DNA of 64,000 bases from Verrucomicrobiota bacterium (GTDB lineage Bacteria > Verrucomicrobiota > Verrucomicrobiia > Opitutales > Opitutaceae): positions 6,198 through 70,197 of the forward strand of contig JANNHA010000071.1 in NCBI GenBank assembly GCA_031404135.1. The letters are read 5' to 3'. Positions 1 through 64,000 of this stretch are shown here, one piece after another. The notes beneath the pieces are model-generated. The model had not been told where the DNA came from and searched no databases. It worked only from the letters and a program-made list of their open reading frames with translations. The position numbers and the translations under genes were made by a program. Numbering within the stretch: the first letter of the stretch is position 1; each line of letters opens with the position of its first letter.

Positions 1-2
1 GG

Positions 3-191
3 ACTTTTGAGGTAAACGTTTTCGCCCACGTGTTCAACGTGCTCAACAAAACCTATGTTTCCGACGCGACCGACGAGAGCGCGTTTGAAGCCGTTGGCAT
101 CAACCTGGCGGCCAGGCACACGGCCCAGCGCGCCGAAGTGTTTATGGGCCTGCCGATCAACTTCAACACCGGCGTCAAAATTTCGTTCTGA
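3..191 (+). CDS. 3' end of an outer-membrane beta-barrel protein (TonB-dependent-receptor-like C terminus), partial
   Basis: Frame 3 is open from the window edge to TGA at 189-191. Translation ends ...MGLPINFNTGVKISF, with the terminal Phe typical of OM beta-barrels. A hairpin terminator follows. Confidence 0.45.
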   Translation, partial: TFEVNVFAHVFNVLNKTYVSDATDESAFEAVGINLAARHTAQRAEVFMGLPINFNTGVKISF

Positions 192-212
192 GAATAGGTG
201 AATTGATTTTAC

Positions 213-245
213 GAGGCGGCTCTTCTTCGGAGCCGCCTCTTTTGC
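213..245 (+). terminator. Rho-independent terminator
   Basis: Perfect 10-bp stem GAGGCGGCTC / GAGCCGCCTC (213-222 / 230-239), 7-nt loop, then TTTTG. Confidence 0.6.
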
Positions 246-316
246 GCCTCGTGGTTGGGTCGGTATTCTGAACCGGTCGGCGGGCGGGCGAGGCTGCGGG
301 CGGGCCCGCTGCTTGG

Positions 317-1093
317 TTACAACCCGAGCAGGCCGCCGTTTTTCTTAAGCCAGTGTTCGGCCTCGCGCCAGGTGGGGCAGACTTCCTCGACCCGCGCCCA
401 GAAACGTGCCGAGTGGTTCATCTCACGCAGATGCATCAATTCGTGATAAATGATGTAGTCGCGGACTGAATACGGGGTTTGCACCAGCCGCCAGTTGAGC
501 GAAATCACGCCGCTGCTGGAACACGAGCCCCAGCGCGAACGTTGGTTGCGTACGGTGACTTGTTTCACCTCGACGTTGGTTTCGGCTGCAAGTTCCCAGG
601 TGCGGCCGGGCAGTTCGATTTTGGCTTTTCGGCCGAAATGCGCCTCCAGTGTCGGGCGTAGATCGCCGCTGAGTTGAGGCACGCGAAAGACATCGGCTCC
701 GAGGCACACGAGCGGTCGGTCGCCTTCGGCTGCCATCCGCAGTTCGGTCAGCTCGCCACGCCAGAGCACCGGCGTGCCGAGCGTCCAGTGGTCGGCGCCG
801 GTGGGGCGTACTTGCTGGCGGGCGCGCGCGCGGTCGAGCCAGCTGCGGTGTAGTTCAACAAAAGCGTGGGCTTCGCGTTCCGTGCCGCGTGCCGGTATAG
901 TCGCCACCGCCACACCGTCGCGGCGAAGCGTGAGGCGGTAGTGGTGCGCACGGGCGCTGCGCTGGAAAAGGATTTCCGGCGGGGCCTTGTGCACGCCGGC
1001 TTCCGGCGCGAAGGCGTCAAACAGGCTTTGCTGGACTTCGTCGTTCACGAGTTGGGCGGAGTGAATGGATCGTTTGGCGCTGACGCCAGCCAC
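317..1093 (-). CDS. YgjP/DUF45-family (M48-like) metal-dependent hydrolase
   Basis: 258-aa ORF. The C-terminal block WGSCSSSGVISLNWRLVQTP...YIIYHELMHLREMNHSARFW contains the HExxH motif in the context typical of the YgjP family. Confidence 0.85.
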   Translation of the reverse strand: MAGVSAKRSIHSAQLVNDEVQQSLFDAFAPEAGVHKAPPEILFQRSARAHHYRLTLRRDGVAVATIPARGTEREAHAFVELHRSWLDRARARQQVRPTGADHWTLGTPVLWRGELTELRMAAEGDRPLVCLGADVFRVPQLSGDLRPTLEAHFGRKAKIELPGRTWELAAETNVEVKQVTVRNQRSRWGSCSSSGVISLNWRLVQTPYSVRDYIIYHELMHLREMNHSARFWARVEEVCPTWREAEHWLKKNGGLLGL

Positions 1094-1127
1094 TGCAAGC
1101 GCGCCGTTTTGTCAGTGGTGCGCGTGC

Positions 1128-1574
1128 TCAAAGCGGGACAATTTCCCATTCAAAGGTGCGTGTTTCATTCGGGAAATACAGCCAGGCGAAACTGGGTGGC
1201 CAGCCGCGGTTGGGGCGTGAGATACAACCGGGGTTGAGCCAGCGGACACCGCCAAGCATTTCGTTGCGCGGCACATGGGTGTGGCCATGCATGAGCACGT
1301 CGCAATGCAGCGGCGGATGCCGGGGCGGCACATGAACGAGGTGGAAGCGGAGGCCATGGCGCACGAGGTCGAGGCTCTCGGGCCAGGCGGGGTTGTCGTC
1401 GTTATTGCCGAGGACGATGCGAATGGGCCGACGCAACTGCTCGAACATGATCAAGGTCTTCGGATCGCACACGTCACCTAAATGCCAGATTTCGTCGGCT
1501 GGCGTCAGATGGTAGAGCAGTTTTTTGGGATAATGATTGTGCGTATCGGCGATGACACCGATGCGCAGCGACAT
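1128..1574 (-). CDS. Metallophosphoesterase, YfcE/MJ0936 family
   Basis: Motifs IGVIADTHN, HLGDV, GNNDD and HGHTHVP. The ORF is open to 1625, but the ATG at 1574 (MSLRIGVIADTH) gives the canonical N terminus. Confidence 0.8.
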   Translation of the reverse strand: MSLRIGVIADTHNHYPKKLLYHLTPADEIWHLGDVCDPKTLIMFEQLRRPIRIVLGNNDDNPAWPESLDLVRHGLRFHLVHVPPRHPPLHCDVLMHGHTHVPRNEMLGGVRWLNPGCISRPNRGWPPSFAWLYFPNETRTFEWEIVPL

Positions 1575-1681
1575 GTGAGTAAGGAGGCTGATTTTCGCCG
1601 CCGACGCAAAGCAGAATGCGGACATAAAAACCGGCCGCTTGGACAGGCGGCCGGCTGGAGCTGAAAGGATTTTTTCGTGCG

Positions 1682-2191
1682 CTAAACGCTGCGCGCGATG
1701 TGTTCGACGGTTTCGGGTGAGACGACGCGGTCGATGTCGAGGAGGGTTTTCACGGCGCCTTTAATCTTGGCCATGCCGAGGATGTAGGTCGTGTCGATGC
1801 GCGTGCCGAAGTCGGGTGTGGGCTCGATTTCGTTGCTGGCGAGATTTACGACTTCTTCGACGCTGTCGACGATGAGGCCCATCTGAACGTTCTGACCGGA
1901 AGGAAGTTTAACTTGTACGACAACGATACAGGTGCGTTCGGCAAACTCCGCCTTGAGACCGAATTTAACGCGAAGATCGATGATGGGGATAACGCGGCCG
2001 CGCAGGTTGATCACGCCTTTGACGAATTCCGGCATCTGCGGAACCGGCGTAATTTTTTGCATGCGAATAATTTCACGCACCTTGAGCACGGCGACACCAT
2101 ACGACTCGTTGTCGAGTGCAACGGTGAGGTATTTGCCAGCGTTTTGGGCGTCGATGGTCGAAGAAACGGACGAGACGGCAGGAGTGCTCAT
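1682..2191 (-). CDS. cheW: Chemotaxis coupling protein CheW
   Basis: CheW-domain sequence YGVAVLKVREIIRMQKITPVPQMPEFVKGVINLRGRVIPIIDLRVKFG. The ORF is open to 2323. The internal ATG at 2191 gives a typical length of about 170 aa. Confidence 0.85.
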   Translation of the reverse strand: MSTPAVSSVSSTIDAQNAGKYLTVALDNESYGVAVLKVREIIRMQKITPVPQMPEFVKGVINLRGRVIPIIDLRVKFGLKAEFAERTCIVVVQVKLPSGQNVQMGLIVDSVEEVVNLASNEIEPTPDFGTRIDTTYILGMAKIKGAVKTLLDIDRVVSPETVEHIARSV

Positions 2192-2389
2192 AAAAAGGAT
2201 GTCGCTCGCGCAGTTGAGCGCGGTCTGACAGGCCATATTACGGCGCGGACGGGAATATGCTTTAGGGGAAAAGCACGCTGACAGGCTGTCGCAGGCGGCA
2301 TTTTCGCTTTTCGCGCACGTCACAGAGATCGTTCAAGTTTCTGTCGGCTGCGTCGTACTAGAAGGAGGTTAAACAACTCACCCTGCGGT

Positions 2390-4600
2390 ATGTCCATCTC
2401 ACCAGCCTCCTACGCCGCCCTTGACGACGCGATCAGCCGTCTTGCTGGCGAATCTATTCTTGCTCAACCAGGCCGGGACGAAGGTCTCATCCCCGCCTAC
2501 AGCTTGCTCGGCGAACTATGCGAGCTTAGCACGGGCGAGCCCGCATTAAACGGTCCTGCCGCTGCCTTGCGCGCTGATCTCGAAAAACTTCTGGATGCAG
2601 CCAAACCATTCGATGATCCTAGCCTCGCCGCCTTTCGTAGCGCGGTCAATTGGTTGCCCAAGGCGTTTGCTGCGCTGAAGGCGGGCCAGGCGATTCCGCC
2701 GGCGCCCGGTGCTGCCGCAGCCAACACCGTACAGACGGCCTCCCGGGTCAGTGCGCCCGCCGCCGATGATGGCCTCGCGGCCAAGGATACGCTGCTCGAT
2801 CTGAATTTGGAGGAGAACAGTGAACTGCTGACGGAGTTTCACGCCGAAGCCCTGGATCATTTGCAACAGATCGAGGCGGCGTTGCTCGTGCTCGACGAAC
2901 AGCCGGACGATCCGGAGGCGCTCAACTCCATTTTCCGCTCATTTCATACGATCAAAGGCGTGTCGGGCTTCCTGCACCTGACGCCCATGCATACACTCAC
3001 GCATGAAGTGGAGTCGCTGCTCGACCTCGCCCGAAACCGGAAGCTGCGCCTAAATTCCACGATCATCACCGAGATCCTCAAGAGCCGCGATGCCGTGCAG
3101 GCGATGGTGCAGCAAATCACGGCCGCCCTCGAAAACGGCACGCTGCCCTCGCAGGTGATTGCGGTCAGCCATTTGATGCGTGCGGTGAAAATCCTCGCCG
3201 TTCCCGACGCGGAAAAAGCGCCGACCCCAGCCCCGGCCCCAGCCAGCGCTGCGGCTCAAACACCCGCCGAAGCGCCGATTGAAGCACACGAGGAGAACGA
3301 CGGCGACACTCATGCGCCGATCGCGCCCGTGCTTCATTTCAATGACCCGGCTCCTTCGGCCGGCAGCGCCGAACCTGCTGCCATCGCTCATAAATCGCCG
3401 GAGGCCGCCGCTCCCACCGCAGCCACGCAGGGCAAGGCCGGCAGTTCAAGCACCGTACGTGTCAACACCGACAAACTTGATTCGCTCATGGATGTTGTCG
3501 GTGAGCTCGTGATCGTGCAGAGCCAGCTCAGCGAATCGGCGCGCGTTCTCGGCATCGAGAATTCCCCGCTACAGCGCAATATTTCACAATTCGGCCGTCT
3601 CACGAAGGAAATGCAGCACACCGCGATGTCGTTGCGCATGATCCCGATCAAACCAACCTTCCAAAAAATGGAGCGGCTGGCGCGCGATCTCTCGCGTGAT
3701 TTTGGCAAAAAGGTGAATTTCAGCGTGAGTGGAGAAGACACCGAACTGGACCGCACGGTGGTTGAGGACATTGGCGATCCCCTAGTGCACATGGTGCGAA
3801 ATTCCCTCGACCACGGTCTGGAAACCACAGCCCAACGACTCGCCGCCGGTAAATCGGAGCACGGCAAGGTCACATTGAAGGCGTATCACGAAGGTGGAAA
3901 CATTGTGATCGAATTGAGTGATGACGGTCGCGGCATCGACCCCGAAAAGATTCTCACCAAGGCAAGAAAACAAGGCTTGGTGCAACCCAACGCCCAGCTG
4001 ACCAAGGAGGAGACGCTTAACCTCATCTTCCTTCCCGGTTTTTCCACCGCCGAAAAAGTCACCGCCGTTTCTGGGCGCGGCGTCGGCATGGACGTGGTGC
4101 GGCGCAACATCGACAAGCTACGCGGCAAGATCGAGATCCTTTCCGAGGTCGGCCAGGGTTCGACCTTCCGTATCCGTTTACCCCTTACAATGGCCATTAT
4201 CGACGGCCTCGTGGTTCGGGTGGGCGAAGATCGTTTTATCCTGCCGAGCACTTCGGTGCAGATGGCATTGCGCCCGCGAAAGGAAGCGTTTTTCACCGTT
4301 CAAGGCCGGGGCGAAGTCCTCGACCATCGTGGCAAGATCTTGCCTCTGCATCGCCTACACCGTCGCTTCGGCATTGCCGGTGCGATTGAGAATCCGTGGG
4401 AGGCGATCATCGTGATTGTTGAAAGCAACGGCCGCGCCAATGCACTGCTGGTCGACGACATGGTCAGTAAGCAGGAAGTCGTGATCAAGCCGCTGGGCGG
4501 ATTCCTCCAAAGCCTCGCTGGCATCTCCGGCGGTGCCATTCTGGGTGATGGCAACATCGCCCTGATTCTCGATCCAGGTTCGCTGTTTACTGCCGCTTGA
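2390..4600 (+). CDS. cheA: Chemotaxis histidine kinase CheA
   Basis: 736 aa. Contains an Hpt box FRSFHTIKGVSGFLHL, a dimerisation/HATPase region (DPLVHMVRNSLDHG, DDGRGID, GRGVGMDVV) and a C-terminal CheW-like domain. Confidence 0.9.
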   Translation: MSISPASYAALDDAISRLAGESILAQPGRDEGLIPAYSLLGELCELSTGEPALNGPAAALRADLEKLLDAAKPFDDPSLAAFRSAVNWLPKAFAALKAGQAIPPAPGAAAANTVQTASRVSAPAADDGLAAKDTLLDLNLEENSELLTEFHAEALDHLQQIEAALLVLDEQPDDPEALNSIFRSFHTIKGVSGFLHLTPMHTLTHEVESLLDLARNRKLRLNSTIITEILKSRDAVQAMVQQITAALENGTLPSQVIAVSHLMRAVKILAVPDAEKAPTPAPAPASAAAQTPAEAPIEAHEENDGDTHAPIAPVLHFNDPAPSAGSAEPAAIAHKSPEAAAPTAATQGKAGSSSTVRVNTDKLDSLMDVVGELVIVQSQLSESARVLGIENSPLQRNISQFGRLTKEMQHTAMSLRMIPIKPTFQKMERLARDLSRDFGKKVNFSVSGEDTELDRTVVEDIGDPLVHMVRNSLDHGLETTAQRLAAGKSEHGKVTLKAYHEGGNIVIELSDDGRGIDPEKILTKARKQGLVQPNAQLTKEETLNLIFLPGFSTAEKVTAVSGRGVGMDVVRRNIDKLRGKIEILSEVGQGSTFRIRLPLTMAIIDGLVVRVGEDRFILPSTSVQMALRPRKEAFFTVQGRGEVLDHRGKILPLHRLHRRFGIAGAIENPWEAIIVIVESNGRANALLVDDMVSKQEVVIKPLGGFLQSLAGISGGAILGDGNIALILDPGSLFTAA

Positions 4601-4621
4601 TAAATCTTAAATTTAACGAAC

Positions 4622-5500
4622 ATGTCTACAGTACCAACATTCACCGAAGTCTGCGAAAAGGCCACCCGGTTGCCCTGTTCACCCGCTTTGTTGCCACGCC
4701 TGATTGAAGTTTTGGACAAAGAAGATTCGTCGATTGACGAACTCGAGGGCGTCATCCGCATCGATACAGTGCTGGCCAGCTCGACGCTGCGCCTGGCCAA
4801 TTCGGCCTATTTTGCGGCAGGCAGCACTCAGGTGGAAAATTTAAGCGAGGCGATCATGCGCCTCGGTCAGCATGAAGTTTATCGTCTGGCCGCGCTCTCG
4901 CTGGCGAGTCGCTGGATGACACAGAAGATCGACGGCTATCGCTGGGAAGCTGGCGATTTTTGCCGGATGTCGTTGATGGTTGCGGTTGCAGCTGAATATC
5001 TCGCCGCACAAACCGGCCGCGTTGATTCGAAGATCGCATATACGGCGGGTCTGGTGCATGAAGTCGGCAAACTCGCCGTGGCGTATTCGTGTGGCGAATA
5101 CTTTCCCGCAATTCGCGCGTTTCAGACGAGCACGGGCTGCACATGGCTTAACGCTGAAAAAGAGGTGCTTGGTTATAATAATTCCGAAATCGGTGGGGAA
5201 CTGCTCAAGCGTTGGAAATTTCCGGCGTCTCTCGTCGCGCTGGGCATTTACAATCCGCCGACCGCCAGTGCGCCGGCCGACGTTTTACCGCTTTTAGTGC
5301 ATGTGCATGCGGCCAAATATATCGCCGTCACCATCGGCGTGGGTGTGGCCGAAGACGGCTTTTTGTACGACCTCAATGCTCCTCTGCTAATGGAGTGGGG
5401 GTTTTCCCCGAGTGTCCTTGAGGCCGCGATCCCCGAAGTTATGACGCAAGCAAGCAAGCTGTTGCAGGAAAAACTTTCGCACGGTTCACTGAGCTTTTGA
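4622..5500 (+). CDS. HDOD domain signalling protein
   Basis: 292 aa, 22 nt downstream of cheA. HDOD-type layout with LRLANSAYF ... AGLVHEVGKLAV. Confidence 0.75.
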   Translation: MSTVPTFTEVCEKATRLPCSPALLPRLIEVLDKEDSSIDELEGVIRIDTVLASSTLRLANSAYFAAGSTQVENLSEAIMRLGQHEVYRLAALSLASRWMTQKIDGYRWEAGDFCRMSLMVAVAAEYLAAQTGRVDSKIAYTAGLVHEVGKLAVAYSCGEYFPAIRAFQTSTGCTWLNAEKEVLGYNNSEIGGELLKRWKFPASLVALGIYNPPTASAPADVLPLLVHVHAAKYIAVTIGVGVAEDGFLYDLNAPLLMEWGFSPSVLEAAIPEVMTQASKLLQEKLSHGSLSF

Positions 5501-5530
5501 AGCGATGAGCAAGGTGCGTCGTGTGATTCC

Positions 5531-5585
5531 GGGGGCGGAGGTCCGGACGGCTAACCCGGCCGCCGCCCCCACCGGATTTTTTTTA
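5531..5585 (+). terminator. Rho-independent terminator after the cheA-HDOD unit
   Basis: GGGGGCGG (5531-5538) pairs with CCGCCCCC (5563-5570), with an inner CCGG/CCGG stem. A run of 8 T follows at 5577-5584. Confidence 0.6.
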
Positions 5586-5816
5586 GGACCGCACTAAAGT
5601 TCCTTTAAAGCGGTCCGATATGAGAGTAATCGCCAAGTGATGCTGGCGAGTATTTGCAGGTGTTGTGGTCAGCCCGGCCTGGTGCTTATGGCACAGGCCG
5701 GGCGCTATTTTGGCCCTCACAAAATGAAACCTGAAACATTTCGAGCGCGGGCAACGTCTAGGCTTTCGAGAGAGCAGTTGTTTTCTCGCTTCGGTTCGCC
5801 GCTTCCCCCTTCAAAC

Positions 5817-7379
5817 ATGAAAGCCCTGTTTTTTCTCGTCGTCGTGTTGACCGGATTATTGTGCGCGGGAGCGGAGTCCAATCCCTACGAAAGTCCGGGC
5901 ACTTTGCAGTCGCACGGCCGCATCGATGAGCTGATCTTTTCCCGTCTCAAGCAACTCGACGTTCTCCCTGCGCAAAATTGTTCGGACTCAGCCTTCGTGC
6001 GGCGTGTCTTTCTCGACGTGATCGGAACGCTCCCGACCGCTGCCGAGGCCAAAACTTTCCTCACCGACAAAAACCCCGACAAACGCCGGGCCCTGATTGA
6101 CGACCTGCTCACGCGTGACGAGTTTGCCGATTTTTGGGCGATGAAATGGAGCGACCTGCTCCGGGTGAAAGCCGAGTACCCGATCAATCTCTGGCCCAAC
6201 GCCGCCCAAGCATATCATCACTGGATCGAGACCTCGCTTCACGCCAATAAACCATTCGACCAGTTCGCTCGTGAACTCCTCACCTCGAACGGCAGCAATT
6301 TCCGCAACGGCCCAGCCAATTTCTACCGCGCACTGCAAAGTCGCGACGCCCAGTCAATCGCGCGCACGGTCGCGCTGACCTTCATGGGCGTTCGCGCCGA
6401 AAAGTGGCCCGCCGAAAAACAAGCCGGGCTCGCCGCCTTCTTCACCCAGATCGGCTACAAAACCACGGCTGAGTGGAAAGAGGAAATTGTCTTCTACGAT
6501 CCCGCCAAGACGCCGCCGACCGGATTGTCCGCTGCCACCTTTCCCGATGGCACGCCCGCCATACTCACGGCCGACCGGGATCCACGCGAAATCTTCGCCG
6601 ACTGGCTCATCGATCCGAAAAACCCCTGGTTCACGCGCGCGGTTGCCAACCGCGTTTGGTTCTGGCTACTAGGTCGTGGCATCGTGCATGAGCCCGACGA
6701 TTTTCGCCCCGATAATCCACCCGCCAGCCTTGAGCTCCTCGCTTATCTCGAAGAGCAGCTGGTCGCCGCCCGCTACGATTTGAAGGCGCTCTTTCGCCTG
6801 ATCCTCAACTCGCAAACCTACCAGCTCTCCTGCCTGCCGCGCAGCGAAAAGCCCGAGGCCGCCGCCAATTTCGCATTCTATCCGCTGCGCCGCCTTGAGG
6901 CCGAAGTGCTCATCGACGCGCTTAACCAAATCACCGGTTCGACCGAGAAATACACGAGTGCGATTCCCGAACCCTTTACTTATGTGCCCGAGGGCGTGCG
7001 CTCGATTGCGTTGCCCGATGGCAGCATCACCAGCTCATTTTTGGAGATGTTTGGTCGTCCGGCGCGCGACACCGGTCAGGAATTGGAGCGCAACAACCGC
7101 ACCACGCCCACGCAGCGCCTGCACCTGCTCAACTCCAGTCAGGTACGCCGCAAGCTCGAGCAGGGCCCCAACCTGCAGGTCATCTGGCGCGAAAACCAAA
7201 AACGCCCGGCCGAGCTCATCGACACGCTTTACTTAACCATTCTCTCCCGCCATCCGACTCCCGAAGAGCGCAAGACAGTGCAAGCCTACGTCAAGACCTC
7301 CGCGCTGCCCTCGCAACAAGCCGGACTCGATCTTGCCTGGGCGCTCGTTAACAGCGCCGAATTTCTTCATCGCCACTAA
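5817..7379 (+). CDS. DUF1549/DUF1553 domain protein (PSD1-like), secreted
   Basis: Motifs FADFWAMKWSDLLRV (DUF1549) and NRVWFWLLGRGIVHEPDDF (DUF1553). The ATG at 5817 (MKALFFLVVVLTGLLCAGA) gives a signal peptide. The ORF is open from GTG 5637. Confidence 0.8.
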   Translation: MKALFFLVVVLTGLLCAGAESNPYESPGTLQSHGRIDELIFSRLKQLDVLPAQNCSDSAFVRRVFLDVIGTLPTAAEAKTFLTDKNPDKRRALIDDLLTRDEFADFWAMKWSDLLRVKAEYPINLWPNAAQAYHHWIETSLHANKPFDQFARELLTSNGSNFRNGPANFYRALQSRDAQSIARTVALTFMGVRAEKWPAEKQAGLAAFFTQIGYKTTAEWKEEIVFYDPAKTPPTGLSAATFPDGTPAILTADRDPREIFADWLIDPKNPWFTRAVANRVWFWLLGRGIVHEPDDFRPDNPPASLELLAYLEEQLVAARYDLKALFRLILNSQTYQLSCLPRSEKPEAAANFAFYPLRRLEAEVLIDALNQITGSTEKYTSAIPEPFTYVPEGVRSIALPDGSITSSFLEMFGRPARDTGQELERNNRTTPTQRLHLLNSSQVRRKLEQGPNLQVIWRENQKRPAELIDTLYLTILSRHPTPEERKTVQAYVKTSALPSQQAGLDLAWALVNSAEFLHRH

Positions 7380-7410
7380 ACCAACGGCCACCGCCAAACC
7401 CTCTGCCGCC

Positions 7411-8829
7411 ATGCATCCTCCCTACGAATCCGACAACGTCTGGCAGGCCTGCGCGCACGACCAGGCATCTCAGGAAACGCACATCGAGATCCCCGAGATC
7501 ACCCGCCGCGAGATGTTGCGCTGCGGCTTCATCGGTGCCGCCGGCGCGCTCCTCGCCAATAATCTCAGCCTGAGCGCACTCGCCGCGATGCCCTCGGCGA
7601 AACCGCTTAAAACCGCTAACGCGCCCGCCAAGTCCGTCATTCAAATCTGGCTCTGGGGCGGTGCCTGCCACCTCGACACCTTTGATCCAAAGCCCGACGC
7701 CGGCGATATCTACACCGGCCCGTTGAAGACTCCGCTTGTCACAAATGTTGCCGGCGTCCGCATCGGCGAACTCCTGCCGCAACTCGCGAAACAGGCCGAC
7801 AAGTATTCGCTCATCCGCAGCCTCACCCACGGCAGCAACGGTCACGAAACCGCCGCCTACATGGTGCAGACCGGCCGTCCCTCGGGCGACCGCTACGTTT
7901 TTCCGTCGGTCGGTGCCGTGGTGTCGCTGTTTAAAGGTTATGACTCGGGTTACGCCGGTCTCGTGCCGCCCTACATTGTGCTTACCGAGTTGCAGGGCCG
8001 CTTCTCCGAGTCGGGATTTCTTGGTCAACGCTACCGGCCCTTCGCGTCTGGCGGCGACCCGGCGCGCATGCCCTTTGCCGTCGAGGGCGTTGTTGCTCAG
8101 GGCATCTCAGAAGGCCGCCAGCAGGGCCGCCGTGATTTTCTCGGCAACCTCAACACGCTCGCCCGAACCTTGCCCAACGACCCATTGCTCACCGCCTCCG
8201 CACAGGCCGAGACGCAAGCCTACGACCTCATCCTCGGCGACGCCGGCAAAGTCTTTGACGCTTCGAAGGAAACCGATGCGCTCAAAGACCGCTACGGGCG
8301 CAACAGTTTTGGGCAGTCGTGCTTGATGGCGCGTCGTCTCGTCGAACGCGGTGTGCCGTATGTGACAATCAACTACAAGGGCTGGGACACGCACAAACGC
8401 CACTTCGAGATCATGCGAAACAAACTGCCCGAGCTCGACAAAGGCCTTTCCTCGCTCTTGCAGGATCTTTCCGACCGTGGCCTGCTCGACAGCACGATCG
8501 TGTGGTGTGGCGGAGAGTTCGGTCGAACGCCGCGCGTTCAATGGGAAGCGCCATGGAACGGTGGACGTGGCCACCACGGCAAAGTATTTTCCGCGCTGCT
8601 CGCCGGCGGCGGTTTCAAGGGCGGCCAGGTCGTCGGGTCCTCCGATGCCAAAGGCGAAGAAGTGAATGACCGGCCAGTTTACCCAAGCGATTTGATCGGC
8701 AGCATGTACACGAAACTCGGCATCGCACCCGAAGCCAAACTTCCGCATCCTGAAGGCATTGATACCGCTGCGTACCCGCCACCGCTTGAAGGTGTGAAGA
8801 GTGCCGGACTGCTCCGCGAGATTATGTGA
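7411..8829 (+). CDS. DUF1501 (sulfatase-fold) protein with Tat-type signal
   Basis: Twin-arginine-like TRREMLRCGFIGAAGALLA, then IQIWLWGGACHLDTFDPKP, the DUF1501 signature. The likely start MHPPYE at 7411 lies inside the ORF that opens at 7333. Confidence 0.85.
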   Translation: MHPPYESDNVWQACAHDQASQETHIEIPEITRREMLRCGFIGAAGALLANNLSLSALAAMPSAKPLKTANAPAKSVIQIWLWGGACHLDTFDPKPDAGDIYTGPLKTPLVTNVAGVRIGELLPQLAKQADKYSLIRSLTHGSNGHETAAYMVQTGRPSGDRYVFPSVGAVVSLFKGYDSGYAGLVPPYIVLTELQGRFSESGFLGQRYRPFASGGDPARMPFAVEGVVAQGISEGRQQGRRDFLGNLNTLARTLPNDPLLTASAQAETQAYDLILGDAGKVFDASKETDALKDRYGRNSFGQSCLMARRLVERGVPYVTINYKGWDTHKRHFEIMRNKLPELDKGLSSLLQDLSDRGLLDSTIVWCGGEFGRTPRVQWEAPWNGGRGHHGKVFSALLAGGGFKGGQVVGSSDAKGEEVNDRPVYPSDLIGSMYTKLGIAPEAKLPHPEGIDTAAYPPPLEGVKSAGLLREIM

Positions 8830-8843
8830 GGTCATTTCTCTCC

Positions 8844-11171
8844 ATGAAAATCCGCCTAACCCTCATCGTCGTCTTGCTCGCAGCGGGCGTGCCGCTGCTT
8901 CATGCCCAAGCACCGGGCGCACGGCAGACCCCGCCGCGTATCGGTTATGCTTATCCCGCAGGCGGTAAACAGGGCACAACTTTCAGGATGAGCGTGGGGG
9001 GACAATATTTAGAAGGAATCACGGAGGCCCAGTTTTTTGGCGCAGGCATCAGCGCCCGCGTCGTCGACTATCTGCACCCAACCAGTCAAAAGGAGATTGA
9101 TGTTTTAAAAGTTGAGCTCGAAAAGTTACAAGAGAAGCGCAAAGCCATTCGCCAGGGCCTGATGGGGCAGGGCAGTCCGGAAACGCCACGCCCGGTGTGG
9201 ACGCCTGAAGACGAAAAACGCGGCGACGAAATTCGGCAGAAAATGGGATTTCGCATAAACCGGCAGACCGCACCAGCCATCTGCGAGGCGGTTGTTCTTG
9301 AAGTCACGATTGCTCCCAATGCCGAGCCTGGTGATCGCGAGATCCGCCTGCTCAACCCGAATGGTCTGTCTAACCCACTGCTCTTTCAGGTCGGCCAGCT
9401 CGCTGAGTTTTCCGAAACAGCCGCTTTCCCTAATACCATGGCTCCGGAAGGTCGCAATCCTGACAATCCGAAGCCGGTTTCTGTCAGCCCGGAGCGCATC
9501 GTCACGCTGCCGGCCGTGGTCAACGGCCAGATCATGCCGGGAGAGCGCGACCGTATCCGTTTTTCGGCGACAAAGGGTCAAAAGCTCGTCATCGCGGTTT
9601 GTGCACGCGCTCTCATTCCGTATCTCGCCGATGCCGTGCCGGGCTGGTTTCAGGCCACGCTGGCATTGCAGGATGCGAAGGGCCATGAGCTCGCCTACGA
9701 CGATGACTTTCGTTTTAGTCCCGACCCGGTTCTCTATTATGAAATTCGTGCGGATGGCGAATATGTGATCGAGATCAAAGATTCCATCTATCGCGGTCGG
9801 CAGGACTTCATTTACCGCATCTCGGTGGGGGAACTACCGTTTATAACCAATCTATTTCCCCTGGGTGGCCGTGTGGGCGAGAAGACTGCGGTCGAAATTC
9901 ACGGATGGAATTTACCCGCCGCCAAGATGCTCATGGATGCGACCGGCCGGGCGCCTGGCAATTTTCTGCTTTCCGTGCCTCGCAACAACTTGTCTTCAAA
10001 TCAGGTCGCCTTCGCGCTCGATGTCGGCCCGGAGGTGGTGGAAGCCGCGTCCAACGACGATGTTGCTCATGCGCAAAAACTGACACTGTCCGTTATCGCC
10101 AACGGCCGCATCGAAAAGCCGGGTGATCGCGATTTCTTCAGTTTTGAAGGACGTGCCGGTGACGAAATTGTGGCGGAGGTGTTTGCGCGCCGTTTGAATT
10201 CGCCACTTGATTCGATTCTTCAGGTGACCGATGCGCAGGGAAAACAAGTCGCCGTTAACGATGACAATGAGGATAAGGCCGCTGGTCTCACCACGCATCA
10301 CGCCGATTCGCGCATCGCGCTGAAGCTTCCGGCCGATGGTGTTTATTATATCCAATTATCGGATACGCAGCATCAGGGCGGCCCGGAGTTTTCTTATCGG
10401 CTGCATGTCGGGCCGCCGCGTCCCGACTTCGAGCTGCGCGTCGCGCCTTCGAGCATCAACGTCCGCGGTGGTGCGCATGTGCCGGTTACGGTCTTTGCGC
10501 TGCGTAAGGATGGTTTCGCTGGGGAGATTGAGCTGGGGCTGCGCGACAGTTCGCGGGCCTTTGGTTTGAGCGGGGCCCGGATTCCCGCGGGCCAGGACAA
10601 AATTCGTTTTACCTTAACCACGCCGGCGACTCCGCGCGACGAAGCCTATCCCGTTACCTTTGTTGGACGCGCTATGGTGGGAGGAAAAACAGTGGGTCGC
10701 CAAGCCGTGCCGACGGAGGACATGATGCAGGCGTTCGCCTACCGGCATCTGGTGCCGTCGAAAGAAATGAAAGTGCAGGTCATCGGCCGCAGTGGTGGCG
10801 GTGTGCCGAAGTCAGCTCTGCGCCTGGTGGACAGGACACCGCTTAAGATTCCGGTTGGCGGTACGGCAAAGTTCGACGTGGCGGTGCAGCTTGGAAAGAC
10901 GTTTGAAGCCATCCAGGTCGAACTGAGCGAACCGCCCGAAGGCGTTTCGATTCAAGAATCCGACGAAGGTCCGGGAGTGATGACGGTGGTTTTTGCCGCC
11001 GACGCTGCGAAGGTGAAGGCCGGTCAGCAGGGAAATCTGATCTTGATGGCCACAGGCGAACGAGCGAACGCGGCCGAAAAGAAAGAGGACAAGGCCAAGA
11101 AAAAGACGGGCGTACGGCGCATTCCGCTGAGTGCCTTGCCCGCGATTTCTTACGAAATCGTGGCGCCCTGA
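8844..11171 (+). CDS. Secreted multi-domain protein with pre-peptidase C-terminal (PPC)-like domains
   Basis: Signal peptide MKIRLTLIVVLLAAGVPLLHA. PPC-like block GRIEKPGDRDFFSFEGRAGDEIVAEV...LDSILQVTDAQGKQVAVNDD. Its start overlaps the end of the DUF1501 gene. Confidence 0.65.
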   Translation: MKIRLTLIVVLLAAGVPLLHAQAPGARQTPPRIGYAYPAGGKQGTTFRMSVGGQYLEGITEAQFFGAGISARVVDYLHPTSQKEIDVLKVELEKLQEKRKAIRQGLMGQGSPETPRPVWTPEDEKRGDEIRQKMGFRINRQTAPAICEAVVLEVTIAPNAEPGDREIRLLNPNGLSNPLLFQVGQLAEFSETAAFPNTMAPEGRNPDNPKPVSVSPERIVTLPAVVNGQIMPGERDRIRFSATKGQKLVIAVCARALIPYLADAVPGWFQATLALQDAKGHELAYDDDFRFSPDPVLYYEIRADGEYVIEIKDSIYRGRQDFIYRISVGELPFITNLFPLGGRVGEKTAVEIHGWNLPAAKMLMDATGRAPGNFLLSVPRNNLSSNQVAFALDVGPEVVEAASNDDVAHAQKLTLSVIANGRIEKPGDRDFFSFEGRAGDEIVAEVFARRLNSPLDSILQVTDAQGKQVAVNDDNEDKAAGLTTHHADSRIALKLPADGVYYIQLSDTQHQGGPEFSYRLHVGPPRPDFELRVAPSSINVRGGAHVPVTVFALRKDGFAGEIELGLRDSSRAFGLSGARIPAGQDKIRFTLTTPATPRDEAYPVTFVGRAMVGGKTVGRQAVPTEDMMQAFAYRHLVPSKEMKVQVIGRSGGGVPKSALRLVDRTPLKIPVGGTAKFDVAVQLGKTFEAIQVELSEPPEGVSIQESDEGPGVMTVVFAADAAKVKAGQQGNLILMATGERANAAEKKEDKAKKKTGVRRIPLSALPAISYEIVAP

Positions 11172-11236
11172 GTTGGCTATTGAGGTTAGTTTTGGCGGTT
11201 GATCAAAGCGGGTGTTCGCAGAAAACGGATGCCCGG
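11133..11236. repeat. Direct repeat copy A (last 12 codons of the PPC-domain gene plus about 60 nt downstream)
   Basis: GCCTTGCCCGCGATTTCTTACGAAATCGTGGCGCCCTGA ... GCAGAAAACGGATGCC aligns at roughly 70-75% identity with 17977-18068. Confidence 0.55.
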
Positions 11237-11251
11237 TAAAACGGCGTCGGG

Positions 11252-11584
11252 TCAAAATTTAGCTTCGAGGGCTTGGGTGATCTCGGCATCGAGATCGGCA
11301 TCGCGAGGGAGTTGGCGGGAGTGGCCCTGGCGGTCAATGAGCCATTTGGTGGGGAAGCTCGTCACGCCGTAGCGCCGGGCAATGGATTCTTGAGTGCCTA
11401 GGTTGTCGAGGACTTGAAGCCATTTTAGGTTTTTGGCTTCGAGAAATTTTGTGAGGGCGGTGCGCTCGCGATCGTGGGAGATGCCGATCATTTCCAAGCC
11501 CGAGGCGCGGTGTTTTTCGTAGAGTGCGGCGAGTGTTACTATTGGGACGAGAATTTTATTAGCGGATAAAGTGGTGTGGATTGT
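11252..11584 (-). pseudogene. Truncated TlpA/ResA-like thiol-disulfide oxidoreductase (CxxC region missing)
   Basis: Translation ...LAALYEKHRASGLEMIGISHD...YGVTSFPTKWLIDRQGH matches the part of redoxin-fold proteins that follows the CxxC. The frame is open only to 11584, with no WCxxC and no ATG/GTG start (only TTG at 11497). Confidence 0.45.
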
Positions 11585-11771
11585 TTAGTTAGGAAAAGGA
11601 GCGGAATATATATTGACCTCGATGGATTGGTTGGTCACCTACCTGCGCAACGTTTTTATTTCAATGCGGGAGGGGCCTTTTCGGGAGGCCACAAAACACG
11701 GCGAGATGAAATCTCCGGCCAGCATCACTTCAGTACAACGGCTAACCTTTGTTTGCTATATTCGTTACCCC

Positions 11772-14700
11772 ATGAACACCCAACGTCTAACTTCCGCCCG
11801 TACTCCCACGTCGAGTGCCCCTATGCTCGCCCGGGCTCGTCGCTCGGTTGAACATGTCTCCTTTTGGTCACTCCTTTGTCGGGTGTTGCTGATCGGACAA
11901 TTCTTGCTGCCGACGCTGCCGGCGCGGGCGTGCGATTGGGATGAGCCCGACCCCGACCCCGAGCTCGTAGGGAGTGTAGATGTAATGATGGGCACGGATT
12001 ACTTTTTGGGTGCCTATGGTGAATTCTGTGAAGCTGATGTTTACGAAACAACGGAAACGTGGTGTGATTGGTATGAATGTTGGGAAAATGTTTATCAATG
12101 GGAGGACGCAGCATGGTGTGAGCCTATTGACGATGATGGTTGCGAAGGTGTAAATCCGCTCAATCCGGCTACGGGTAGCGTTCACCGAAAAATTAATGAT
12201 TTGGGCGGTCAAGGAGCGCTTAAATTTCAGCGTTATCACAATTCCGTGCCGCGCTTCACGTGGCAGAAGCTGAAATCCAGCGGCTTTGGGGATGGCGGGG
12301 ACTGGCGCCATAACTGGCAGTACGATCTGGTCGCGGACCGAGACAAAGATGGGGCACTCTATTTCCAATTTATCTATCCTTCCGGCCGACGAGTCGGAAT
12401 GAAATCCGACGGTGCCGGAACCTACGTGGGGCTTTATCAGGGCCCAGAACGTGCGCAGGTGTTGCCTTCGGGCCAAGTCGAATTCACGACGGGCGATGGG
12501 TCGCGGATTCTTTTTGCGCCGATACCTCGTATCGATTGGCGCACTTATTATACACCGAAAACGCTCACTCGGATCGGTGACCAAGTTTATACCTTTTCCC
12601 GAGATGGCGCGGGGCGATTGACCCGAGTCACCGATCCCGAGGGGCGCTGGCTAAACTTTGTCTATCGGGATATTGTGAAGCAGGGGTATCCTTGGCAGAA
12701 GGTCGCGACTTTGAGCGCACCTCCGGTGGCTGGTCAGTGGAATGAGATCACGCTGCCCGCAGAGCTGCGCTTACCTGCAACTCAGGTAAGCGTGCTGGTC
12801 CCTGGGGGTGCGGCCGTAGCTGATTTACAGTTTTTGGATGAAAGTGGGGCGGTGATAGCCCGCGATTCCTCTTCTGGAGCTCAGCCCGGAAATTTATTGT
12901 CGGTTGATGTTCCCGGTTCAGGTTTCCGCTTAGGCAAAGTGCGCTTTCTGCCTGCGCCCGGTAAAGAAGCGTTGTTAGTTGGTCTGGTCGTCAACTTGAT
13001 CTTGGTGCAGCCGCCGAGTGAAACGCAGTCGGTGATTTCCAGAGTGGAGACCAGTGATGGTCGTGCGGTGGACTACTATTATGCGATTTCTGCGCAGACG
13101 ATGAACGAACGGGTGATCTTGAGCGCAGCGCGGTATGGTGATGGCACCATGGCGCAGTATGGCTACTCGAAGCCCTCGGATCAGTATGGCAAGCAAGCAT
13201 TGCTGATTTCTGCCGACGATCCGCGTTACTCCGGGCCGGCAAAAAAAATCCGCTATGAGTATTATCAACCTGTCCGAGACAACCAACGGGTGGGCACCAT
13301 CAAGGCCGAGATCAATCCGACCACCGGTCATGCGTGGGCGAAGTTGGAGCTAGATTCCGCCAACCCACTCAAGCGTATCGTCAGCTATTCGGATGATCGC
13401 TTACATGTCTATCAACTGCTGGACAACACGACTAAAGTGAAGTCACGGACCGATTCTCTGGGGCGTAAGAATCAATACGAATATGCTAAAACCGGCGGAT
13501 TGCCTACAGCTGCGGTAGATTATCGTGGTGGACGCATCGAATTGGAACGCGATACCTTCGGGTACCCCATTTCGCGTATTAATGCCAAAGGCGGGGTTGA
13601 CAAGGTTCAGCGTGATGCTCACGGACGCAAACTCCGAACTACCGATAGCCATGGCCGGGTTACCGAAATTGTGCGTGATAGCGCAGGGCGCCCACAGCGC
13701 ATCACTAAACCCGATGGCTCCGTGCATGAATTCAGCCGTGACAGCGCAGGTCGGGTTCTCACCTATTCTGGAAAAAAGGGGCGGATGACGATCGGTCGCG
13801 ATGCGCAAGGTCGTCAAGTCAGCCGTCGAGATGCGCTGGGTAATACTAAATACGCCACCTATGATAATTACGGCCATATCGTTAGCCTTGTCGATTCTCT
13901 TGCGGGCGTCACGCGATACGAGCGCAGTGAGCGCGGGCTCATCAACAAGGTCACGAACCCTGATGGGCGCAGTCATTCATTTACCTATGACGATTACGGC
14001 CGTAAAATAGGCGAAACTAATATGGCTGGGCTCACCGCCAGCTATATGTACGACGATCTCAGTCGGGTGACGAAGAAGGTCGATTTTGCGGGCGGCGTGA
14101 CCACCTATGACTACTCGGAGTTTCCCGGCGGCTGCGGCTCCTGCAGCCTGTCGCAACAGCCCACGCGCGTCGTCGGACCTGATGGCATCGTCACCACTTT
14201 TCTCTATGATACTGAAGGGCGCGTTCTGGCGCGCACGGTCGCCAGCGGCACGCCTGCCGCCGCGACCACGCTGAACGAGTATGATCTCGACGATAACCTG
14301 ACCAGTGTCACCAATCCGTTGGGGCGTATCACCCGTTACACGTATGATGATGAAAAACACCGTCTCACCGCAACCGATCCGCTCGGCCGCGTAACGAAGT
14401 GGACTTATAATGAGTTCGGTAATGCCACTTCCATCACGGCTCCCGATGGCGGCATCACTCACCGCACCTACGACAAAGGCCAGCGCCTACTCTCTGCGAC
14501 CAACGCGGCTGGCGATACCACGCGATTTAAATACGACTTAGCTGGTCGTGTGATTGAAACGACCAATGCCGCCAAAAAGACAACGACCTTCGCGTATGAT
14601 GCCCTTGGCCGCAAGACCGCCACAACCTTTGCCGATGGCAAACGCCAGACTTGGAGCTATGATGTCGTGGGTCGCGTGACCAGCACGGTCTCGCCCGACG

Positions 14701-16973
14701 GTGTCACCACGAGCACGACGTATGATGTCGGCAATCGCCCGCTCACGATCACCAGGAACATCCCCGGTGGTGCGACCGAGACCGTGGCGATGACGTATGA
14801 TGCCCTAGGCAATCGCATCACCACGACCGATGCTCTCGGGCGCACCACGCGCTCGACCTATGATGCGCATGGCCATGTGCTCACGAGCACTCGGCCCGAT
14901 GGCCAGATCGGCGCGCGCAACAGTTACGACGCGCAGGACAATCTCATCAGCACGACCGATGCCGCCGGGGCGACGACGACCTTTACTTACGATGCAGCCC
15001 GTAATCAGACCTCACTCACGGATGCGAAGGGCAGCACCTATCGGTTCACGTATGACGCCCAGCGCCGCAAGACAGCCATGGTTTATCCGGATGATTCGCA
15101 GGAAAAATGGACGTATGATGCCGCCGGGAATCTGATTACCTACACGACCCGCGCCGGAGCGACCAAGACGATCGCCTACAACGGCCTGAACCAACCGGTC
15201 AGCGAAACCTGGAGCGCAGGCAGCGGGATGAACGCGGTCAGCTATGAGTACGATGCCGCCGGAAAACTCCGCTTCGCCGACAACGGCCAGGCCAAGCTCG
15301 GTTACGTTTATGATGAGCTCGGACGCGTGGCCTCCGAAAGCACGAATATTTCTGCGCTCGTGCCCGGACTGCCCCTCGAAAGCATCGACTATCAATACGA
15401 CAAATTGGGCCGCCGCTCGGGTCTGACTTATCCCGACAACACGAAGGTCAACTACGAATACGATGCGCGCAGTCGACTCACCACAATCGACACCCAAGGC
15501 GGTGGTAATAAACCATTGGCAAAGTATGAGTATGACGCGCTGGGCCGCATCGAAAAACTCACGCGTGACAATGCCGTGGGCACGAGCTACACCTACGACA
15601 TGGCCGGGCAACTCATCGACATCGCGCACACCCAGGGCAACCAAACCTTAGCCTCCGCGCACTACGAGCTCGACCCGCTCGGCCGCCGCACCGCGCAGAC
15701 TCGTGAGGACAGCATAACCGAACGCTACACCTACGATGCCACGAGCCAGTTGACCGGCGTGAACTACGGAACTGTAGGAGGGGCTTCACGCCCCGATTTC
15801 CCCACCACCGAAACCTTCGCGTACGATCCAACGGGCAACCGCACACAAGCCATCACCGTGAACCGTGAACCGAGAACCCAAAACTTCTCCTACACCACCA
15901 ACGCCCTGAACCAGTACACGCGGATCGATGTTGCCGACTCCTCGCTCCCTGCTCCCCGCTCCTCGCTTCCGACCTACGACCAGAACGGGAATCTCACGAA
16001 CGATGGCGAACGCAGGTTTAAATATGATTCGCAGAATCGGTTGATCGAAGTCGAAATGCTCGCTCCTCACTCCTCGCTCCTCGCTACTTACCATTACGAT
16101 CCCCGCAACCGCTGCGTCCTGCGCAAATATTATACACTTGGCACACAAGGCCAATGGGTGCTCAACACGACCGACTCCCGCGCCCTCACGTATGACGCGG
16201 GCTGGAACCTCCTCGCCGAGCGCACACTCGATGGCGTCCAATCCGCCAAATACATCCACGGAATCCGCACCGATGAAATCCTCCGTTCTGAAATCACAAA
16301 TCCATCAAATGGAAAATTGGAAAGCACCTACCCATTAGCGGACGGCTTGGGCAGCACAGTTGCGCTCACCAACAAGAACGGCAAAGTCACCGAACGCTAC
16401 CGCTACACCGCCTACGGCCAACCCACGGTTTTAAAATCCGACTACTCGCTCCCCGCTCCTGGCTCCTCGCTCCTGGGTTACCGCCACCTCTTCACCGGCC
16501 GTGAATGGCTCGCTAAAATCCAGCTCAACGATCACCGCAATCGGCATTACTCGCCAAACCTAGGCAGGTGGCTATCGACTGATCCCATTGGGTTCGAGGC
16601 CAAAGATGTCAATTTGTACCGATATGTTGGTGGCGATGTAATTGATCGGTATGATCCGAACGGGTTAAAGGAATTTGGAGATTGTTGGAGTAGTTGCATG
16701 GATGCAAACGGCGCAGACTGGGCGTTGGGGGCTCTTGGGGTTTCATTACCCGCAGTCAGTATTCCAAAACCATTTTATTCGGGTGCGCTTGGAAGCAGTA
16801 GCTGGACCACGGGGTTGAGCCTGCTAGAACATTACACCGGATTAGCTGCGAGACAGGTTGGCAGGCGGTGTAATCCGATTGCTAACGTCGTAGCAGTCGG
16901 TGCATTGAGCTACCTTGTTGGGCTGTCAGGAACTTGTTCCGTATATTGTTATGACGATCCGAATTCGTGGTAA
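11772..16973 (+). CDS. Rhs/YD-repeat polymorphic toxin with a short variable C-terminal tip
   Basis: Dozens of YD repeats (YxYDxxGR). The core-end motif DPIGFEAKDVNLYRYVGGDVIDRYDPNGL finishes at 16667. A 101-aa Cys/Gly-rich tip follows (16668-16970), where GC drops. The ATG at 11772 gives a hydrophobic leader. The ORF is open from 11613. Confidence 0.9.
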   Translation: MNTQRLTSARTPTSSAPMLARARRSVEHVSFWSLLCRVLLIGQFLLPTLPARACDWDEPDPDPELVGSVDVMMGTDYFLGAYGEFCEADVYETTETWCDWYECWENVYQWEDAAWCEPIDDDGCEGVNPLNPATGSVHRKINDLGGQGALKFQRYHNSVPRFTWQKLKSSGFGDGGDWRHNWQYDLVADRDKDGALYFQFIYPSGRRVGMKSDGAGTYVGLYQGPERAQVLPSGQVEFTTGDGSRILFAPIPRIDWRTYYTPKTLTRIGDQVYTFSRDGAGRLTRVTDPEGRWLNFVYRDIVKQGYPWQKVATLSAPPVAGQWNEITLPAELRLPATQVSVLVPGGAAVADLQFLDESGAVIARDSSSGAQPGNLLSVDVPGSGFRLGKVRFLPAPGKEALLVGLVVNLILVQPPSETQSVISRVETSDGRAVDYYYAISAQTMNERVILSAARYGDGTMAQYGYSKPSDQYGKQALLISADDPRYSGPAKKIRYEYYQPVRDNQRVGTIKAEINPTTGHAWAKLELDSANPLKRIVSYSDDRLHVYQLLDNTTKVKSRTDSLGRKNQYEYAKTGGLPTAAVDYRGGRIELERDTFGYPISRINAKGGVDKVQRDAHGRKLRTTDSHGRVTEIVRDSAGRPQRITKPDGSVHEFSRDSAGRVLTYSGKKGRMTIGRDAQGRQVSRRDALGNTKYATYDNYGHIVSLVDSLAGVTRYERSERGLINKVTNPDGRSHSFTYDDYGRKIGETNMAGLTASYMYDDLSRVTKKVDFAGGVTTYDYSEFPGGCGSCSLSQQPTRVVGPDGIVTTFLYDTEGRVLARTVASGTPAAATTLNEYDLDDNLTSVTNPLGRITRYTYDDEKHRLTATDPLGRVTKWTYNEFGNATSITAPDGGITHRTYDKGQRLLSATNAAGDTTRFKYDLAGRVIETTNAAKKTTTFAYDALGRKTATTFADGKRQTWSYDVVGRVTSTVSPDGVTTSTTYDVGNRPLTITRNIPGGATETVAMTYDALGNRITTTDALGRTTRSTYDAHGHVLTSTRPDGQIGARNSYDAQDNLISTTDAAGATTTFTYDAARNQTSLTDAKGSTYRFTYDAQRRKTAMVYPDDSQEKWTYDAAGNLITYTTRAGATKTIAYNGLNQPVSETWSAGSGMNAVSYEYDAAGKLRFADNGQAKLGYVYDELGRVASESTNISALVPGLPLESIDYQYDKLGRRSGLTYPDNTKVNYEYDARSRLTTIDTQGGGNKPLAKYEYDALGRIEKLTRDNAVGTSYTYDMAGQLIDIAHTQGNQTLASAHYELDPLGRRTAQTREDSITERYTYDATSQLTGVNYGTVGGASRPDFPTTETFAYDPTGNRTQAITVNREPRTQNFSYTTNALNQYTRIDVADSSLPAPRSSLPTYDQNGNLTNDGERRFKYDSQNRLIEVEMLAPHSSLLATYHYDPRNRCVLRKYYTLGTQGQWVLNTTDSRALTYDAGWNLLAERTLDGVQSAKYIHGIRTDEILRSEITNPSNGKLESTYPLADGLGSTVALTNKNGKVTERYRYTAYGQPTVLKSDYSLPAPGSSLLGYRHLFTGREWLAKIQLNDHRNRHYSPNLGRWLSTDPIGFEAKDVNLYRYVGGDVIDRYDPNGLKEFGDCWSSCMDANGADWALGALGVSLPAVSIPKPFYSGALGSSSWTTGLSLLEHYTGLAARQVGRRCNPIANVVAVGALSYLVGLSGTCSVYCYDDPNSW
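15936..15970 (+). repeat. In-frame heptamer array (GACTCCT CGCTCCC TGCTCCC CGCTCCT CGCTTCC) inside rhs
   Basis: Five consecutive 7-nt units, encoding DSSLPAPRSSLP. Confidence 0.65.
16059..16088 (+). repeat. In-frame heptamer array (CTCGCTC CTCACTC CTCGCTC CTCGCTA) inside rhs
   Basis: Four 7-nt units, encoding LAPHSSLLAT. Confidence 0.6.
16440..16474 (+). repeat. In-frame heptamer array (GACTACT CGCTCCC CGCTCCT GGCTCCT CGCTCCT) inside rhs
   Basis: Five 7-nt units, encoding DYSLPAPGSSLL. Near-copy of 15936-15970. Confidence 0.65.
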
Positions 16974-16975
16974 AT

Positions 16976-17389
16976 ATGAGCGGATTTCTTATTCTTGTGG
17001 GCGTTGTTATCGCATGGCTTGGATATGCGGCTAGGCAGATTGAAAAACGACGCCTTCCAGAAAAACTATCTAGATTTGCTGATAGAGAGTCGCTCTCTCC
17101 AGACATAATATATCAAAGATACTTCAACTCTAAGATGATGATACGGGTTGAAGAATTTATTCCAGTTTGGCAAGAAATAGGAGCACTTGCTAAACTTGAT
17201 CCAGAAAAGTTACGCCCATCAGATCGCTTCAAGGTAGAGCTGACGCCAGTATCTGGTCATTTGGTGGAAGACGAGCTTATCGATTTAGAGGATATGTTGC
17301 GTCGGAAATTGCGGCGTAAAGGGGCACCATTACCAAAGGAACCGCCGCAAAATCTTGAAGAGTACATCTGTATATTATTGGGGCCCTGA
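16976..17389 (+). CDS. Putative Rhs immunity protein (N-terminal TM helix)
   Basis: The ATG lies 2 nt after the rhs stop. AT-rich like the toxin tip. N terminus MSGFLILVGVVIAWLGYA is hydrophobic. I recognise no family; the call rests on position. Confidence 0.5.
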   Translation: MSGFLILVGVVIAWLGYAARQIEKRRLPEKLSRFADRESLSPDIIYQRYFNSKMMIRVEEFIPVWQEIGALAKLDPEKLRPSDRFKVELTPVSGHLVEDELIDLEDMLRRKLRRKGAPLPKEPPQNLEEYICILLGP

Positions 17390-17415
17390 GCCCCTGAAAA
17401 AGGGTCATGCTGCGA

Positions 17416-17445
17416 GGGCCAATAAAAAAAGGGCCAATAAAAAAA
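17416..17445. repeat. Tandem 15-mer GGGCCAATAAAAAAA x2
   Basis: Two exact adjacent copies just downstream of the immunity gene. Confidence 0.7.
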
Positions 17446-17485
17446 GGGTCGTGTTTTGTAGTTTGTAGTTGTTACCAACTTTTTT

Positions 17486-17850
17486 CTGGTCGTAAGAACT
17501 GCCAAATTGCGGTCGGATGACTTTTGGGCTTTGGGCCGGACTGGTATCGTATTTCGTAGCCAAATTGCCGCGCTGTGGTCGTATTTGTGACGGAAGCGAG
17601 CGGATGGGCAGATAGGAGGATGCAACGGTTACGATCAGACCGTAGCTGGCGCGCGCAGCCGATTTTCCATCGTACGTGTTCTGACCGGAGCGGTCGTAGG
17701 ATTTTGCGCCGAACTGTGGTCGTAGATCGGTTTTCGGGTCCGGCCGTACGCTCAGCGCGCAGCAATTTGGCTCGGCCGCGCTTTCATCGTAAGCGTTTCG
17801 GCCAAGGCGGTCGTACGGTTTTGAACTGCGCTGCCATCGTACGCCCACGT
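17486..17850. repeat. Degenerate repeat field with a periodic YCGTA core
   Basis: TCGTA/CCGTA cores at 17490, 17547, 17554, 17579, 17640, 17670, 17694, 17720, 17744, 17787, 17811 and 17837, many spaced 24-26 nt apart. The 48-nt units 17668-17716 and 17785-17833 are about 75% identical. Confidence 0.6.
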
Positions 17851-17976
17851 TGGTTGGCGGAACGACTTCAACTTGGCGGTTCTGCTACCGTCGGCGGCTA
17901 CTTTCACCATGCAGAACGCGCCAGAAACTAACAAAACACGGCCAAGCCCCTTTTCGGCCCGCCTTTTTCGGCCGCC

Positions 17977-18068
17977 GCGTTACCGGCGATTCCTTACGAG
18001 ATCATTGCGCCGTAGATCGGTAGAGGGTGACTGAAAAGGAAATGTCGGCACAGAAAACGGATGCCGCC
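17977..18068. repeat. Direct repeat copy B (relic ...ALPAIPYEIIAP-stop plus downstream sequence)
   Basis: GCGTTACCGGCGATTCCTTACGAGATCATTGCGCCGTAG ... GCACAGAAAACGGATGCC is homologous to 11133-11236. There is no upstream coding continuation (in-frame stop at 17929). Confidence 0.55.
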
Positions 18069-18087
18069 GGGGTGGGCGACATCCGTT
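18056..18087 (-). terminator. Hairpin terminator downstream of the glutamate-synthase-like gene
   Basis: AACGGATGCCGCC / GGGCGACATCCGTT imperfect stem. On the minus strand it is followed by TTTCTGT. Located 33 nt past the stop at 18120. Confidence 0.5.
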
Positions 18088-18119
18088 GAGGTCAAGCGGA
18101 CTTAGATCTTACGGATAGT

Positions 18120-19754
18120 TCAGCTCTGGAGCACGGCGAGGGCTTTGTCGTGTTCGGCGTCGGTCATGTACGGGATGCTGGTTTCCGCGGCGGTTTCGCG
18201 GTTGGCGGCCATGAGGTCGCTGCGAGCGAGATCGCAAAGGCGCGACTTGCGTGCGCCGGCCATGAATTGTTGCAGGCCGCACGCGAGTTTGTCGGCGTAC
18301 GCGTACATCGCGACGGCACCGAGTGGAATTTTCTTCATTTCGGAGGCACCGACTTTTTTGGAGACAGCTTCCCATGAAACGAAGATTTCCTCTGCTTTGT
18401 CGCCGTAGGCGGTCACGGTAGCTGGCAGATCTTCCCAGTGGCCGTGCACGTTGGCGCGGTTGTCCGGGCGGAGCACGCCTTCGATGTTGCTGCCGAGGAA
18501 CGCCGGGATCATCGGGGCGCGGCCCATGCAAACGAGCTTCACAAAAGGCGCGCCGAGGGTGAGGGCTTTAAAGACGTGATCTTCGCGGGCGAAACCACCA
18601 GCAAAGGACAAATCGGGCACTTTCAGGCCGCGATCGGCGAGCATTTTGGTGTACTCGTAGGCGCGTGAGTGGAGCGAAAGCGAGGGCACGCCCCAGTATT
18701 CCATCATGTTCCACGGGCTCATGCCGGTGCCGCCGCCCGAACCATCGATCGTCAGTAAATCGAGTTCCGCGTCGGTGGAACAACGAATCGCCAGGGCCAA
18801 TGCTTCCATGCCGTAGGAACCGGTTTTGAGCGTGATGCGCTTGTGGCCAATGCCGCGCAGGTAGGTGACGGCCTTCATGAAGTCGTCGCGTACTTGCTGA
18901 GCGGAGTTCAGATTGGTGCCGCCGAGCCGGCTGTGGCGGGCGAAGTGGCGGATGGCGCCGGATTTGAAACCGGCTTCGACGATGGGATCGTAAGGATCGG
19001 GATCGACGATGTAGCCGCGGTCTTTGAGGAAGCGCGCGTACTCGATGTTATCGACCTGAATTTCGCCACCGATGCATTTGGCACCCTGGCCCCATTTGAG
19101 TTCGAGGATGACTTTGTCGCCGTATTTTTCGACGAGGTATTCGGCAACGCCGTTTCGGGTGTCTTCTACGTTCATCTGCACGATCATGGCGCCGTAACCA
19201 TCATAATAGCGCAGGAACATCTCGATGCGGCGGTCGAGCTCCGGGGAGATTTCAATGCGGCCTTTTTTGAGGACAGATTTGCGGTCAACACCGACCACGT
19301 TCTCACCGACAACAATCGGAAATCCGGAGAGCGCGGCACCGATGGCGAAGGAATCCCAGTAGCGGGCGGCTACAAAGGTGGAGCCGAGTGCGCCGGTCAT
19401 GATCGGGACGCGGCATTTGACGGGCATCGAGCGGCCGAACTGGGTCGAGATGTCGACGTTGGGGAAGATGCAGTTGTCGGCGTCGTGGTTCGGGTTATTG
19501 CCGTGCCAACCGTAAGCGTAGCCTTGGATGCGGAGCGATTGATAGCCCACGCCGATGGCGGTGGTGTTGGCCGAACCAGAGGTGATGTAGCCAAATTTGC
19601 GCGGGTAGAGCAATTCGCGTCCGCGCATGGACGAGAGCCAGGTTTCGCATTTACCTTTACAGGCGGAGTCGCAAAGGGTGCAGAGGCCGGATTCACAGGG
19701 ATTGCCTCGGTTTACGGTGCCGAGCGCGTCGTTACTTTTTCTCCATTCGATCAT
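18120..19754 (-). CDS. Glutamate synthase-related FMN-binding protein (GltB domain-2-like, COG0069 type)
   Basis: 544 aa. N-terminal Cys cluster CESGLCTLCDSACKGKCE. FMN/TIM-barrel blocks IDGSGGGTGMSPW and SFAGGF. Confidence 0.8.
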   Translation of the reverse strand: MIEWRKSNDALGTVNRGNPCESGLCTLCDSACKGKCETWLSSMRGRELLYPRKFGYITSGSANTTAIGVGYQSLRIQGYAYGWHGNNPNHDADNCIFPNVDISTQFGRSMPVKCRVPIMTGALGSTFVAARYWDSFAIGAALSGFPIVVGENVVGVDRKSVLKKGRIEISPELDRRIEMFLRYYDGYGAMIVQMNVEDTRNGVAEYLVEKYGDKVILELKWGQGAKCIGGEIQVDNIEYARFLKDRGYIVDPDPYDPIVEAGFKSGAIRHFARHSRLGGTNLNSAQQVRDDFMKAVTYLRGIGHKRITLKTGSYGMEALALAIRCSTDAELDLLTIDGSGGGTGMSPWNMMEYWGVPSLSLHSRAYEYTKMLADRGLKVPDLSFAGGFAREDHVFKALTLGAPFVKLVCMGRAPMIPAFLGSNIEGVLRPDNRANVHGHWEDLPATVTAYGDKAEEIFVSWEAVSKKVGASEMKKIPLGAVAMYAYADKLACGLQQFMAGARKSRLCDLARSDLMAANRETAAETSIPYMTDAEHDKALAVLQS

Positions 19755-19874
19755 TTGATGAGGGGGTTTAAACGGTTAGCGGAAGAAGGCGTTTCGAACG
19801 GTGAGGTACGACAGCGCCATGGGTGATGCGAACAGAGAAATCTTTGCGGAGAAGACGGTGGTTCGGCGAGCGTA

Positions 19875-19897
19875 AACTATGAAAAATATTCATAGTT
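19875..19897. promoter_or_regulatory. Perfect 9-bp inverted repeat AACTATGAA-AAATA-TTCATAGTT (candidate operator)
   Basis: Exact palindrome about 120 nt upstream of the start at 19754, in an otherwise GC-rich spacer. Confidence 0.4.
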
Positions 19898-19980
19898 AGA
19901 GCCTGTTTGGGTTTCCGGGCACAAAAAGGCCCGGGCAAACGACGTTCGCACCGGGCCGAGATTGACGAGGGAGAGAAGTT

Positions 19981-20559
19981 TTATAGCCAGGCTTTGCCGG
20001 CTGGGAGAACTTCGCGGCCGAAGAGGTCGTTGAGGATGATACGGGCCATCATGTACCAAGCGCCGAGCGCGCAGACGATTAACTCGTAACCGGCAATCTT
20101 GTTCCAAATCGGATCGCCGAAGTGGCCGATGTCGAGGAGAACGAAGCCGATTAGGAGAAGCGTGAAAGTCGTCGCCATCGCGCCGTGGACGCGCATCGAA
20201 CCGATCCAGAGGATAACGGTAAAGAGTGTCCACGCGATGAGGAACCAGCCGACATCGGTATGAGTAGCGGTGAAGACGCCGAATTTATTCCCGAGCAGCA
20301 TCAGGCAAAGGCTGATCCAGAAAGCGCCGTACGCGGTAAACGCGCAGTAGCCGAAGTTGTTGCCCATTTTCATTTCCTGGAAGCCGGCGATCATTTGCAC
20401 GAGGCCGCCGAAAACGAGGCCGACCCAGATGACCGGGCCGGTGCCCATCCAGCCCACGTTGTGGAACTGGAGTAGGAGAGTGGTTAGGCCGAAACCGGCG
20501 AGACCGACAACCGCCGGATTTGCGAGTTTAGGTGTGGGAGGAGTGGATGGGTTGGACAT
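19981..20559 (-). CDS. satP: GPR1/FUN34/YaaH-family acetate/succinate transporter
   Basis: 192 aa with six predicted TM segments. N-terminal signature NPAVVGLAGFGLTTLLLQFHN. Confidence 0.85.
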   Translation of the reverse strand: MSNPSTPPTPKLANPAVVGLAGFGLTTLLLQFHNVGWMGTGPVIWVGLVFGGLVQMIAGFQEMKMGNNFGYCAFTAYGAFWISLCLMLLGNKFGVFTATHTDVGWFLIAWTLFTVILWIGSMRVHGAMATTFTLLLIGFVLLDIGHFGDPIWNKIAGYELIVCALGAWYMMARIILNDLFGREVLPAGKAWL

Positions 20560-20570
20560 GGAAAAGTGGT

Positions 20571-20598
20571 GGTAAGTGGTAAGGTGTAAGCGATAAGG
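20571..20598. repeat. Heptamer array GGTAAGT GGTAAGG TGTAAGC GATAAGG in the satP 5' leader
   Basis: TAAG recurs at 20573, 20580, 20587 and 20594 (exact 7-nt phase), 12-40 nt upstream of the minus-strand start codon. Confidence 0.65.
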
Positions 20599-20962
20599 CG
20601 GAGACGCCTCTGTTCGGCCACAAAAGGGTTAAACGCTAGGACGCAGCGCCGCCGGGGTAAGCGCGAAGTGGTGGACGTTCGTAGCTATTAGGCGCGAAGT
20701 GCGGGCCTGAAGGATTTGTGATAGGAGAAGCCGAAAAAGTCCTATTCCACTCGGTGATGGGACGATGCGTATCTCGCCAACTTCCTGCCGCTTTGCCTAG
20801 AGCCGGCGATGTTGACGGAAAAGGATGACGGCGGGGCAGACATTCGTCCTCAAAATTAAATCCATGCACGTCGCAAAAATTGCCAATAATTACCGCCTTA
20901 ACAGTATTAATAGCCTTTTTTTTGATTAGAAATACGGTAAAGGCGCGAAAATATCGGTAAAA

Positions 20963-21050
20963 TACTGCTTTAGAGGTAATATATTATAATATTCGTCAAT
21001 TATCACCTTGCTGGATTCGTTTTTATGAACTAATTACCGCTAAAGCAGCA
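20963..21050. promoter_or_regulatory. Candidate hipBST operator/promoter region
   Basis: TACTGCTTTAGAGGTAAT (20963-20980) is the inverted partner of ATTACCGCTAAAGCAGCA (21033-21050, abutting the hipB ATG). A third half-site ATTACCGCC lies at 20889-20897. The surrounding 180 nt is strongly AT-rich. Confidence 0.4.
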
Positions 21051-21356
21051 ATGACCCCTCTCTCTCAACTCATTCAAAGCCACCGCAAGAAGGCGGGGTT
21101 GGTCCAAGCTCAACTGGCGAAGCTCGCAGGGGTGGGCAAGACCGTCGTCTGGGACCTCGAAAATGGCAAAGAGTCAGTCCAGTGGGACACACTCCAGAAG
21201 ATTTTTCGTGTACTCAACATCACTGTCGAATGGCGCAGTCCCTTGCTTGATCGCATGGCATCGTTGGCCCCGGCCCGTTCCTCGGCGGTGTCTTCGTCCT
21301 CAGCTGAACCTCCTGCCGGTGGCACCTCCGTCGCAGAACCCCTCACGCCGTTATGA
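21051..21356 (+). CDS. hipB: HipB-like XRE-family HTH protein
   Basis: HTH block KKAGLVQAQLAKLAGVGKTVVWDLENGKESVQWDTLQKIFRVLN. First gene of a three-gene operon with overlapping ends. Confidence 0.75.
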   Translation: MTPLSQLIQSHRKKAGLVQAQLAKLAGVGKTVVWDLENGKESVQWDTLQKIFRVLNITVEWRSPLLDRMASLAPARSSAVSSSSAEPPAGGTSVAEPLTPL

Positions 21357-21661
21357 AATCTGCCCGCATCTTTCAAAAGGACCAGTTGGCCGGTATATTC
21401 GAGGCCTGCGATGACGGCAGCTACCGGTTCACCTACGAGCCCGGCTACTGCGGCGAGCCGGTGTCGCTCACCCTGCCGACGCGCCAGCGGGTTTGGGAAT
21501 TCCCGCGCTTTCCCGCGCCGTTCGAGGGCCTTCTTCCTGAGGGCGTGCAGCTCGATGCCCTGCTGCGGATTCGCAAACTCGATCAACACGACCTATTCGG
21601 CCAACTGCTCGCAGTCGGAAACGACGTGGTTGGATCACTTCGCATCCAGGCCGTCAAATGA
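21353..21661 (+). CDS. hipS: HipS-like protein (stand-alone HipA N-terminal subdomain)
   Basis: 102 aa. MKSARIFQKDQLAGIFEA...FEGLLPEGVQLDALL resembles the HipA N-terminal (couple_hipA) domain. ATGA overlaps at both ends. Confidence 0.75.
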   Translation: MKSARIFQKDQLAGIFEACDDGSYRFTYEPGYCGEPVSLTLPTRQRVWEFPRFPAPFEGLLPEGVQLDALLRIRKLDQHDLFGQLLAVGNDVVGSLRIQAVK

Positions 21662-22581
21662 GGTGCTTGATCACGAATGAGCCGTGGGAGGGACCGGGGC
21701 CGTATTCGCCGGTCGGCCTGCGGCAGCTTGACCGGCGGCTCACGTCGCTTGCTCCACTGCCGTACACCCGAGAGCAGCTGATTGAGGAGGCCGCCGCGCG
21801 CGCCGTAAAGATGTCGATCCAGGGTATTCAGGCAAAGGTAAGCACCGTGCTGCGCGTGAACGACGGCCTGATGGAAATCGTGGACAACGGCGGACGTTAT
21901 ATCGTCAAGCCGCCGCACCCCCTCTACGCCGAACTCCCGGAAAATGAAGCGCTCACGATGTCACTTGCAGCGACCCTGGGCATCGAAGTACCCGTGCATG
22001 GACTTTTGCTCAACGGCGACCATACCCGTTCCTATTTTGTCCGGCGCTTCGATCGGGTGGGCTGGAACAAACAGCCGTTGGAGGACTTCGCCCAGTTAAG
22101 CGGTGCCAGCCGCGACACAAAGTATGCTTCCAGCACCGAGCGCCTGATCGAAATCCTCGACCAATTCTGCACCTTCCCGGCTCTCGAGCGCATGAAATTC
22201 TTCGATCGGCTCCTGTGCGCCTATTTGACTGGCAACGAAGACATGCACCTCAAGAACTGGTCGCTCATCACGCGTGACGACAAAGTGGAACTGTCTCCCG
22301 CCTACGACCTGCTGAATTCAACCAGCCCGAATCCCAAGAGCCGGGAGGAACTTGCGCTGCCGTTGCACGGCAAGAAATCCAATCTCTGTGCAAACGACTT
22401 TTGGCGGTATCTCGCTGGCGAGCGGTTAGGTCTTGCGCCCGCTTTAATCGAGCAGACCAAGGCGCGCTTCGTAGCGGTGTGCGCGGGATGGCCCGCCCGG
22501 ATTGAAAACAGTTTTCTCTCCAAAGAGATGAAGGGACGATACCTCGATTTGCTCGGCGAACGGCGAGCTCGGGTCTTGTAA
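21658..22581 (+). CDS. hipT: HipT-like serine/threonine kinase toxin (HipA C-terminal kinase core)
   Basis: 307 aa. Gly-rich loop KMSIQGIQAKVS and catalytic block GNEDMHLKNWSL...SPAYDLLN. It lacks the HipA N-subdomain, which is supplied by the upstream ORF. Confidence 0.8.
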   Translation: MRCLITNEPWEGPGPYSPVGLRQLDRRLTSLAPLPYTREQLIEEAAARAVKMSIQGIQAKVSTVLRVNDGLMEIVDNGGRYIVKPPHPLYAELPENEALTMSLAATLGIEVPVHGLLLNGDHTRSYFVRRFDRVGWNKQPLEDFAQLSGASRDTKYASSTERLIEILDQFCTFPALERMKFFDRLLCAYLTGNEDMHLKNWSLITRDDKVELSPAYDLLNSTSPNPKSREELALPLHGKKSNLCANDFWRYLAGERLGLAPALIEQTKARFVAVCAGWPARIENSFLSKEMKGRYLDLLGERRARVL

Positions 22582-22583
22582 CT

Positions 22584-22922
22584 GATATTTCACTCCATAA
22601 CCACAAACTACAAAACCTGACTCTGTTCGATTATCTCTGGATTGTCGCCGAAGCGATCTACGTGCTGCGCGATGTCTACGGGCTCAAGGACCGCGCCCAA
22701 CTTGCCGGGCTTCTGCGTAAGTTCTGCCAAGCGGCTGGCATCGTTACCGATAGCTACGTGTTCGACGCCCTCACGCGCTACGAAAAAAAGAACGTCGATT
22801 TTGCCGAGGCTTTATTGGCGGACGAAGCTGCGGCTCTTGGCGTGCGCCCGGTTTCTTTCGACCGCGATTTGGATAAGTTTTCCGACGTTAAACGGCTCGA
22901 ACCGGGCGACGTGTTTGCCTGA
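22584..22922 (+). pseudogene. 5'-truncated PIN-domain (VapC-like) toxin gene
   Basis: AEAIYVLRDVYGLK...VDFAEALLADEAAALGVRPVSFDRDLDKFSDVKRLEP matches the C-terminal two-thirds of VapC PIN proteins. The frame has no ATG (first start is GTG 22662). The N-terminal DTN(V/I) acidic motif is absent, and homology fades at the hipT stop. Confidence 0.5.
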
Positions 22923-22946
22923 CACGGCGGCTCATTCTTACGTTGT

Positions 22947-23690
22947 TTAAGTCTGCCGCAGTCGATGTTGCTCACGAAACAGGCGGGCGGCGCGGCGGGA
23001 AAACCTCACTACCGTTCCATCCGTGAGCGTGGCTGTGAGGTTGTTTTCGCGGACCAAATCAGTACGTGCGACATACGCCAGATTCAGAAGCTGACTGCGG
23101 CTGGCGCACACGAAATGTCGCGGATCGAGATGTGCTGCGAGAGCATCCAGCGATGACAATAATAACGGATGATGCGTGTCGAAGTGGATGCGGCAGTAGT
23201 TGCCCACGCATTCGGCGAGCCGAATTTTTTTCACCGGCACGAACCAGCAGCGATCACCATCGCGAATGAAAAGGGTGTCGTCGTCGCCGAGTTTTCCGGG
23301 TGGGGCCGCCTTGTTGGACTGCGTTGTACGGAGGTGGGTGAGTCGCTCGCGCACACGGGCGAGAGCGGCTGCGAGGTGTGCTGGTTCGACGGGTTTGAGC
23401 AGATAATCGAGCGCGTTTACTCGAAATGCCTGCAACGCGTGCCGGTTGTGAGCGGTTATGAAAATGACTTCCGGGACAGGCGGCGGTAGCGCGGCGAGCA
23501 GTGCGAACCCGTCTGGTCCAGGCATCTGAATGTCGAGCAAAAGCACGTCGGGTTTCATTCGGGCGATGAGTTCACGGGCCTCTTCGCTGTGAGCGGCTTC
23601 GCCGACGACTTCAACGTCAGGTGACATACGGAGTAGTTCCCGCAATTCATCTCGCGCAAGACGCTCGTCGTCGATGATGAGAACTTTCAT
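22947..23690 (-). CDS. LytR/AlgR-family response regulator (REC + LytTR)
   Basis: MKVLIIDDERLARDEL...DVLLLDIQMPG receiver domain plus a C-terminal LytTR DNA-binding domain. 4-nt overlap with the upstream kinase gene. Confidence 0.9.
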   Translation of the reverse strand: MKVLIIDDERLARDELRELLRMSPDVEVVGEAAHSEEARELIARMKPDVLLLDIQMPGPDGFALLAALPPPVPEVIFITAHNRHALQAFRVNALDYLLKPVEPAHLAAALARVRERLTHLRTTQSNKAAPPGKLGDDDTLFIRDGDRCWFVPVKKIRLAECVGNYCRIHFDTHHPLLLSSLDALAAHLDPRHFVCASRSQLLNLAYVARTDLVRENNLTATLTDGTVVRFSRRAARLFREQHRLRQT

Positions 23691-25183
23691 GGAAGTGGGA
23701 TCGATATCTCCGCCGTGGTGCAGCCGGATGGTTTGGGATAAAGGCGGAGGGTCGCTCGTTCGCCACAGGCGAGTCGGAGTCGCTCGCGGGCATTGCGGAG
23801 GCCCAGACCATCGGAAGTTTCGGCCGGTGCTGCAGAGTCTGGAGCGACAGGGTTGATCACACGCACGAGGCAGACTCCATCGGCCGTAATGGCTGTTACG
23901 GTGAGTTCGCCCCCGTCCACTCGCCGAGCGATCCCGTGCTTCACTGCATTTTCCACCAAAGTTTGAAGCACCAGCGGCGGCAAAAGCACCTGGGCTGCTT
24001 CGGGTGCCAGGCTGAGTCGTGGGCGCAATCGACCTTCGAAACGAAATTGCTCCAGTGCGAGGTAGTTATCAACGGCAGCAAACTCATCGCTCAAGGGCAC
24101 GGTCGCTGCCTCGCTGGCTTGCATCGATGAGCGAAGAAAGGCTGCGAGACGTGTGGTGAAATCGCGCCCGCCAGCGGGGTCGGCCTGGATCAGGCGGCGC
24201 AAGGTATTGAGGGCGTTGAAGAGAAAATGTGGCTGTACCTGCGCCCGCAGGGCGTTCCATTCGGCTTCACGTGCGAGCGCGTTGCGCGTGCGGGCTTCGC
24301 TGGCAGTCAGCTCGGCGCGTACGGAGGCAAGCAAAAGGGCGGTGGCCGCAGTCAGGGTGTTGTAGGTGACGAGCAGCGCGAGACTGTGGAGCGTGTTGGG
24401 CGCCGCAAACGGGCCGCAGTCAAAAATCGTGGCGAGTGTGCTGGCGAGCGAGACGAGCAGATTGGCGAGTGCCGCGCCACGTACGCCTTGCACGAAGGCG
24501 ATCCACACGACAAACGGGAATGGCAGGTAGGCGAGTGGCCAACCGCCGATGCCGAGAGTGTATTCATGTGAGAAACCGACTACCACCGCCAACGTGAGCG
24601 CTGTGAAAGGCAGAAACGCCAGCTTGCGAATGGCCAACATGCGGTCAGGCCCGACAACCGTGAGCAGCGCGGGCGCGATCATCAGAATGCCCGCGGCATT
24701 GGCCACCCAATAGAGCGTGGCAGAATATAAGAAACGATCCGCTGGAAGAACGCCGCCGAGTGTGAGCCCGGTGATGCCGAGCGCGGCACTGATGAGCGGT
24801 GGCAACGCGACGCCGCCGACGAAGAAGCGTAGCACATCGCGTGCTCTTTCAAAGCTTGGATTGACCGGCCACACGCGGGTGAGCAGCCACCAGGCGGCGA
24901 GCGCTTCGAGCATATTGCCGACCGGGCCGAGCGCGAGGAACGGCCACGGATCGCCCGCAATCACATTGCTCGCCAGTGTGCCGATCCACACGCCAGGTGC
25001 GAGTCGCGGACCGAAGCGCAGCAATGCGGCGACAGCGACGCCTGAAGCAGGCCAGAGTGGACTGACGACAGACGCGTGGCTGAGGGAAAGCCACACCCCG
25101 GCCTTGGAAAAAAGGAGCACGGCAACCGCGAGGACAAAACTAGGCGCAAAAGCCCGGAGAGCGGAGGCAAGGCGCAGCAGCAT
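23687..25183 (-). CDS. LytS/YehU-type sensor histidine kinase with a multi-TM (MASE1-like) sensor
   Basis: About 300 aa of TM helices, then the His_kinase box QVQPHFLFNALNTLRRLI and an HATPase region (LVENAVKHG, GLGLRN). Confidence 0.85.
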   Translation of the reverse strand: MLLRLASALRAFAPSFVLAVAVLLFSKAGVWLSLSHASVVSPLWPASGVAVAALLRFGPRLAPGVWIGTLASNVIAGDPWPFLALGPVGNMLEALAAWWLLTRVWPVNPSFERARDVLRFFVGGVALPPLISAALGITGLTLGGVLPADRFLYSATLYWVANAAGILMIAPALLTVVGPDRMLAIRKLAFLPFTALTLAVVVGFSHEYTLGIGGWPLAYLPFPFVVWIAFVQGVRGAALANLLVSLASTLATIFDCGPFAAPNTLHSLALLVTYNTLTAATALLLASVRAELTASEARTRNALAREAEWNALRAQVQPHFLFNALNTLRRLIQADPAGGRDFTTRLAAFLRSSMQASEAATVPLSDEFAAVDNYLALEQFRFEGRLRPRLSLAPEAAQVLLPPLVLQTLVENAVKHGIARRVDGGELTVTAITADGVCLVRVINPVAPDSAAPAETSDGLGLRNARERLRLACGERATLRLYPKPSGCTTAEISIPLP

Positions 25184-25305
25184 TGTCGGATGTTTTCATG
25201 AAATCGTGTGACCCAAGCGAGCTGAAAACTGCAAGCGTCCAAAAATCACGAGAATCGGCCGAAAATCACAGTGAGCTTTAGATACGGCGAGTTGGTGCGA
25301 AAGTT

Positions 25306-25659
25306 ATGCACATGCACACAGTGCCCTTCGCCGAATTTCTTGTTTGGGTGAGCCGGGAGTTGCGGGAGGCGCGTAAGGAGAAGGCTCGTAAAATTGAAAC
25401 TTTGGGTGGCAGCAATGAGTTTCGCGTGTGTTGGGATTTCGGGAGGCAGCGCCTGCGTTTTTTGGATCGCAAGGCTTCGCCTCAAAGCATCGTTAGCTTG
25501 GCAAAAGTTTGGATGCGGTGGGAGTCCCTATCTCAGGAAGAACGTGGTCATCCTTCAAAATTCCAAGGGCGCACGCTCGACCGGGTCGCAGCTCCATTCG
25601 TGGCGGCGATTGTCCGCGAATATTGCGAATCCCTAAAACTTAAAAGCATCAAATCATAA
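25306..25659 (+). CDS. Hypothetical protein
   Basis: 117-aa ORF at the start of an AT-richer islet. Its last 23 codons lie in repeat copy 25591-25688. No family recognised. Confidence 0.4.
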   Translation: MHMHTVPFAEFLVWVSRELREARKEKARKIETLGGSNEFRVCWDFGRQRLRFLDRKASPQSIVSLAKVWMRWESLSQEERGHPSKFQGRTLDRVAAPFVAAIVREYCESLKLKSIKS

Positions 25660-25688
25660 CCCCAAAATACAACGAATGAAACTCACAC
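25591..25688 (+). repeat. About 95-nt junction repeat, copy 1 (3' end of the 117-aa ORF, spacer, and ATGAAACTCAC start)
   Basis: GCTCCATTCGTGGCGGCGATTGTCCGCGA...CTAAAAC...AAATCATAACCCCAAAA...ATGAAACTCAC aligns with 26129-26222. Confidence 0.7.
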
Positions 25689-26080
25689 TTAAAAACGATG
25701 CCGGACTAGTCCGCGAAGTTCCGACCGGACGCTCATACACAGGTTTTCTCTTCACGGGATTCACGATGATGATCCGTGGCATGGTAACCAAAGGACTGCT
25801 CTTCCTGCTGGTTGCCCTCCCGGTGCAAATGGTCTGTTCTTATTTCATCAGCGCAGGAATCGATAGTGTGGCGCAGGGCACTGATGCACTCACTGATACC
25901 GCTCCCTTGTTTTTTCTGGGGTTCATTGTCACCATTCCAAATCTCATTTTTTGGGAAAAGTTGAACAAGTGGACTGCACGACATTGGTTGGATCGCGGCT
26001 ACAAGCCCTGTGGACCAGGCTGGGAGCAATGGGGGCCTAAATACGGGTTGCAGGTCGATAGAAGCGACTTCGGCAAATAA
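25676..26080 (+). CDS. Small membrane protein (DUF2628-like)
   Basis: 134 aa. SYTGFLFTGFTMMIRGMVTKGLLFLLV plus a second TM segment and NKWTARHWLDRGYKP, resembling the YhaH/DUF2628 layout. Confidence 0.5.
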   Translation: MKLTLKNDAGLVREVPTGRSYTGFLFTGFTMMIRGMVTKGLLFLLVALPVQMVCSYFISAGIDSVAQGTDALTDTAPLFFLGFIVTIPNLIFWEKLNKWTARHWLDRGYKPCGPGWEQWGPKYGLQVDRSDFGK

Positions 26081-26128
26081 CCCAAAAGCTACATGCGCAG
26101 GCGAATCGTTATTGTAATTTCTATCGCG

Positions 26129-26222
26129 GCTCCATTCGTGGCGCGATTGTCCGCGACTATTTTCAACCTCTAAAACAACAGACCGACAAATCATACCCAA
26201 AAAATAATAGATGAAACTCACG
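26129..26222 (+). repeat. About 95-nt junction repeat, copy 2
   Basis: Same sequence family as 25591-25688, with a 1-nt deletion (GCGGCG to GCGCG) that breaks the relic reading frame. Ends in the ATGAAACTCAC start of the 333-aa ORF. Confidence 0.7.
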
Positions 26223-27212
26223 CACATCCTGCTCGCTCTCGGTGCTACTGTTGCCTCTACGCACCTTATTGCTCAAGAGGCCAAGCCCCCGACTGAATCG
26301 GTTTGGGAAATTGCAGTCTCGATTGATAAGGTTGGTTCTTTTCAGAAAACTACACTTGTGGACCTAACAGCTTCGGAACGGGTTCTAGCCGAAAAAATGC
26401 GACCGGCGATCAGTAAACTTACCGTCGATGATATCGATAGATTTGTTCCGCAGGCACAACAGCTTCAAACAATACTAAGTCCAGTAATTAAGTTGTTATC
26501 CACGGAAGGCAGCAGCAGCGAGGAGCGTGAACAAGGCTTCAGGCAAGCAGGTGGACCAGATGGTATAAGAAGTGTAATTATGCTCAGGTGTGCATTCGCT
26601 CTTTGGAATGAAGCTCAAGCAGGAAATCAAACGGTGGCTATCGAGGTTGAATCGCTTTTACAAAAGGCAAAAAAGGCCACGCACAGTTCGCCTATCTTCA
26701 AAGGCCTTTATCTCGGTATGCCTATTGAGGATGCGGCAAAGCTCCTTTCGTTTTATTACAAACGCCCTCTCAAGGTTTCCATCAATGATACACGGGCGCA
26801 GGTAATGATCAAAAATCCGGCGTTGGAGGGGATACCGAATGCGGAGCTCTTGTATCAGATCGATGTTGTGCTCGCTAGCACCCAGCCGAACAGTCGGTCC
26901 GTTTCTGCATTTTGTCTCCCTTCTTACCTCGTGGACTCAATGTTTGAATGCGGTGATCAGGATGCACGCCAGTTTTCGCGTAACTTCTGCGAAGCTTATC
27001 ACATTCCCCAAATGGCTTCTGAGATAATCGATCTGAAAACAATAATCGGGAAAGTCGTTGGGACACAGTCATTCTACTTTTATCGGGATGTCGCTTTCGA
27101 GCTGCGGATTTTCGATGATGCTGCTTTTGAAAAAAATGTTGATCCCGCAGTATTAAAGGCGAAGTCCATCAAACTTATTTCAATTACTACGCAAAAGACG
27201 GGCTTTAATTGA
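26211..27212 (+). CDS. Secreted hypothetical protein
   Basis: 333 aa with signal peptide MKLTHILLALGATVASTHLIA. No family recognised. Confidence 0.55.
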   Translation: MKLTHILLALGATVASTHLIAQEAKPPTESVWEIAVSIDKVGSFQKTTLVDLTASERVLAEKMRPAISKLTVDDIDRFVPQAQQLQTILSPVIKLLSTEGSSSEEREQGFRQAGGPDGIRSVIMLRCAFALWNEAQAGNQTVAIEVESLLQKAKKATHSSPIFKGLYLGMPIEDAAKLLSFYYKRPLKVSINDTRAQVMIKNPALEGIPNAELLYQIDVVLASTQPNSRSVSAFCLPSYLVDSMFECGDQDARQFSRNFCEAYHIPQMASEIIDLKTIIGKVVGTQSFYFYRDVAFELRIFDDAAFEKNVDPAVLKAKSIKLISITTQKTGFN

Positions 27213-27228
27213 GTATATATTAGCTCAT

Positions 27229-27438
27229 ATGATCATTTGGTCTACGTTAATTATTTGCGGGGTAATAGCTGGGGTAATGGCTCTAGCAGTTGCGTTTATT
27301 CCTAGCATAATAGCTTTTATCCGTGAGCATGAATATAAGTGGCCGATATTCCTAATAAACCTACTGCTTGGATGGACGATACTTGGATACGTCGTGGCAC
27401 TTGTCTGGTCGGTGATGCCCAAGGGCAAACTTTCTTGA
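27229..27438 (+). CDS. Superinfection-immunity-family small membrane protein (Imm_superinfect-like)
   Basis: 69 aa, two TM segments. IAFIREHEYKWPIFLINLLLGWTILGYVVALVWSV matches the conserved core of that family. Confidence 0.65.
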   Translation: MIIWSTLIICGVIAGVMALAVAFIPSIIAFIREHEYKWPIFLINLLLGWTILGYVVALVWSVMPKGKLS

Positions 27439-27447
27439 TCCCCCCAT

Positions 27448-28266
27448 ATGAGTGATACAAAAAAATGCCCATTCTGCGGTGAGGATATTCTCGCCGTTGC
27501 GATAAAATGTAAACACTGCGGCTCAGATCTATCTCAAGTGATCGCATCGAACGCCGCTGGAAATCTGGGGAAGGAATTGGTGGCTTCTATAGAAACGGTG
27601 ATCCGAGAAAAGCGACATGAGACAACAGGGAAGCTGTATTTCACTCATGATATTCCTAGCGATAAATTGGAGAAGGCAAAAAATAAATTCGCTGGCAAGT
27701 TATCTTCCCGGGAACGCGTGCTTATATTGGGAGAAAATAAGGCTCTGATGTTTCACCTGAGTGGATTCATTCTAACAGATAGTAATTTTTATTACTATGG
27801 GGTGAATGATTACTACAATGGCTTAGCGGGTTCACGTAAGGGGGTTGTTCCAATTCATCAGATTAAGAGCTTTGTGATTAAGAAAGGCTTCAATAGGAAC
27901 TTGGGCAGTTACGACCATTTCATTCTCAACGGCATGGGCCCCGACGAGTCGGACCTAATCCCTAAGTATTTTGAGTTTGGCGTGGGCGATCTTGAATTTC
28001 TAGGCGAACTGTTCGGAGCGTGTAGCGGCACGTTTATTGAATTGGATAAACAGATTCAAAAAGCTGCAGGGGCACCGACTTTGCAAAACACTTTTGCTTC
28101 AACAGCTCCTAAAAAGGCAGAGAAAACCGATAATCCTATAGAAGCAGGCGAGAAACCCAAGGCAGGCTGTTTCAAGTCGGGGTGCATGTTGATTATATTG
28201 ATTCCACTGTGCGTTGGGTTCTTGGCGCTAGCGTTATGGGCACTATGGTCTGGATTGATGTCATAG
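27448..28266 (+). CDS. Zinc-ribbon / bacterial PH-like / C-terminal TM protein
   Basis: KCPFCGEDILAVAIKCKHCGSDL zinc ribbon. YokE-like block IPSDKLEKAKNKFA...ERVLILGENKALMFHLSGFILTDSNFYYYG. Hydrophobic tail MLIILIPLCVGFLALALWALW. Confidence 0.6.
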   Translation: MSDTKKCPFCGEDILAVAIKCKHCGSDLSQVIASNAAGNLGKELVASIETVIREKRHETTGKLYFTHDIPSDKLEKAKNKFAGKLSSRERVLILGENKALMFHLSGFILTDSNFYYYGVNDYYNGLAGSRKGVVPIHQIKSFVIKKGFNRNLGSYDHFILNGMGPDESDLIPKYFEFGVGDLEFLGELFGACSGTFIELDKQIQKAAGAPTLQNTFASTAPKKAEKTDNPIEAGEKPKAGCFKSGCMLIILIPLCVGFLALALWALWSGLMS

Positions 28267-28404
28267 CGACAACCCGAGCTTAGGCACCTTGCGTTTGGTG
28301 GGTATGTGCGCCCGAAATTAGGCGACGCATTGTAAATGAAGTACCCGACAAAGTTGAGAGCGCAGATCGGTGGCGTGTGTCAGGGAGTGCCCCCCCCAAA
28401 GAGC

Positions 28405-29859
28405 TTACGTCGCCGTGCTTTTCAGGTATTGATCGATCGCCCGGGCGGAGCGTTTGCCGTCGCCCATGGCTAGGATGACTGTCGCGGCGCCGCGGACGAT
28501 GTCGCCGCCGGCGAAAACTCCAGGGAGGCTCGTCATGCCGTCTTCGTCCACTTCGATGTTGCCGCGTTTGTTGAGCTTCAACTCCGGGCACGTGGCGGTA
28601 AGGAGTGGATTGGCACGCGTGCCGATCGACACCACGACCACATCGCAATCGAGAATAAATTCAGAACCGGGAATAGGCGTTGGACTGCGGCGGCCGGAGG
28701 CGTCGGGTTCGCCGAGTTGCATGCGGATGCATTTCAGTCCGGTGACCCATTTCTTGTCGTTGCCGACCACTTCCAACGGAGCGACGAGGAATTCGAATTT
28801 AATGCCTTCTTGTTCGGCGTGGTGGAGTTCCTCAACGCGGGCGGGGAGTTCTTTGCGGGTGCGTCGATAAACAATGCTGGCGACTTCGGCACCGAGGCGT
28901 TTGGCGGTGCGCACGGCGTCCATGGCGACGTTGCCACCACCGACAACGGCGACGCGTTTGCCGACGAGTACTGGCGTGTCAGCCTGGGGAAATTCGTACG
29001 CAGCCATCAAGTTGACGCGCGTCAGGTATTCGTTAGCCGAATACACGCCCTTGAGGTTTTCGCCGGGCACGTTCATGAAGACCGGCAGGCCGGCGCCGTT
29101 GGCGATGAAGATGGCATCAAAACTTTGGCGCAGTTCGGGCAGCGTGTAGGTGCGGCCGATGACGACGTTGCACTCGATCTTCACGCCGGCGTCGACGAGG
29201 CGCTGGACTTCTTTGTCGACGATCTGCTTGGGTAAACGGAATTCTGGAATGCCGTACACGAGTACGCCGCCGGGTTGGTGAAGCGCTTCGTAAACAGTGA
29301 CGTCGTGGCCGGCTTTGGCGAGTTCGCCCGCGGCGGTGAGTCCGGCGGGTCCGCCGCCGACGACGGCGACTTTTTTTGGATTTTCGATTCTCGATTTTGG
29401 ATTTTCGATTTTGAGGCTTTCGGCGTGGTTCATGGCCCAGTCGGCCACAAAGCGTTCGAGATAGCCGATGCCGACTGATTCGCCTTTGAGGGCGCGGACG
29501 CACAGTTCTTCACATTGGGTTTCTTGCGGGCAAACGCGACCGGTGACGCACGGAAGGGCGTTGTCACCGAGCAGACTGTTGGCGGCGCCGGGGAGATCGC
29601 CCTTCGAGAGAAAATCGATGAAGCGTGGGATGTTGACGCGCACCGGGCAGCCTTGAACGCATTTTGGATCTTTGCACTGGATGCAGCGTTGGGCTTCGAG
29701 GACGGCGAGTTGTTCGGTCAGGCCGAGGTTGACCTCGCAGAAATTATGCGAGCGCTCGGTGGCGTCCTGCTCCGGCATACGCTGGCGCTGGATCGCGAGA
29801 CGTTCTTTAGGAGACATCTTTTTGGGTGCGGCGGGTGCGGATTCAGGAAGGTCGGACAT
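28405..29859 (-). CDS. nfnB: NADPH-dependent GltD-like oxidoreductase, large subunit of NfnAB/SudAB-type enzyme
   Basis: 484 aa. Two Cys clusters (CIQCKDPKCVQGCP; CPQETQCEELC), then VAVVGGGPAGLTAA and a second Rossmann motif VAVVGGGNVAMD. Paired with the PyrK-like subunit upstream. Confidence 0.85.
   Translation of the reverse strand: MSDLPESAPAAPKKMSPKERLAIQRQRMPEQDATERSHNFCEVNLGLTEQLAVLEAQRCIQCKDPKCVQGCPVRVNIPRFIDFLSKGDLPGAANSLLGDNALPCVTGRVCPQETQCEELCVRALKGESVGIGYLERFVADWAMNHAESLKIENPKSRIENPKKVAVVGGGPAGLTAAGELAKAGHDVTVYEALHQPGGVLVYGIPEFRLPKQIVDKEVQRLVDAGVKIECNVVIGRTYTLPELRQSFDAIFIANGAGLPVFMNVPGENLKGVYSANEYLTRVNLMAAYEFPQADTPVLVGKRVAVVGGGNVAMDAVRTAKRLGAEVASIVYRRTRKELPARVEELHHAEQEGIKFEFLVAPLEVVGNDKKWVTGLKCIRMQLGEPDASGRRSPTPIPGSEFILDCDVVVVSIGTRANPLLTATCPELKLNKRGNIEVDEDGMTSLPGVFAGGDIVRGAATVILAMGDGKRSARAIDQYLKSTAT
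29372..29413. repeat. In-frame heptamer array (TTTTTTG GATTTTC GATTCTC GATTTTG GATTTTC GATTTTG) inside nfnB
   Basis: Six 7-nt units (42 nt) encode KIENPKSRIENPKK just before the GGGPAG dinucleotide-binding motif. Confidence 0.7.
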
Positions 29860-29870
29860 GGGTGAAGGAA

Positions 29871-29965
29871 AGTAGCGAGGAGTGAGTAGCGGGTAGTGAG
29901 TAGGGGGAGCGGACGGAGTGTTTTGGGTTTGGCTACTCGTTACTCGCTACTGGATGCTCGCTACT
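29871..29965. repeat. Inverted pair of heptamer arrays in the nfnA-nfnB gap
   Basis: Left arm AGTAGCGAGGAGTGAGTAGCGGGTAGTGAGTAGGGGGAGCGG (GTAGNGA-type units). Right arm GGCTACTCGTTACTCGCTACTGGATGCTCGCTACT (CTACTCG-type units), overlapping the nfnA stop. Confidence 0.7.
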
Positions 29966-30803
29966 GTTTGAGCCCTACGCGGCAGGTGCCGTCCTTTTGA
30001 CAGGTGTTGGCTTCCTGCTCGTGGATTTTGTAGGTGGCGAGGCGGTCGGCGAGGAGATCGAAATCGACTTTGTGTCCGTCAAATTCGGGGCCTTCGACGC
30101 AGGCGAACTTGGTTTCGCCGCCGACTTCGACGCGGCAGCCACCGCACATGCCGGTGCCGTCCACCATGACGGGATTGAGCGAGACGATGGTGTGCACGCC
30201 GAAGGGCTTAGTAAGATTGGCGATGGCGCGCATCATCGGCACGGGGCCGACGGCGTAAACGATGTCAATGCCGCCAGCGGTGAGGATTTCTTTCGTGGCG
30301 TCGGTAACGAAACCTTTGCGGCCGTAGCTGCCGTCGTCGGTGCAGACCACGACGTCGCCGAGGCGCTTGAGTTCGTTTTCGAAAATGACCCATTCCTTTG
30401 AACGGCCGCCGATGACGCTGGTGACGTGCACGCCTTTCGCGTGCAGGCCTTGGGCGATCGGGTGAACGACAGCGGTGCCGACGCCGCCGCCGATGCAGAG
30501 GGCGCGACCTTTTTCAATGACCTCGGTGGGCATGCCGAGCGGGCCGGAGATGTCTTGAATCGAATCGCCGACCTCGAGCGCAACCAGTTCCTTGGTACTT
30601 TTACCGACGGCTTGGATTACGAGGGCAATCGTGCCGGCCTGGCGATCTACATCAGCGATCGTGAGCGGAATGCGTTCGGCGCGCGGGCCGCGTCGGACAA
30701 TGACGAACTGGCCAGGTTGGCGAATTTGGGCGATGCGTGCCGCTTCGACGTCGAGGCGGGTGACGTTGGGACTAAGCTGCGCTTTGGAGACGATGCGGTG
30801 CAT
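29961..30803 (-). CDS. nfnA: PyrK-like FAD/[2Fe-2S] subunit of NfnAB/SudAB-type oxidoreductase
   Basis: 280 aa. FAD/NAD-binding fold (RIPLTIAD, LCIGGGVGTA) and C-terminal Cys motif DGTGMCGGCRV...FACVEGPEF. Confidence 0.8.
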   Translation of the reverse strand: MHRIVSKAQLSPNVTRLDVEAARIAQIRQPGQFVIVRRGPRAERIPLTIADVDRQAGTIALVIQAVGKSTKELVALEVGDSIQDISGPLGMPTEVIEKGRALCIGGGVGTAVVHPIAQGLHAKGVHVTSVIGGRSKEWVIFENELKRLGDVVVCTDDGSYGRKGFVTDATKEILTAGGIDIVYAVGPVPMMRAIANLTKPFGVHTIVSLNPVMVDGTGMCGGCRVEVGGETKFACVEGPEFDGHKVDFDLLADRLATYKIHEQEANTCQKDGTCRVGLKQ

Positions 30804-30808
30804 CTTTT

Positions 30809-30842
30809 TAAGTGATAAGTTTTAAGTGGTAAGAGCTGTAAG
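30809..30842. repeat. Heptamer array with phased TAAG in the nfnA 5' leader
   Basis: TAAG at 30809, 30816, 30823 and 30830 (exact 7-nt phase), then 30839. The array starts 6 nt upstream of the minus-strand start codon. Confidence 0.65.
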
Positions 30843-30873
30843 CTTCAAAAGTGGCGCAGCAATTCCGAGGCCA

Positions 30874-31302
30874 TTAGCCGTTGAAGAGATCGACAGCTTT
30901 GAAGACGTTGGTGCCCGCTTTCTGTAGAACGTCGATGGCGCGGTCGAGATCGCTGAAGCGGATGATCATGATGGCGCGGCCGGTGCGGCAGGCAAAGGCG
31001 TACATGTATTCAACGGAGATGTTGTGCCAATCGAGCACGGTGAGGACAGAGGCGAGGCCGCCGGGTTTGTCGGGAATCTGGATGGCGAGGACGTCGCTTG
31101 AGGTAACGGCGTAGCCGGCTTTTTCAACGACGGCGCGGGCCTTGTCGGGCTCCGGTGTGATGACGCGCAATAAGCCGAATTCGCCGGCTTCGGAGAGCAT
31201 GAGGGTGCTGAGGTTCACGCCAGCATCCGCCAAAATCTGGCAGAGTTTGGAGAGGCGCCCGGGTTGGTTTTCGAGAAAGATGGAAATCTGGCGGATTTTC
31301 AT
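30874..31302 (-). CDS. ACT-domain protein (tandem ACT)
   Basis: 142 aa. ISIFLENQPGRLSKLCQILADAGVNL and a second ACT-like half IQIPDKPGGLASVLTVL. This position after paaK is typical. Confidence 0.75.
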   Translation of the reverse strand: MKIRQISIFLENQPGRLSKLCQILADAGVNLSTLMLSEAGEFGLLRVITPEPDKARAVVEKAGYAVTSSDVLAIQIPDKPGGLASVLTVLDWHNISVEYMYAFACRTGRAIMIIRFSDLDRAIDVLQKAGTNVFKAVDLFNG

Positions 31303-31312
31303 GGGGGAAGAA

Positions 31313-31423
31313 AGTAGCGAGTAACGGGTAGTGAGGAGCGAGTAGGTCGGAGTGGCGAGAATGAGCGCTGCGTGTGTGCTTTTTGGTCGATGCTCGCTAC
31401 TCGCTGCTCATTACTCGCTACTA
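31313..31423. repeat. Inverted pair of heptamer arrays in the paaK-ACT gap
   Basis: Left arm AGTAGCGAGTAACGGGTAGTGAGGAGCGAGTAGGTCGGAGTGG. Right arm GATGCTCGCTACTCGCTGCTCATTACTCGCTACTA, overlapping the paaK stop. Same family as 29871-29965. Confidence 0.7.
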
Positions 31424-32761
31424 CGCTTGGTTGCGCTGATCGATGAGGCGTTTGGCTTTGCCTTCGCTGCGTGGGATGCTGCCGGGTTGTGCGAGCGTGA
31501 CGGCGGCGTGCAGGCCGGTGATTTGCTCGATGCTTTTGCAAAAACGTTTTTGCAACTGCTCCATCGCGCCGACGTTGTCGCTGAGCATTTCGCCGGTGAT
31601 TTCGACGCGCACCTCCATCTGGTCCAGGCCACCTTTGCGTGTTAGGACGATCTGATAGTGCGGCAGGCTGGCTTCGGTCTTGAGGAGGGCGACTTCGATC
31701 TGCGATGGGAAAACGTTTACGCCGCGAATGATGAACATGTCGTCGCTGCGACGGCTGATGCGTCGGATACGGCGGCAGGTTCGGCCACAGCTACAAGGAC
31801 GCGTTTCGAAGGCGGTGATGTCGCGCGTGCGATAGCGGATAACTGGCATCGCCTGTTTGCTGAGTGTGGTGATGACGAGTTCGCCTTCGGTGCCGTCGGC
31901 GACGGGCTCGAGCGTTTTTGTGTCCACGATTTCGGCGAGGAAATGATCTTCGAAGATGTGCAGGCCGTCTTGGCATTCGCATTCGGCACCCACGCCGGGG
32001 CCGATGATTTCAGAGAGGCCGTAGATATCGAAAGCCTTCACACCGGAGGCGGATTCGATATATTGGCGCATCTCGTCGGTCCAAGGTTCGGCACCGAAGA
32101 CGCCGCGTTTCACCTTCAGGTCGCGCTTGAAATCGATGCCCATCTTCTGAGCGGTTTCGATTAGGTGGATGAAGTAGCTCGGTGTGCCGCAAATCGCGGT
32201 GACGCCAAAATCTTTCATCACCATGATCTGGCGTTCGCTGTTGCCGCCGGAGATAGGGATGACGGTTGCGCCGATGCCTTCGAGGCCGCCATGCAGGCCG
32301 AGGCCGCCAGTGAAGAGACCGTAGCCGTACATGTTTTGCACGATGTCGCCACGCGAATAGCCGGCGGCGTAGAGGGTGCGCATGATGACCTGTTTCCAGA
32401 CTTCCATGTCCTGCGCGGTATAACCAACGACAATCGGCTTACCCGTGGTGCCGCTCGATGCGTGGAGGCGAACGACCTCGCTCATCGGCACGGCGAAAAG
32501 GCCGTACGGGTAGGTGTCGCGCAGATCGGTTTTCACCATGAACGGCAGCTTGGCGATGTCGGTGAGTGTGTGGACATCGGCGGGCTTGAGGCCATTGGCG
32601 TCCATGCGCTCGCGAAAGAGTTTTACCTTTTCGTAGGAGAGCGTGATGACGGCCTTGAGCCGTTGGAGTTGAACCTCGCGCAAGCGGGATTCGGGCATGT
32701 AGTCGAGCGCGCTCTCGGGGAAGAACGTGCCTTCAAGATCGTTCCAGAGGTGGGGTATCAT
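31421..32761 (-). CDS. paaK: Phenylacetate-CoA ligase family (PaaK / F390-synthetase-like) adenylating enzyme
   Basis: 446 aa. SSGTTGKPIVVGY AMP-binding motif, and a domain order typical of PaaK. Confidence 0.85.
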   Translation of the reverse strand: MIPHLWNDLEGTFFPESALDYMPESRLREVQLQRLKAVITLSYEKVKLFRERMDANGLKPADVHTLTDIAKLPFMVKTDLRDTYPYGLFAVPMSEVVRLHASSGTTGKPIVVGYTAQDMEVWKQVIMRTLYAAGYSRGDIVQNMYGYGLFTGGLGLHGGLEGIGATVIPISGGNSERQIMVMKDFGVTAICGTPSYFIHLIETAQKMGIDFKRDLKVKRGVFGAEPWTDEMRQYIESASGVKAFDIYGLSEIIGPGVGAECECQDGLHIFEDHFLAEIVDTKTLEPVADGTEGELVITTLSKQAMPVIRYRTRDITAFETRPCSCGRTCRRIRRISRRSDDMFIIRGVNVFPSQIEVALLKTEASLPHYQIVLTRKGGLDQMEVRVEITGEMLSDNVGAMEQLQKRFCKSIEQITGLHAAVTLAQPGSIPRSEGKAKRLIDQRNQA

Positions 32762-33240
32762 GGGGTGCGGCCGAGGGTGAAAGCGGCGTCGTTAGCGATG
32801 TGGAGTTTCTCGGGGAAATTTGCGCGGAGGCTTTCACGCCAGGCGCTTTCGGGAAAATCGAAGTGGCGGCTCAGGCGGCCGAGCATGGCGACGTTGAGTG
32901 CTTTGGCCGATGGTAACTTGGTCGTGTCAATATCGGCCGGGACGATCAGCGTGCCGCCTTCGCGCAGGCCGCCACGGACGACGTCGATCTGAGTCGGCTC
33001 CATGACGATGAGAAAATCGCAGGCGCCGTCGGGAATCATCGGACTGTGGACTTCGGAGCCGAAGCGAACATCGGATTGAACTGAGCCGCCGCGTTGACTC
33101 ATGCCATGAACTTCCGCCTTTTTGACGGTGTGGTTTAGGCGAAACACGATATCGGCGAAGATATCGGAGGCTTTGATGACGCCGGTGCCGCCGAGGCCGG
33201 CGAAACGGACGTTGGTGGTTTGGACCTGGTTTGAAGTCAT
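32758..33240 (-). CDS. iorB: Indolepyruvate:ferredoxin oxidoreductase beta subunit
   Basis: NVRFAGLGGTGVIKASDIFA...EVHGMSQRGGSV, typical of IorB / the gamma domain of 2-oxoacid:Fd oxidoreductases. The ATG at 33240 is preferred over the ORF start at 33312. Confidence 0.85.
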   Translation of the reverse strand: MTSNQVQTTNVRFAGLGGTGVIKASDIFADIVFRLNHTVKKAEVHGMSQRGGSVQSDVRFGSEVHSPMIPDGACDFLIVMEPTQIDVVRGGLREGGTLIVPADIDTTKLPSAKALNVAMLGRLSRHFDFPESAWRESLRANFPEKLHIANDAAFTLGRTP

Positions 33241-33253
33241 GGGGCGTGGCTCG

Positions 33254-34951
33254 TTAGGAATTGCAGGCACCACCGCATTCGCACGCACCGGTTTCGGGTG
33301 GGGCGTCGGCATTTTCTTTGGCTTTCAGTTCTTTGTCCCAGGCGGCGATGCGGCCGGCGGCAAGAATGCAGGGGCTGCGCGCGATGATAACGGTCAGTTC
33401 GTCTTTTTGTAGGGAATCGGCCAATACGGCTTTGAGCGTCGCGCGTTCGCGAACTGGATTGATGGTAAAAACGTTTTTTATGCCAGAGGCGCGGGCCATG
33501 GCTTCGAAGCTGACTTTGTGGGTGCCTTCGCCGTCGAGTTGGCGACCGGTGCCGGGGTGTTCCTGCTGGCCGGTCATGGCGGTGGTTCCGTTATCGAGGA
33601 TCATCAACACGTGGCCGGTCTCGGGCGGGTTGTAGGCCATTTCAACGAGGCCGGGCAGACCGCTGTGGAGAAAAGTGCTGTCGCCGATCACGGAGACGAC
33701 GCGCTTGGCTTGCTCGCGCGGGAGCACGTGGCGGAGGCCGAGGCCCATGCCGACCGAAGCGCCCATGTCGATCATCATGTCCATCGTCGCAAGCGGCGGG
33801 AGCGCGGCGAGTGTGTAACAACCGATATCGCCAGAAACGATGCAGTTGAGCTCCTTCATTACTTCAAAACTCGTGGTGTGTGGGCAGCCTTTGCAGAGTT
33901 CGGGTGGTTTGCCGCGGGGCGGGACGGGTTCGGGGCTTGTATCCTTGTTCAGGATACGTATGACGCGATCGACGCTGAGTTCACCGAAGCGGAAAATGGA
34001 ATCGTCCTTGGCCTCGATGCGCAGGTCGGCGGCGCGCAGGGCCGTGGCGAGCCAAGGGTCGTTTTCTTCAATGACGACGCAGCGGTCGACCGTGGCAGCG
34101 AACGCGCGGATCGTCGCCAGCGGGAGCGGATAGGTCATGCCGAGCTTCAGGATACTGGCGGCCGGTTCGGCTTCGCGAATGTGATGGTAGCAGATGCCGG
34201 CGGTGATGATGCCGAGGGATTCGCTGCGTTTTTCGATTTGGTTCGGACCTTGGGAAATGTTCCACAACTCCATCTCGGCCATCTTGGCGCGGAGACGGCG
34301 ATGGGCAGGTTTGGCGTGGCCGGGGACCATGACGCGGCCGGCGATGTTGCGGACAAAATCGGTGGTGGGCGCGCCGGTTTCGGACGCGGTGGGTTTCACT
34401 CCGGAGGCGAAGCGCGGTGTGACGGGCGACTTTGAGTGGCAGACCCGCGTGGTCATGCGGAAGAGAACGGGGATCTTCCAGCGCTCGCTGGTGGCAAACG
34501 CGACTTGGAGCAGATCGTAGGCATCCTGCGAATCGGCGGGCTCGAACATCGGGGCGACGGCGGCCTCGGCGTAGCGGCGGCTGTCTTGTTCGTTTTGCGA
34601 AGACGCCAGGCCGGGATCGTCGGCGACGACGAGTACATAACCACCGTCTACGCCCGAATAGGTCATGGTGAACAAAACGTCGGCGGCGACGTTGAGGCCG
34701 ACATGTTTCATCGTGCAAAGCACGCGGGCTTTGGCGAAGGCGGCACCGAGAGCGACTTCGGCAGCGACTTTTTCGTTGGGTGCCCATTGAGCTTTGCCGC
34801 CGAGTGCGCTGAAAGCCTCGAGGATCTCGGTGGACGGCGTGCCCGGATAACCGGTGCCGAGCGCGACGCCACAGTGCAGTGCGGCGAGGGCAACCGCTTC
34901 GTTGCCGCTTAAAAGGAGACGACCAGACTTATCTTGAGAAGGTTGTGACAC
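33254..34951 (-). CDS. iorA: Indolepyruvate:ferredoxin oxidoreductase alpha subunit (TPP-binding)
   Basis: 565 aa, GTG start. [17 protein letters not shown]...[11 protein letters not shown] terminus and TPP motif [14 protein letters not shown]. Confidence 0.85.
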
Positions 34952-35099
34952 AGACGAGGTTTTGTTTGGGGTAAGTTTAGCTCAACGCGCTTTTGGGCAC
35001 ACCGTAAATCCTGCCGGTTGCAGCGCAGAAATTGCCTACCAACGGAAGGCCCATCACTGCACTTGCTTGATATGGCTGGGAGTGGTCCGATCCGCCGCG

Positions 35100-36023
<924 letters not shown>

Positions 36024-36237
36024 GCGTGCGGCCGCTTGGCCAGGTAAGCCTTCCCGGGGTGGAGCAGCTTGACGCAAGATGCTTTCCGGGTGCCACGAAG
36101 GTCGAACCACCCTGTTTGTCATCCCGAGCGCTACGCGAGGGATCCACTTGGAATCGGTAAACCAGCACGTGCGACCTTACCCACTAAGCATGGGCAAAAC
36201 CTCAAACATTCGGGGGTGACTCCTTTTTCATTCTTAA

Positions 36238-36906
36238 TCAGGGAATGGGAATTAGATTGGCCAGTTGTATGTCGAGCTTTTTGAGTCCCGTCAGTATACG
36301 TGACCTAACGGTATTATATATGTCTTTGGGATTTGCAGCGAAGGTAATCTTGTTTCGTGACATGTGAGCAACATTTCCACGCATACCCCCAAATTCGTTC
36401 ATTGCTAAATTCCATTCATCATCGAGATCCTTATTTAATCGAATCGACAAAGGAACCAATAGCCACTTCAGGTTTTCCTCTTTGATGCCATTATTATTAC
36501 TTACAACTTTCAGATACTCCTGTAATGCCATATTTATCCGAGTTTCGACACCGACTTCATTGCACGGTTTCTTCAAATTCTCGGGTCTCTTCCCAAGTTC
36601 GGACCACTCACTAGCACAAATTGCATATAATGAAAACACAACCCTGCCGACAGACTGTTTTTTAGTGTATGCTTCAACTGAAGCTTTAGCGAGCTCTTGG
36701 CAAACCGTTTCAAGGTAATGCTCTATTTCCGCGTGGACTAGAACGATAAACCCGAGAGTCCTGTCCTCCCATTGCGGGTCAGATATGCCCGCAAATGGAT
36801 CATCTAAGTCTAAGGGCAATAAGTGCTTACGCAGAACAACGATTCTTCGCAGGAGTGAATAATATTGAGCGGAAACACTCATAGGTATTTCACTTCCCAA
36901 CCACAA
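36238..36906 (-). CDS. HEPN-domain protein (putative RNase effector)
   Basis: 222 aa in an AT-rich stretch. RGNVAH (Rx4H) about 40 residues from the C terminus. Overlaps the end of the DUF262 gene (alternative start MSVSAQ at 36882). Confidence 0.6.
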   Translation of the reverse strand: MWLGSEIPMSVSAQYYSLLRRIVVLRKHLLPLDLDDPFAGISDPQWEDRTLGFIVLVHAEIEHYLETVCQELAKASVEAYTKKQSVGRVVFSLYAICASEWSELGKRPENLKKPCNEVGVETRINMALQEYLKVVSNNNGIKEENLKWLLVPLSIRLNKDLDDEWNLAMNEFGGMRGNVAHMSRNKITFAANPKDIYNTVRSRILTGLKKLDIQLANLIPIP

Positions 36907-38113
36907 TTGGAGTAATATTCACACCAACGACCTTACTCAATGACGCTGCCCATGCGTGGAATCGATATCTAGTATTTTCCAGACTTTTCGTAGTGCTCTC
37001 AATAGACTCCATGAATCTCGTATCGTTAGTGCAAAGATCTTTATAGGCAGTCACCACAATTTCGGGTGTATCTGTCCACGCTTTATTAACAACTTGATTA
37101 TCAATATACGCAAGTAATACATCAAAGATCGCTCGATTGAAACGTTGCTCAAATTTTTCTCCGGTCCACTTTCCGTAATTATATTCGCTGTCCGAATCAG
37201 CAAAGGCTTTCCGGATCATTTCATCATTTCGGTCAAGCCGGCTAATTAATTCCAAGCAACGAGGTGCGTATGAAGCCCAATTGGCGTTAAGCTCTTTACA
37301 TGTTGAGTCGAGAAACAATTTCATGTTACCGATGTATCGATTCAGAAACAAATTAAATGCTATGTGCCTGATAACGAGCTCAACATCTCTCATTCTGAAA
37401 TCAGGTTTTGTTGAGTGAAGAATTCGTTTTATAGCTTTACTTGCCGTCGAATTTTCATCTGCAAAATCCACGAATGGTCCCGGATGAAGCGCCTGCCTTA
37501 GCTCCTGTGGCGAAAGTGGTTTGCTCCCCATATTCAGACGAATAAATACGTGAAACAATAGTGCCTCGTCCTTCCAATTCTTAATAATCACAGTCCTTAT
37601 TGGCTGGTTATCAAAAGCAGCGATCACGTCTGTGCAGGTCAGATCTTCACGCAGATCACTATAAGTCCTTCCATTTAAATCCTTCCTGATATCTAGGTTC
37701 CTCAAACTGAATACTGGAAAATCGGACGCTCCGTTATTTGATGTAAATTGCAGCAAGCATAGGAGTCTTTGCTTACCATCTAGCACGATGTACTTTCCAC
37801 GAGCATCCATACGCTCCGCCAAAACAATTTGGGGTACCGGTAAACCCAAAATCAATGATTCAATGAATCTACTTTTTCTGTCTAATTCCCACGCATCGCG
37901 TCGCTGAAATTTCGGGTTAAGTTCGATATTTCCCTTACGTAGTTGAGACAGAACGGTCTCAGTGGTCCAATCGGCACCGCCAACAGTGATGCTAGAAAAA
38001 ACTACGTTTCCCGCCAGAGTTATATCGGACTCTTCTTCAGATGTGCCTGTGATTTCTGAGAACTGTTGAGGATCATTCATTGAATGAATTATTAATGGTG
38101 GCTTTTGCGGCAA
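36890..38113 (-). CDS. DUF262 (ParB/Srx-like nuclease/NTPase fold) protein without a recognisable DUF1524/HNH half
   Basis: LNPKFQRRDAWELDRKSRFIESLILGLPVPQIVL and YIVLDGKQRLLCL (FQR / DGQQR motifs). TTG start at 38113 (alternative ATG at 38080). AT-rich. Confidence 0.8.
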   Translation of the reverse strand: MPQKPPLIIHSMNDPQQFSEITGTSEEESDITLAGNVVFSSITVGGADWTTETVLSQLRKGNIELNPKFQRRDAWELDRKSRFIESLILGLPVPQIVLAERMDARGKYIVLDGKQRLLCLLQFTSNNGASDFPVFSLRNLDIRKDLNGRTYSDLREDLTCTDVIAAFDNQPIRTVIIKNWKDEALLFHVFIRLNMGSKPLSPQELRQALHPGPFVDFADENSTASKAIKRILHSTKPDFRMRDVELVIRHIAFNLFLNRYIGNMKLFLDSTCKELNANWASYAPRCLELISRLDRNDEMIRKAFADSDSEYNYGKWTGEKFEQRFNRAIFDVLLAYIDNQVVNKAWTDTPEIVVTAYKDLCTNDTRFMESIESTTKSLENTRYRFHAWAASLSKVVGVNITPIVVGK

Positions 38114-38350
38114 ACAAAGGGGTGTTCATCTGGCTGGGTGCCAAAATGCAATAGGTGGCATCAAGTTGGAAGGCAAATTGTTCGGCCACGCTGAGGTGGA
38201 CTCCGTGACCAGTACCAGGGGATCGAGAGAGTTAGTTATGAGGTTCAGGTATGATTGGGAAGATAAAATAATTTTTAGGGAGGGGTGCAGGGAAGGGAGC
38301 TAGCTCTTTCCCCGCTCCTCCCGTCGCCGTTAGGCGGCATGTTTGGGGCG

Positions 38351-38395
38351 ATCCAAAAGGGCCAAACTTTGCACTTTGCACAAAGACCCTGCGGA
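38351..38395 (+). repeat. Direct repeat flanking hicBA, left copy
   Basis: ATCCAAAAGGGCCAAACTTTGCACTTTGCACAAAGACCCTGCGGA. Compare 39072-39128. Confidence 0.6.
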
Positions 38396-38606
38396 TGGAG
38401 CATATCTGCAGGAGAACTTGGTGCTCCTGACCAACCCGAGAATCAGGATGCTTAAGGACGTCCACCCCCGTACGGCACCGGCCAGGCTCACGTTCGACGT
38501 GTGCGAGCCGACCCAGCCAGGCGTGGAAAACGTCGAATGAGAGGCAGAACTTACAGAGGAAGAAGTCGAGCTTGCCGAGTAACTCTAGGACGATAGCTTT
38601 TTCCCC

Positions 38607-38825
38607 ATGAAGGAAATTATTTTTGAGGTACGCGAGGACGAGGCCGATGGCGGTTTTACCGCTGCGGCGCTCGGTCATGACATTTTTACTGAGGGCGACA
38701 CGATAGCGGAACTACGCGCCAATGTGCGCGGGGCGGTGCAGTGTCACTTTGGCGATGGCGTGCCCGGACCGTTGCCGCAAATGATCCGGCTGCATTTTGT
38801 GCGTGATGAAGTACTAGCGACATGA
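38607..38825 (+). CDS. hicB: HicB-like antitoxin (RNase-H-fold-only type)
   Basis: 72 aa. MKEIIFEVREDEADGGFTAAALGHDIFTEGDTIAELRANV. 4-nt overlap with hicA. Confidence 0.7.
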   Translation: MKEIIFEVREDEADGGFTAAALGHDIFTEGDTIAELRANVRGAVQCHFGDGVPGPLPQMIRLHFVRDEVLAT

Positions 38826-39064
38826 AAATCCCGCGCGACTTGAGCGGCTCCGATCTGGCGAAGGCGTTGCGTACGCTCGATTATGAGCGCGTGAGGCAGG
38901 ACGGCTCACATATCCGACTGACAACCCAGCGCGGCGGCCAGCATCACATCACGGTGCCCAATCACAATCCGATCAAGCTGGGCACGCTGACGGGCATCCT
39001 CAAAGCCATTGCCGCGCACCACAAGCTGAGCATTCAGGAGTTGGTGCAAACCCTCGGCCTGTAA
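38822..39064 (+). CDS. hicA: HicA-family mRNA interferase toxin
   Basis: 80 aa. LSGSDLAKALRTLDYERVRQDGSHIRLT...HHITVPNHNPIKLGTLTGILK (YcfA/HicA pattern with catalytic GSH). Confidence 0.8.
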   Translation: MKIPRDLSGSDLAKALRTLDYERVRQDGSHIRLTTQRGGQHHITVPNHNPIKLGTLTGILKAIAAHHKLSIQELVQTLGL

Positions 39065-39071
39065 CGAAACC

Positions 39072-39128
39072 AATCAAAAGGGGTTAAGTTTTGCACTTTG
39101 CAGAAAGGCCGATCCAGGCTTCTGCGGA
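39072..39128 (+). repeat. Direct repeat flanking hicBA, right copy
   Basis: AATCAAAAGGGGTTAAGTTTTGCACTTTGCAGAAAGGCC...CTGCGGA. Shares the TTTGCACTTTGCA core with 38351-38395. Confidence 0.6.
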
Positions 39129-39383
39129 CAGTGGTTGTGTTTTGGAGCTTGGGGTCGGTGGTTCCACTCAAACCCACCCGGACCCAACCTCATTGGATTG
39201 CCGCAAGGCTAGAACGAGGAAGCGCACGCAAGCGTGGTTCGGGGCGGACACGAACGTTTGGAGGTTATCCCGGTAACGGGATGCTCGTGCAAAACGAGGA
39301 CACGTTGAACCAACCTTCTTACGGCCATGGTTTCAATATGCGATCAACCGCTCCCCTTGATCGGGGAAAGATCATTAACTGGA

Positions 39384-39460
39384 GAGCCGGATGCGGGAAA
39401 TCCGCCAGTCCGGTTCGGAGGGAGGGGTGGAGCAAATCAATGCTCCGTCCCTACCCCTAT
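39384..39460 (+). mobile_element. Group II intron 3' terminus (domain V plus domain VI with bulged branch-point A), ORF-less remnant
   Basis: 39384-39416 GAGCCGGAUGCGGGAAAUCCGCCAGUCCGGUUC matches the domain V consensus: AGC triad, 9-bp lower stem with G-U pairs, a 2-nt CA bulge and a GAAA-type loop. 39419-39460 folds as domain VI with an unpaired A at 39453, 7 nt before ...CUAU. Confidence 0.7.
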
Positions 39461-39557
39461 CAAGCCGGATCGGGATCGCCGGCAAGCAGGCTTCTGCGAA
39501 AATCTGCGCTGATGACGCGTCGCCCGCCTTTTCCTGATTGAACAATCCCTGCCCGTT

Positions 39558-41009
39558 TCACAGCGGCAGGTTGATGCCGGCGAGCGACGTGGCGATGGCG
39601 TTCATGATCGGTTCAGGTGCGACGCCGAGCCAGATGATACCGATAATCAAGAGAACGCAGAGAATCTTGGTCGAGAGGTCGATGGAAAGGGATTCGGGAG
39701 CGGTGCCGTCGGAGACTTTTTCACCGAAGACGCTTTTGCGGACAACTTGGAGGTAATAATAAATGGCGATCGCGGAGTTGATCACAGTGATGATCACGAG
39801 GGCGAGGTGTCCCTTGGCGAAGGCGGCGGAGAGAAGGCCGAACTTGCCGATAAAGCCAACGAACGGAGGGATGCCCGCGAGGCCGAAGACGGCGACGACG
39901 AGCGTCAGGGCTAACAAGGGCGAGCGGCGGTGCAGGCCGGAGAGTTCTTCGATTTCGACGTTGGTGCCGTCTTTGGAGACTTTGCAGATGACGACGAAAC
40001 AGGCGGTGACCATCAGTAGGTATCCAACAATGTAGTACAGCGCGGCGGTGTAACCAGCGGTGTTCATGGCGGTGAAACCGACGACGGCGTAACCGGCGTG
40101 CGCGATGCCGGAGAAACCGAGCAGGCGTTTGAAATCTTTTTGGACGAGCGCGATCAGGTTGCCGTAGCACATCGAGAGGATGGCGAGGCCGCTGAGCAGC
40201 GTGGCGATCGAGTGATTATCCGGGGTGGCGAGCGAAACGAGGCGGACGAGCACGGCGACGGCGCCGACTTTGGGCAGCGAGGCGATGAAGCCGGCGGTTT
40301 CGTTGGAGGCGCCTTGGTAAACGTCGGGGGTCCAGAAGTGGAAGGGGAAGATGGCGAGTTTGTAGTAGAAACCGCAGAACGCCATCGAGAGGCCGACGAT
40401 CACGAGGGGCGTGCCTGCGATGGGAGCGAGCTTGGTGAACATTTCCGGCAGGTGCGTCGAGCCGGTGAGGCCGAACAGGTAGCTAAAACCAAAGAACATG
40501 ATGCCGTTGGCGGCGACGCCGAACATGACGTACTTGATGGCGGATTCCATTTGCACGCGTTGGCCGTCGCGCTCGCGGCGCATGGCGACCATCAGGTAGA
40601 GCGGGAACGACGAAAGTTCGAGGGCGATGATGAGCGAGAGCACTTCGACGCTGCTGACGAGCATTGTGAGGCCGAGTACGCTGAGGGTGAGGAAGAGGTA
40701 GTACTCGGCTTTGGTTTCTTGCCGGATGTCGGGTAGGTTGCCGCTGAGGAGAAGCACGAACAAGTAGCCAGCGCTCATGACGATCTTGAGCCATTGTGAG
40801 AAGGCATCGATGCGGTACGCGCCGTCAAAGAGGACCTTGCTTTCGGGAAGCGAAACGATGCTGGCACCGAGGGTGACAAGGGCGACGAAGATGGCACCGG
40901 CGCGAGCGGCTTTGCCCTGCTTTTCGCCGAGGGCGACGACGAAGAGGCCGAGTGCTCCGGCGAGGAGCACGAGCTCAGGGAAGAAGGCGAGGGCGGAGAA
41001 GGGAGTCAT
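39558..41009 (-). CDS. nuoN: NADH:quinone oxidoreductase-like complex, subunit N
   Basis: 483 aa, 14-TM antiporter-like. LELSSFPLYLMVAM and ESAIKYVMFGVAANGIMFFG, typical of NuoN. Last gene of the operon. Confidence 0.85.
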   Translation of the reverse strand: MTPFSALAFFPELVLLAGALGLFVVALGEKQGKAARAGAIFVALVTLGASIVSLPESKVLFDGAYRIDAFSQWLKIVMSAGYLFVLLLSGNLPDIRQETKAEYYLFLTLSVLGLTMLVSSVEVLSLIIALELSSFPLYLMVAMRRERDGQRVQMESAIKYVMFGVAANGIMFFGFSYLFGLTGSTHLPEMFTKLAPIAGTPLVIVGLSMAFCGFYYKLAIFPFHFWTPDVYQGASNETAGFIASLPKVGAVAVLVRLVSLATPDNHSIATLLSGLAILSMCYGNLIALVQKDFKRLLGFSGIAHAGYAVVGFTAMNTAGYTAALYYIVGYLLMVTACFVVICKVSKDGTNVEIEELSGLHRRSPLLALTLVVAVFGLAGIPPFVGFIGKFGLLSAAFAKGHLALVIITVINSAIAIYYYLQVVRKSVFGEKVSDGTAPESLSIDLSTKILCVLLIIGIIWLGVAPEPIMNAIATSLAGINLPL

Positions 41010-41015
41010 CTGAAA

Positions 41016-41050
41016 GGAGCGGGTAGCGAGCAGTGAGTAGCGAGTAGTGT
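41016..41050. repeat. Heptamer array (GGAGCGG GTAGCGA GCAGTGA GTAGCGA GTAGTGT) in the nuoM-nuoN gap
   Basis: Same GTAGCGA family as 29871 and 31313, single arm. It fills nearly the whole 43-nt intercistronic spacer. Confidence 0.65.
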
Positions 41051-41052
41051 GA

Positions 41053-42531
41053 TTATTTCCCGACTTGTTGGAGGAGGTGGACGACGGATTCGTGCATGAT
41101 ATTCACGAAGGGCTGCGGGTTCAGGCCGATCCACACAACAAATACAAGCAAGGGTGTGAGCGTGAGGATCTCGCGGACGTTGAGATCGGCTGTGCCGGTG
41201 TGGTCGGGGTTGTCGGTGCCGCCGTAAACGAGGCGCTGGAGCATGCGGAGGTTATACGCTGCTGCGGCGACGACGCCGGGGATGGCGCAGAGCACGATGA
41301 CGGTGGAGGCTTTGAAACCGCCGGCGAGAACGAGGAATTCGCCGATGAAGCTGTTCGTGCCGGGGAAGCCGAGCGACGAGAGGCAGAAGACGCCGAGGAA
41401 CGTGGCGAGGATCGGCATCGTTTTGCCGATACCGGCTGATTTGGCGAGATCGCGGGTGTGTAGGCGTTCGTAGATAATGCCGACACAGATGAACAACGCG
41501 CCGGTGGTGACGCCGTGGTTGATCATGACGAGGGTGGCACCTTCGATGCCCTGGACGTTGAGGGCGAAAATGCCGAGGGTGCAGAAGCCCATGTGGCCTA
41601 CGGAGGAGTAGGCGACGAGTTTCTTCATGTCGCTTTGCGCGAGAGCGGCGAGGCCACCGTAAACGATACCGGCGACGGAGAGCCACATCAGCGCGGGTGA
41701 GAAATGCGTCGCGGCCCAAGGCGTGATCGGCAGCGCGAAACGCAGGAAACCGTAGGTGCCCATCTTCAGCAGCACGGAAGCGAGGATGACCGAACCAGCG
41801 GTTGGAGCCTCAACGTGCGCGGCGGGCAACCACGTGTGGAACGGGAACATCGGGACCTTGATCGCGAAAGAAATGAAGAACGCGGCGAAGACCCAGGTTT
41901 GGAAGCCGTGTGAGAACGCGTGGCCCATGGTCTCAGGCAGGTTGAATCCACCGGTTTGCAGGCGCAGCGCGATGATGGCGACGAGCAGGAAGACCGAGCC
42001 CGACATCGTGTAGATGAAGAACTTGATCGAGGCGTAGATTTTACGCGGGCCGCCCCAGACGCCGATCATGAGCGCCATCGGGATGAGCATCGATTCCCAG
42101 AACACGAAGAAGAGTACGGTATCGAGTGCGCTGAAGACGCCGATCATCGCCGACTCCATGACGAGGAGCGCGATCATGAACTCTTTGACGCGAACCTTGA
42201 TGTAGGTCCAAGAGGCAAGCACGCAGAGAGGCGTGATGAGTGTCGTGAGCAGGATGAGCAGCAGACTGATGCCGTCGATGCCGAGCGTGTAGTTGATTTT
42301 CAACCACGGAATCCACGCGTGGCTTTCACCGAACTGGAAGGCAGCGGTGCTGGCATCGAAGCCGATGTAAAGGTTGACCGAGAAGATCGCGGCGGCGGTG
42401 GTGAAGCCGAGGGTCCACCAGCGGACGAGTTTTTCGTCAGGCAGCAGTGCGCCGATCACGGCGGCGAGGAGCGGGGCGAAGATGAGGGTGCTGAGGAAGG
42501 GCAGGCCCTCGAGGGAGTCGATTATTGGCAT
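41053..42531 (-). CDS. nuoM: NADH:quinone oxidoreductase-like complex, subunit M
   Basis: 492 aa. LGIDGISLLLILLT and FWESMLIPMALMIGVWGGPRKIYASIKFFIYTMSGS, the NuoM signature. Confidence 0.9.
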   Translation of the reverse strand: MPIIDSLEGLPFLSTLIFAPLLAAVIGALLPDEKLVRWWTLGFTTAAAIFSVNLYIGFDASTAAFQFGESHAWIPWLKINYTLGIDGISLLLILLTTLITPLCVLASWTYIKVRVKEFMIALLVMESAMIGVFSALDTVLFFVFWESMLIPMALMIGVWGGPRKIYASIKFFIYTMSGSVFLLVAIIALRLQTGGFNLPETMGHAFSHGFQTWVFAAFFISFAIKVPMFPFHTWLPAAHVEAPTAGSVILASVLLKMGTYGFLRFALPITPWAATHFSPALMWLSVAGIVYGGLAALAQSDMKKLVAYSSVGHMGFCTLGIFALNVQGIEGATLVMINHGVTTGALFICVGIIYERLHTRDLAKSAGIGKTMPILATFLGVFCLSSLGFPGTNSFIGEFLVLAGGFKASTVIVLCAIPGVVAAAAYNLRMLQRLVYGGTDNPDHTGTADLNVREILTLTPLLVFVVWIGLNPQPFVNIMHESVVHLLQQVGK

Positions 42532-42543
42532 GACGCGGGACCG

Positions 42544-44349
42544 TTAGAAAATGAAGAGGTAAGCCAGGAGCAGCAGGGCGCTGAGGCCGAAGGCTGCGGT
42601 GAGATTTTGCTGGAGCGCACCGCGTTGGGCACCGCGCAATCGGGCACCAAAGTTACGAACGCCGGTGGCGAATCCGTCGACGATACCGTCGATCACGGCG
42701 CTGTCGAAAACGCCGACGAGGCGCGAGGTGCGCATGAGCGGGATCAGGCCGCCGGCGTTGTAGATTTCACCGACGAAGGTATCTACGGCTTGGATCGGTT
42801 TTTTGGCGAGCCAGAGGAAAGCGGGGCCGCCTTTGCGCCAGAGGATGTCGAGGTCGAGCGAGATCTTGGCCTCGGGCGTGAGTTTTTTCAGCATCAGGAA
42901 GAAGCCGAGCGCGGTGAAGAGGAGGATCTGCAATGTCTCCATCACGTGGTTCGTGTTGTACGGCTGATACGGATGCGCAAGCGTCTGAGGTAATTTGTCG
43001 TAGAGGTAGGGCGTGTAGCTGCCGATGAAGATACAGAGGAAGGCGGCGATGCCCATGGCCAACGTCATGTTCCAGACCGGGTCTTTGGCTTTCTCCCAAG
43101 TCGCAGGCTTGCAGTTGTTTTTTCCGAAGAAAATGTAGTAAGGAACCTTCAGACCGGTGTGTAGGAAGGTGCCGGCGGAGGCGAGCATGAGGAGGAAGCC
43201 GACCCAGAGCATGTGGCTGTCAAAGCCGGCCTGCACGATCATCGACTTCGAAACGAAACCACTGAAAAGCGGGAAAGCCGAGATGGAGAGACCGCCGATG
43301 AGCGTCAGGATGAACGTCAATGGCATCTTTTTGTAGAGGCCGCCCAGTTCGGTGAATTTGCTTTCGCCGGTCTGGTGGAGGACGGTGCCGCAGCCCATGA
43401 AGAGCAGGCCCTTGTAGAGAATGTGGGCGAAGGCGTGGGCGCAGACGCCGTTGAAGGCGAGGCGGCCGAAGTCGGTGTCGAGTTTGGCGAGGCCAACACC
43501 AGCGACCATGTAACCGACTTGAGAAATAACGTGGTAGGCGAGGAGGCGCCGGCTGTCGTTTTCGAGCACGGCGTAAACGACACCGTAGAGCGCCATGATG
43601 ACGCCGAGCGGGATTAAGATATCGAAACCGGGGACGCCGCGCAGGAGGGCGTACACGGCGGTTTTCGTGGTGAAGGCGCACATGAACACCGAACCATTGA
43701 AAGTCGCTTCACCGTAGGCGTCGGGCAACCAGGCGTGCAGCGGCGGAACAGCGGCGTTGAGGAGAAAGCCGATGGTGATCAACCACGTGCCAGCGGTAGG
43801 GCTGAGGACGTCGAGCGCGTTGAAGGCGAGGCTGCCGGTGGCGCGGTACGTCAGCATGATGCCGGCGAGGAGTGCGACACCCCCTGCCATGTGAACGAGC
43901 AAGTAGCGATAGCCCGCGGCACCGGAGCGGCTGCTTTTGCGGAACCAGATGAGGAACGTCGAGGCGATGGCCATGACTTCCCAGAAGAGGAAGAGCGTGA
44001 TGAAATCGCCGGCGTAGAGCGCGCCAATCGAACCAGCGACATAGGTCCAAGCGGCGATGTGCTCGGCGGCGCGTTTCACGTGCAGGCCGTAGAGCGTGCC
44101 GATAATCGCCATCAGGCCCATGATGTAGCCGAAGACTTGGCTGAGCGGATCGACACGGCCGAAGGTGAGCGCGATTTCCTTGGTGAAATGAATTTCGCCG
44201 AAGGTGCCCGAGTTCATCGTGACGATGCGGGCGAACGCCAGAATCGGGATAAGCAACAGCCAGCCTTTGCGAGCGGCTTGTGGGACAAGCGGGAGGAGAA
44301 CGGCGCCGATCAAAAAAATCAGCGAAGGGTGGATCCAGAGATCACTCAT
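42544..44349 (-). CDS. nuoL: Antiporter-like subunit with a NuoL/MrpA-type C-terminal lateral-helix segment
   Basis: 601 aa. MrpD/NuoN-like core (FLFWEVMAIASTFLIWF) plus C-terminal FDSAVIDGIVDGFATGVRNFGARLRGAQRGALQQNL followed by a final TM, the NuoL transverse-helix pattern. Confidence 0.65.
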   Translation of the reverse strand: MSDLWIHPSLIFLIGAVLLPLVPQAARKGWLLLIPILAFARIVTMNSGTFGEIHFTKEIALTFGRVDPLSQVFGYIMGLMAIIGTLYGLHVKRAAEHIAAWTYVAGSIGALYAGDFITLFLFWEVMAIASTFLIWFRKSSRSGAAGYRYLLVHMAGGVALLAGIMLTYRATGSLAFNALDVLSPTAGTWLITIGFLLNAAVPPLHAWLPDAYGEATFNGSVFMCAFTTKTAVYALLRGVPGFDILIPLGVIMALYGVVYAVLENDSRRLLAYHVISQVGYMVAGVGLAKLDTDFGRLAFNGVCAHAFAHILYKGLLFMGCGTVLHQTGESKFTELGGLYKKMPLTFILTLIGGLSISAFPLFSGFVSKSMIVQAGFDSHMLWVGFLLMLASAGTFLHTGLKVPYYIFFGKNNCKPATWEKAKDPVWNMTLAMGIAAFLCIFIGSYTPYLYDKLPQTLAHPYQPYNTNHVMETLQILLFTALGFFLMLKKLTPEAKISLDLDILWRKGGPAFLWLAKKPIQAVDTFVGEIYNAGGLIPLMRTSRLVGVFDSAVIDGIVDGFATGVRNFGARLRGAQRGALQQNLTAAFGLSALLLLAYLFIF

Positions 44350-44689
44350 TGTAGAAATCCTCCCGGGCCATGATCTCTGTGCGACCGACTTTCAGGTGTC
44401 CGTACCATTTGGATACGTAAACGATGATGGCACAGGCGATGAAACCGAAGACCGACCAGAAGACCGGAATCGTTTCGGCGATATGGTAAAGTTGGGCCCA
44501 GAAACCGTGCGCGGCTTCAGCGGCGTGGGCGGCGGGCGCAGCGTGTTCGGTCGCGGCGGCGGCGTGGCCGTGCGAAAGTAGTACGCGGGCAATGTCGGCG
44601 ACGACGAGGAGCGCGAGCAGGCCGATGCTGACCTTGATCACAAGGCCGAGCCGGTCGCGCAGAAAATCTATAAAGCGTACGAGGTTCAT
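44342..44689 (-). CDS. Small 2-TM protein with a His/Ala-rich loop, embedded in the nuo operon
   Basis: 115 aa. Ends overlap both neighbours (ATGA-type couplings). TM1 VIKVSIGLLALLVVADI, loop HGHAAAATEHAAPAAHAAEAAHG, TM2 IPVFWSVFGFIACAIIVYV. No family recognised. Confidence 0.5.
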   Translation of the reverse strand: MNLVRFIDFLRDRLGLVIKVSIGLLALLVVADIARVLLSHGHAAAATEHAAPAAHAAEAAHGFWAQLYHIAETIPVFWSVFGFIACAIIVYVSKWYGHLKVGRTEIMAREDFYNE

Positions 44690-46167
44690 CAGAATACCGC
44701 TTTCGCGAGGTTAAGGAAAAGGTCGGGCCAGAAACCGATGACGATGGAGATGACGGCCGTGATGCAGAGCGGGATGACCATCGAAGGATGGGCTTCGCCG
44801 TGGAGATGATGTTCGTCTTCGTGCGAGAGTTTACCGAAGAACGCGGTGTAAACGACGGGGGCGAAATACGCGGCGTTGAGGATCGTCGAAACGACGAGGA
44901 TCACGAGGATGCCGATCTGGCCGGCGTCCATCGAGCCGACGAGTAGGTAGATCTTGGATACGAAACCACCGGAGCCGGGCACGCCGATCATCGAGAGCGA
45001 GGCGAGAGCGAAGGCGCCAAAGGTGAACGGCATCACGCGACCGAGGCCGGACATTTCGGAAATGTCTTTTTTGTGGGTGGCGACGAAGATCGCGCCAGCG
45101 CAGAAGAACAGCGTGATCTTGGCGAAAGCGTGCGTGGCGATGTGGAGCAGGCCGCCTTCGACACCGGTCGGCGTGAGCAACGCGACACCGAGGACGATGT
45201 ACGAGAGTTGCGAGACGGTGGAGTAGGCGAGCCGGGCTTTGAGGTTGTCCTTTGAAAGCGCGATGACCGAACCAGCAAGAATCGTGAAGCCGACGAAGTA
45301 GGCGGTCGGGATGCCGAGGTTGAAGGCGTGCATCGTATCGACGCCGAAACCGTAGAGCATGACGCGCGTGGTGGAGAACACGCCGACCTTCACGACGGCG
45401 ACGGCATGGAGCAGCGCGGAGACGGGTGTCGGGGCGACCATGGCGCTCGGGAGCCACGAGTGGAACGGCATGATGCCGTTCTTCGCGAAGCCGAGGATGC
45501 AGGCGGCGTAGGCGCCGGTGACGAGCCAGCGGTTAGCGCCAGCGAGGCCAGCGATTCCGTCATGGACGTTAGTGGGAAAATCGAGCGAGCCAGTCAGTAC
45601 GTAGATGAGCACCATGGCCGGGAGCACGAGGCCCTTGGCGGTGGTGGTCAGGTAGGTCATGTACTTGCGGGCACCTTCGTAGCCCTCGGCGTCCTGATGG
45701 TGTCCAACGAGTGGATACGTGACGATCGAGACGACTTCATAGAAGAAGTACATCGTCAGGAGATTGTCGGAAAAGGCGCAACCGATGGCGCCGAAAAGCG
45801 AGAGCGCGAAGCAGGTGTTGAAGCGCGTCTGGTTCGGCTCGTGGTGACCGCGCATGTAGCCGGCCGAGTAAAACACGGCGAGCACCCAGAGGAGTGAGGC
45901 GGCGCCGGCGAAGATCATCGACATGGCGTCGGCGCGCAGCGTGAGGCTGAGGCCGGGCAGCAACTGGAACAGCGTGAACTTCAGCGTGTGTCCGGCTTTG
46001 ATTGCGGGATACATCGACGCGATGAGGCCGAACATCACCAGCGCGGCAATGACGGAGCAGGCTTCGCGCAGATTGGGTTTCTTGCCGGTCGCCATGACTG
46101 CGGCGGCACCGATGATCGGTGCGAGGATGGCGTAGAGCAGGCGTGGGTCGTGTTGAATCGTTTCCAT
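44689..46167 (-). CDS. Additional antiporter-like (NuoL/MrpA N-terminal-core-like, PF00361-type) subunit without a lateral helix
   Basis: 492 aa. LSLTLRADAMSMIF...FYSAGYMRGHHEPNQTRF...NLLTMYFFYEVVSIVTYPLVG resembles the NuoL/MrpA core (YSxGYM). It stops after about 14 TM helices. Confidence 0.7.
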   Translation of the reverse strand: METIQHDPRLLYAILAPIIGAAAVMATGKKPNLREACSVIAALVMFGLIASMYPAIKAGHTLKFTLFQLLPGLSLTLRADAMSMIFAGAASLLWVLAVFYSAGYMRGHHEPNQTRFNTCFALSLFGAIGCAFSDNLLTMYFFYEVVSIVTYPLVGHHQDAEGYEGARKYMTYLTTTAKGLVLPAMVLIYVLTGSLDFPTNVHDGIAGLAGANRWLVTGAYAACILGFAKNGIMPFHSWLPSAMVAPTPVSALLHAVAVVKVGVFSTTRVMLYGFGVDTMHAFNLGIPTAYFVGFTILAGSVIALSKDNLKARLAYSTVSQLSYIVLGVALLTPTGVEGGLLHIATHAFAKITLFFCAGAIFVATHKKDISEMSGLGRVMPFTFGAFALASLSMIGVPGSGGFVSKIYLLVGSMDAGQIGILVILVVSTILNAAYFAPVVYTAFFGKLSHEDEHHLHGEAHPSMVIPLCITAVISIVIGFWPDLFLNLAKAVF

Positions 46168-46171
46168 TGGC

Positions 46172-46498
46172 TCAGCCCTTCAGTTCGTTAAGATCCTTGG
46201 AGGCAATCGAGCGATAATTGCGGTACACGGCGATGATGATGCTGAGGGTGATGGCCACTTCGGCGGCGGCCAGGCCCATGATAAAGAGAACGGCGATCTG
46301 GCCGACGGATTGGTCGGGCGCGGTGAAACGGTTGAGCGCCATGAAATTCAACGACGCGGCGGCGAAGATGAGTTCGCCGGAGATCAGCATGCCGATGAGT
46401 GTGCGACGGCGAACCAGGCCGTAGATGCCCGTGGCGAGGAGGAAGGCGGCGACCACGAGGTACGCGGCGGGTTGGGTGTAAAGTTGGGCGGGGTTCAT
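46172..46498 (-). CDS. nuoK: NADH:quinone oxidoreductase-like complex, subunit K
   Basis: 108 aa, 3 TM. LISGELIFAAASLNFMAL and GLAAAEVAITLSIIIAVYR, typical of NuoK. Confidence 0.85.
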   Translation of the reverse strand: MNPAQLYTQPAAYLVVAAFLLATGIYGLVRRRTLIGMLISGELIFAAASLNFMALNRFTAPDQSVGQIAVLFIMGLAAAEVAITLSIIIAVYRNYRSIASKDLNELKG

Positions 46499-46512
46499 GG
46501 CGCTTCGCTAAT

Positions 46513-46613
46513 GCAGAATGATGAATGAAGAATGTAGAATGGTTTCGGCAGGCGGAGGGTTTTCGGTGGGTTGGTTTTCATTCTGCCTCCTTCATTCTGC
46601 CTTCTTCATTTTC
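46513..46613. repeat. Inverted pair of GAATG-type heptamer arrays in the nuoJ-nuoK gap
   Basis: Left arm CAGAATG ATGAATG AAGAATG TAGAATG (46514-46541). Right arm TTTTCATTCTGCCTCCTTCATTCTGCCTTCTTCATTTTC, which overlaps the last codons of nuoJ. Confidence 0.7.
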
Positions 46614-47144
46614 TTTAATTCTCCCGGAACGGGCGATCACGAGGGCGCCGAGGATGGCGACGAGGAGCACGAGCGAGATGAGTTCAAAGGGCACGCTGTA
46701 CGTGGTGAGCAGGCGGATGCCGATGTCTTTGACGGAGCCTTCGCTCACGAGGGTGGCGGGGGCCTGCCAGTTGCCGCTGAGGCTGAGTTTGGCGATGCCG
46801 AGAAATACACCAGCACCAATCGCCAGAGAAACGAGCGGCGCGATAACCGGGTACGGTTTGGTGAAGTTCTCGGGAGCGGCTTCGTCAGGTTCGGTGAGCA
46901 TGACACCGAAGATAATGGTCACGCAAACGGCGCCGATATAGATCAGGATTTCCATCAGCGCGAGGAACGGGCTGTTGAGGAAATAGAAAAGGCCGGCGAG
47001 GCCGAGGGAGGCGATGGCGAGGCCGCACACGCTGCGAATAATGCGCTTGGTGCAGGCGGCGATGAGCGCGCCCGTAACTGTGATGGCGATACAACCGATG
47101 AAAATGGCGGCGACGATCCAGTCGGAGAAAGGGAAGGCGTTCAT
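46578..47144 (-). CDS. nuoJ: NADH:quinone oxidoreductase-like complex, subunit J
   Basis: The start MNAFPFSDW at 47144 makes an ATGA overlap with the nuoI stop. FLALMEILIYIGAVCVTIIFGVML is the NuoJ core. The ORF is open to 47321. Confidence 0.8.
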   Translation of the reverse strand: MNAFPFSDWIVAAIFIGCIAITVTGALIAACTKRIIRSVCGLAIASLGLAGLFYFLNSPFLALMEILIYIGAVCVTIIFGVMLTEPDEAAPENFTKPYPVIAPLVSLAIGAGVFLGIAKLSLSGNWQAPATLVSEGSVKDIGIRLLTTYSVPFELISLVLLVAILGALVIARSGRIKENEEGRMKEAE

Positions 47145-47713
47145 GGCTGGGAGCTGGGAGCTGGGAGCGAGGAGCTCGGAGACGGAATGGCTGCGGCTGG
47201 TTCGGCTGCGGGCGAAGCGGCGGGGGCGGCGACTGCGGCGGGGGCGTAAGGATCGTAGGGCGTTTTGCCGACGCGGGTAACCTGGTCTTTGTAGCGTTGG
47301 ACGAGGTCCATGTTGGCCCATTGGTTCGGCAAGCTGGCCAGGTTGTAGCGATTCGAATGTTGGATCGCGTCAAACGGGCAGGCTTCGATGCAGAGTGAAC
47401 AGAGCGAGCAAAGTGTGTAGTCGAGTTTGTAGCTAGTGACGGTTTTGCCTTTTTCGCCGGCGGGCTTGATGCCGTCGAGCACGATGCAGTCGGACGGGCA
47501 GGCTTTGGCGCAGAGGTTGCACGCGGTGCAGTTGGGTTTGCCGGTTTCTTCGTTCCACTTCAGCTCGATGTGGCCACGGAACTTCTTCGCGATCGTCAGC
47601 GTCTGGTGCGGATAGTGCGTGGTTATGGTCGGGCTGAAGAATTGCTTGATCGTGATCGTCAGACCCGTGAGGAGAGACAGGAACCCGGAGAATGTTTCGG
47701 TGACGAGATTCAT
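47141..47713 (-). CDS. nuoI: NADH:quinone oxidoreductase-like complex, subunit I (2x[4Fe-4S])
   Basis: CTACNLCAKACP and CSLCSLCIEACP ferredoxin motifs. Unusual Pro/Ala/Ser-rich C-terminal tail. Confidence 0.9.
   Translation of the reverse strand: MNLVTETFSGFLSLLTGLTITIKQFFSPTITTHYPHQTLTIAKKFRGHIELKWNEETGKPNCTACNLCAKACPSDCIVLDGIKPAGEKGKTVTSYKLDYTLCSLCSLCIEACPFDAIQHSNRYNLASLPNQWANMDLVQRYKDQVTRVGKTPYDPYAPAAVAAPAASPAAEPAAAIPSPSSSLPAPSSQP
47145..47186. repeat. In-frame heptamer array (GGCTGGG AGCTGGG AGCTGGG AGCGAGG AGCTCGG AGACGGA) at the nuoI 3' end
   Basis: Six 7-nt units encode the tail ...SPSSSLPAPSSQP. The reverse complement resembles the CTCGCTCC arrays inside rhs. Confidence 0.65.
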
Positions 47714-47719
47714 GGGCGT

Positions 47720-48826
47720 TTAGAAAAGGCGGGGCAGTTTGAGCGTCACGCTCGTGAGGAGCAGCGTGAGCAGGGAGAGCGGAATCAGGATCTTCCAGGA
47801 AAGGTTGAGCAGGCCGTAGAATTGCGTGCGGGGGAAAGTCCAGCGGACCCAAACCACGCTAAAGATCAGGAAATACATTTTGAAGAAGAAGCAGAGGACG
47901 CCGATCAGCGTGCCCCAGATTCCCAATGAGCTTAGGTGCGTGCCGACCCATGGGCCCAGGCCGCTCTGCCAGCCGCCGAGGAAGAGGAGCGTCGCGAGCG
48001 CGCAACCGACGACGATGTTGGCGTACTCGGCCATGAAGAAAACGCCGAAGCCCATGCCGCCGTATTCGGTGAAGGCACCGGCGACGAGTTCGCTCTCGGC
48101 TTCGGCCATGTCGAAGGGAGCGCGGTTCGTTTCGGCCAGCATGCAGATGTAGAAAATGAGGAACGTGATTGGCGCGAAAATGTTGCCGCCGATATGACCC
48201 CAGCCGCCACCGCTAAAGTCCCAAATGCCACGGAGAATATTCCAGTTCCAGAAACCGCCGCCTTGTTGAACGATGATTTCCTGGAGGTTCAACGTGCCGG
48301 TGACCATGATCATGGTGATCACGACGAGCAGCATGGGGATTTCGTAGGCGACGTTTTGCGAAACGACGCGGGCTGCGGAGATGATCGCGTATTTGTTGCG
48401 CGAGGCCCAGCCACCGAGCATGAGCGCCATCACATTGATAGAGCCAAAAGAGAACACCATCAATAGGCCGATGTTGAGATCGCGAGCGAGGACGTTGTCG
48501 CCAAACGGAATCGCGGCGAGGCACACGAGCGGCGGCGCGATGACCATGAGCGGTGCGGCCCAGAAAAGGATTTTGTCGCTGCCCGGAGGTGCCATCAGCT
48601 GTTTCGAAAGGAGCTTGATGCCGTCGGCGGGCGGCTGGAGCAGGCCTGCCCAACCGGATTCAGTTGGACCGGGGCGGCGTTGGAAACGGCCGGCGCCTTT
48701 GCGCTCGACCCACACGAGGTAGGCAGCGTTGGCGGCGACGAAACCGCAGATGCCTAGGAGGTAGATAAGGCTCCGGCTCAGTACGCCCCAAGGTGTGGCA
48801 AAGAAGTGGGTAAGGCTTTCGATCAT
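47720..48826 (-). CDS. nuoH: NADH:quinone oxidoreductase-like complex, subunit H
   Basis: 368 aa polytopic protein. WVERKGAGRFQRRPGP and NRAPFDMAEAESELVAG, the NuoH signatures. Confidence 0.9.
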   Translation of the reverse strand: MIESLTHFFATPWGVLSRSLIYLLGICGFVAANAAYLVWVERKGAGRFQRRPGPTESGWAGLLQPPADGIKLLSKQLMAPPGSDKILFWAAPLMVIAPPLVCLAAIPFGDNVLARDLNIGLLMVFSFGSINVMALMLGGWASRNKYAIISAARVVSQNVAYEIPMLLVVITMIMVTGTLNLQEIIVQQGGGFWNWNILRGIWDFSGGGWGHIGGNIFAPITFLIFYICMLAETNRAPFDMAEAESELVAGAFTEYGGMGFGVFFMAEYANIVVGCALATLLFLGGWQSGLGPWVGTHLSSLGIWGTLIGVLCFFFKMYFLIFSVVWVRWTFPRTQFYGLLNLSWKILIPLSLLTLLLTSVTLKLPRLF

Positions 48827-48856
48827 CGAAGTGGCGGGAGAGACGGTGGCGAAGGG

Positions 48857-49984
48857 TTAGCGATCGATGTCGGGGATGACGAGGTCGAGGCTGGCCATTA
48901 GGGAAATCGCGTCGGCGAGCATCATGCCTTGCGAGGCTTCCTCGAAGAGCGACAGGTTGGTGAAACACGGTGTGCGCAGGCGGATGCGGTAGGCTTCTTC
49001 TTTGCCGTCGCTGGTGATGCGTATGAGCAGGCGACCACGGCCGCACTCGGTGGCGAAACAAGTGTCACCGACAGGAAGTTTTAGCACGCGCGGCACTTTG
49101 CCCTGGAACGGACCTTCGGGGATCTTCGCGCAGGCTTGCTCGATGATGCGGAGGGATTGCTCAATCTCATCCATGCGGACGAGGTAGCGGGCGAGCGAGT
49201 CGCACTCGTTGTAGACAGGGATGTCGAAGTCGAACTGGTTGTAGATCGAGTACGGTTCGGCTTTGCGGACGTCGTAGTTGACGCCGGAGCCGCGCAGGAC
49301 CGGGCCGCAGGCGCCGTATTTGCGGCACATCTCGGCGCTGATCGGGCCGATGCCTTCGACGCGTTTGCGGAAGATGATATTTCCGGTGACGAGCTTTTTG
49401 TACATTTTCATGCGTTTGCGCATGTAGGGTACAAAGGCTTTGGAGCCGTCGATAAAATCCTGATCAACGTCATCGCACACGCCGCCGAAACGGTAGTAGC
49501 AATACGTCAGGCGCGAGCCGGTGATCGCTTCGAGCAGATCGAGAATTTTCTCGCGATCATCGAATGCGTACAGGATCGGGGTGAAACCGCCGAGATCCAT
49601 GATCCACGCGCCCCAACCGACGAGATGGCTGGAGATACGGTTGAGTTCGGAAGTGATGACGCGGATGTACTCGGCGCGGAGCGGGACTTCGATTTTGGCG
49701 GCTTTTTCCACGGCACCGACGAAGGCGTGCGTGTAAGTCATGGCCGAGAGGTAATCGATGCGGCTCGTGTTAGGCAGGTACTGCGCGTAGGTGCGGTTTT
49801 CGCCCATCTTTTCGTGCATGCGGTGGATGTAGCCGGGCACGGGCTGGGCGTTGACGATGAACTCGCCGTCCATCTCGAGCTTCACGCGCAACACGCCGTG
49901 GGTCGCGGGATGTTGCGGCCCCAGATTGATCGTGAACGTTTCGGCGGAAGGATCGCCGACGGGAATGAGCTTGGGGATGTTCAC
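48857..49984 (-). CDS. nuoD: NADH:quinone oxidoreductase-like complex, subunit D
   Basis: 375 aa. NLGPQHPATHGVLRV near the N terminus and C-terminal DLVIPDIDR. Confidence 0.9.
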   Translation of the reverse strand: MNIPKLIPVGDPSAETFTINLGPQHPATHGVLRVKLEMDGEFIVNAQPVPGYIHRMHEKMGENRTYAQYLPNTSRIDYLSAMTYTHAFVGAVEKAAKIEVPLRAEYIRVITSELNRISSHLVGWGAWIMDLGGFTPILYAFDDREKILDLLEAITGSRLTYCYYRFGGVCDDVDQDFIDGSKAFVPYMRKRMKMYKKLVTGNIIFRKRVEGIGPISAEMCRKYGACGPVLRGSGVNYDVRKAEPYSIYNQFDFDIPVYNECDSLARYLVRMDEIEQSLRIIEQACAKIPEGPFQGKVPRVLKLPVGDTCFATECGRGRLLIRITSDGKEEAYRIRLRTPCFTNLSLFEEASQGMMLADAISLMASLDLVIPDIDR

Positions 49985-50655
49985 GCTTTGAAATCCTTTA
50001 ACAACGGGTGGTAGGTGGCATCGTCAGGCAACATGAAAGGCGAGAGGTCGCGGTGGCCAATGAAGTCGATGCCGAAAAAGTCGTGGGTCTCGCGCTCGTG
50101 CCAGTCAGCGCCGGGGAAAACTTTAGAGATAGTGGCTATCTTTGGATCGTTGCGCGCGATGCGGGCGCGATAGGCGACGCGTTCGCCGGTCTGGAAATGG
50201 AGAAAATCGTAGATGACTTCGAGCAGGCCCTGAGTTGGCCAGTCCATGCCGGTGACGGCGTCGATGGCGTAACCGGCGCGATCCATGATTTCTGCGGCGG
50301 CGACGACGTGGGCGGGTTCGACGGTGACTTCGAGATGCAGCCCCTTGTCCTCGAATTTCCAGATTTGTACTGGTTTTGGAAGAGGCGGAGGTGGCGCGAC
50401 CGGAGCGGGGGCGGGCTTCGCGGCGGCGGGTTTAGGTGCAGGCGCTGGAGCGGCGGGAGCGGCGGACGGCCCGGCAGGGACGGCGACGGAGCGGCTCGAC
50501 GCGAGGTCGAGCCCTACGACGGAGGGCGCAGCGGGAGCGGCGGCGGGTTTTGGCGCTGGCGCAGGTTTCGGGACGAGCGCGGGCGGCAGCTGGACCATCT
50601 CTTTGACGGCCAGCGGCTCGAATTCTTTGGCGAGTTGTTCGATGGAGCTGCTCAT
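49981..50655 (-). CDS. nuoC: NADH:quinone oxidoreductase-like complex, subunit C, with a Pro/Ala-rich N-terminal extension
   Basis: C-terminal 120 aa is NuoC-like ([22 protein letters not shown]). The N-terminal 100 aa or so is low-complexity [11 protein letters not shown]-type sequence. Confidence 0.8.
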
Positions 50656-51152
50656 GGCATTTCGACGGTGGGCCAGCGGCGTTTGCCGGTGAGCTTTTTC
50701 TCAAGTTCAATGATGCCCTCGATCAAGGCTTCGGGGCGGGGCGGGCAGCCGGGGACGTACACGTCGACGGGGAAAAGTTTATCCACGCCTTCGACGACGG
50801 AATATTGGCCAGGATAGACGAACGGGCCACCGGAGATGGCGCAGTTGCCCATGGCGATGACCCATTTTGGCTCTAGCATCTGGTCATAGAGCGTCTTGAT
50901 AGCGGGGGCCATTTTCTTGTTGACCGTGCCGGCGACGATCATGACGTCGGCCTGACGGGGAGAGGGGCGAAAGACTTCGGCGCCGAAGCGCGAGAGGTCG
51001 AAACGGGCCATGCCGGTGGACATCATTTCGATGGCGCAACAGGCGAGACCGAAAGTGAGGGGCCAGAGCGAATTCGCGCGCCCGAGGGCGAGCAGATCGT
51101 CGAGCATCGCAAATTTTACGATTTGCGAGGTGTCGGGTTGCGTCGTGTCCAT
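50652..51152 (-). CDS. nuoB: NADH:quinone oxidoreductase-like complex, subunit B
   Basis: [28 protein letters not shown] and PGCPPRPE (N2 cluster ligands). The ATG at 51152 is preferred. The ORF is open to 51236. Confidence 0.9.
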
Positions 51153-51526
51153 GTGAAGACTCCTTTTTTCCAGGCGTAAATGATTACCAGTGATAACGTC
51201 CCTGTGAACATCGCGACTTCCACGAGATCGCGCCATTCGAAGACGCGGTTGTAGACGAGAGCGACGGGGATAAGATAAAGTACATCAACGGCGAAGGCTA
51301 CGAAGACCAGCGCATAGAGGTAGTAGACGGCGCTATAGCGGATCCAGGCGTCGCCGATCGGTTCGACGCCGCATTCGATGAACTGGCCGGTTTTGTTCGC
51401 CGTCTGACGGGTCGTGTTGCGAGGAGCCAGGAAGAACACGAGTACGAAGGGGCCGGCCGCGAACACCAGTCCGCCTAACGCGAACAATACCACGTAGATG
51501 AGATCTCCTGATAGGGTTTCGTTCAT
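51116..51526 (-). CDS. nuoA: NADH:quinone oxidoreductase-like complex, subunit A
   Basis: 3-TM protein. [13 protein letters not shown] and [18 protein letters not shown]. Start MNETLSG at 51526. The ORF is open to 51634. Confidence 0.85.
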
Positions 51527-52084
51527 CGTGAAGCCCGGGCTGGAGACCCGGGGGAAAGTGAAATCTGCGGCATGTTGCCATAATGCGACACAATCCAGGA
51601 ACCAGCATCGCAGGGGTTGCCGAAGGCTGCGCATTTCTTGCGACGCGTGAATGCACAGGATAAATAAATCTTATCTGCTAGCGACGGAGAATAAGTTTTC
51701 ATGGTGTTAATAAGGTGAAAAGCATTTCAACCCATTCCCCGTGCAGTCTAGAGCTGGCGAAGATACGTGGGCGTTGTTGAACAGCCGGGATGATGAGTGA
51801 TGTAAAGGGATAGACCGCGATTCATCCGGTGGGTTTTGCAGCGGCAAAGGCTCAGTGCAACCCTTGTTTGGGGTTATACATTGGCGAGGGTGCCGTGTTA
51901 TATTGTTTTTAGTGGTCACCCTGCCGAGGTTCCCCAATCCGGATGTTGACACCGTCGGAGGGCTTTCTCGAATATGGTGGCAGTTCCGAGCCCAGCTCAT
52001 CACAGCCTCCACTCCCTAGTCTCCGGTGAACTGAAAGTCTGTTGGGACCGGTCGGACCAACTTCTCCCCCTAATAATTCAGTCC

Positions 52085-53845
52085 ATGAAAATTCCAATCC
52101 ACCTCAGTGCCCTAAGTATTCTGCTCACTTTGGGTGCATTCCTAATTTGCCCTCTGGCCCAAGCAGCTAAAAGTGGCGGCGCTCCAGCGAAGGACGGCTT
52201 TGTCCCGCTGTTTAACGGCACGAACTGGGACGGCTGGTATTTGAAAATCAGAAATGGTGATGCCGAGTTGGCGAAGCGCGTTTTTGCGATAGAAGACGGC
52301 ATGGTTCATGTCTTCAAAGACCTGCCGGATGGTTATCAGCTGAACCTAGGCACCAATGATACCCACGGAATGTTTTACACCCAAAAGAAATTCAGTAAGT
52401 ATATTCTCAAGTTCGACTACAAGTGGGGAAAAAAGAAACTCAGCAACTTTGATCAATTTCAATATGATGCGGGCTGCTACTATCATGTGGTGAACGATAA
52501 GATCTGGCCGAAGGGCATCGAGTATCAAGTGCGTTTCAATCATTTGAAGGACAAGAACCACACGGGTGATTTTTGGGCCGACGGTCTGGAATGGTATTGC
52601 GATCAGAACAAAACCTTTCGCCTGCCGCAGGACGGCGGAACCGCAAAATTGGGCCACAGTGGCGAACACCTAGGGCTGGTCACCGACAACTTCCACGGGT
52701 TGGATGACCGATGGAACGAGTGCGAGGTGATCGTGATGGCAGATCAATATGCTATCCACAAGCTCAACGGGCAGGTCGTCAACTATGCCACCAAGCTACC
52801 GTATAGCGAAGGCATCATCGGCTTTCAGTCGGAGACGGCTGAAATCTTCTATCGCAACATTCGCATCAAGGAGTTGGCGGAAGTGGTTCCAGCTGAGAAA
52901 TTCCTGACGAAAACCGTCCATGATATAGCTTTCCCACAGACATTTAAGTATGAAGGTAATCCTTTATCCCGCTACCATAGCGCGACAGATCCGGACGTTC
53001 AGGTATGGGACGGGGTCGTCTGGATGTATTGCTCTCAGGACAGGAATATGAAATCGGGTGTGCATGAGCATCATTATGATGCCATGGATGGATACCATGT
53101 ATTCTCTTCAACCGATCTGGTGAACTGGACTGATCATGGTGAAATCATACACTCGAAGGATATAAGTTGGGGCAAGGATGGTTGGCTGTGGGCACCAGGA
53201 TCAGCTCGTAAAAATGGTAAGTATTACCTGTATTATCCGCATCAGGATAAAACAGGCACATGGAGGATTGGTGTGGCAATCGGTGATTCACCGAAGGGAC
53301 CGTTTAAGGATACCGGAAAACCTATCGAAGGTATTACCGGAATTGACCCGAAGATTTTTATCGATGACGACGGCGAGGCATATATTTATAATAATAATGG
53401 GGTGGTGGCGAAGCTGAAGCCCAATATGATCGAACTAGCCGAGGAGGTTCGCATGGTTGATTATGCCCCGAAGGAAGTTACCGAAAATGAAAATTTGAAG
53501 TTCCTTGAGGGTTCATACATGCACAAGAAAGATGGCGTGTATTATTATTCCTACAGCAATTGGAAAAACAAAGAGCTTCAGGGTTTCTATGCAATGGGGA
53601 AGAGCCCTTACGGGCCCTTCGAGTGGAAGGGGGCCATGGCACCTCATCCGCAAGGAGCCCAAGATCATCATTCGATCATCGAGTTCAAGGGGAATTGGTA
53701 TTATTTCTATCATATCGCAATTCCCGGGTTTCCTGTATATAAAGAGCAGCAGGGGCGCATCGCTTGTTACGAAAGGTTGTATTACAACGGGGATGGAACC
53801 ATAAAAATGGTGGAGCACACCAGGGGTGGCCCCAAACGCGATTGA
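52085..53845 (+). CDS. Secreted DUF1080 (3-keto-disaccharide-hydrolase-like) + glycoside hydrolase family 43 fusion
   Basis: Signal peptide MKIPIHLSALSILLTLGAFLICPLAQA. DUF1080 block FVPLFNGTNWDGWYL...IGFQSETAEIFYRNIRIKE. GH43 blocks ATDPDVQVWDG, WAPGSARKNGKYYLYY and EGSYMHKKDGVYYYSYS. Confidence 0.8.
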   Translation: MKIPIHLSALSILLTLGAFLICPLAQAAKSGGAPAKDGFVPLFNGTNWDGWYLKIRNGDAELAKRVFAIEDGMVHVFKDLPDGYQLNLGTNDTHGMFYTQKKFSKYILKFDYKWGKKKLSNFDQFQYDAGCYYHVVNDKIWPKGIEYQVRFNHLKDKNHTGDFWADGLEWYCDQNKTFRLPQDGGTAKLGHSGEHLGLVTDNFHGLDDRWNECEVIVMADQYAIHKLNGQVVNYATKLPYSEGIIGFQSETAEIFYRNIRIKELAEVVPAEKFLTKTVHDIAFPQTFKYEGNPLSRYHSATDPDVQVWDGVVWMYCSQDRNMKSGVHEHHYDAMDGYHVFSSTDLVNWTDHGEIIHSKDISWGKDGWLWAPGSARKNGKYYLYYPHQDKTGTWRIGVAIGDSPKGPFKDTGKPIEGITGIDPKIFIDDDGEAYIYNNNGVVAKLKPNMIELAEEVRMVDYAPKEVTENENLKFLEGSYMHKKDGVYYYSYSNWKNKELQGFYAMGKSPYGPFEWKGAMAPHPQGAQDHHSIIEFKGNWYYFYHIAIPGFPVYKEQQGRIACYERLYYNGDGTIKMVEHTRGGPKRD

Positions 53846-54176
53846 TCCGGCCCCCCACGTCTTCGGAACGGCGGACCTGGTGATGGCCGCCTCCGCTGGA
53901 TTGCACATTTATTGCGTTAGTGCAGGGCCTTGATTGGGTGGCCAAGCAAGTACCTGCGCTGATTCCATTCAGGAGCTTGGCGACTACCGCATAAAATGGG
54001 TGCTCCTTTTGATTTACCGTTTTACATCTAAATATTTTTAATAATAGAAATAGGAATCCAGTGCAGGTACGGAAGCCAAGACGAGGCTCGTCGGATCTGA
54101 AGTGATTGAACTCGCTTTCCCCCGACGTCCAAGCCTAGGTGCCGATCAGCAATTATTCAAAAACGAAGGCCTTAAA

Positions 54177-55088
54177 ATGAACGAATCAATTACAAAATAT
54201 GCATCCATCGGATTGGTCCACTTTATGGCCTATCCGTCCACCATCAAGGGCGAGGGCCCAATCGAAGAAACCATCCGGAAAATTGCGGTTGATGATTATT
54301 TCCAAGCTATCGAAATAACCTGGATCAAGGACCCCGCCACGCGCGCCAAGGTTAAGAAGATGCTCGATTCCTCGCACCTCACCGTGGCTTACGGTGCGCA
54401 GCCCCGTCTCCTCACGACCGGTCAGAACATGAACAGCTTGGAGGAAACCAAGCGCCAGGAGGCCGTTGCCAATCTCAAGGCGGGCATTGATGAAGCCTAT
54501 GAAATGGGTGCCGTCGGGTTTGGCTTTCTGGCGGGTAAATATACGGAGGACAAGAAAGAGGAGGCCTACCAAGCGCTGGTAAAGTCCACCAAGGAGATCT
54601 GCACCTACGCCAAGTCGAAGGGTAAAATCAAACTCGCCCTTGAGGTGTTCGACTACGATGTCGATAAGTGCTCTCTCATCGGCCCGGTCGCACTGGTGAA
54701 GCGGTATGCGACGGAGATTTGCGCCGAATTCGACAATTTCGGACTGATGGTGGATCTGAGCCACGTTCCGATTATTCATGAGACGATCAGGGAGTCACTC
54801 GTGCCGGTTAAGGACTTCATCATTCATGCCCACATGGGGAATTGTATGCTGCGTGATAAGAAGGATCCGGCGTATGGTGATGCACATCCCCGTTTCGGCT
54901 ATCCCGGCAGTGAAAACGACGTCAACGAGCTGGTGGAATACCTCAAGGTGCTCTTGGAAATCGGTTACCTGAATCCGGATAAGCGCCGCATCCTCAGTTT
55001 CGAGGTCAAGCCAGTCGGCGATGAGGATCCCGATATCGTCGTGGCCAATGCCAAACGGGTGCTGAATCTCGCATGGGCCCGCGTTTAA
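54177..55088 (+). CDS. Sugar phosphate isomerase/epimerase (xylose-isomerase-like TIM barrel)
   Basis: About 300 aa. The pattern of E/D/H metal-ligand blocks (LALEVFD, MVDLSHV, HAHMGN) fits the AP_endonuc_2 TIM-barrel family. ATG at 54177 preferred. Confidence 0.6.
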   Translation: MNESITKYASIGLVHFMAYPSTIKGEGPIEETIRKIAVDDYFQAIEITWIKDPATRAKVKKMLDSSHLTVAYGAQPRLLTTGQNMNSLEETKRQEAVANLKAGIDEAYEMGAVGFGFLAGKYTEDKKEEAYQALVKSTKEICTYAKSKGKIKLALEVFDYDVDKCSLIGPVALVKRYATEICAEFDNFGLMVDLSHVPIIHETIRESLVPVKDFIIHAHMGNCMLRDKKDPAYGDAHPRFGYPGSENDVNELVEYLKVLLEIGYLNPDKRRILSFEVKPVGDEDPDIVVANAKRVLNLAWARV

Positions 55089-55171
55089 ATCTTTAGCAAA
55101 CTCGAATCTTCAACTCAAGACACGGGGCATCTCAGTATCCGCTCCGTGCACAACCCTAAATCAAAATAGAC

Positions 55172-56137
55172 ATGAAAATCGTTATATTAGATGGTTACAC
55201 TCTTAATCCCGGCGACCTGAGCTGGAGCGCCCTTGAGGCGTATGGAACCTGCACCATTCATGATCGCATCGATCATTCGCCTGAATCAGTGATCGCCGCC
55301 ATCGGCGATGCAGATATCATCTTCACGAATAAGACCCCGCTGCCCAAGGGGGTGCTGGAGAAGGTGCCGTCCGTTAAATATATCGGAGTTCTGGCCACCG
55401 GCTATAATGTAGTCGATGTCGCTGCCGCCACCGAGCGCGGAATCGCCGTCACGAACATCCCGACGTATGGAACCACGGCTGTGTCACAGTTCGCTATAGC
55501 GATGCTACTGGAAATGTGTCATCATGTTTGGGATCACAGCGAAGCCGTAAAGAAGGGCAAATGGACGAGTTGTCCCGATTTCTGTTTTTGGAATTATCCG
55601 CTCATCGAACTGGCGGGTAAGACGATGGGCATCATTGGATTCGGACGAATTGGTCAGGGGACCGCTAAGATCGCTGAGGCGTTGGGAATGACCGTTTTGG
55701 TACATGACCAATATGTTAACCCTGCTCTTGAAACGCCAACATGTAAGTATGTCGCGCTTGATGTATTATTTGCTAAATCGGATGTCATCAGCCTGCACTG
55801 CCCGTTGTTTGACAGCACCAAGGGCATCATCAGCAAGGCCAGTATCGCGAAGATGAAGGATGGAGTCATGATCATCAACACCTCACGCGGTCCACTGATT
55901 GTTGAGCAGGATCTGGCGGACGCCCTTAATAGCGGGAAAGTCGCTGGGGCCGCCGTTGATGTGGTTTCGAAAGAACCTATCTCCAGCGACAATGTATTGT
56001 TGAAAGCCAAGAATTGCATCATCACCCCGCATATTGCATGGGCTCCCAAAGAATCACGTTCACGGCTCCTGAACACCGCTGTGGAGAATCTTGGGGCTTT
56101 CCTCAAGGGCTCGCCAGTCAACCTTGTAAAGGCCTAA
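55172..56137 (+). CDS. D-2-hydroxyacid dehydrogenase (glycerate/hydroxypyruvate reductase-like)
   Basis: GKTMGIIGFGRIGQGTAKIAEALGM NAD-binding motif and TPHIAW catalytic His block. Confidence 0.85.
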   Translation: MKIVILDGYTLNPGDLSWSALEAYGTCTIHDRIDHSPESVIAAIGDADIIFTNKTPLPKGVLEKVPSVKYIGVLATGYNVVDVAAATERGIAVTNIPTYGTTAVSQFAIAMLLEMCHHVWDHSEAVKKGKWTSCPDFCFWNYPLIELAGKTMGIIGFGRIGQGTAKIAEALGMTVLVHDQYVNPALETPTCKYVALDVLFAKSDVISLHCPLFDSTKGIISKASIAKMKDGVMIINTSRGPLIVEQDLADALNSGKVAGAAVDVVSKEPISSDNVLLKAKNCIITPHIAWAPKESRSRLLNTAVENLGAFLKGSPVNLVKA

Positions 56138-56141
56138 TATT

Positions 56142-56522
56142 ATGAACAAGAAAATCGTAAACACTAACAAAGCACCCGCTGTGATCGGCCCGTTTAATCA
56201 GGGTATTATCGCTGGGAATCTGCTGTTCACCTCGGGGCAACTCCCGATGCATCCTGAAACGGGAGCGGTTCCCCAAGGTATCGAGGCCCAGACGATTCAG
56301 GTGCTGAATAACTTGAAGGCCATTATTGAGGCGGGAGGTGCGAGCCTGAACGATGTCGTGAAGACAACGGTCTACCTTCAGCACATCAGCGACTTCGCTG
56401 TGGTGAACAAGATCTACGCGACCTACTTCCCGGAAAACGCACCGGCGCGCGCCTGTGTCGAAGTCTCTAAGATGGCAAAAGATGCTCTTGTCGAAATAGA
56501 TGCGATTGCTGTTCTGAAATGA
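56142..56522 (+). CDS. ridA: RidA/YjgF-family reactive-intermediate deaminase
   Basis: 126 aa. TNKAPAVIGPFNQGIIAGNLLFTSGQLP ... PARACVEVSKMAKDALVEIDAIA. Confidence 0.9.
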   Translation: MNKKIVNTNKAPAVIGPFNQGIIAGNLLFTSGQLPMHPETGAVPQGIEAQTIQVLNNLKAIIEAGGASLNDVVKTTVYLQHISDFAVVNKIYATYFPENAPARACVEVSKMAKDALVEIDAIAVLK

Positions 56523-56601
56523 TACTTCTTCAACACCCCCATCGATCCCTCCCGCCCACAGGGCTGCCCGTTGAGCTTGTTGGCGCAATCAAGAATACCC
56601 C

Positions 56602-57561
56602 ATGAAAATCAAAGCGACAATTGACAGGATTCCGGGAGGGATGATGGTCATCCCGCTCCTCCTTGGAGCAATCATCAAAACATTCTTCCCTGAGTTTTTG
56701 AAGATTGGAGGTTTTACTACGGCGATCGCTACTAATCCCCTAGCGATCTTGGGCGTTTTTCTCGTCTGCATGGGCGCGGGCATGGATACCAAGGCCGCTC
56801 CCAAGGCACTGAAGATCGGTGTCATACAAACACTCACCAAGTACGGCATCGCCGTTGCCATCGGTTTGTTCGTTAGCCATTATTTCGGAGCCGACGGGCT
56901 GTGGGGCATCTCCGCCTTGGCCTTCATCGCAGCCATGTCTAGCACCAACGGTGGATTGTACACCGCCTTGACGGCCGAGTTCGGAACAAAGGAGGAAGTC
57001 GGCGCAATCGCTATTCTCTCCATTAAGGATGGTCCGTTTCTAACCATGATTGCATTAGGTTCGGCCGGGATTGCCTCCATTCCACTAATGACATTGGTCG
57101 GTGTCATTTTGCCGCTGCTCCTGGGTGTTATACTGGGTAACCTTGACCCTGATCTGCGCACCTTCCTGTCAAAGGCAGGCATGGTCATGATTCCATTCTT
57201 TGCCTTCGGCTTGGGCTGTGGTATCAATCTTATGACAATCTATCAGGCAGGTTTTTCTGGAGTGTTATTGGGTTTGTTGACGGTCGTGGTTTGCGGCTTC
57301 TTCACGATCCTCACTGACAAATTATCCGGGGGCACCGGGGTCGCCGGAGCAGCCAATGCGAGCTCAGCCGGTAACGCCGTAGCAACTCCTGCTGCGGTGG
57401 CGATGGTTGATCCTTCGTTAGCTGCCACTGCGGCGGTGGCAACCCCTCAGGTGGCCGCTGCGGTAATCACAACTGCTCTGCTGGTTCCGGTATTAACTGC
57501 CTATGTGGCGAGAATGAATAAAAGAAAATTGGCGGCGGCTGAGCTTGGAACGAACGCGTGA
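56602..57561 (+). CDS. kdgT: 2-keto-3-deoxygluconate permease
   Basis: N terminus MKIKATIDRIPGGMMVIPLLLGAIIKTFFP closely follows the KdgT family start. About 10 TM segments. Confidence 0.85.
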   Translation: MKIKATIDRIPGGMMVIPLLLGAIIKTFFPEFLKIGGFTTAIATNPLAILGVFLVCMGAGMDTKAAPKALKIGVIQTLTKYGIAVAIGLFVSHYFGADGLWGISALAFIAAMSSTNGGLYTALTAEFGTKEEVGAIAILSIKDGPFLTMIALGSAGIASIPLMTLVGVILPLLLGVILGNLDPDLRTFLSKAGMVMIPFFAFGLGCGINLMTIYQAGFSGVLLGLLTVVVCGFFTILTDKLSGGTGVAGAANASSAGNAVATPAAVAMVDPSLAATAAVATPQVAAAVITTALLVPVLTAYVARMNKRKLAAAELGTNA

Positions 57562-57590
57562 CCTGAACTTTTGCTAGCCTGAAATGAGAT

Positions 57591-58520
57591 TTGAATACTA
57601 ATCCCTTAACGAAAAACTTTGTGAATAAAAGAACGTTCCAAGCGCTATTGGCGATGGTCGCCTGTTGTTTGCCTCATCTGATATTCGGACAGCATCTAAA
57701 AGAGAAGCTCCCGCCCGTCCTGTTTGAGCATTTACGCCTGAATGTGGCCGATAAAGAGGCGACCGCAAAATGGTATGTTGAGAATGTCGGTCTTGAAATT
57801 ATTCCGACAGAAAATAAGGAGGTGGTGTATGTGGCCGATAAAGATCGGCATTTCATGTTTGAATTCAGCTCCATCCCCGGACTGAAGTCCAATTACGCTG
57901 ATATTGATATCGACGGTTTTCATTGCGCGTTCGAAGGACACAAGACGATTGAAGCCGTTGCCGAACGGATGTTGAAAAATGGTGCCACGCAGCTAGGTGA
58001 AATTTATCGAAACAAGGTCGGTGATTTTGTACTCAATCTGAAAGATATAAATGGGCTAAGTGCCCAATTGATTCACCGGATCGACCCCTTTTATCCCAAG
58101 CCGGTAAAGAGCTCCATCCGCTTTGAACATTTTGCGTTCAATACCACTAATCAGATGGTGTCGGCCCTCTGGTATGTGGAGTTCATGGATCTCACTATTC
58201 CGTGGTCAAAGGATATTGATAAAACAAACAATATGTTCCGCAACTATCGCGTTCCGTATGTCGGTGATGTCGCGCAGCGCATGTCGATGGAACTGTTTGG
58301 CAAAGAAATCCCGTGCTCCTTCTATAATCTGCCGCATAACGTCATTCACCTGGCCTTCAATACCGACGAACCGGAGAAATTGGCGAAACAGATGATCTTT
58401 GGCGGTGCCAAACAGGTGGGTGAAAAACGAATCGAGGCCAATGGGGACGTGGTAGTTGATCTATATGATCCACGGGGTGCTCCGTTCCGATTGATCAAGC
58501 GCATGAAGCCGATATTATAG
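57591..58520 (+). CDS. Tandem VOC/glyoxalase-fold protein, possibly secreted
   Basis: Two halves each begin with a VOC-like beta-alpha-beta unit (FEHLRLNVADKEATAKWYVENVGLEI; FEHFAFNTTNQMVSALWYVEFMDLTI). TTG start at 57591 is uncertain (ATG at 57654). Confidence 0.55.
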   Translation: MNTNPLTKNFVNKRTFQALLAMVACCLPHLIFGQHLKEKLPPVLFEHLRLNVADKEATAKWYVENVGLEIIPTENKEVVYVADKDRHFMFEFSSIPGLKSNYADIDIDGFHCAFEGHKTIEAVAERMLKNGATQLGEIYRNKVGDFVLNLKDINGLSAQLIHRIDPFYPKPVKSSIRFEHFAFNTTNQMVSALWYVEFMDLTIPWSKDIDKTNNMFRNYRVPYVGDVAQRMSMELFGKEIPCSFYNLPHNVIHLAFNTDEPEKLAKQMIFGGAKQVGEKRIEANGDVVVDLYDPRGAPFRLIKRMKPIL

Positions 58521-58613
58521 GCCCAAGGATTTTTTTGAAATCGCGTTTGTTATTTGGCGACCGCGCACGAATCAACCGCAGTATACAATTATCGAAAAGA
58601 AACACCGCAAATT

Positions 58614-59945
58614 ATGGAAACAAAATACCGCAAATTGGCCCATGAGATGATCATGACCGGCGTAAATACCGCCGATCCCCGTCAATCGATCAAAAGCAAT
58701 GTCCGCGTGGAGGGTGACACCCTCACTGTGCGGACCGACACCTACTCCCTAAAGGACTACGACCGCGTCCTGCTTTTTGGTATCGGCAAGGCGGCGACGC
58801 CTATGTGCCAGGCCTTTGAAGAGATCTTGAAGCCTGACGGCGGGCTCGTGATCACGAAGATCGGCGCAGAAATCGGCATCGCGGAGGTGAAGTCCATCCC
58901 CGTCATGCGCGCCTACCACCCCGAACCCCGCAAGGAGAATGCAGAATACAGCCGGGTTATTTTGGACATGATCGATGCCATTGGTGCCAACGAACGCGTT
59001 CTGGTTTTCCTGATGGTGTCCGGCGGCGGCTCGGCCCTGTTCTCCTGCGCCCCAGCCACGGTCAGCATCGAAGACAAATTCACGCTCAACCAGCTGCTCA
59101 TGAAATGCGGCGCGAACATCCATGATATCAATACCATCCGGAAACACTGTTCCGATGTGAAAGGCGGCAAGTTTGGCCAGCGGGTGGCGGCCAAGGGCGC
59201 CACGCTGATCTCCCTGATCCTTTCCGATGTGGTCGGTGACGACTTGAGCGTCATTGCGTCCGGACCCAGTTACAAAGATGTCAGTACCTTTGCGGACGCG
59301 GTCCGTTTGCTGAAACAATATAACATTTGGGAAGAGACGCCCAAGTCGATCCAGGACCACATGCAGCGCGGCTTGGAACATCCCGAAATGGAACCTCCGC
59401 GCGAGGTGCCGAAGAAGGTGCATAATTATCTGATCGGAAATAATCTGGCCGCCCTGCATGCGGTGAAAGCCATCGCCGTGAGGGAGGGCTTTAACACGAT
59501 GATCTTGACCAGTCAGAATACCGGCGAGGCCAAGATTTCCGCCAAAGCGTATATGGGCATCGCCAAGGAAATTCAGGATTCAAACACCCCGTTGCAGCCA
59601 CCGGCCTGCCTGATCGTCGGCGGGGAAATGATTGTGACTTTCAAGTGGGAAGATCGCGATGGTTTTGGTCCGACGCGTGAGTTTGTTCTGAGCTCGGCCA
59701 TCGAAATCCAAGGGCGCAAAAACATCGTGATCGCCGCCTGCGACTCCGACGGAGTGGATGGCGATGGTAAGTCCGGGGCGATTGCCGATGGTCAGACCGT
59801 GGCCCGGGCGACCTTGGACGCGAAGCACTACTTGGACACGCATGATGCGGAAGCGTTCTTCGACAGCCTAAACGATTCCATCGAGTTCAAGAGCATGACC
59901 AACGTGAACGACATCATCGTCATCTTCGTTGGCCCGAAAGAGTAA
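58614..59945 (+). CDS. Glycerate 2-kinase (DUF4147 + MOFRL family)
   Basis: LLFGIGKAATPM, VSGGGSALF, INTIRKHCSDVKGG, and a C-terminal MOFRL-like AACDSDGVDG. ATG at 58614 preferred over TTG at 58554. Confidence 0.8.
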   Translation: METKYRKLAHEMIMTGVNTADPRQSIKSNVRVEGDTLTVRTDTYSLKDYDRVLLFGIGKAATPMCQAFEEILKPDGGLVITKIGAEIGIAEVKSIPVMRAYHPEPRKENAEYSRVILDMIDAIGANERVLVFLMVSGGGSALFSCAPATVSIEDKFTLNQLLMKCGANIHDINTIRKHCSDVKGGKFGQRVAAKGATLISLILSDVVGDDLSVIASGPSYKDVSTFADAVRLLKQYNIWEETPKSIQDHMQRGLEHPEMEPPREVPKKVHNYLIGNNLAALHAVKAIAVREGFNTMILTSQNTGEAKISAKAYMGIAKEIQDSNTPLQPPACLIVGGEMIVTFKWEDRDGFGPTREFVLSSAIEIQGRKNIVIAACDSDGVDGDGKSGAIADGQTVARATLDAKHYLDTHDAEAFFDSLNDSIEFKSMTNVNDIIVIFVGPKE

Positions 59946-60263
59946 TTCCATTCGGCAGCGCGGGCCATCACGGCCCGCAGCTGCTCAGTCAGGCCCGATC
60001 GCAAGATCGAAATGTTCCCATGACGCCCACGCCGCTGGTTCTGCTGCCTTCGCCCTCGATCACTCTGAACCCCTCTGGGGAGAAGAACGGTCGGGTCGCA
60101 TTGAGGCGGATGCGGCCAACTCTGCCTGAAAGTGCCTACCGTCAAAGAACACACGATCCCAATCCGCAGGCGCGAGGGTGGTTTTGAGTGGGATAAATTC
60201 TTTCTCACCACCGATGCACGCATCCGCCGCGCAATAGATCCGAAAACTCAGCCTTCATCCCCC

Positions 60264-62663
60264 ATGAAATTATACCGACATCTCCTACTCATCGTCGCGC
60301 TCAGTGGATTCGGTGTTGCCAGCACGAGTGCCGCCCCCACGCCCCCCGTTGCCGCCGCCGCCAACGATTCAAACGCCGTCAAGGCCTCCGACCTAAAACT
60401 CGACGGTACCGGCTTCTATCTCGATCAGGGTAAATGGGCCGCGATTGACCCCGACCAGCGCAAGGAAGCCTCCATCAAGTTCATCGCGCCCGCCGCCAAC
60501 GGCCGCTATCGCGTTACCCTCCACGCCGTCGGCGAGAACGACGGCGATTCCACCTACGAGGTCATCCTCGGGAGCCACAGCCTCAGCCCGTTCACCTGCC
60601 CACCGAGCAAGGAGATGTTCGAGGAGGGCCCCGCGTTTACCAAGACTTGGGGCGATGTTGCCGTAAACCAGGGCGAAACGGTCGAAGTGCGCGCCCGCGT
60701 CGCCTCCAACGACGGCAAGGAATACAGTCGCGCCCGCTGGTCAAAAATCGTGTTCACCTCTGTCCAAGACGATCCCGGCCATGAGGCCGCCCGCGTCGAT
60801 ATCGCCGCCGCCCAGCGCGTCGCTGCGATGCAGCCCGTTGCTCGCCAGCCCAGCGGCAACGGATCCGTCAAGGTCACCGGCGAGCTCAAGCAATGGCACA
60901 AAGTCACCGTCGAAATCGCCGGCCCCTTCGCCGCCGAGAGCGACACTTCGCCCAATCCCTTTACCGACCTCGCGCTCAACGTCACCTTTGCCCACGAGTC
61001 CGGCAACCCGCGCTACGTCGTGCCCGGCTATTTCGCCGCCGATGGCAATGCCGCAAATTCCTCCGCGCGCTCCGGCACCGTCTGGCGCGCCCATCTCTCC
61101 CCCGATAAGGCCGGCAAGTGGACCTATCGCGTCGCCTTCACCCAGGGCAAGCACGCCGCGATGAACGGCGACGGCGCGCCGCTCGCCCCCTTCGATGGCC
61201 AATCCGGCACCTTCACTGTCGCGCCCACCGATAAGACCGGCCGCGATTTCCGCGCGCAAGGCCGGCTCATGTACAACGGCACCCACTACCTGCACTACGC
61301 CGGCAGCGGCGCTCCCTTCCTCAAGGCCGGAGCCGATGCCCCCGAGACCCTCCTCGCTTACACCGAATTCGACGACACCATTGCCCTCAAGAAAGGCGTG
61401 CCGCTCAAGACCTGGGCTCGCCACGCCGGCGACTGGCGCACGGGCGATCCGACTTGGAGCTCCGCGCAGAAGGGCAAGGGCTTAATCGGCGCGCTCAACT
61501 ACCTCGCAGGCAAGGGCGCGAACTCGTTTTCGTACCTTACCTACAATGCCGCAGGCGACGGCGACAACGTTTGGCCCTTCATCGCCCGCGACGAGAAGTT
61601 CCACTACGACTGCTCGAAGCTCGACCAGTGGGGCATCGTCTTCGACCACGCGAACAAGCTGGGCCTCTTCCTGCACTTCAAGCTTCAGGAAAATGAAAAC
61701 GACGACAACCGCCTCGGTGCCCAGCGCAAACCCGGCCTTGTGCCCGAATCGCTCGACGGCGGCACCATGGGCCCCGAGCGCAAGCTCTACTTCCGCGAAC
61801 TCATCGCGCGCTTCGGTCATGCCCTCGCCCTTAATTGGAATCTCGGTGAGGAAAACACGCAGACGCCCGAAGAACACCGTGCGATGGCCCAGTTCCTCTA
61901 CGACACCGATCCCTACCATCACCTGATCGTCATCCACAGCTTCCCCGGAGCCGCCCATCAGGATCCGATGTACGAAGCGCTGATTGGCAAGCAGTCGCAG
62001 CTCACCGGCGCCTCAGCGCAGAATAAATGGATGGATACCCACAAGCTAACCCTCAAATGGGTCAGCGCCTCCGCTGCCGCCGGCCGTCCGTGGGTCGTTT
62101 GCAACGACGAACAAGGCCCCGCCAGCGCCGGCATCCCGCCCGACCCCGGGTACCCAGGCTTCACCGGCAAGGATAAGAGCGGTAAGGACATCGGCTACGA
62201 TCTCCACGACATCCGCAAGGCTACCCTCTGGGGTAACTTCATGGCTGGCGGAGCCGGCGTGGAGTATTATTTCGGATATCAGCTGCCCGAGAACGATCTC
62301 CTCTGCGAAGATTTCCGCAGCCGCGACCAGTCATGGGACTACTGCCGCATCGCCCTCGAGTTCTTCCGCGATCAAAAGATCCCGCTCGGGAAAATGGCCA
62401 ACGCCGACGAACTCGTTGGCAATCCCACCCACGACAACTCCGCCTACTGCCTCGCCCAGCCCGGCCAGCTCTACCTCGTCTACCTGCCCTCCGGTCGCGC
62501 CGCCACACTCGACCTCACGGCCGTAGCAGGTAAATTCTCCGTCGCGTGGTTCAACCCGCGCACTGGCGGCGCGCTCCAACCCGGCGCCGAAATCAAGGCT
62601 GGAGCCCCTGCTGCGCTCACCGCTCCCGACGCGAACGACTGGCTCGCCGTCGTCCGCCGCTAG
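60264..62663 (+). CDS. Secreted glycoside-hydrolase-like protein (CBM-like N-domain + DUF5060 + DUF4038/GH-like TIM barrel)
   Basis: Signal peptide MKLYRHLLLIVALSGFGVASTSA. DUF5060-like block WHKVTVEIAGPFAAESDTSPNPFTD. Catalytic-barrel-like WNLGEENTQ. ATG at 60264 lies inside the ORF from 60132. Confidence 0.6.
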   Translation: MKLYRHLLLIVALSGFGVASTSAAPTPPVAAAANDSNAVKASDLKLDGTGFYLDQGKWAAIDPDQRKEASIKFIAPAANGRYRVTLHAVGENDGDSTYEVILGSHSLSPFTCPPSKEMFEEGPAFTKTWGDVAVNQGETVEVRARVASNDGKEYSRARWSKIVFTSVQDDPGHEAARVDIAAAQRVAAMQPVARQPSGNGSVKVTGELKQWHKVTVEIAGPFAAESDTSPNPFTDLALNVTFAHESGNPRYVVPGYFAADGNAANSSARSGTVWRAHLSPDKAGKWTYRVAFTQGKHAAMNGDGAPLAPFDGQSGTFTVAPTDKTGRDFRAQGRLMYNGTHYLHYAGSGAPFLKAGADAPETLLAYTEFDDTIALKKGVPLKTWARHAGDWRTGDPTWSSAQKGKGLIGALNYLAGKGANSFSYLTYNAAGDGDNVWPFIARDEKFHYDCSKLDQWGIVFDHANKLGLFLHFKLQENENDDNRLGAQRKPGLVPESLDGGTMGPERKLYFRELIARFGHALALNWNLGEENTQTPEEHRAMAQFLYDTDPYHHLIVIHSFPGAAHQDPMYEALIGKQSQLTGASAQNKWMDTHKLTLKWVSASAAAGRPWVVCNDEQGPASAGIPPDPGYPGFTGKDKSGKDIGYDLHDIRKATLWGNFMAGGAGVEYYFGYQLPENDLLCEDFRSRDQSWDYCRIALEFFRDQKIPLGKMANADELVGNPTHDNSAYCLAQPGQLYLVYLPSGRAATLDLTAVAGKFSVAWFNPRTGGALQPGAEIKAGAPAALTAPDANDWLAVVRR

Positions 62664-62703
62664 TCACCTCGCAACCACTTTTCCGCAACCTCCGCTTTCC
62701 CCC

Positions 62704-63540
62704 ATGAAAACATCGCACCTGCTGCTCGCTCTATCGCTTCTCGCCACGCTCAGCGCCCACGGCGCGACCGCCGCTGCCCCCGTCACTCCACCCGCCGTCG
62801 AAAAAACCGCCAAGCCCGAGCGCCTACCAATGGACGAAGCCGAGCGCCAATTTCATCTCCCGCCGCTGCCACCTGCCGACACGCCCCTCGTCACCGCCGA
62901 CACCACCTTCGAAGAACAAGACGGCCAAGTCGTCATCGAGGCAGAGCACTTCACCAAACAAAGCCGCGATTACATCCGCCGTTGGTATCTCAACAGCGCG
63001 ACGCATACCCCGACAGCCAAGCCGGATCCCGACCCCGTCATGGTCACCGACGCCAGCAACGGCACCTACGTCGAAGTCCTGCCCGATACGTTTGTCCACA
63101 AGGGCGAACGCGCCGTCGACGGCCTCAACATCGGCGTCGCCCCCGGTTCGGTGGCCGTGCTCCATTACCCGGTCAACTTCACGCTCCCGGGCCGCTATTA
63201 CCTCTGGACCCGCATGCGCTCCAACGACGACGAGGACAACACCCTCAACGCCGGCGTGAACGACGACTGGCCCGCCTCCGCCCGCTGCCTTCAATTCCCC
63301 AAGCTCAAGAAAGTCTGGTGGTGGGGCGGCGTCATCCGCGATGCCCGCGGTCCTAGTTTTCCCCATCATCGCGCCTACATCGATATTCCTGCCGCCGGCA
63401 TCCACACGATCATGTACTCGTTCCGCGAAGACGGCATGGAATTCGACAAATTTCTCCTCACCATGGATGGCCGCATGAAAGCCCCCGAAGCCGCTGGTCC
63501 CGCCATCTCGCCTTTCAAAACAGGCGGTCTGCGCAAATAA
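62704..63540 (+). CDS. Secreted protein with a CBM-like beta-sandwich module
   Basis: Signal peptide. GQVVIEAEHFTKQS...PGRYYLWTRMRSNDDEDNTLNAGVND. Paralogous to the next ORF and to the N-domain of the previous protein. Confidence 0.6.
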   Translation: MKTSHLLLALSLLATLSAHGATAAAPVTPPAVEKTAKPERLPMDEAERQFHLPPLPPADTPLVTADTTFEEQDGQVVIEAEHFTKQSRDYIRRWYLNSATHTPTAKPDPDPVMVTDASNGTYVEVLPDTFVHKGERAVDGLNIGVAPGSVAVLHYPVNFTLPGRYYLWTRMRSNDDEDNTLNAGVNDDWPASARCLQFPKLKKVWWWGGVIRDARGPSFPHHRAYIDIPAAGIHTIMYSFREDGMEFDKFLLTMDGRMKAPEAAGPAISPFKTGGLRK

Positions 63541-63550
63541 TTTTCGCTTC

Positions 63551-64000
63551 ATGAGCCCGCACTCCATTCTCGCCGCCGCGCTTCTCCTCGCACTCCCGCT
63601 CGCTGCCACCGCCGCAACCGAGGTCCGCACCGATCAGCCCCGCGTCGCCCCCGACGCCATCGTCGCGGAGGAGCGCGCCGGCTTCGTCATCGTTGAAGGC
63701 GAGGATTTTTTCCAACAAACCAACACCAAGCTACGCGCCTGGCACCTCACCGACGCCACGCACCTCCCTTCGGTCGGCAACGACATCGATCCGCCGAACT
63801 TTGCCACCGCCAGCGGCGCCGCCTACATAGAAGTACTCCCCGATGAAGGCGTCGACGGCGCTCCCGTGATCAAGAGTGTGACGCTCAGCGACGTCCCCGG
63901 CGAAATGGCGGTGGCCTCTTATCGCGTAAAGTTCAACACACCCGGTCGCTACACCATTTGGACGCGCGCCTTCGGCACCGATGGCGACGATAACACCCTC
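63551..64000 (+). CDS. Secreted paralog of the 62704 protein, 5' partial (runs off the window)
   Basis: Signal peptide MSPHSILAAALLLALPLAATAA. GFVIVEGEDFFQQTN...PGRYTIWTRAFGTDGDDNTL. Frame is open to the window edge. Confidence 0.6.
   Translation, partial: MSPHSILAAALLLALPLAATAATEVRTDQPRVAPDAIVAEERAGFVIVEGEDFFQQTNTKLRAWHLTDATHLPSVGNDIDPPNFATASGAAYIEVLPDEGVDGAPVIKSVTLSDVPGEMAVASYRVKFNTPGRYTIWTRAFGTDGDDNTL

Follow-up and report, generated by a model that had tools for sequence, protein, structure and literature searches.

The window, the whole 64-kb stretch of DNA that was analysed, carries on its minus strand a run of nuo genes in which nuoK is followed by a frame of 492 aa (D1, or 'MrpD1'), a small frame of 115 aa (x), a frame of 601 aa (D2, or 'MrpD2'), nuoM and nuoN (Table 1). 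The three frames lie where the earlier note on this DNA had placed them and contain the motifs it quoted, YSAGYM and YFFYEVVS in D1, HGHAAAATEHAAPAAHAAEAAHG in x and VIDGIVDGFATGVRNFGARL in D2. We read the locus as an operon of 13 genes (nuoA-B-C-D-H-I-J-K-D1-x-D2-M-N) that encodes a complex I-like quinone reductase in which a D1-x-D2 cassette stands in the place of NuoL, and we give this joint reading a probability of about 0.78. The proposal that all junctions are of 4 nt or less holds for the 4-nt gap between nuoK and D1 and the 1-nt overlap of D1 and x (TGATG), but x and D2 overlap by 8 nt (ATGAGTGA) and D2 and nuoM are separated by 12 nt. The nuoA frame matches its orthologues in related loci in position and length (~136 aa), and PF00507 is found there in two of these loci (L002 and L004). 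The product of the nuoD frame is without the cysteine motifs of a [NiFe] site and is presumably NuoD, not a hydrogenase large subunit. As had been predicted, four subunits match PF00361 (D1, D2, NuoM and NuoN); PF00662, the NuoL/MrpA-type N-terminus, is found in D1 only. The window NuoM and NuoN cluster with their E. coli counterparts in the tree (bootstrap 99 and 100, respectively).

Table 1. Features of the nuo operon, listed from nuoA to nuoN
Feature	Position	Strand	Basis and remarks
nuoA	51116..51526	-	ORF; start uncertain, ORF reaches 51634
nuoB	50652..51236	-	ORF; start probably internal, giving ~167 aa; orthologues 165-176 aa
nuoC	49981..50655	-	Translation and operon position; Pro/Ala-rich N-terminal extension of ~90 aa
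nuoD (49-kDa subunit)	48857..49984	-	Translation: GPQHPATHGVLR near N-terminus, ...PDIDR at C-terminus
nuoH	47720..48826	-	ORF and operon position
nuoI	47141..47713	-	Two CxxCxxCxxxCP motifs; Ala/Pro/Ser-rich C-terminal tail
nuoJ	46578..47144	-	Start set at MNAFPF; ORF runs on upstream
nuoK	46172..46498	-	PF00420 E 1.2e-19; NCBIfam NF004320 (NuoK) above cutoff
D1	44689..46167	-	492 aa, 14 TM helices; NCBIfam NF006236 780 bits (cutoff 663); PF00361 and PF00662
x	44342..44689	-	115 aa; syntenic homologues, dN/dS
His/Ala-rich loop of x (residues 40-62)	44504..44572	-	Low-complexity, lineage-specific insertion
D2	42544..44349	-	601 aa; NCBIfam NF009310 718 bits (cutoff 564); TM15, lateral helix HL, TM16
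nuoM	41053..42531	-	Canonical; TIGR01972 604 bits; TM12 Glu
nuoN	39558..41009	-	Canonical; TIGR01770 340 bits (cutoff 332.6)

The description of the 492-aa protein as a NuoL/MrpA-class core was borne out. Its best PDB matches are NdhF, NuoL, MbhH and MrpA, and the tree places it in the NuoL/MrpA/Hyf/MbhH clade. The alignment spans residues 15-477 of a 629-aa NuoL, where D1 stops, and D1 therefore lacks the lateral helix. All of the key residues are present (TM5 Glu, TM7 Lys, TM8 His and Lys, the TM11 His/His/Lys set and TM12 Lys). By alignment, tree position and residues, then, D1 is an antiporter-like subunit of the NuoL/MrpA class without a lateral helix.

The core of D2 is not of the NuoL type. 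Its best PDB match is MbsH' (6u8y_X, 138.7 bits), to which it is sister in the tree (bootstrap 69). The AlphaFold2 model (pLDDT 76.7) has TM15 at residues 466-488, a long helix at ~509-579 and TM16 ending at 600, giving a predicted lateral helix of ~70 residues. The top full-length Foldseek matches of this model are MrpA, NuoL, NdhF and HycC, all of which bear a lateral helix, and a search with just the C-terminal 134 aa of D2 finds the lateral helix and TM16 of an NdhF model (E 3.8e-4). From the TM12 lysine to the C-terminus there are 13-21 residues more than in E. coli NuoL, and the aligned D2 orthologues have no indel in the lateral-helix region. These results support the earlier suggestion of a core that is not NuoL but bears the lateral helix and final TM helix, and they identify that core as Mrp/MbsH'-like. 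D2 also carries Asn198 in place of the TM7 lysine; asparagine is found at this position in 84 of 85 D2 sequences, and the lysine is present in all other antiporter-like subunits examined, reference pumps included.

Between the two lies protein x, which has an amphipathic helix at its N-terminus and an acidic tail, REDFYNE, at the other end; TM1 and TM2, in between, are separated by a variable loop rich in His and Ala. Homologues of x numbered 76 in one search, and elsewhere 199 clusters at 50% identity and 2289 clusters at 90% identity. Its AlphaFold2 model as a single chain places helices at residues 3-12, 14-39, 63-73 and 77-96 and leaves the loop disordered. The His/Ala-rich loop, by which the protein had been described, does not hold as a family feature. 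It is missing from the usual 82-87-aa forms of x, among them those of S. meliloti and of the cultured Opitutus terrae PB90-1, whose operon encodes an x of 82 aa, and its length is hypervariable between close relatives. Among the homologues compared, the loop is a hypervariable insertion confined to one Opitutaceae sub-lineage.

Relatives of D2 were confirmed in at least 561 species genomes, the best 80 of which belong mostly to Verrucomicrobiota and Desulfobacterota. Nearly all complete loci among these best 80 keep the same 13-gene order, with nuoE/F/G-like genes nearby in only 4. In most related loci D1-x-D2 takes the position normally occupied by nuoL, with nuoK on one side and nuoM on the other; six others are ordered K-M-D1-x-D2-N, and no canonical nuoL was found in the related operons surveyed. 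Two further loci (L087 and L088) are Mrp-type operons, MnhE-MrpF-MrpG-MbhD/E-MnhB-MrpC-MrpD-D1-x-D2, that hold orthologues of D1 (~480 bits) and D2 (550-580 bits) as well as x; D2 of L087, the one checked, also has the TM7 Asn. Another locus, L090, has a D1-x-D2 whose D2 is without the lateral helix. Since the three genes also occur in Mrp-type antiporter operons, D1-x-D2 is, judged from gene order, a portable cassette that is not tied to the redox module.

Several other explanations of the locus must be weighed. It could be argued that the 115-aa frame between D1 and D2 is spurious or without function: it has no match in Pfam, NCBIfam or the PDB, its low-complexity His/Ala stretch is encoded by DNA with a weak 9/18-nt tandem repeat (44506-44567), its AlphaFold2 model is of low confidence, and the frame is broken in the closest relative, L005. 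This is very improbable given that x sits between D1 and D2 in 77 of 77 related loci across phyla, occurs in Mrp-type and cytochrome c contexts too, is under purifying selection (dN/dS ~0.16 at dS ~1.4), keeps invariant motifs from Opitutaceae to Sinorhizobium and overlaps both neighbours as translationally coupled genes do. The L005 frameshift looks like an assembly error, because it falls in the repetitive GC-rich loop of what is possibly a long-read contig (its name begins 'tig...'). Metatranscriptome contigs of relatives (85-95% identical) span the whole operon including x; they are unstranded and may contain DNA. The evidence thus supports x as a real, conserved gene, probably coupled in translation to its neighbours, as the earlier note had supposed. 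The presence of four PF00361 genes in one nuo operon would also be expected of a '2M-type' complex I, with a duplicated NuoM and a NuoL whose lateral helix is elongated across four pumps. We consider this extremely improbable, in keeping with the earlier view of the locus. Neither D1 nor D2 clusters with NuoM, and the tree gives one NuoM and one NuoN; D1 and D2 each score above the cutoff of an NCBIfam equivalog model of their own and far below those for NuoL and NuoM. The helix of D2 is of the predicted length given above, D2 and Thermus Nqo12 align over nearly equal spans (494 and 492 residues; the alignment itself is not displayed), and the comparisons with Nqo12 and E. coli NuoL show no helix insertion of the size reported for 2M enzymes.

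Another possibility is that D1-x-D2 forms a separate, Mrp-like cation/proton antiporter that shares a transcript with a complex I lacking NuoL but has no physical place in it. The cassette does occur in bona fide Mrp-type operons, and databases label both D1 and D2 as Na+/H+ antiporter subunit D. Nevertheless, such an antiporter is quite unlikely here: the mrpE/F/G/B genes are absent from the window, the cassette occupies the nuoL place in most loci, and a complex lacking D2 would be devoid of a lateral helix. Moreover, the NdhF-like match of the C-terminus is a property of Nuo-context D2 and not of Mrp-context D2, and the MrpD2 helix of Ca. Manganitrophus is 26 aa longer when a second NuoM is present (PMC9040806), which implies contact with NuoM and NuoN. 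The same architecture might instead serve to move Na+ or to exchange Na+/H+, in which case the quinone reductase would be coupled to sodium or assisted by antiport rather than pumping five protons. The sharing of D1-x-D2 with Mrp-type operons would fit this, as would the non-canonical charge set of D2 (Asn for TM7 Lys) and the fact that its closest solved relative belongs to the Na+-linked MBS complex. However, in Mrp, MBH and MBS it is a small-subunit module (the MrpA C-terminal domain with MrpB, C, E, F and G, or MbsA-C, D and G) that is credited with the Na+ path, rather than the antiporter-like subunits (PMC8165549). The window operon has no such module, and we regard sodium transport by the cassette as unlikely.

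If D1-x-D2 is indeed part of a complex I-like enzyme, the single distal NuoL would be replaced by the products of three genes, with D1 acting as a NuoL/MrpA-class pump core without a lateral helix and the D2 core supplying TM15, the lateral helix and the anchoring TM16. All three would be built into the membrane arm, which would then contain four antiporter-like modules; at about the length of that of NuoL, the modelled helix of D2 could tie three modules together, not four. Protein x may be present as a stoichiometric subunit, holding D1 and D2 together or coupling them; its amphipathic, positively charged N-terminus would lie at the cytoplasmic surface and the loop with its histidines on the outer side. 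D2, with asparagine in place of the TM7 lysine, might serve as a charge relay to D1 and perhaps does not pump canonically. A fourth module might add a fifth translocated ion, and D1 has every canonical charged residue, but D2 does not; since D2 lacks the TM7 lysine, 'one extra proton' from it is not assured and the notion of 'four pump modules' may overstate the case.

The source of electrons can be approached through gene neighbourhood. No nuoEFG was found in the operon within the 64 kb seen, and these genes could be encoded elsewhere in the genome; nuoEF(G)-like genes lie beside the operon in some relatives (L011, L024 and S. meliloti). The window carries IorA/IorB and NfnAB-like genes at 28.4-35 kb, O. 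terrae has a 2-oxoacid:ferredoxin oxidoreductase directly upstream of nuoA, and ferredoxin-linked neighbours are similar in several verrucomicrobial loci. An operon without nuoEFG and with ferredoxin-linked neighbours, in the window and in O. terrae, suggests that the donor is probably reduced ferredoxin or another non-NADH carrier, as it is for NDH-1 enzymes that have no N-module.

The locus can be compared with several known systems. The N-module-less NDH-1 of cyanobacteria and chloroplasts (11-subunit core) likewise has no NuoEFG encoded with the core and has A, B, C, D, H, I, J, K, M and N in common with the window, but it keeps a single NdhF (NuoL) where the window has D1-x-D2, and it has its own ferredoxin-binding accessory subunits, none of which was identified in the window. 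We know of no x-like gene in an mbs or mbx operon. MbsH' of the archaeal sulfane reductase MBS (6u8y) has TM15, HL and TM16, as D2 does, yet retains the TM7 lysine (K217). The irregular 'group 3' Mrp antiporter operons, which contain several copies of MrpD (Ito et al. 2017, PMC5703873), can be likened, from gene order, to L087 and L088; unlike these, the window is without the Mrp small subunits E, F, G and B, and the C-terminal helix region of Mrp-context D2 has no sequence relation to that of Nuo-context D2. The 2M complex I of Nitrospira and others, as summarized in PMC9040806 (Chadwick et al. 2018), also has a fourth antiporter-like subunit in its operon, but there a NuoM duplicate accompanies a true NuoL with a lengthened helix, whereas the window operon has no NuoL and its extra subunits are of Mrp type. 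In Complex_I_3 of 'Ca. Manganitrophaceae' (Yu et al. 2022, PMC9040806) NuoL is replaced, as in the window, by two MrpD-like subunits, of which MrpD2 carries HL. With a second NuoM that enzyme totals five pumps, and its MrpD2 helix has an insertion of 26 aa; in the window NuoM is single, and D2 shows no indel in the helix region against rhizobial D2.

The locus shares its membrane-arm design with the 'green complex I' of Rhizobium and Sinorhizobium, which, as the work of Degli Esposti & Martinez-Romero (2016) is cited in PMC9040806 and PMC7415380, has two MrpD-like subunits in place of NuoL, with HL on MrpD2. On S. meliloti pSymA the nuo2 cluster reads nuoJ-nuoK-MrpD family (487 aa)-hypothetical (84 aa)-Na+/H+ antiporter D (586 aa)-nuoM-nuoN, a K-D1-x-D2-M-N block identical to that of the window, and the view that the arrangement differs from those described must be given up. 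Rhizobial plasmid orthologues of D2 share ~50% identity with it over 96-97% of its length, S. meliloti x is homologous to window x (34% identity, with motifs in common), and, as in the window, rhizobial D2 has the TM7 Asn and rhizobial D1 the full set of charged residues. In the rhizobial cluster the genes are rearranged, reading J-K-D1-x-D2-M-N-A-B-C-D-E-F-G with I and H encoded on the opposite strand, and nuoEFG are among them, whereas the window order is canonical and its operon lacks them; the 84-aa rhizobial x has no His/Ala loop, in contrast to the 115-aa form. The membrane-arm design has thus already been published as 'green complex I', its three cassette genes being orthologous by sequence to the rhizobial ones, and the small protein x and the missing TM7 lysine may be the only parts that could be new.

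The minus strand of the window carries a compact operon of 13 genes in the order A-B-C-D-H-I-J-K-D1-x-D2-M-N, in which D1 (MrpD1) and D2 (MrpD2) are PF00361 proteins and x is a small protein with two transmembrane segments. No nuoE, nuoF or nuoG lies within this operon, and its NuoD, judged by the presence of GPQHPATHGVLR and the absence of the [NiFe] cysteine motifs, is a true NuoD. The motifs cited in the earlier note were all found in the window translations and the arrangement that it described between nuoK and nuoM is confirmed, although its statement that all junctions are overlaps or gaps of 4 nt or less was slightly overstated. The nuoK/D1 junction is a 4-nt gap and the D1/x junction a 1-nt overlap (TGATG), but x and D2 overlap by 8 nt (ATGAGTGA) and a 12-nt gap separates D2 from nuoM.

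Genes of the operon and of its ferredoxin-linked neighbourhood in the window
Gene	Position in the window (nt)	Strand
nuoA	~51526-51116	minus
nuoB	51236-50652	minus
nuoC	50655-49981	minus
nuoD	49984-48857	minus
nuoH	48826-47720	minus
nuoI	47713-47141	minus
nuoJ	~47144-46578	minus
nuoK	46498-46172	minus
D1, 492 aa	46167-44689	minus
x, 115 aa	44689-44342	minus
D2, 601 aa	44349-42544	minus
nuoM	42531-41053	minus
nuoN	41009-39558	minus
IorA (indolepyruvate:ferredoxin oxidoreductase)	34951-33254	
IorB (indolepyruvate:ferredoxin oxidoreductase)	33312-32758	
Phenylacetate-CoA-ligase-like gene	32761-31421	
NfnA/NfnB-like pair	30803-29961 and 29859-28405	

The earlier note had called for a phylogeny to decide whether D1 is simply NuoL and D2 a NuoM paralogue. 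Domains, curated families, structure matches and the tree place D1 in the L/A class without making it a NuoL, and show that D2 is not a NuoM paralogue. PF00361 is present in D1, D2, NuoM and NuoN, and PF00662, the NuoL/MrpA-type N-terminal domain, in D1 only. Each protein exceeds the cutoff of its own curated NCBIfam model: NF006236 (PRK08375.1-1) for D1 (780 bits, cutoff 663) and NF009310 (PRK12668.1, “Na(+)/H(+) antiporter subunit D”) for D2 (718.4 bits, cutoff 564). With the NuoL models TIGR01974 and NF005141, D1 reaches 212-225 bits and D2 153-163 bits, far below the cutoffs of 407 and 556, and both also fall far under the NuoM cutoffs; the downstream nuoM and nuoN products pass or nearly pass the NuoM and NuoN models. 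Against solved structures, D1 is closest to NdhF, NuoL, MbhH and MrpA (120-144 bits), with NuoM and NuoN lower (80-95 bits), and its alignment with NuoL ends where the 14-helix core ends. The best match of D2 is the Pyrococcus MBS subunit MbsH' (138.7 bits), followed by MrpA and MbhH. The tree, a neighbour-joining rather than a maximum-likelihood one (415 columns, 200 bootstraps), used E. coli NuoL/M/N and HyfB/D/F, MbsH', MrpA and MbhH as references, few of them of Mrp type. Orthologues of D1 fall within the NuoL/MrpA/Hyf/MbhH class, and those of D2 form a separate clade outside that of NuoM and sister to MbsH' (bootstrap 69). The window NuoM and NuoN group with their E. coli namesakes (bootstraps 99 and 100, respectively), and D1 and D2 each form a clade with their S. 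meliloti counterparts (bootstrap 99-100). Relative to four other D2 orthologues (O. terrae, S. meliloti and the related loci L002 and L004), window D2 is longer by 6 aa in the loop that precedes TM10/11 (43450-43500, residues ~286-296; AKLDTDFGRL vs G.....L), owing to an insertion.

The protein encoded between D1 and D2 has no Pfam, NCBIfam or PDB relative, and its profile, run against the PDB and against Pfam at permissive thresholds, gave only noise. An origin of x as a NuoK/NuoJ paralogue was rejected after profile-profile comparison with NuoA, NuoJ and NuoK, as was an origin as the split-off TM15/TM16 of a NuoL-like ancestor after comparison with the D1 termini and the D2 C-terminus (match probability at most 19% in both cases). 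The family is nonetheless large. There are 76 close homologues, a library of 1.84 billion proteins yields 199 clusters at 50% identity, and a profile built from distant members recovers 2289 clusters at 90% identity. Conservation of its position, a check proposed in the earlier note, was upheld in 77 of the 77 loci holding both D1 and D2, where x always lies between them. Judged by a median dN/dS of 0.16 at dS ~1.4 (28 gap-free 83-aa orthologues), x is under selection. Its usual form has 82-87 aa, with a positively charged, amphipathic N-terminus (M.LV.LIEFLR.RLK), LLVV.D at the end of TM1, a short loop (DKEHAHT..E..P) and then GFW..FGF..C...SK.GH.GIMTREDYYDE. The N-terminal tail has a mean net charge of +2.5 (4.2 Lys/Arg) and the loop one of -0.9, from which, by the positive-inside rule, we infer that the termini are cytoplasmic and the loop lies on the outer face. 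AlphaFold2 folds x alone as a low-confidence helical hairpin (pLDDT 62).

The His/Ala-rich loop by which the earlier note had characterized x does not define the family. The window protein is the longest of 82, and its extra residues (SHGH-AAAATEHAAPAAHAAEAA-HGFWAQLYHIAE) are an insertion in the loop that is coded by a weakly repetitive GC-rich stretch, disordered in the model, hypervariable even between close relatives and absent in O. terrae and S. meliloti. Comparable His/Glu/Ala-rich expansions occur in the same loop in unrelated branches of the family (x-profile matches P0248, P0259 and P0281); the site tolerates such sequence, or perhaps favours it. Window nuoC has a Pro/Ala-rich N-terminal extension of ~90 aa and nuoI an Ala/Pro/Ser-rich C-terminal tail of ~40 aa, low-complexity additions similar in flavour to the x loop, which suggests a lineage-wide tendency. 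The closest relative (L005), whose D2 is 94% identical, has an x frame that breaks within the GC-rich stretch coding for His and Ala, and its deposited protein (P0073) ends in a garbled C-terminus; the probable cause is misassembly of the repeat. Among the x-profile matches, the long P0198 and P0239 are low-complexity artefacts, P0282, which might have been a natural D1-x fusion, results from frameshifted read-through, and neither D1 nor D2 was found naturally fused to x.

The design reaches far beyond “certain rhizobia”. When one genome per GTDB species was scanned with a D2 alignment, at least 561 relatives were confirmed, the best 80 of which belong to Verrucomicrobiota (Opitutaceae, Limisphaerales, subdivision 3), Desulfobacterota (Desulfobulbales, Desulfurivibrionaceae, Desulfocapsa, Desulfovibrio) and one Acidobacteriota MAG. 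When the ORFs of all loci were labelled by phmmer, nearly every complete locus had the gene order of the window; the same 13 genes were found in cultured Opitutus terrae PB90-1 (CP001032.1, ~911.6-924.1 kb) and in two loci reached via distant x homologues. Genes resembling nuoE/F/G lie near the operon in only four loci. Hundreds of species from Verrucomicrobiota, Desulfobacterota and other groups thus carry the design, in most cases with no NADH module. The window itself was recovered from a metagenome of freshwater sediment, with nearest relatives named Nibricoccus or Opitutaceae, and the operon is ordinary for its lineage.

In six loci of Desulfobulbus/Desulfocapsa type (L048, L058, L061, L063, L067 and L070), the order is nuoK-nuoM-D1-x-D2-nuoN; D1-x-D2 has therefore moved as a unit. 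The three genes are also found outside complex I-like operons. In one Nitrospirota and one Marinimicrobia locus (L087, 4233-12029; L088, 4279-12023), they end an operon of the order MnhE-MrpF-MrpG-MbhD/E-MnhB-MrpC-MrpD-D1-x-D2, with an MrpD of ~505 aa and no Nuo redox genes, in which D1 and D2 match the window proteins at 480 and 550-580 bits, respectively. These operons resemble the irregular “group 3” Mrp clusters having several mrpD genes (PMC5703873). In an Omnitrophica locus (L090, 979-5113), a cytochrome c gene comes after D1-x-D2, and the D2 product, at 504 aa, stops right after TM15, without lateral helix or TM16; the “TO_2” clusters of Ca. Manganitrophus, in which MrpD pairs are linked to an oxidase, may be its relatives. 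That x accompanies the D1/D2 pair regardless of the redox module, and with or without a lateral helix, is the main reason to think that it would act at, or hold together, the pair.

The AlphaFold2 model of D2 (pLDDT 76.7; 85-95 in the core, low at the C-terminus) has TM15 at residues 466-488 and a near-continuous helix at 509-600, which, in this region of low pLDDT, we read as a lateral helix of ~70 residues followed by TM16. The top full-length Foldseek matches of the model are the helix-bearing MrpA, NuoL, NdhF, HycC and MbsH'. The last 134 residues alone weakly match the lateral helix and TM16 of the NdhF model NF005633 (E 3.8e-4); the equivalent region of a D2 from an Mrp-type operon does not match this model, and phmmer against the PDB with the C-terminal region alone returned nothing for either protein. 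D2 and Thermus Nqo12 match over near-equal spans almost to both C-termini (103-596 vs 111-602, as read from the match spans). No indels occur in the helix region across D2 orthologues from Opitutaceae, Desulfobacterota and S. meliloti, and 227-235 residues separate the TM12 lysine from the C-terminus, 13-21 more than the 214 of E. coli NuoL. Compared with Thermus Nqo12, rhizobial D2 and E. coli NuoL, the D2 helix appears to be of roughly canonical length; the mark of the 2M type (duplicated NuoM) is an insertion of ~26 aa that elongates the lateral helix. A lateral helix of canonical length ties three antiporter-like subunits, not four (PMC8165549), and that of D2 would accordingly be long enough for three and not for four.

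Two orders of D1 and D2 along the membrane arm are compatible with such a helix. In the order N-M-D2-D1, it would lie over M and N, as in canonical NuoL, and x would tether the uncovered distal D1; the NdhF-like C-terminus of D2 and the L-class identity of D1 speak for this arrangement, L-class subunits being terminal in known structures. In the order N-M-D1-D2, the helix would lie over D1 and M. Here the Mrp-type operons carry the argument: their three antiporter-like subunits, no more and no fewer, and the TM15-TM16 linker of their D2, about as long as that of Nuo-type D2 (~95 vs ~90 residues), together suggest that D2 is terminal in the corresponding complexes. The helix length fits both N-M-D2-D1 and N-M-D1-D2, as does the 26-aa insertion gained by helix HL of MrpD2 in Ca. 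Manganitrophus, which has a second NuoM (PMC9040806).

The key residues of the antiporter-like subunits, aligned to E. coli NuoL numbering, set D2 apart from its neighbours. D1 carries Glu in TM5, Lys in TM7, His plus Lys in TM8 (as in MrpA), His/His/Lys in TM11 and Lys in TM12, and a further Lys stands at the position of NuoL D178; in NuoM, TM12 bears the usual Glu, and NuoN is canonical, so that all three conform at TM5, TM7, TM8 and TM12 to a canonical proton-pumping antiporter-like subunit. D2 retains Glu in TM5 (E124), Lys in TM8 (K229), H305/H309/K313 and Lys in TM12 (K368), and departs only at TM7, where Asn198 occupies the position of the lysine (E. coli NuoL K229, MbsH' K217). The same Asn is found in 84 of 85 D2 orthologues (the remaining sequence was unmatched by the search motif) and in the D2 of L087 and L090, whereas every reference subunit examined (NuoL/M/N, HyfB/D/F, MbsH', MrpA and MbhH) has the lysine. 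Current models give the TM5-Glu/TM7-Lys pair the role of a gate through which the signal travels from one module to the next. Part of this gate model is stated in PMC8165549. Since the gate lacks its lysine in D2, D2 may be a rewired relay to D1 and not an independent pump, and the “5 H+ per 2 e-” inferred in the literature for the two-MrpD design is for that reason unproven. The universal absence, from the helix-bearing subunit, of a lysine central to coupling models makes the assumed extra proton testable.

We propose that x may be an unrecognised, obligatory third part of a portable two-pump D1-x-D2 cassette which, in the course of evolution, was built into Mrp antiporters and complex I-like enzymes as well as at least one cluster linked to cytochrome c, with the helix-bearing D2 as a lysine-less, non-canonical module. 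This proposal is tentative, and we put its probability at about 0.4. If it is true, the “extra pumping subunits” (5-6 ions per 2 electrons) that have been published for green complex I, in which two MrpD-like subunits replace NuoL, and for its Manganitrophus counterpart would have to be recounted, and nature would have provided, in the cassette, an experiment on the chaining and coupling of antiporter modules. The universal small subunit, the cassette in Mrp-type operons and the lysine-less D2 may be new; none is mentioned in the literature examined, which excludes the primary papers Degli Esposti 2016 and Chadwick 2018. Structural or stoichiometric models should include x, a family-less membrane protein that always accompanies the D1/D2 pair, operons of Mrp type included. 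Two cultured organisms, Opitutus terrae PB90-1 and S. meliloti, are available in which the spread of the design, its third gene and its missing lysine can be tested.

Because the operon has no N-module, the electron donor of the window enzyme is likely not NADH. Ferredoxin is a circumstantial candidate, suggested by the neighbourhood within the 64-kb window, where a ferredoxin-linked gene cluster occupies 28405-34951. A 2-oxoacid:ferredoxin oxidoreductase lies directly upstream of nuoA in O. terrae PB90-1 and adjoins the operon in a few other Opitutaceae loci, and NfnB/GltD-like genes are present in eight Verrucomicrobial loci including the window. On two related metagenomic contigs (L091, 15258-15965; L092, 15248-15952), nuoN is directly followed by the gene for a 235-aa protein with only the NuoF 4Fe-4S domain (PF10589), a candidate for an alternative electron-input subunit of the N-module-less enzyme. 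No RNA-seq of the source organism was found; soil and sediment metatranscriptome contigs, 85-95% identical, together span the operon completely, with both ends of x covered, and, being unstranded and from relatives, show only that such operons are transcribed in nature.

Elsewhere in the window, downstream of nuoN, a low-GC island (0.44 vs ~0.59, ~36000-38700) encodes a GmrSD/DUF262-type restriction endonuclease (38113-36890) beside two ORFs that match no Pfam family (36906-36238 and 38678-38232); it probably represents a defence island that was inserted here. Two more ORFs without a Pfam match lie in another low-GC stretch, at 26-28 kb. The window also encodes CheA (2390-4600), a DUF1549/DUF1553 protein (5637-7379) and a 1786-aa RHS-repeat protein (11613-16973).

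The earlier note was correct in setting this arrangement apart from the 2M type, which has a second nuoM paralogue; the window has one NuoM-clade and one NuoN-clade member, with D1 and D2 elsewhere in the tree. Nor is it an Mrp (CPA3) antiporter, as MrpE, MrpF, MrpG, MrpB and the MrpA C-terminal domain are all missing from the operon; the related operons L087 and L088 do have them. The suggestion that the design was undescribed did not hold. Among plasmid sequences, tblastn located D2 relatives on Sinorhizobium, Rhizobium and Ensifer megaplasmids, with ~50% identity across 97% of D2 length. On S. meliloti pSymA, the annotated order is nuoJ, nuoK, a 487-aa “monovalent cation/H+ antiporter subunit D family” protein, an 84-aa hypothetical protein, a 586-aa “Na(+)/H(+) antiporter subunit D”, nuoM, nuoN and nuoA-G, with nuoI and nuoH on the opposite strand. 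The pSymA cluster was published as “green complex I” (Degli Esposti & Martinez-Romero 2016, as cited in PMC9040806 and PMC7415380), and MrpD2 is, according to Yu et al., the subunit with the amphipathic helix HL (PMC9040806; PMC7415380). The window likewise lacks a canonical nuoL and has two MrpD-like PF00361 genes between nuoK and nuoM, their products orthologous to the pSymA pair within an identical gene block, and its D2 likewise carries the lateral helix (AlphaFold2 secondary structure, Foldseek, NdhF model match). The window operon is thus an Opitutaceae member of this published class (MrpD1/MrpD2 type), adding an example to a replacement of NuoL by two Mrp-type subunits already published for rhizobia and Ca. 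Manganitrophus. The rhizobial operon is rearranged and includes nuoEFG, whereas that of the window runs A-B-C-D-H-I-J-K-D1-x-D2-M-N without them; the two differ in input module and gene order, not in the membrane arm.
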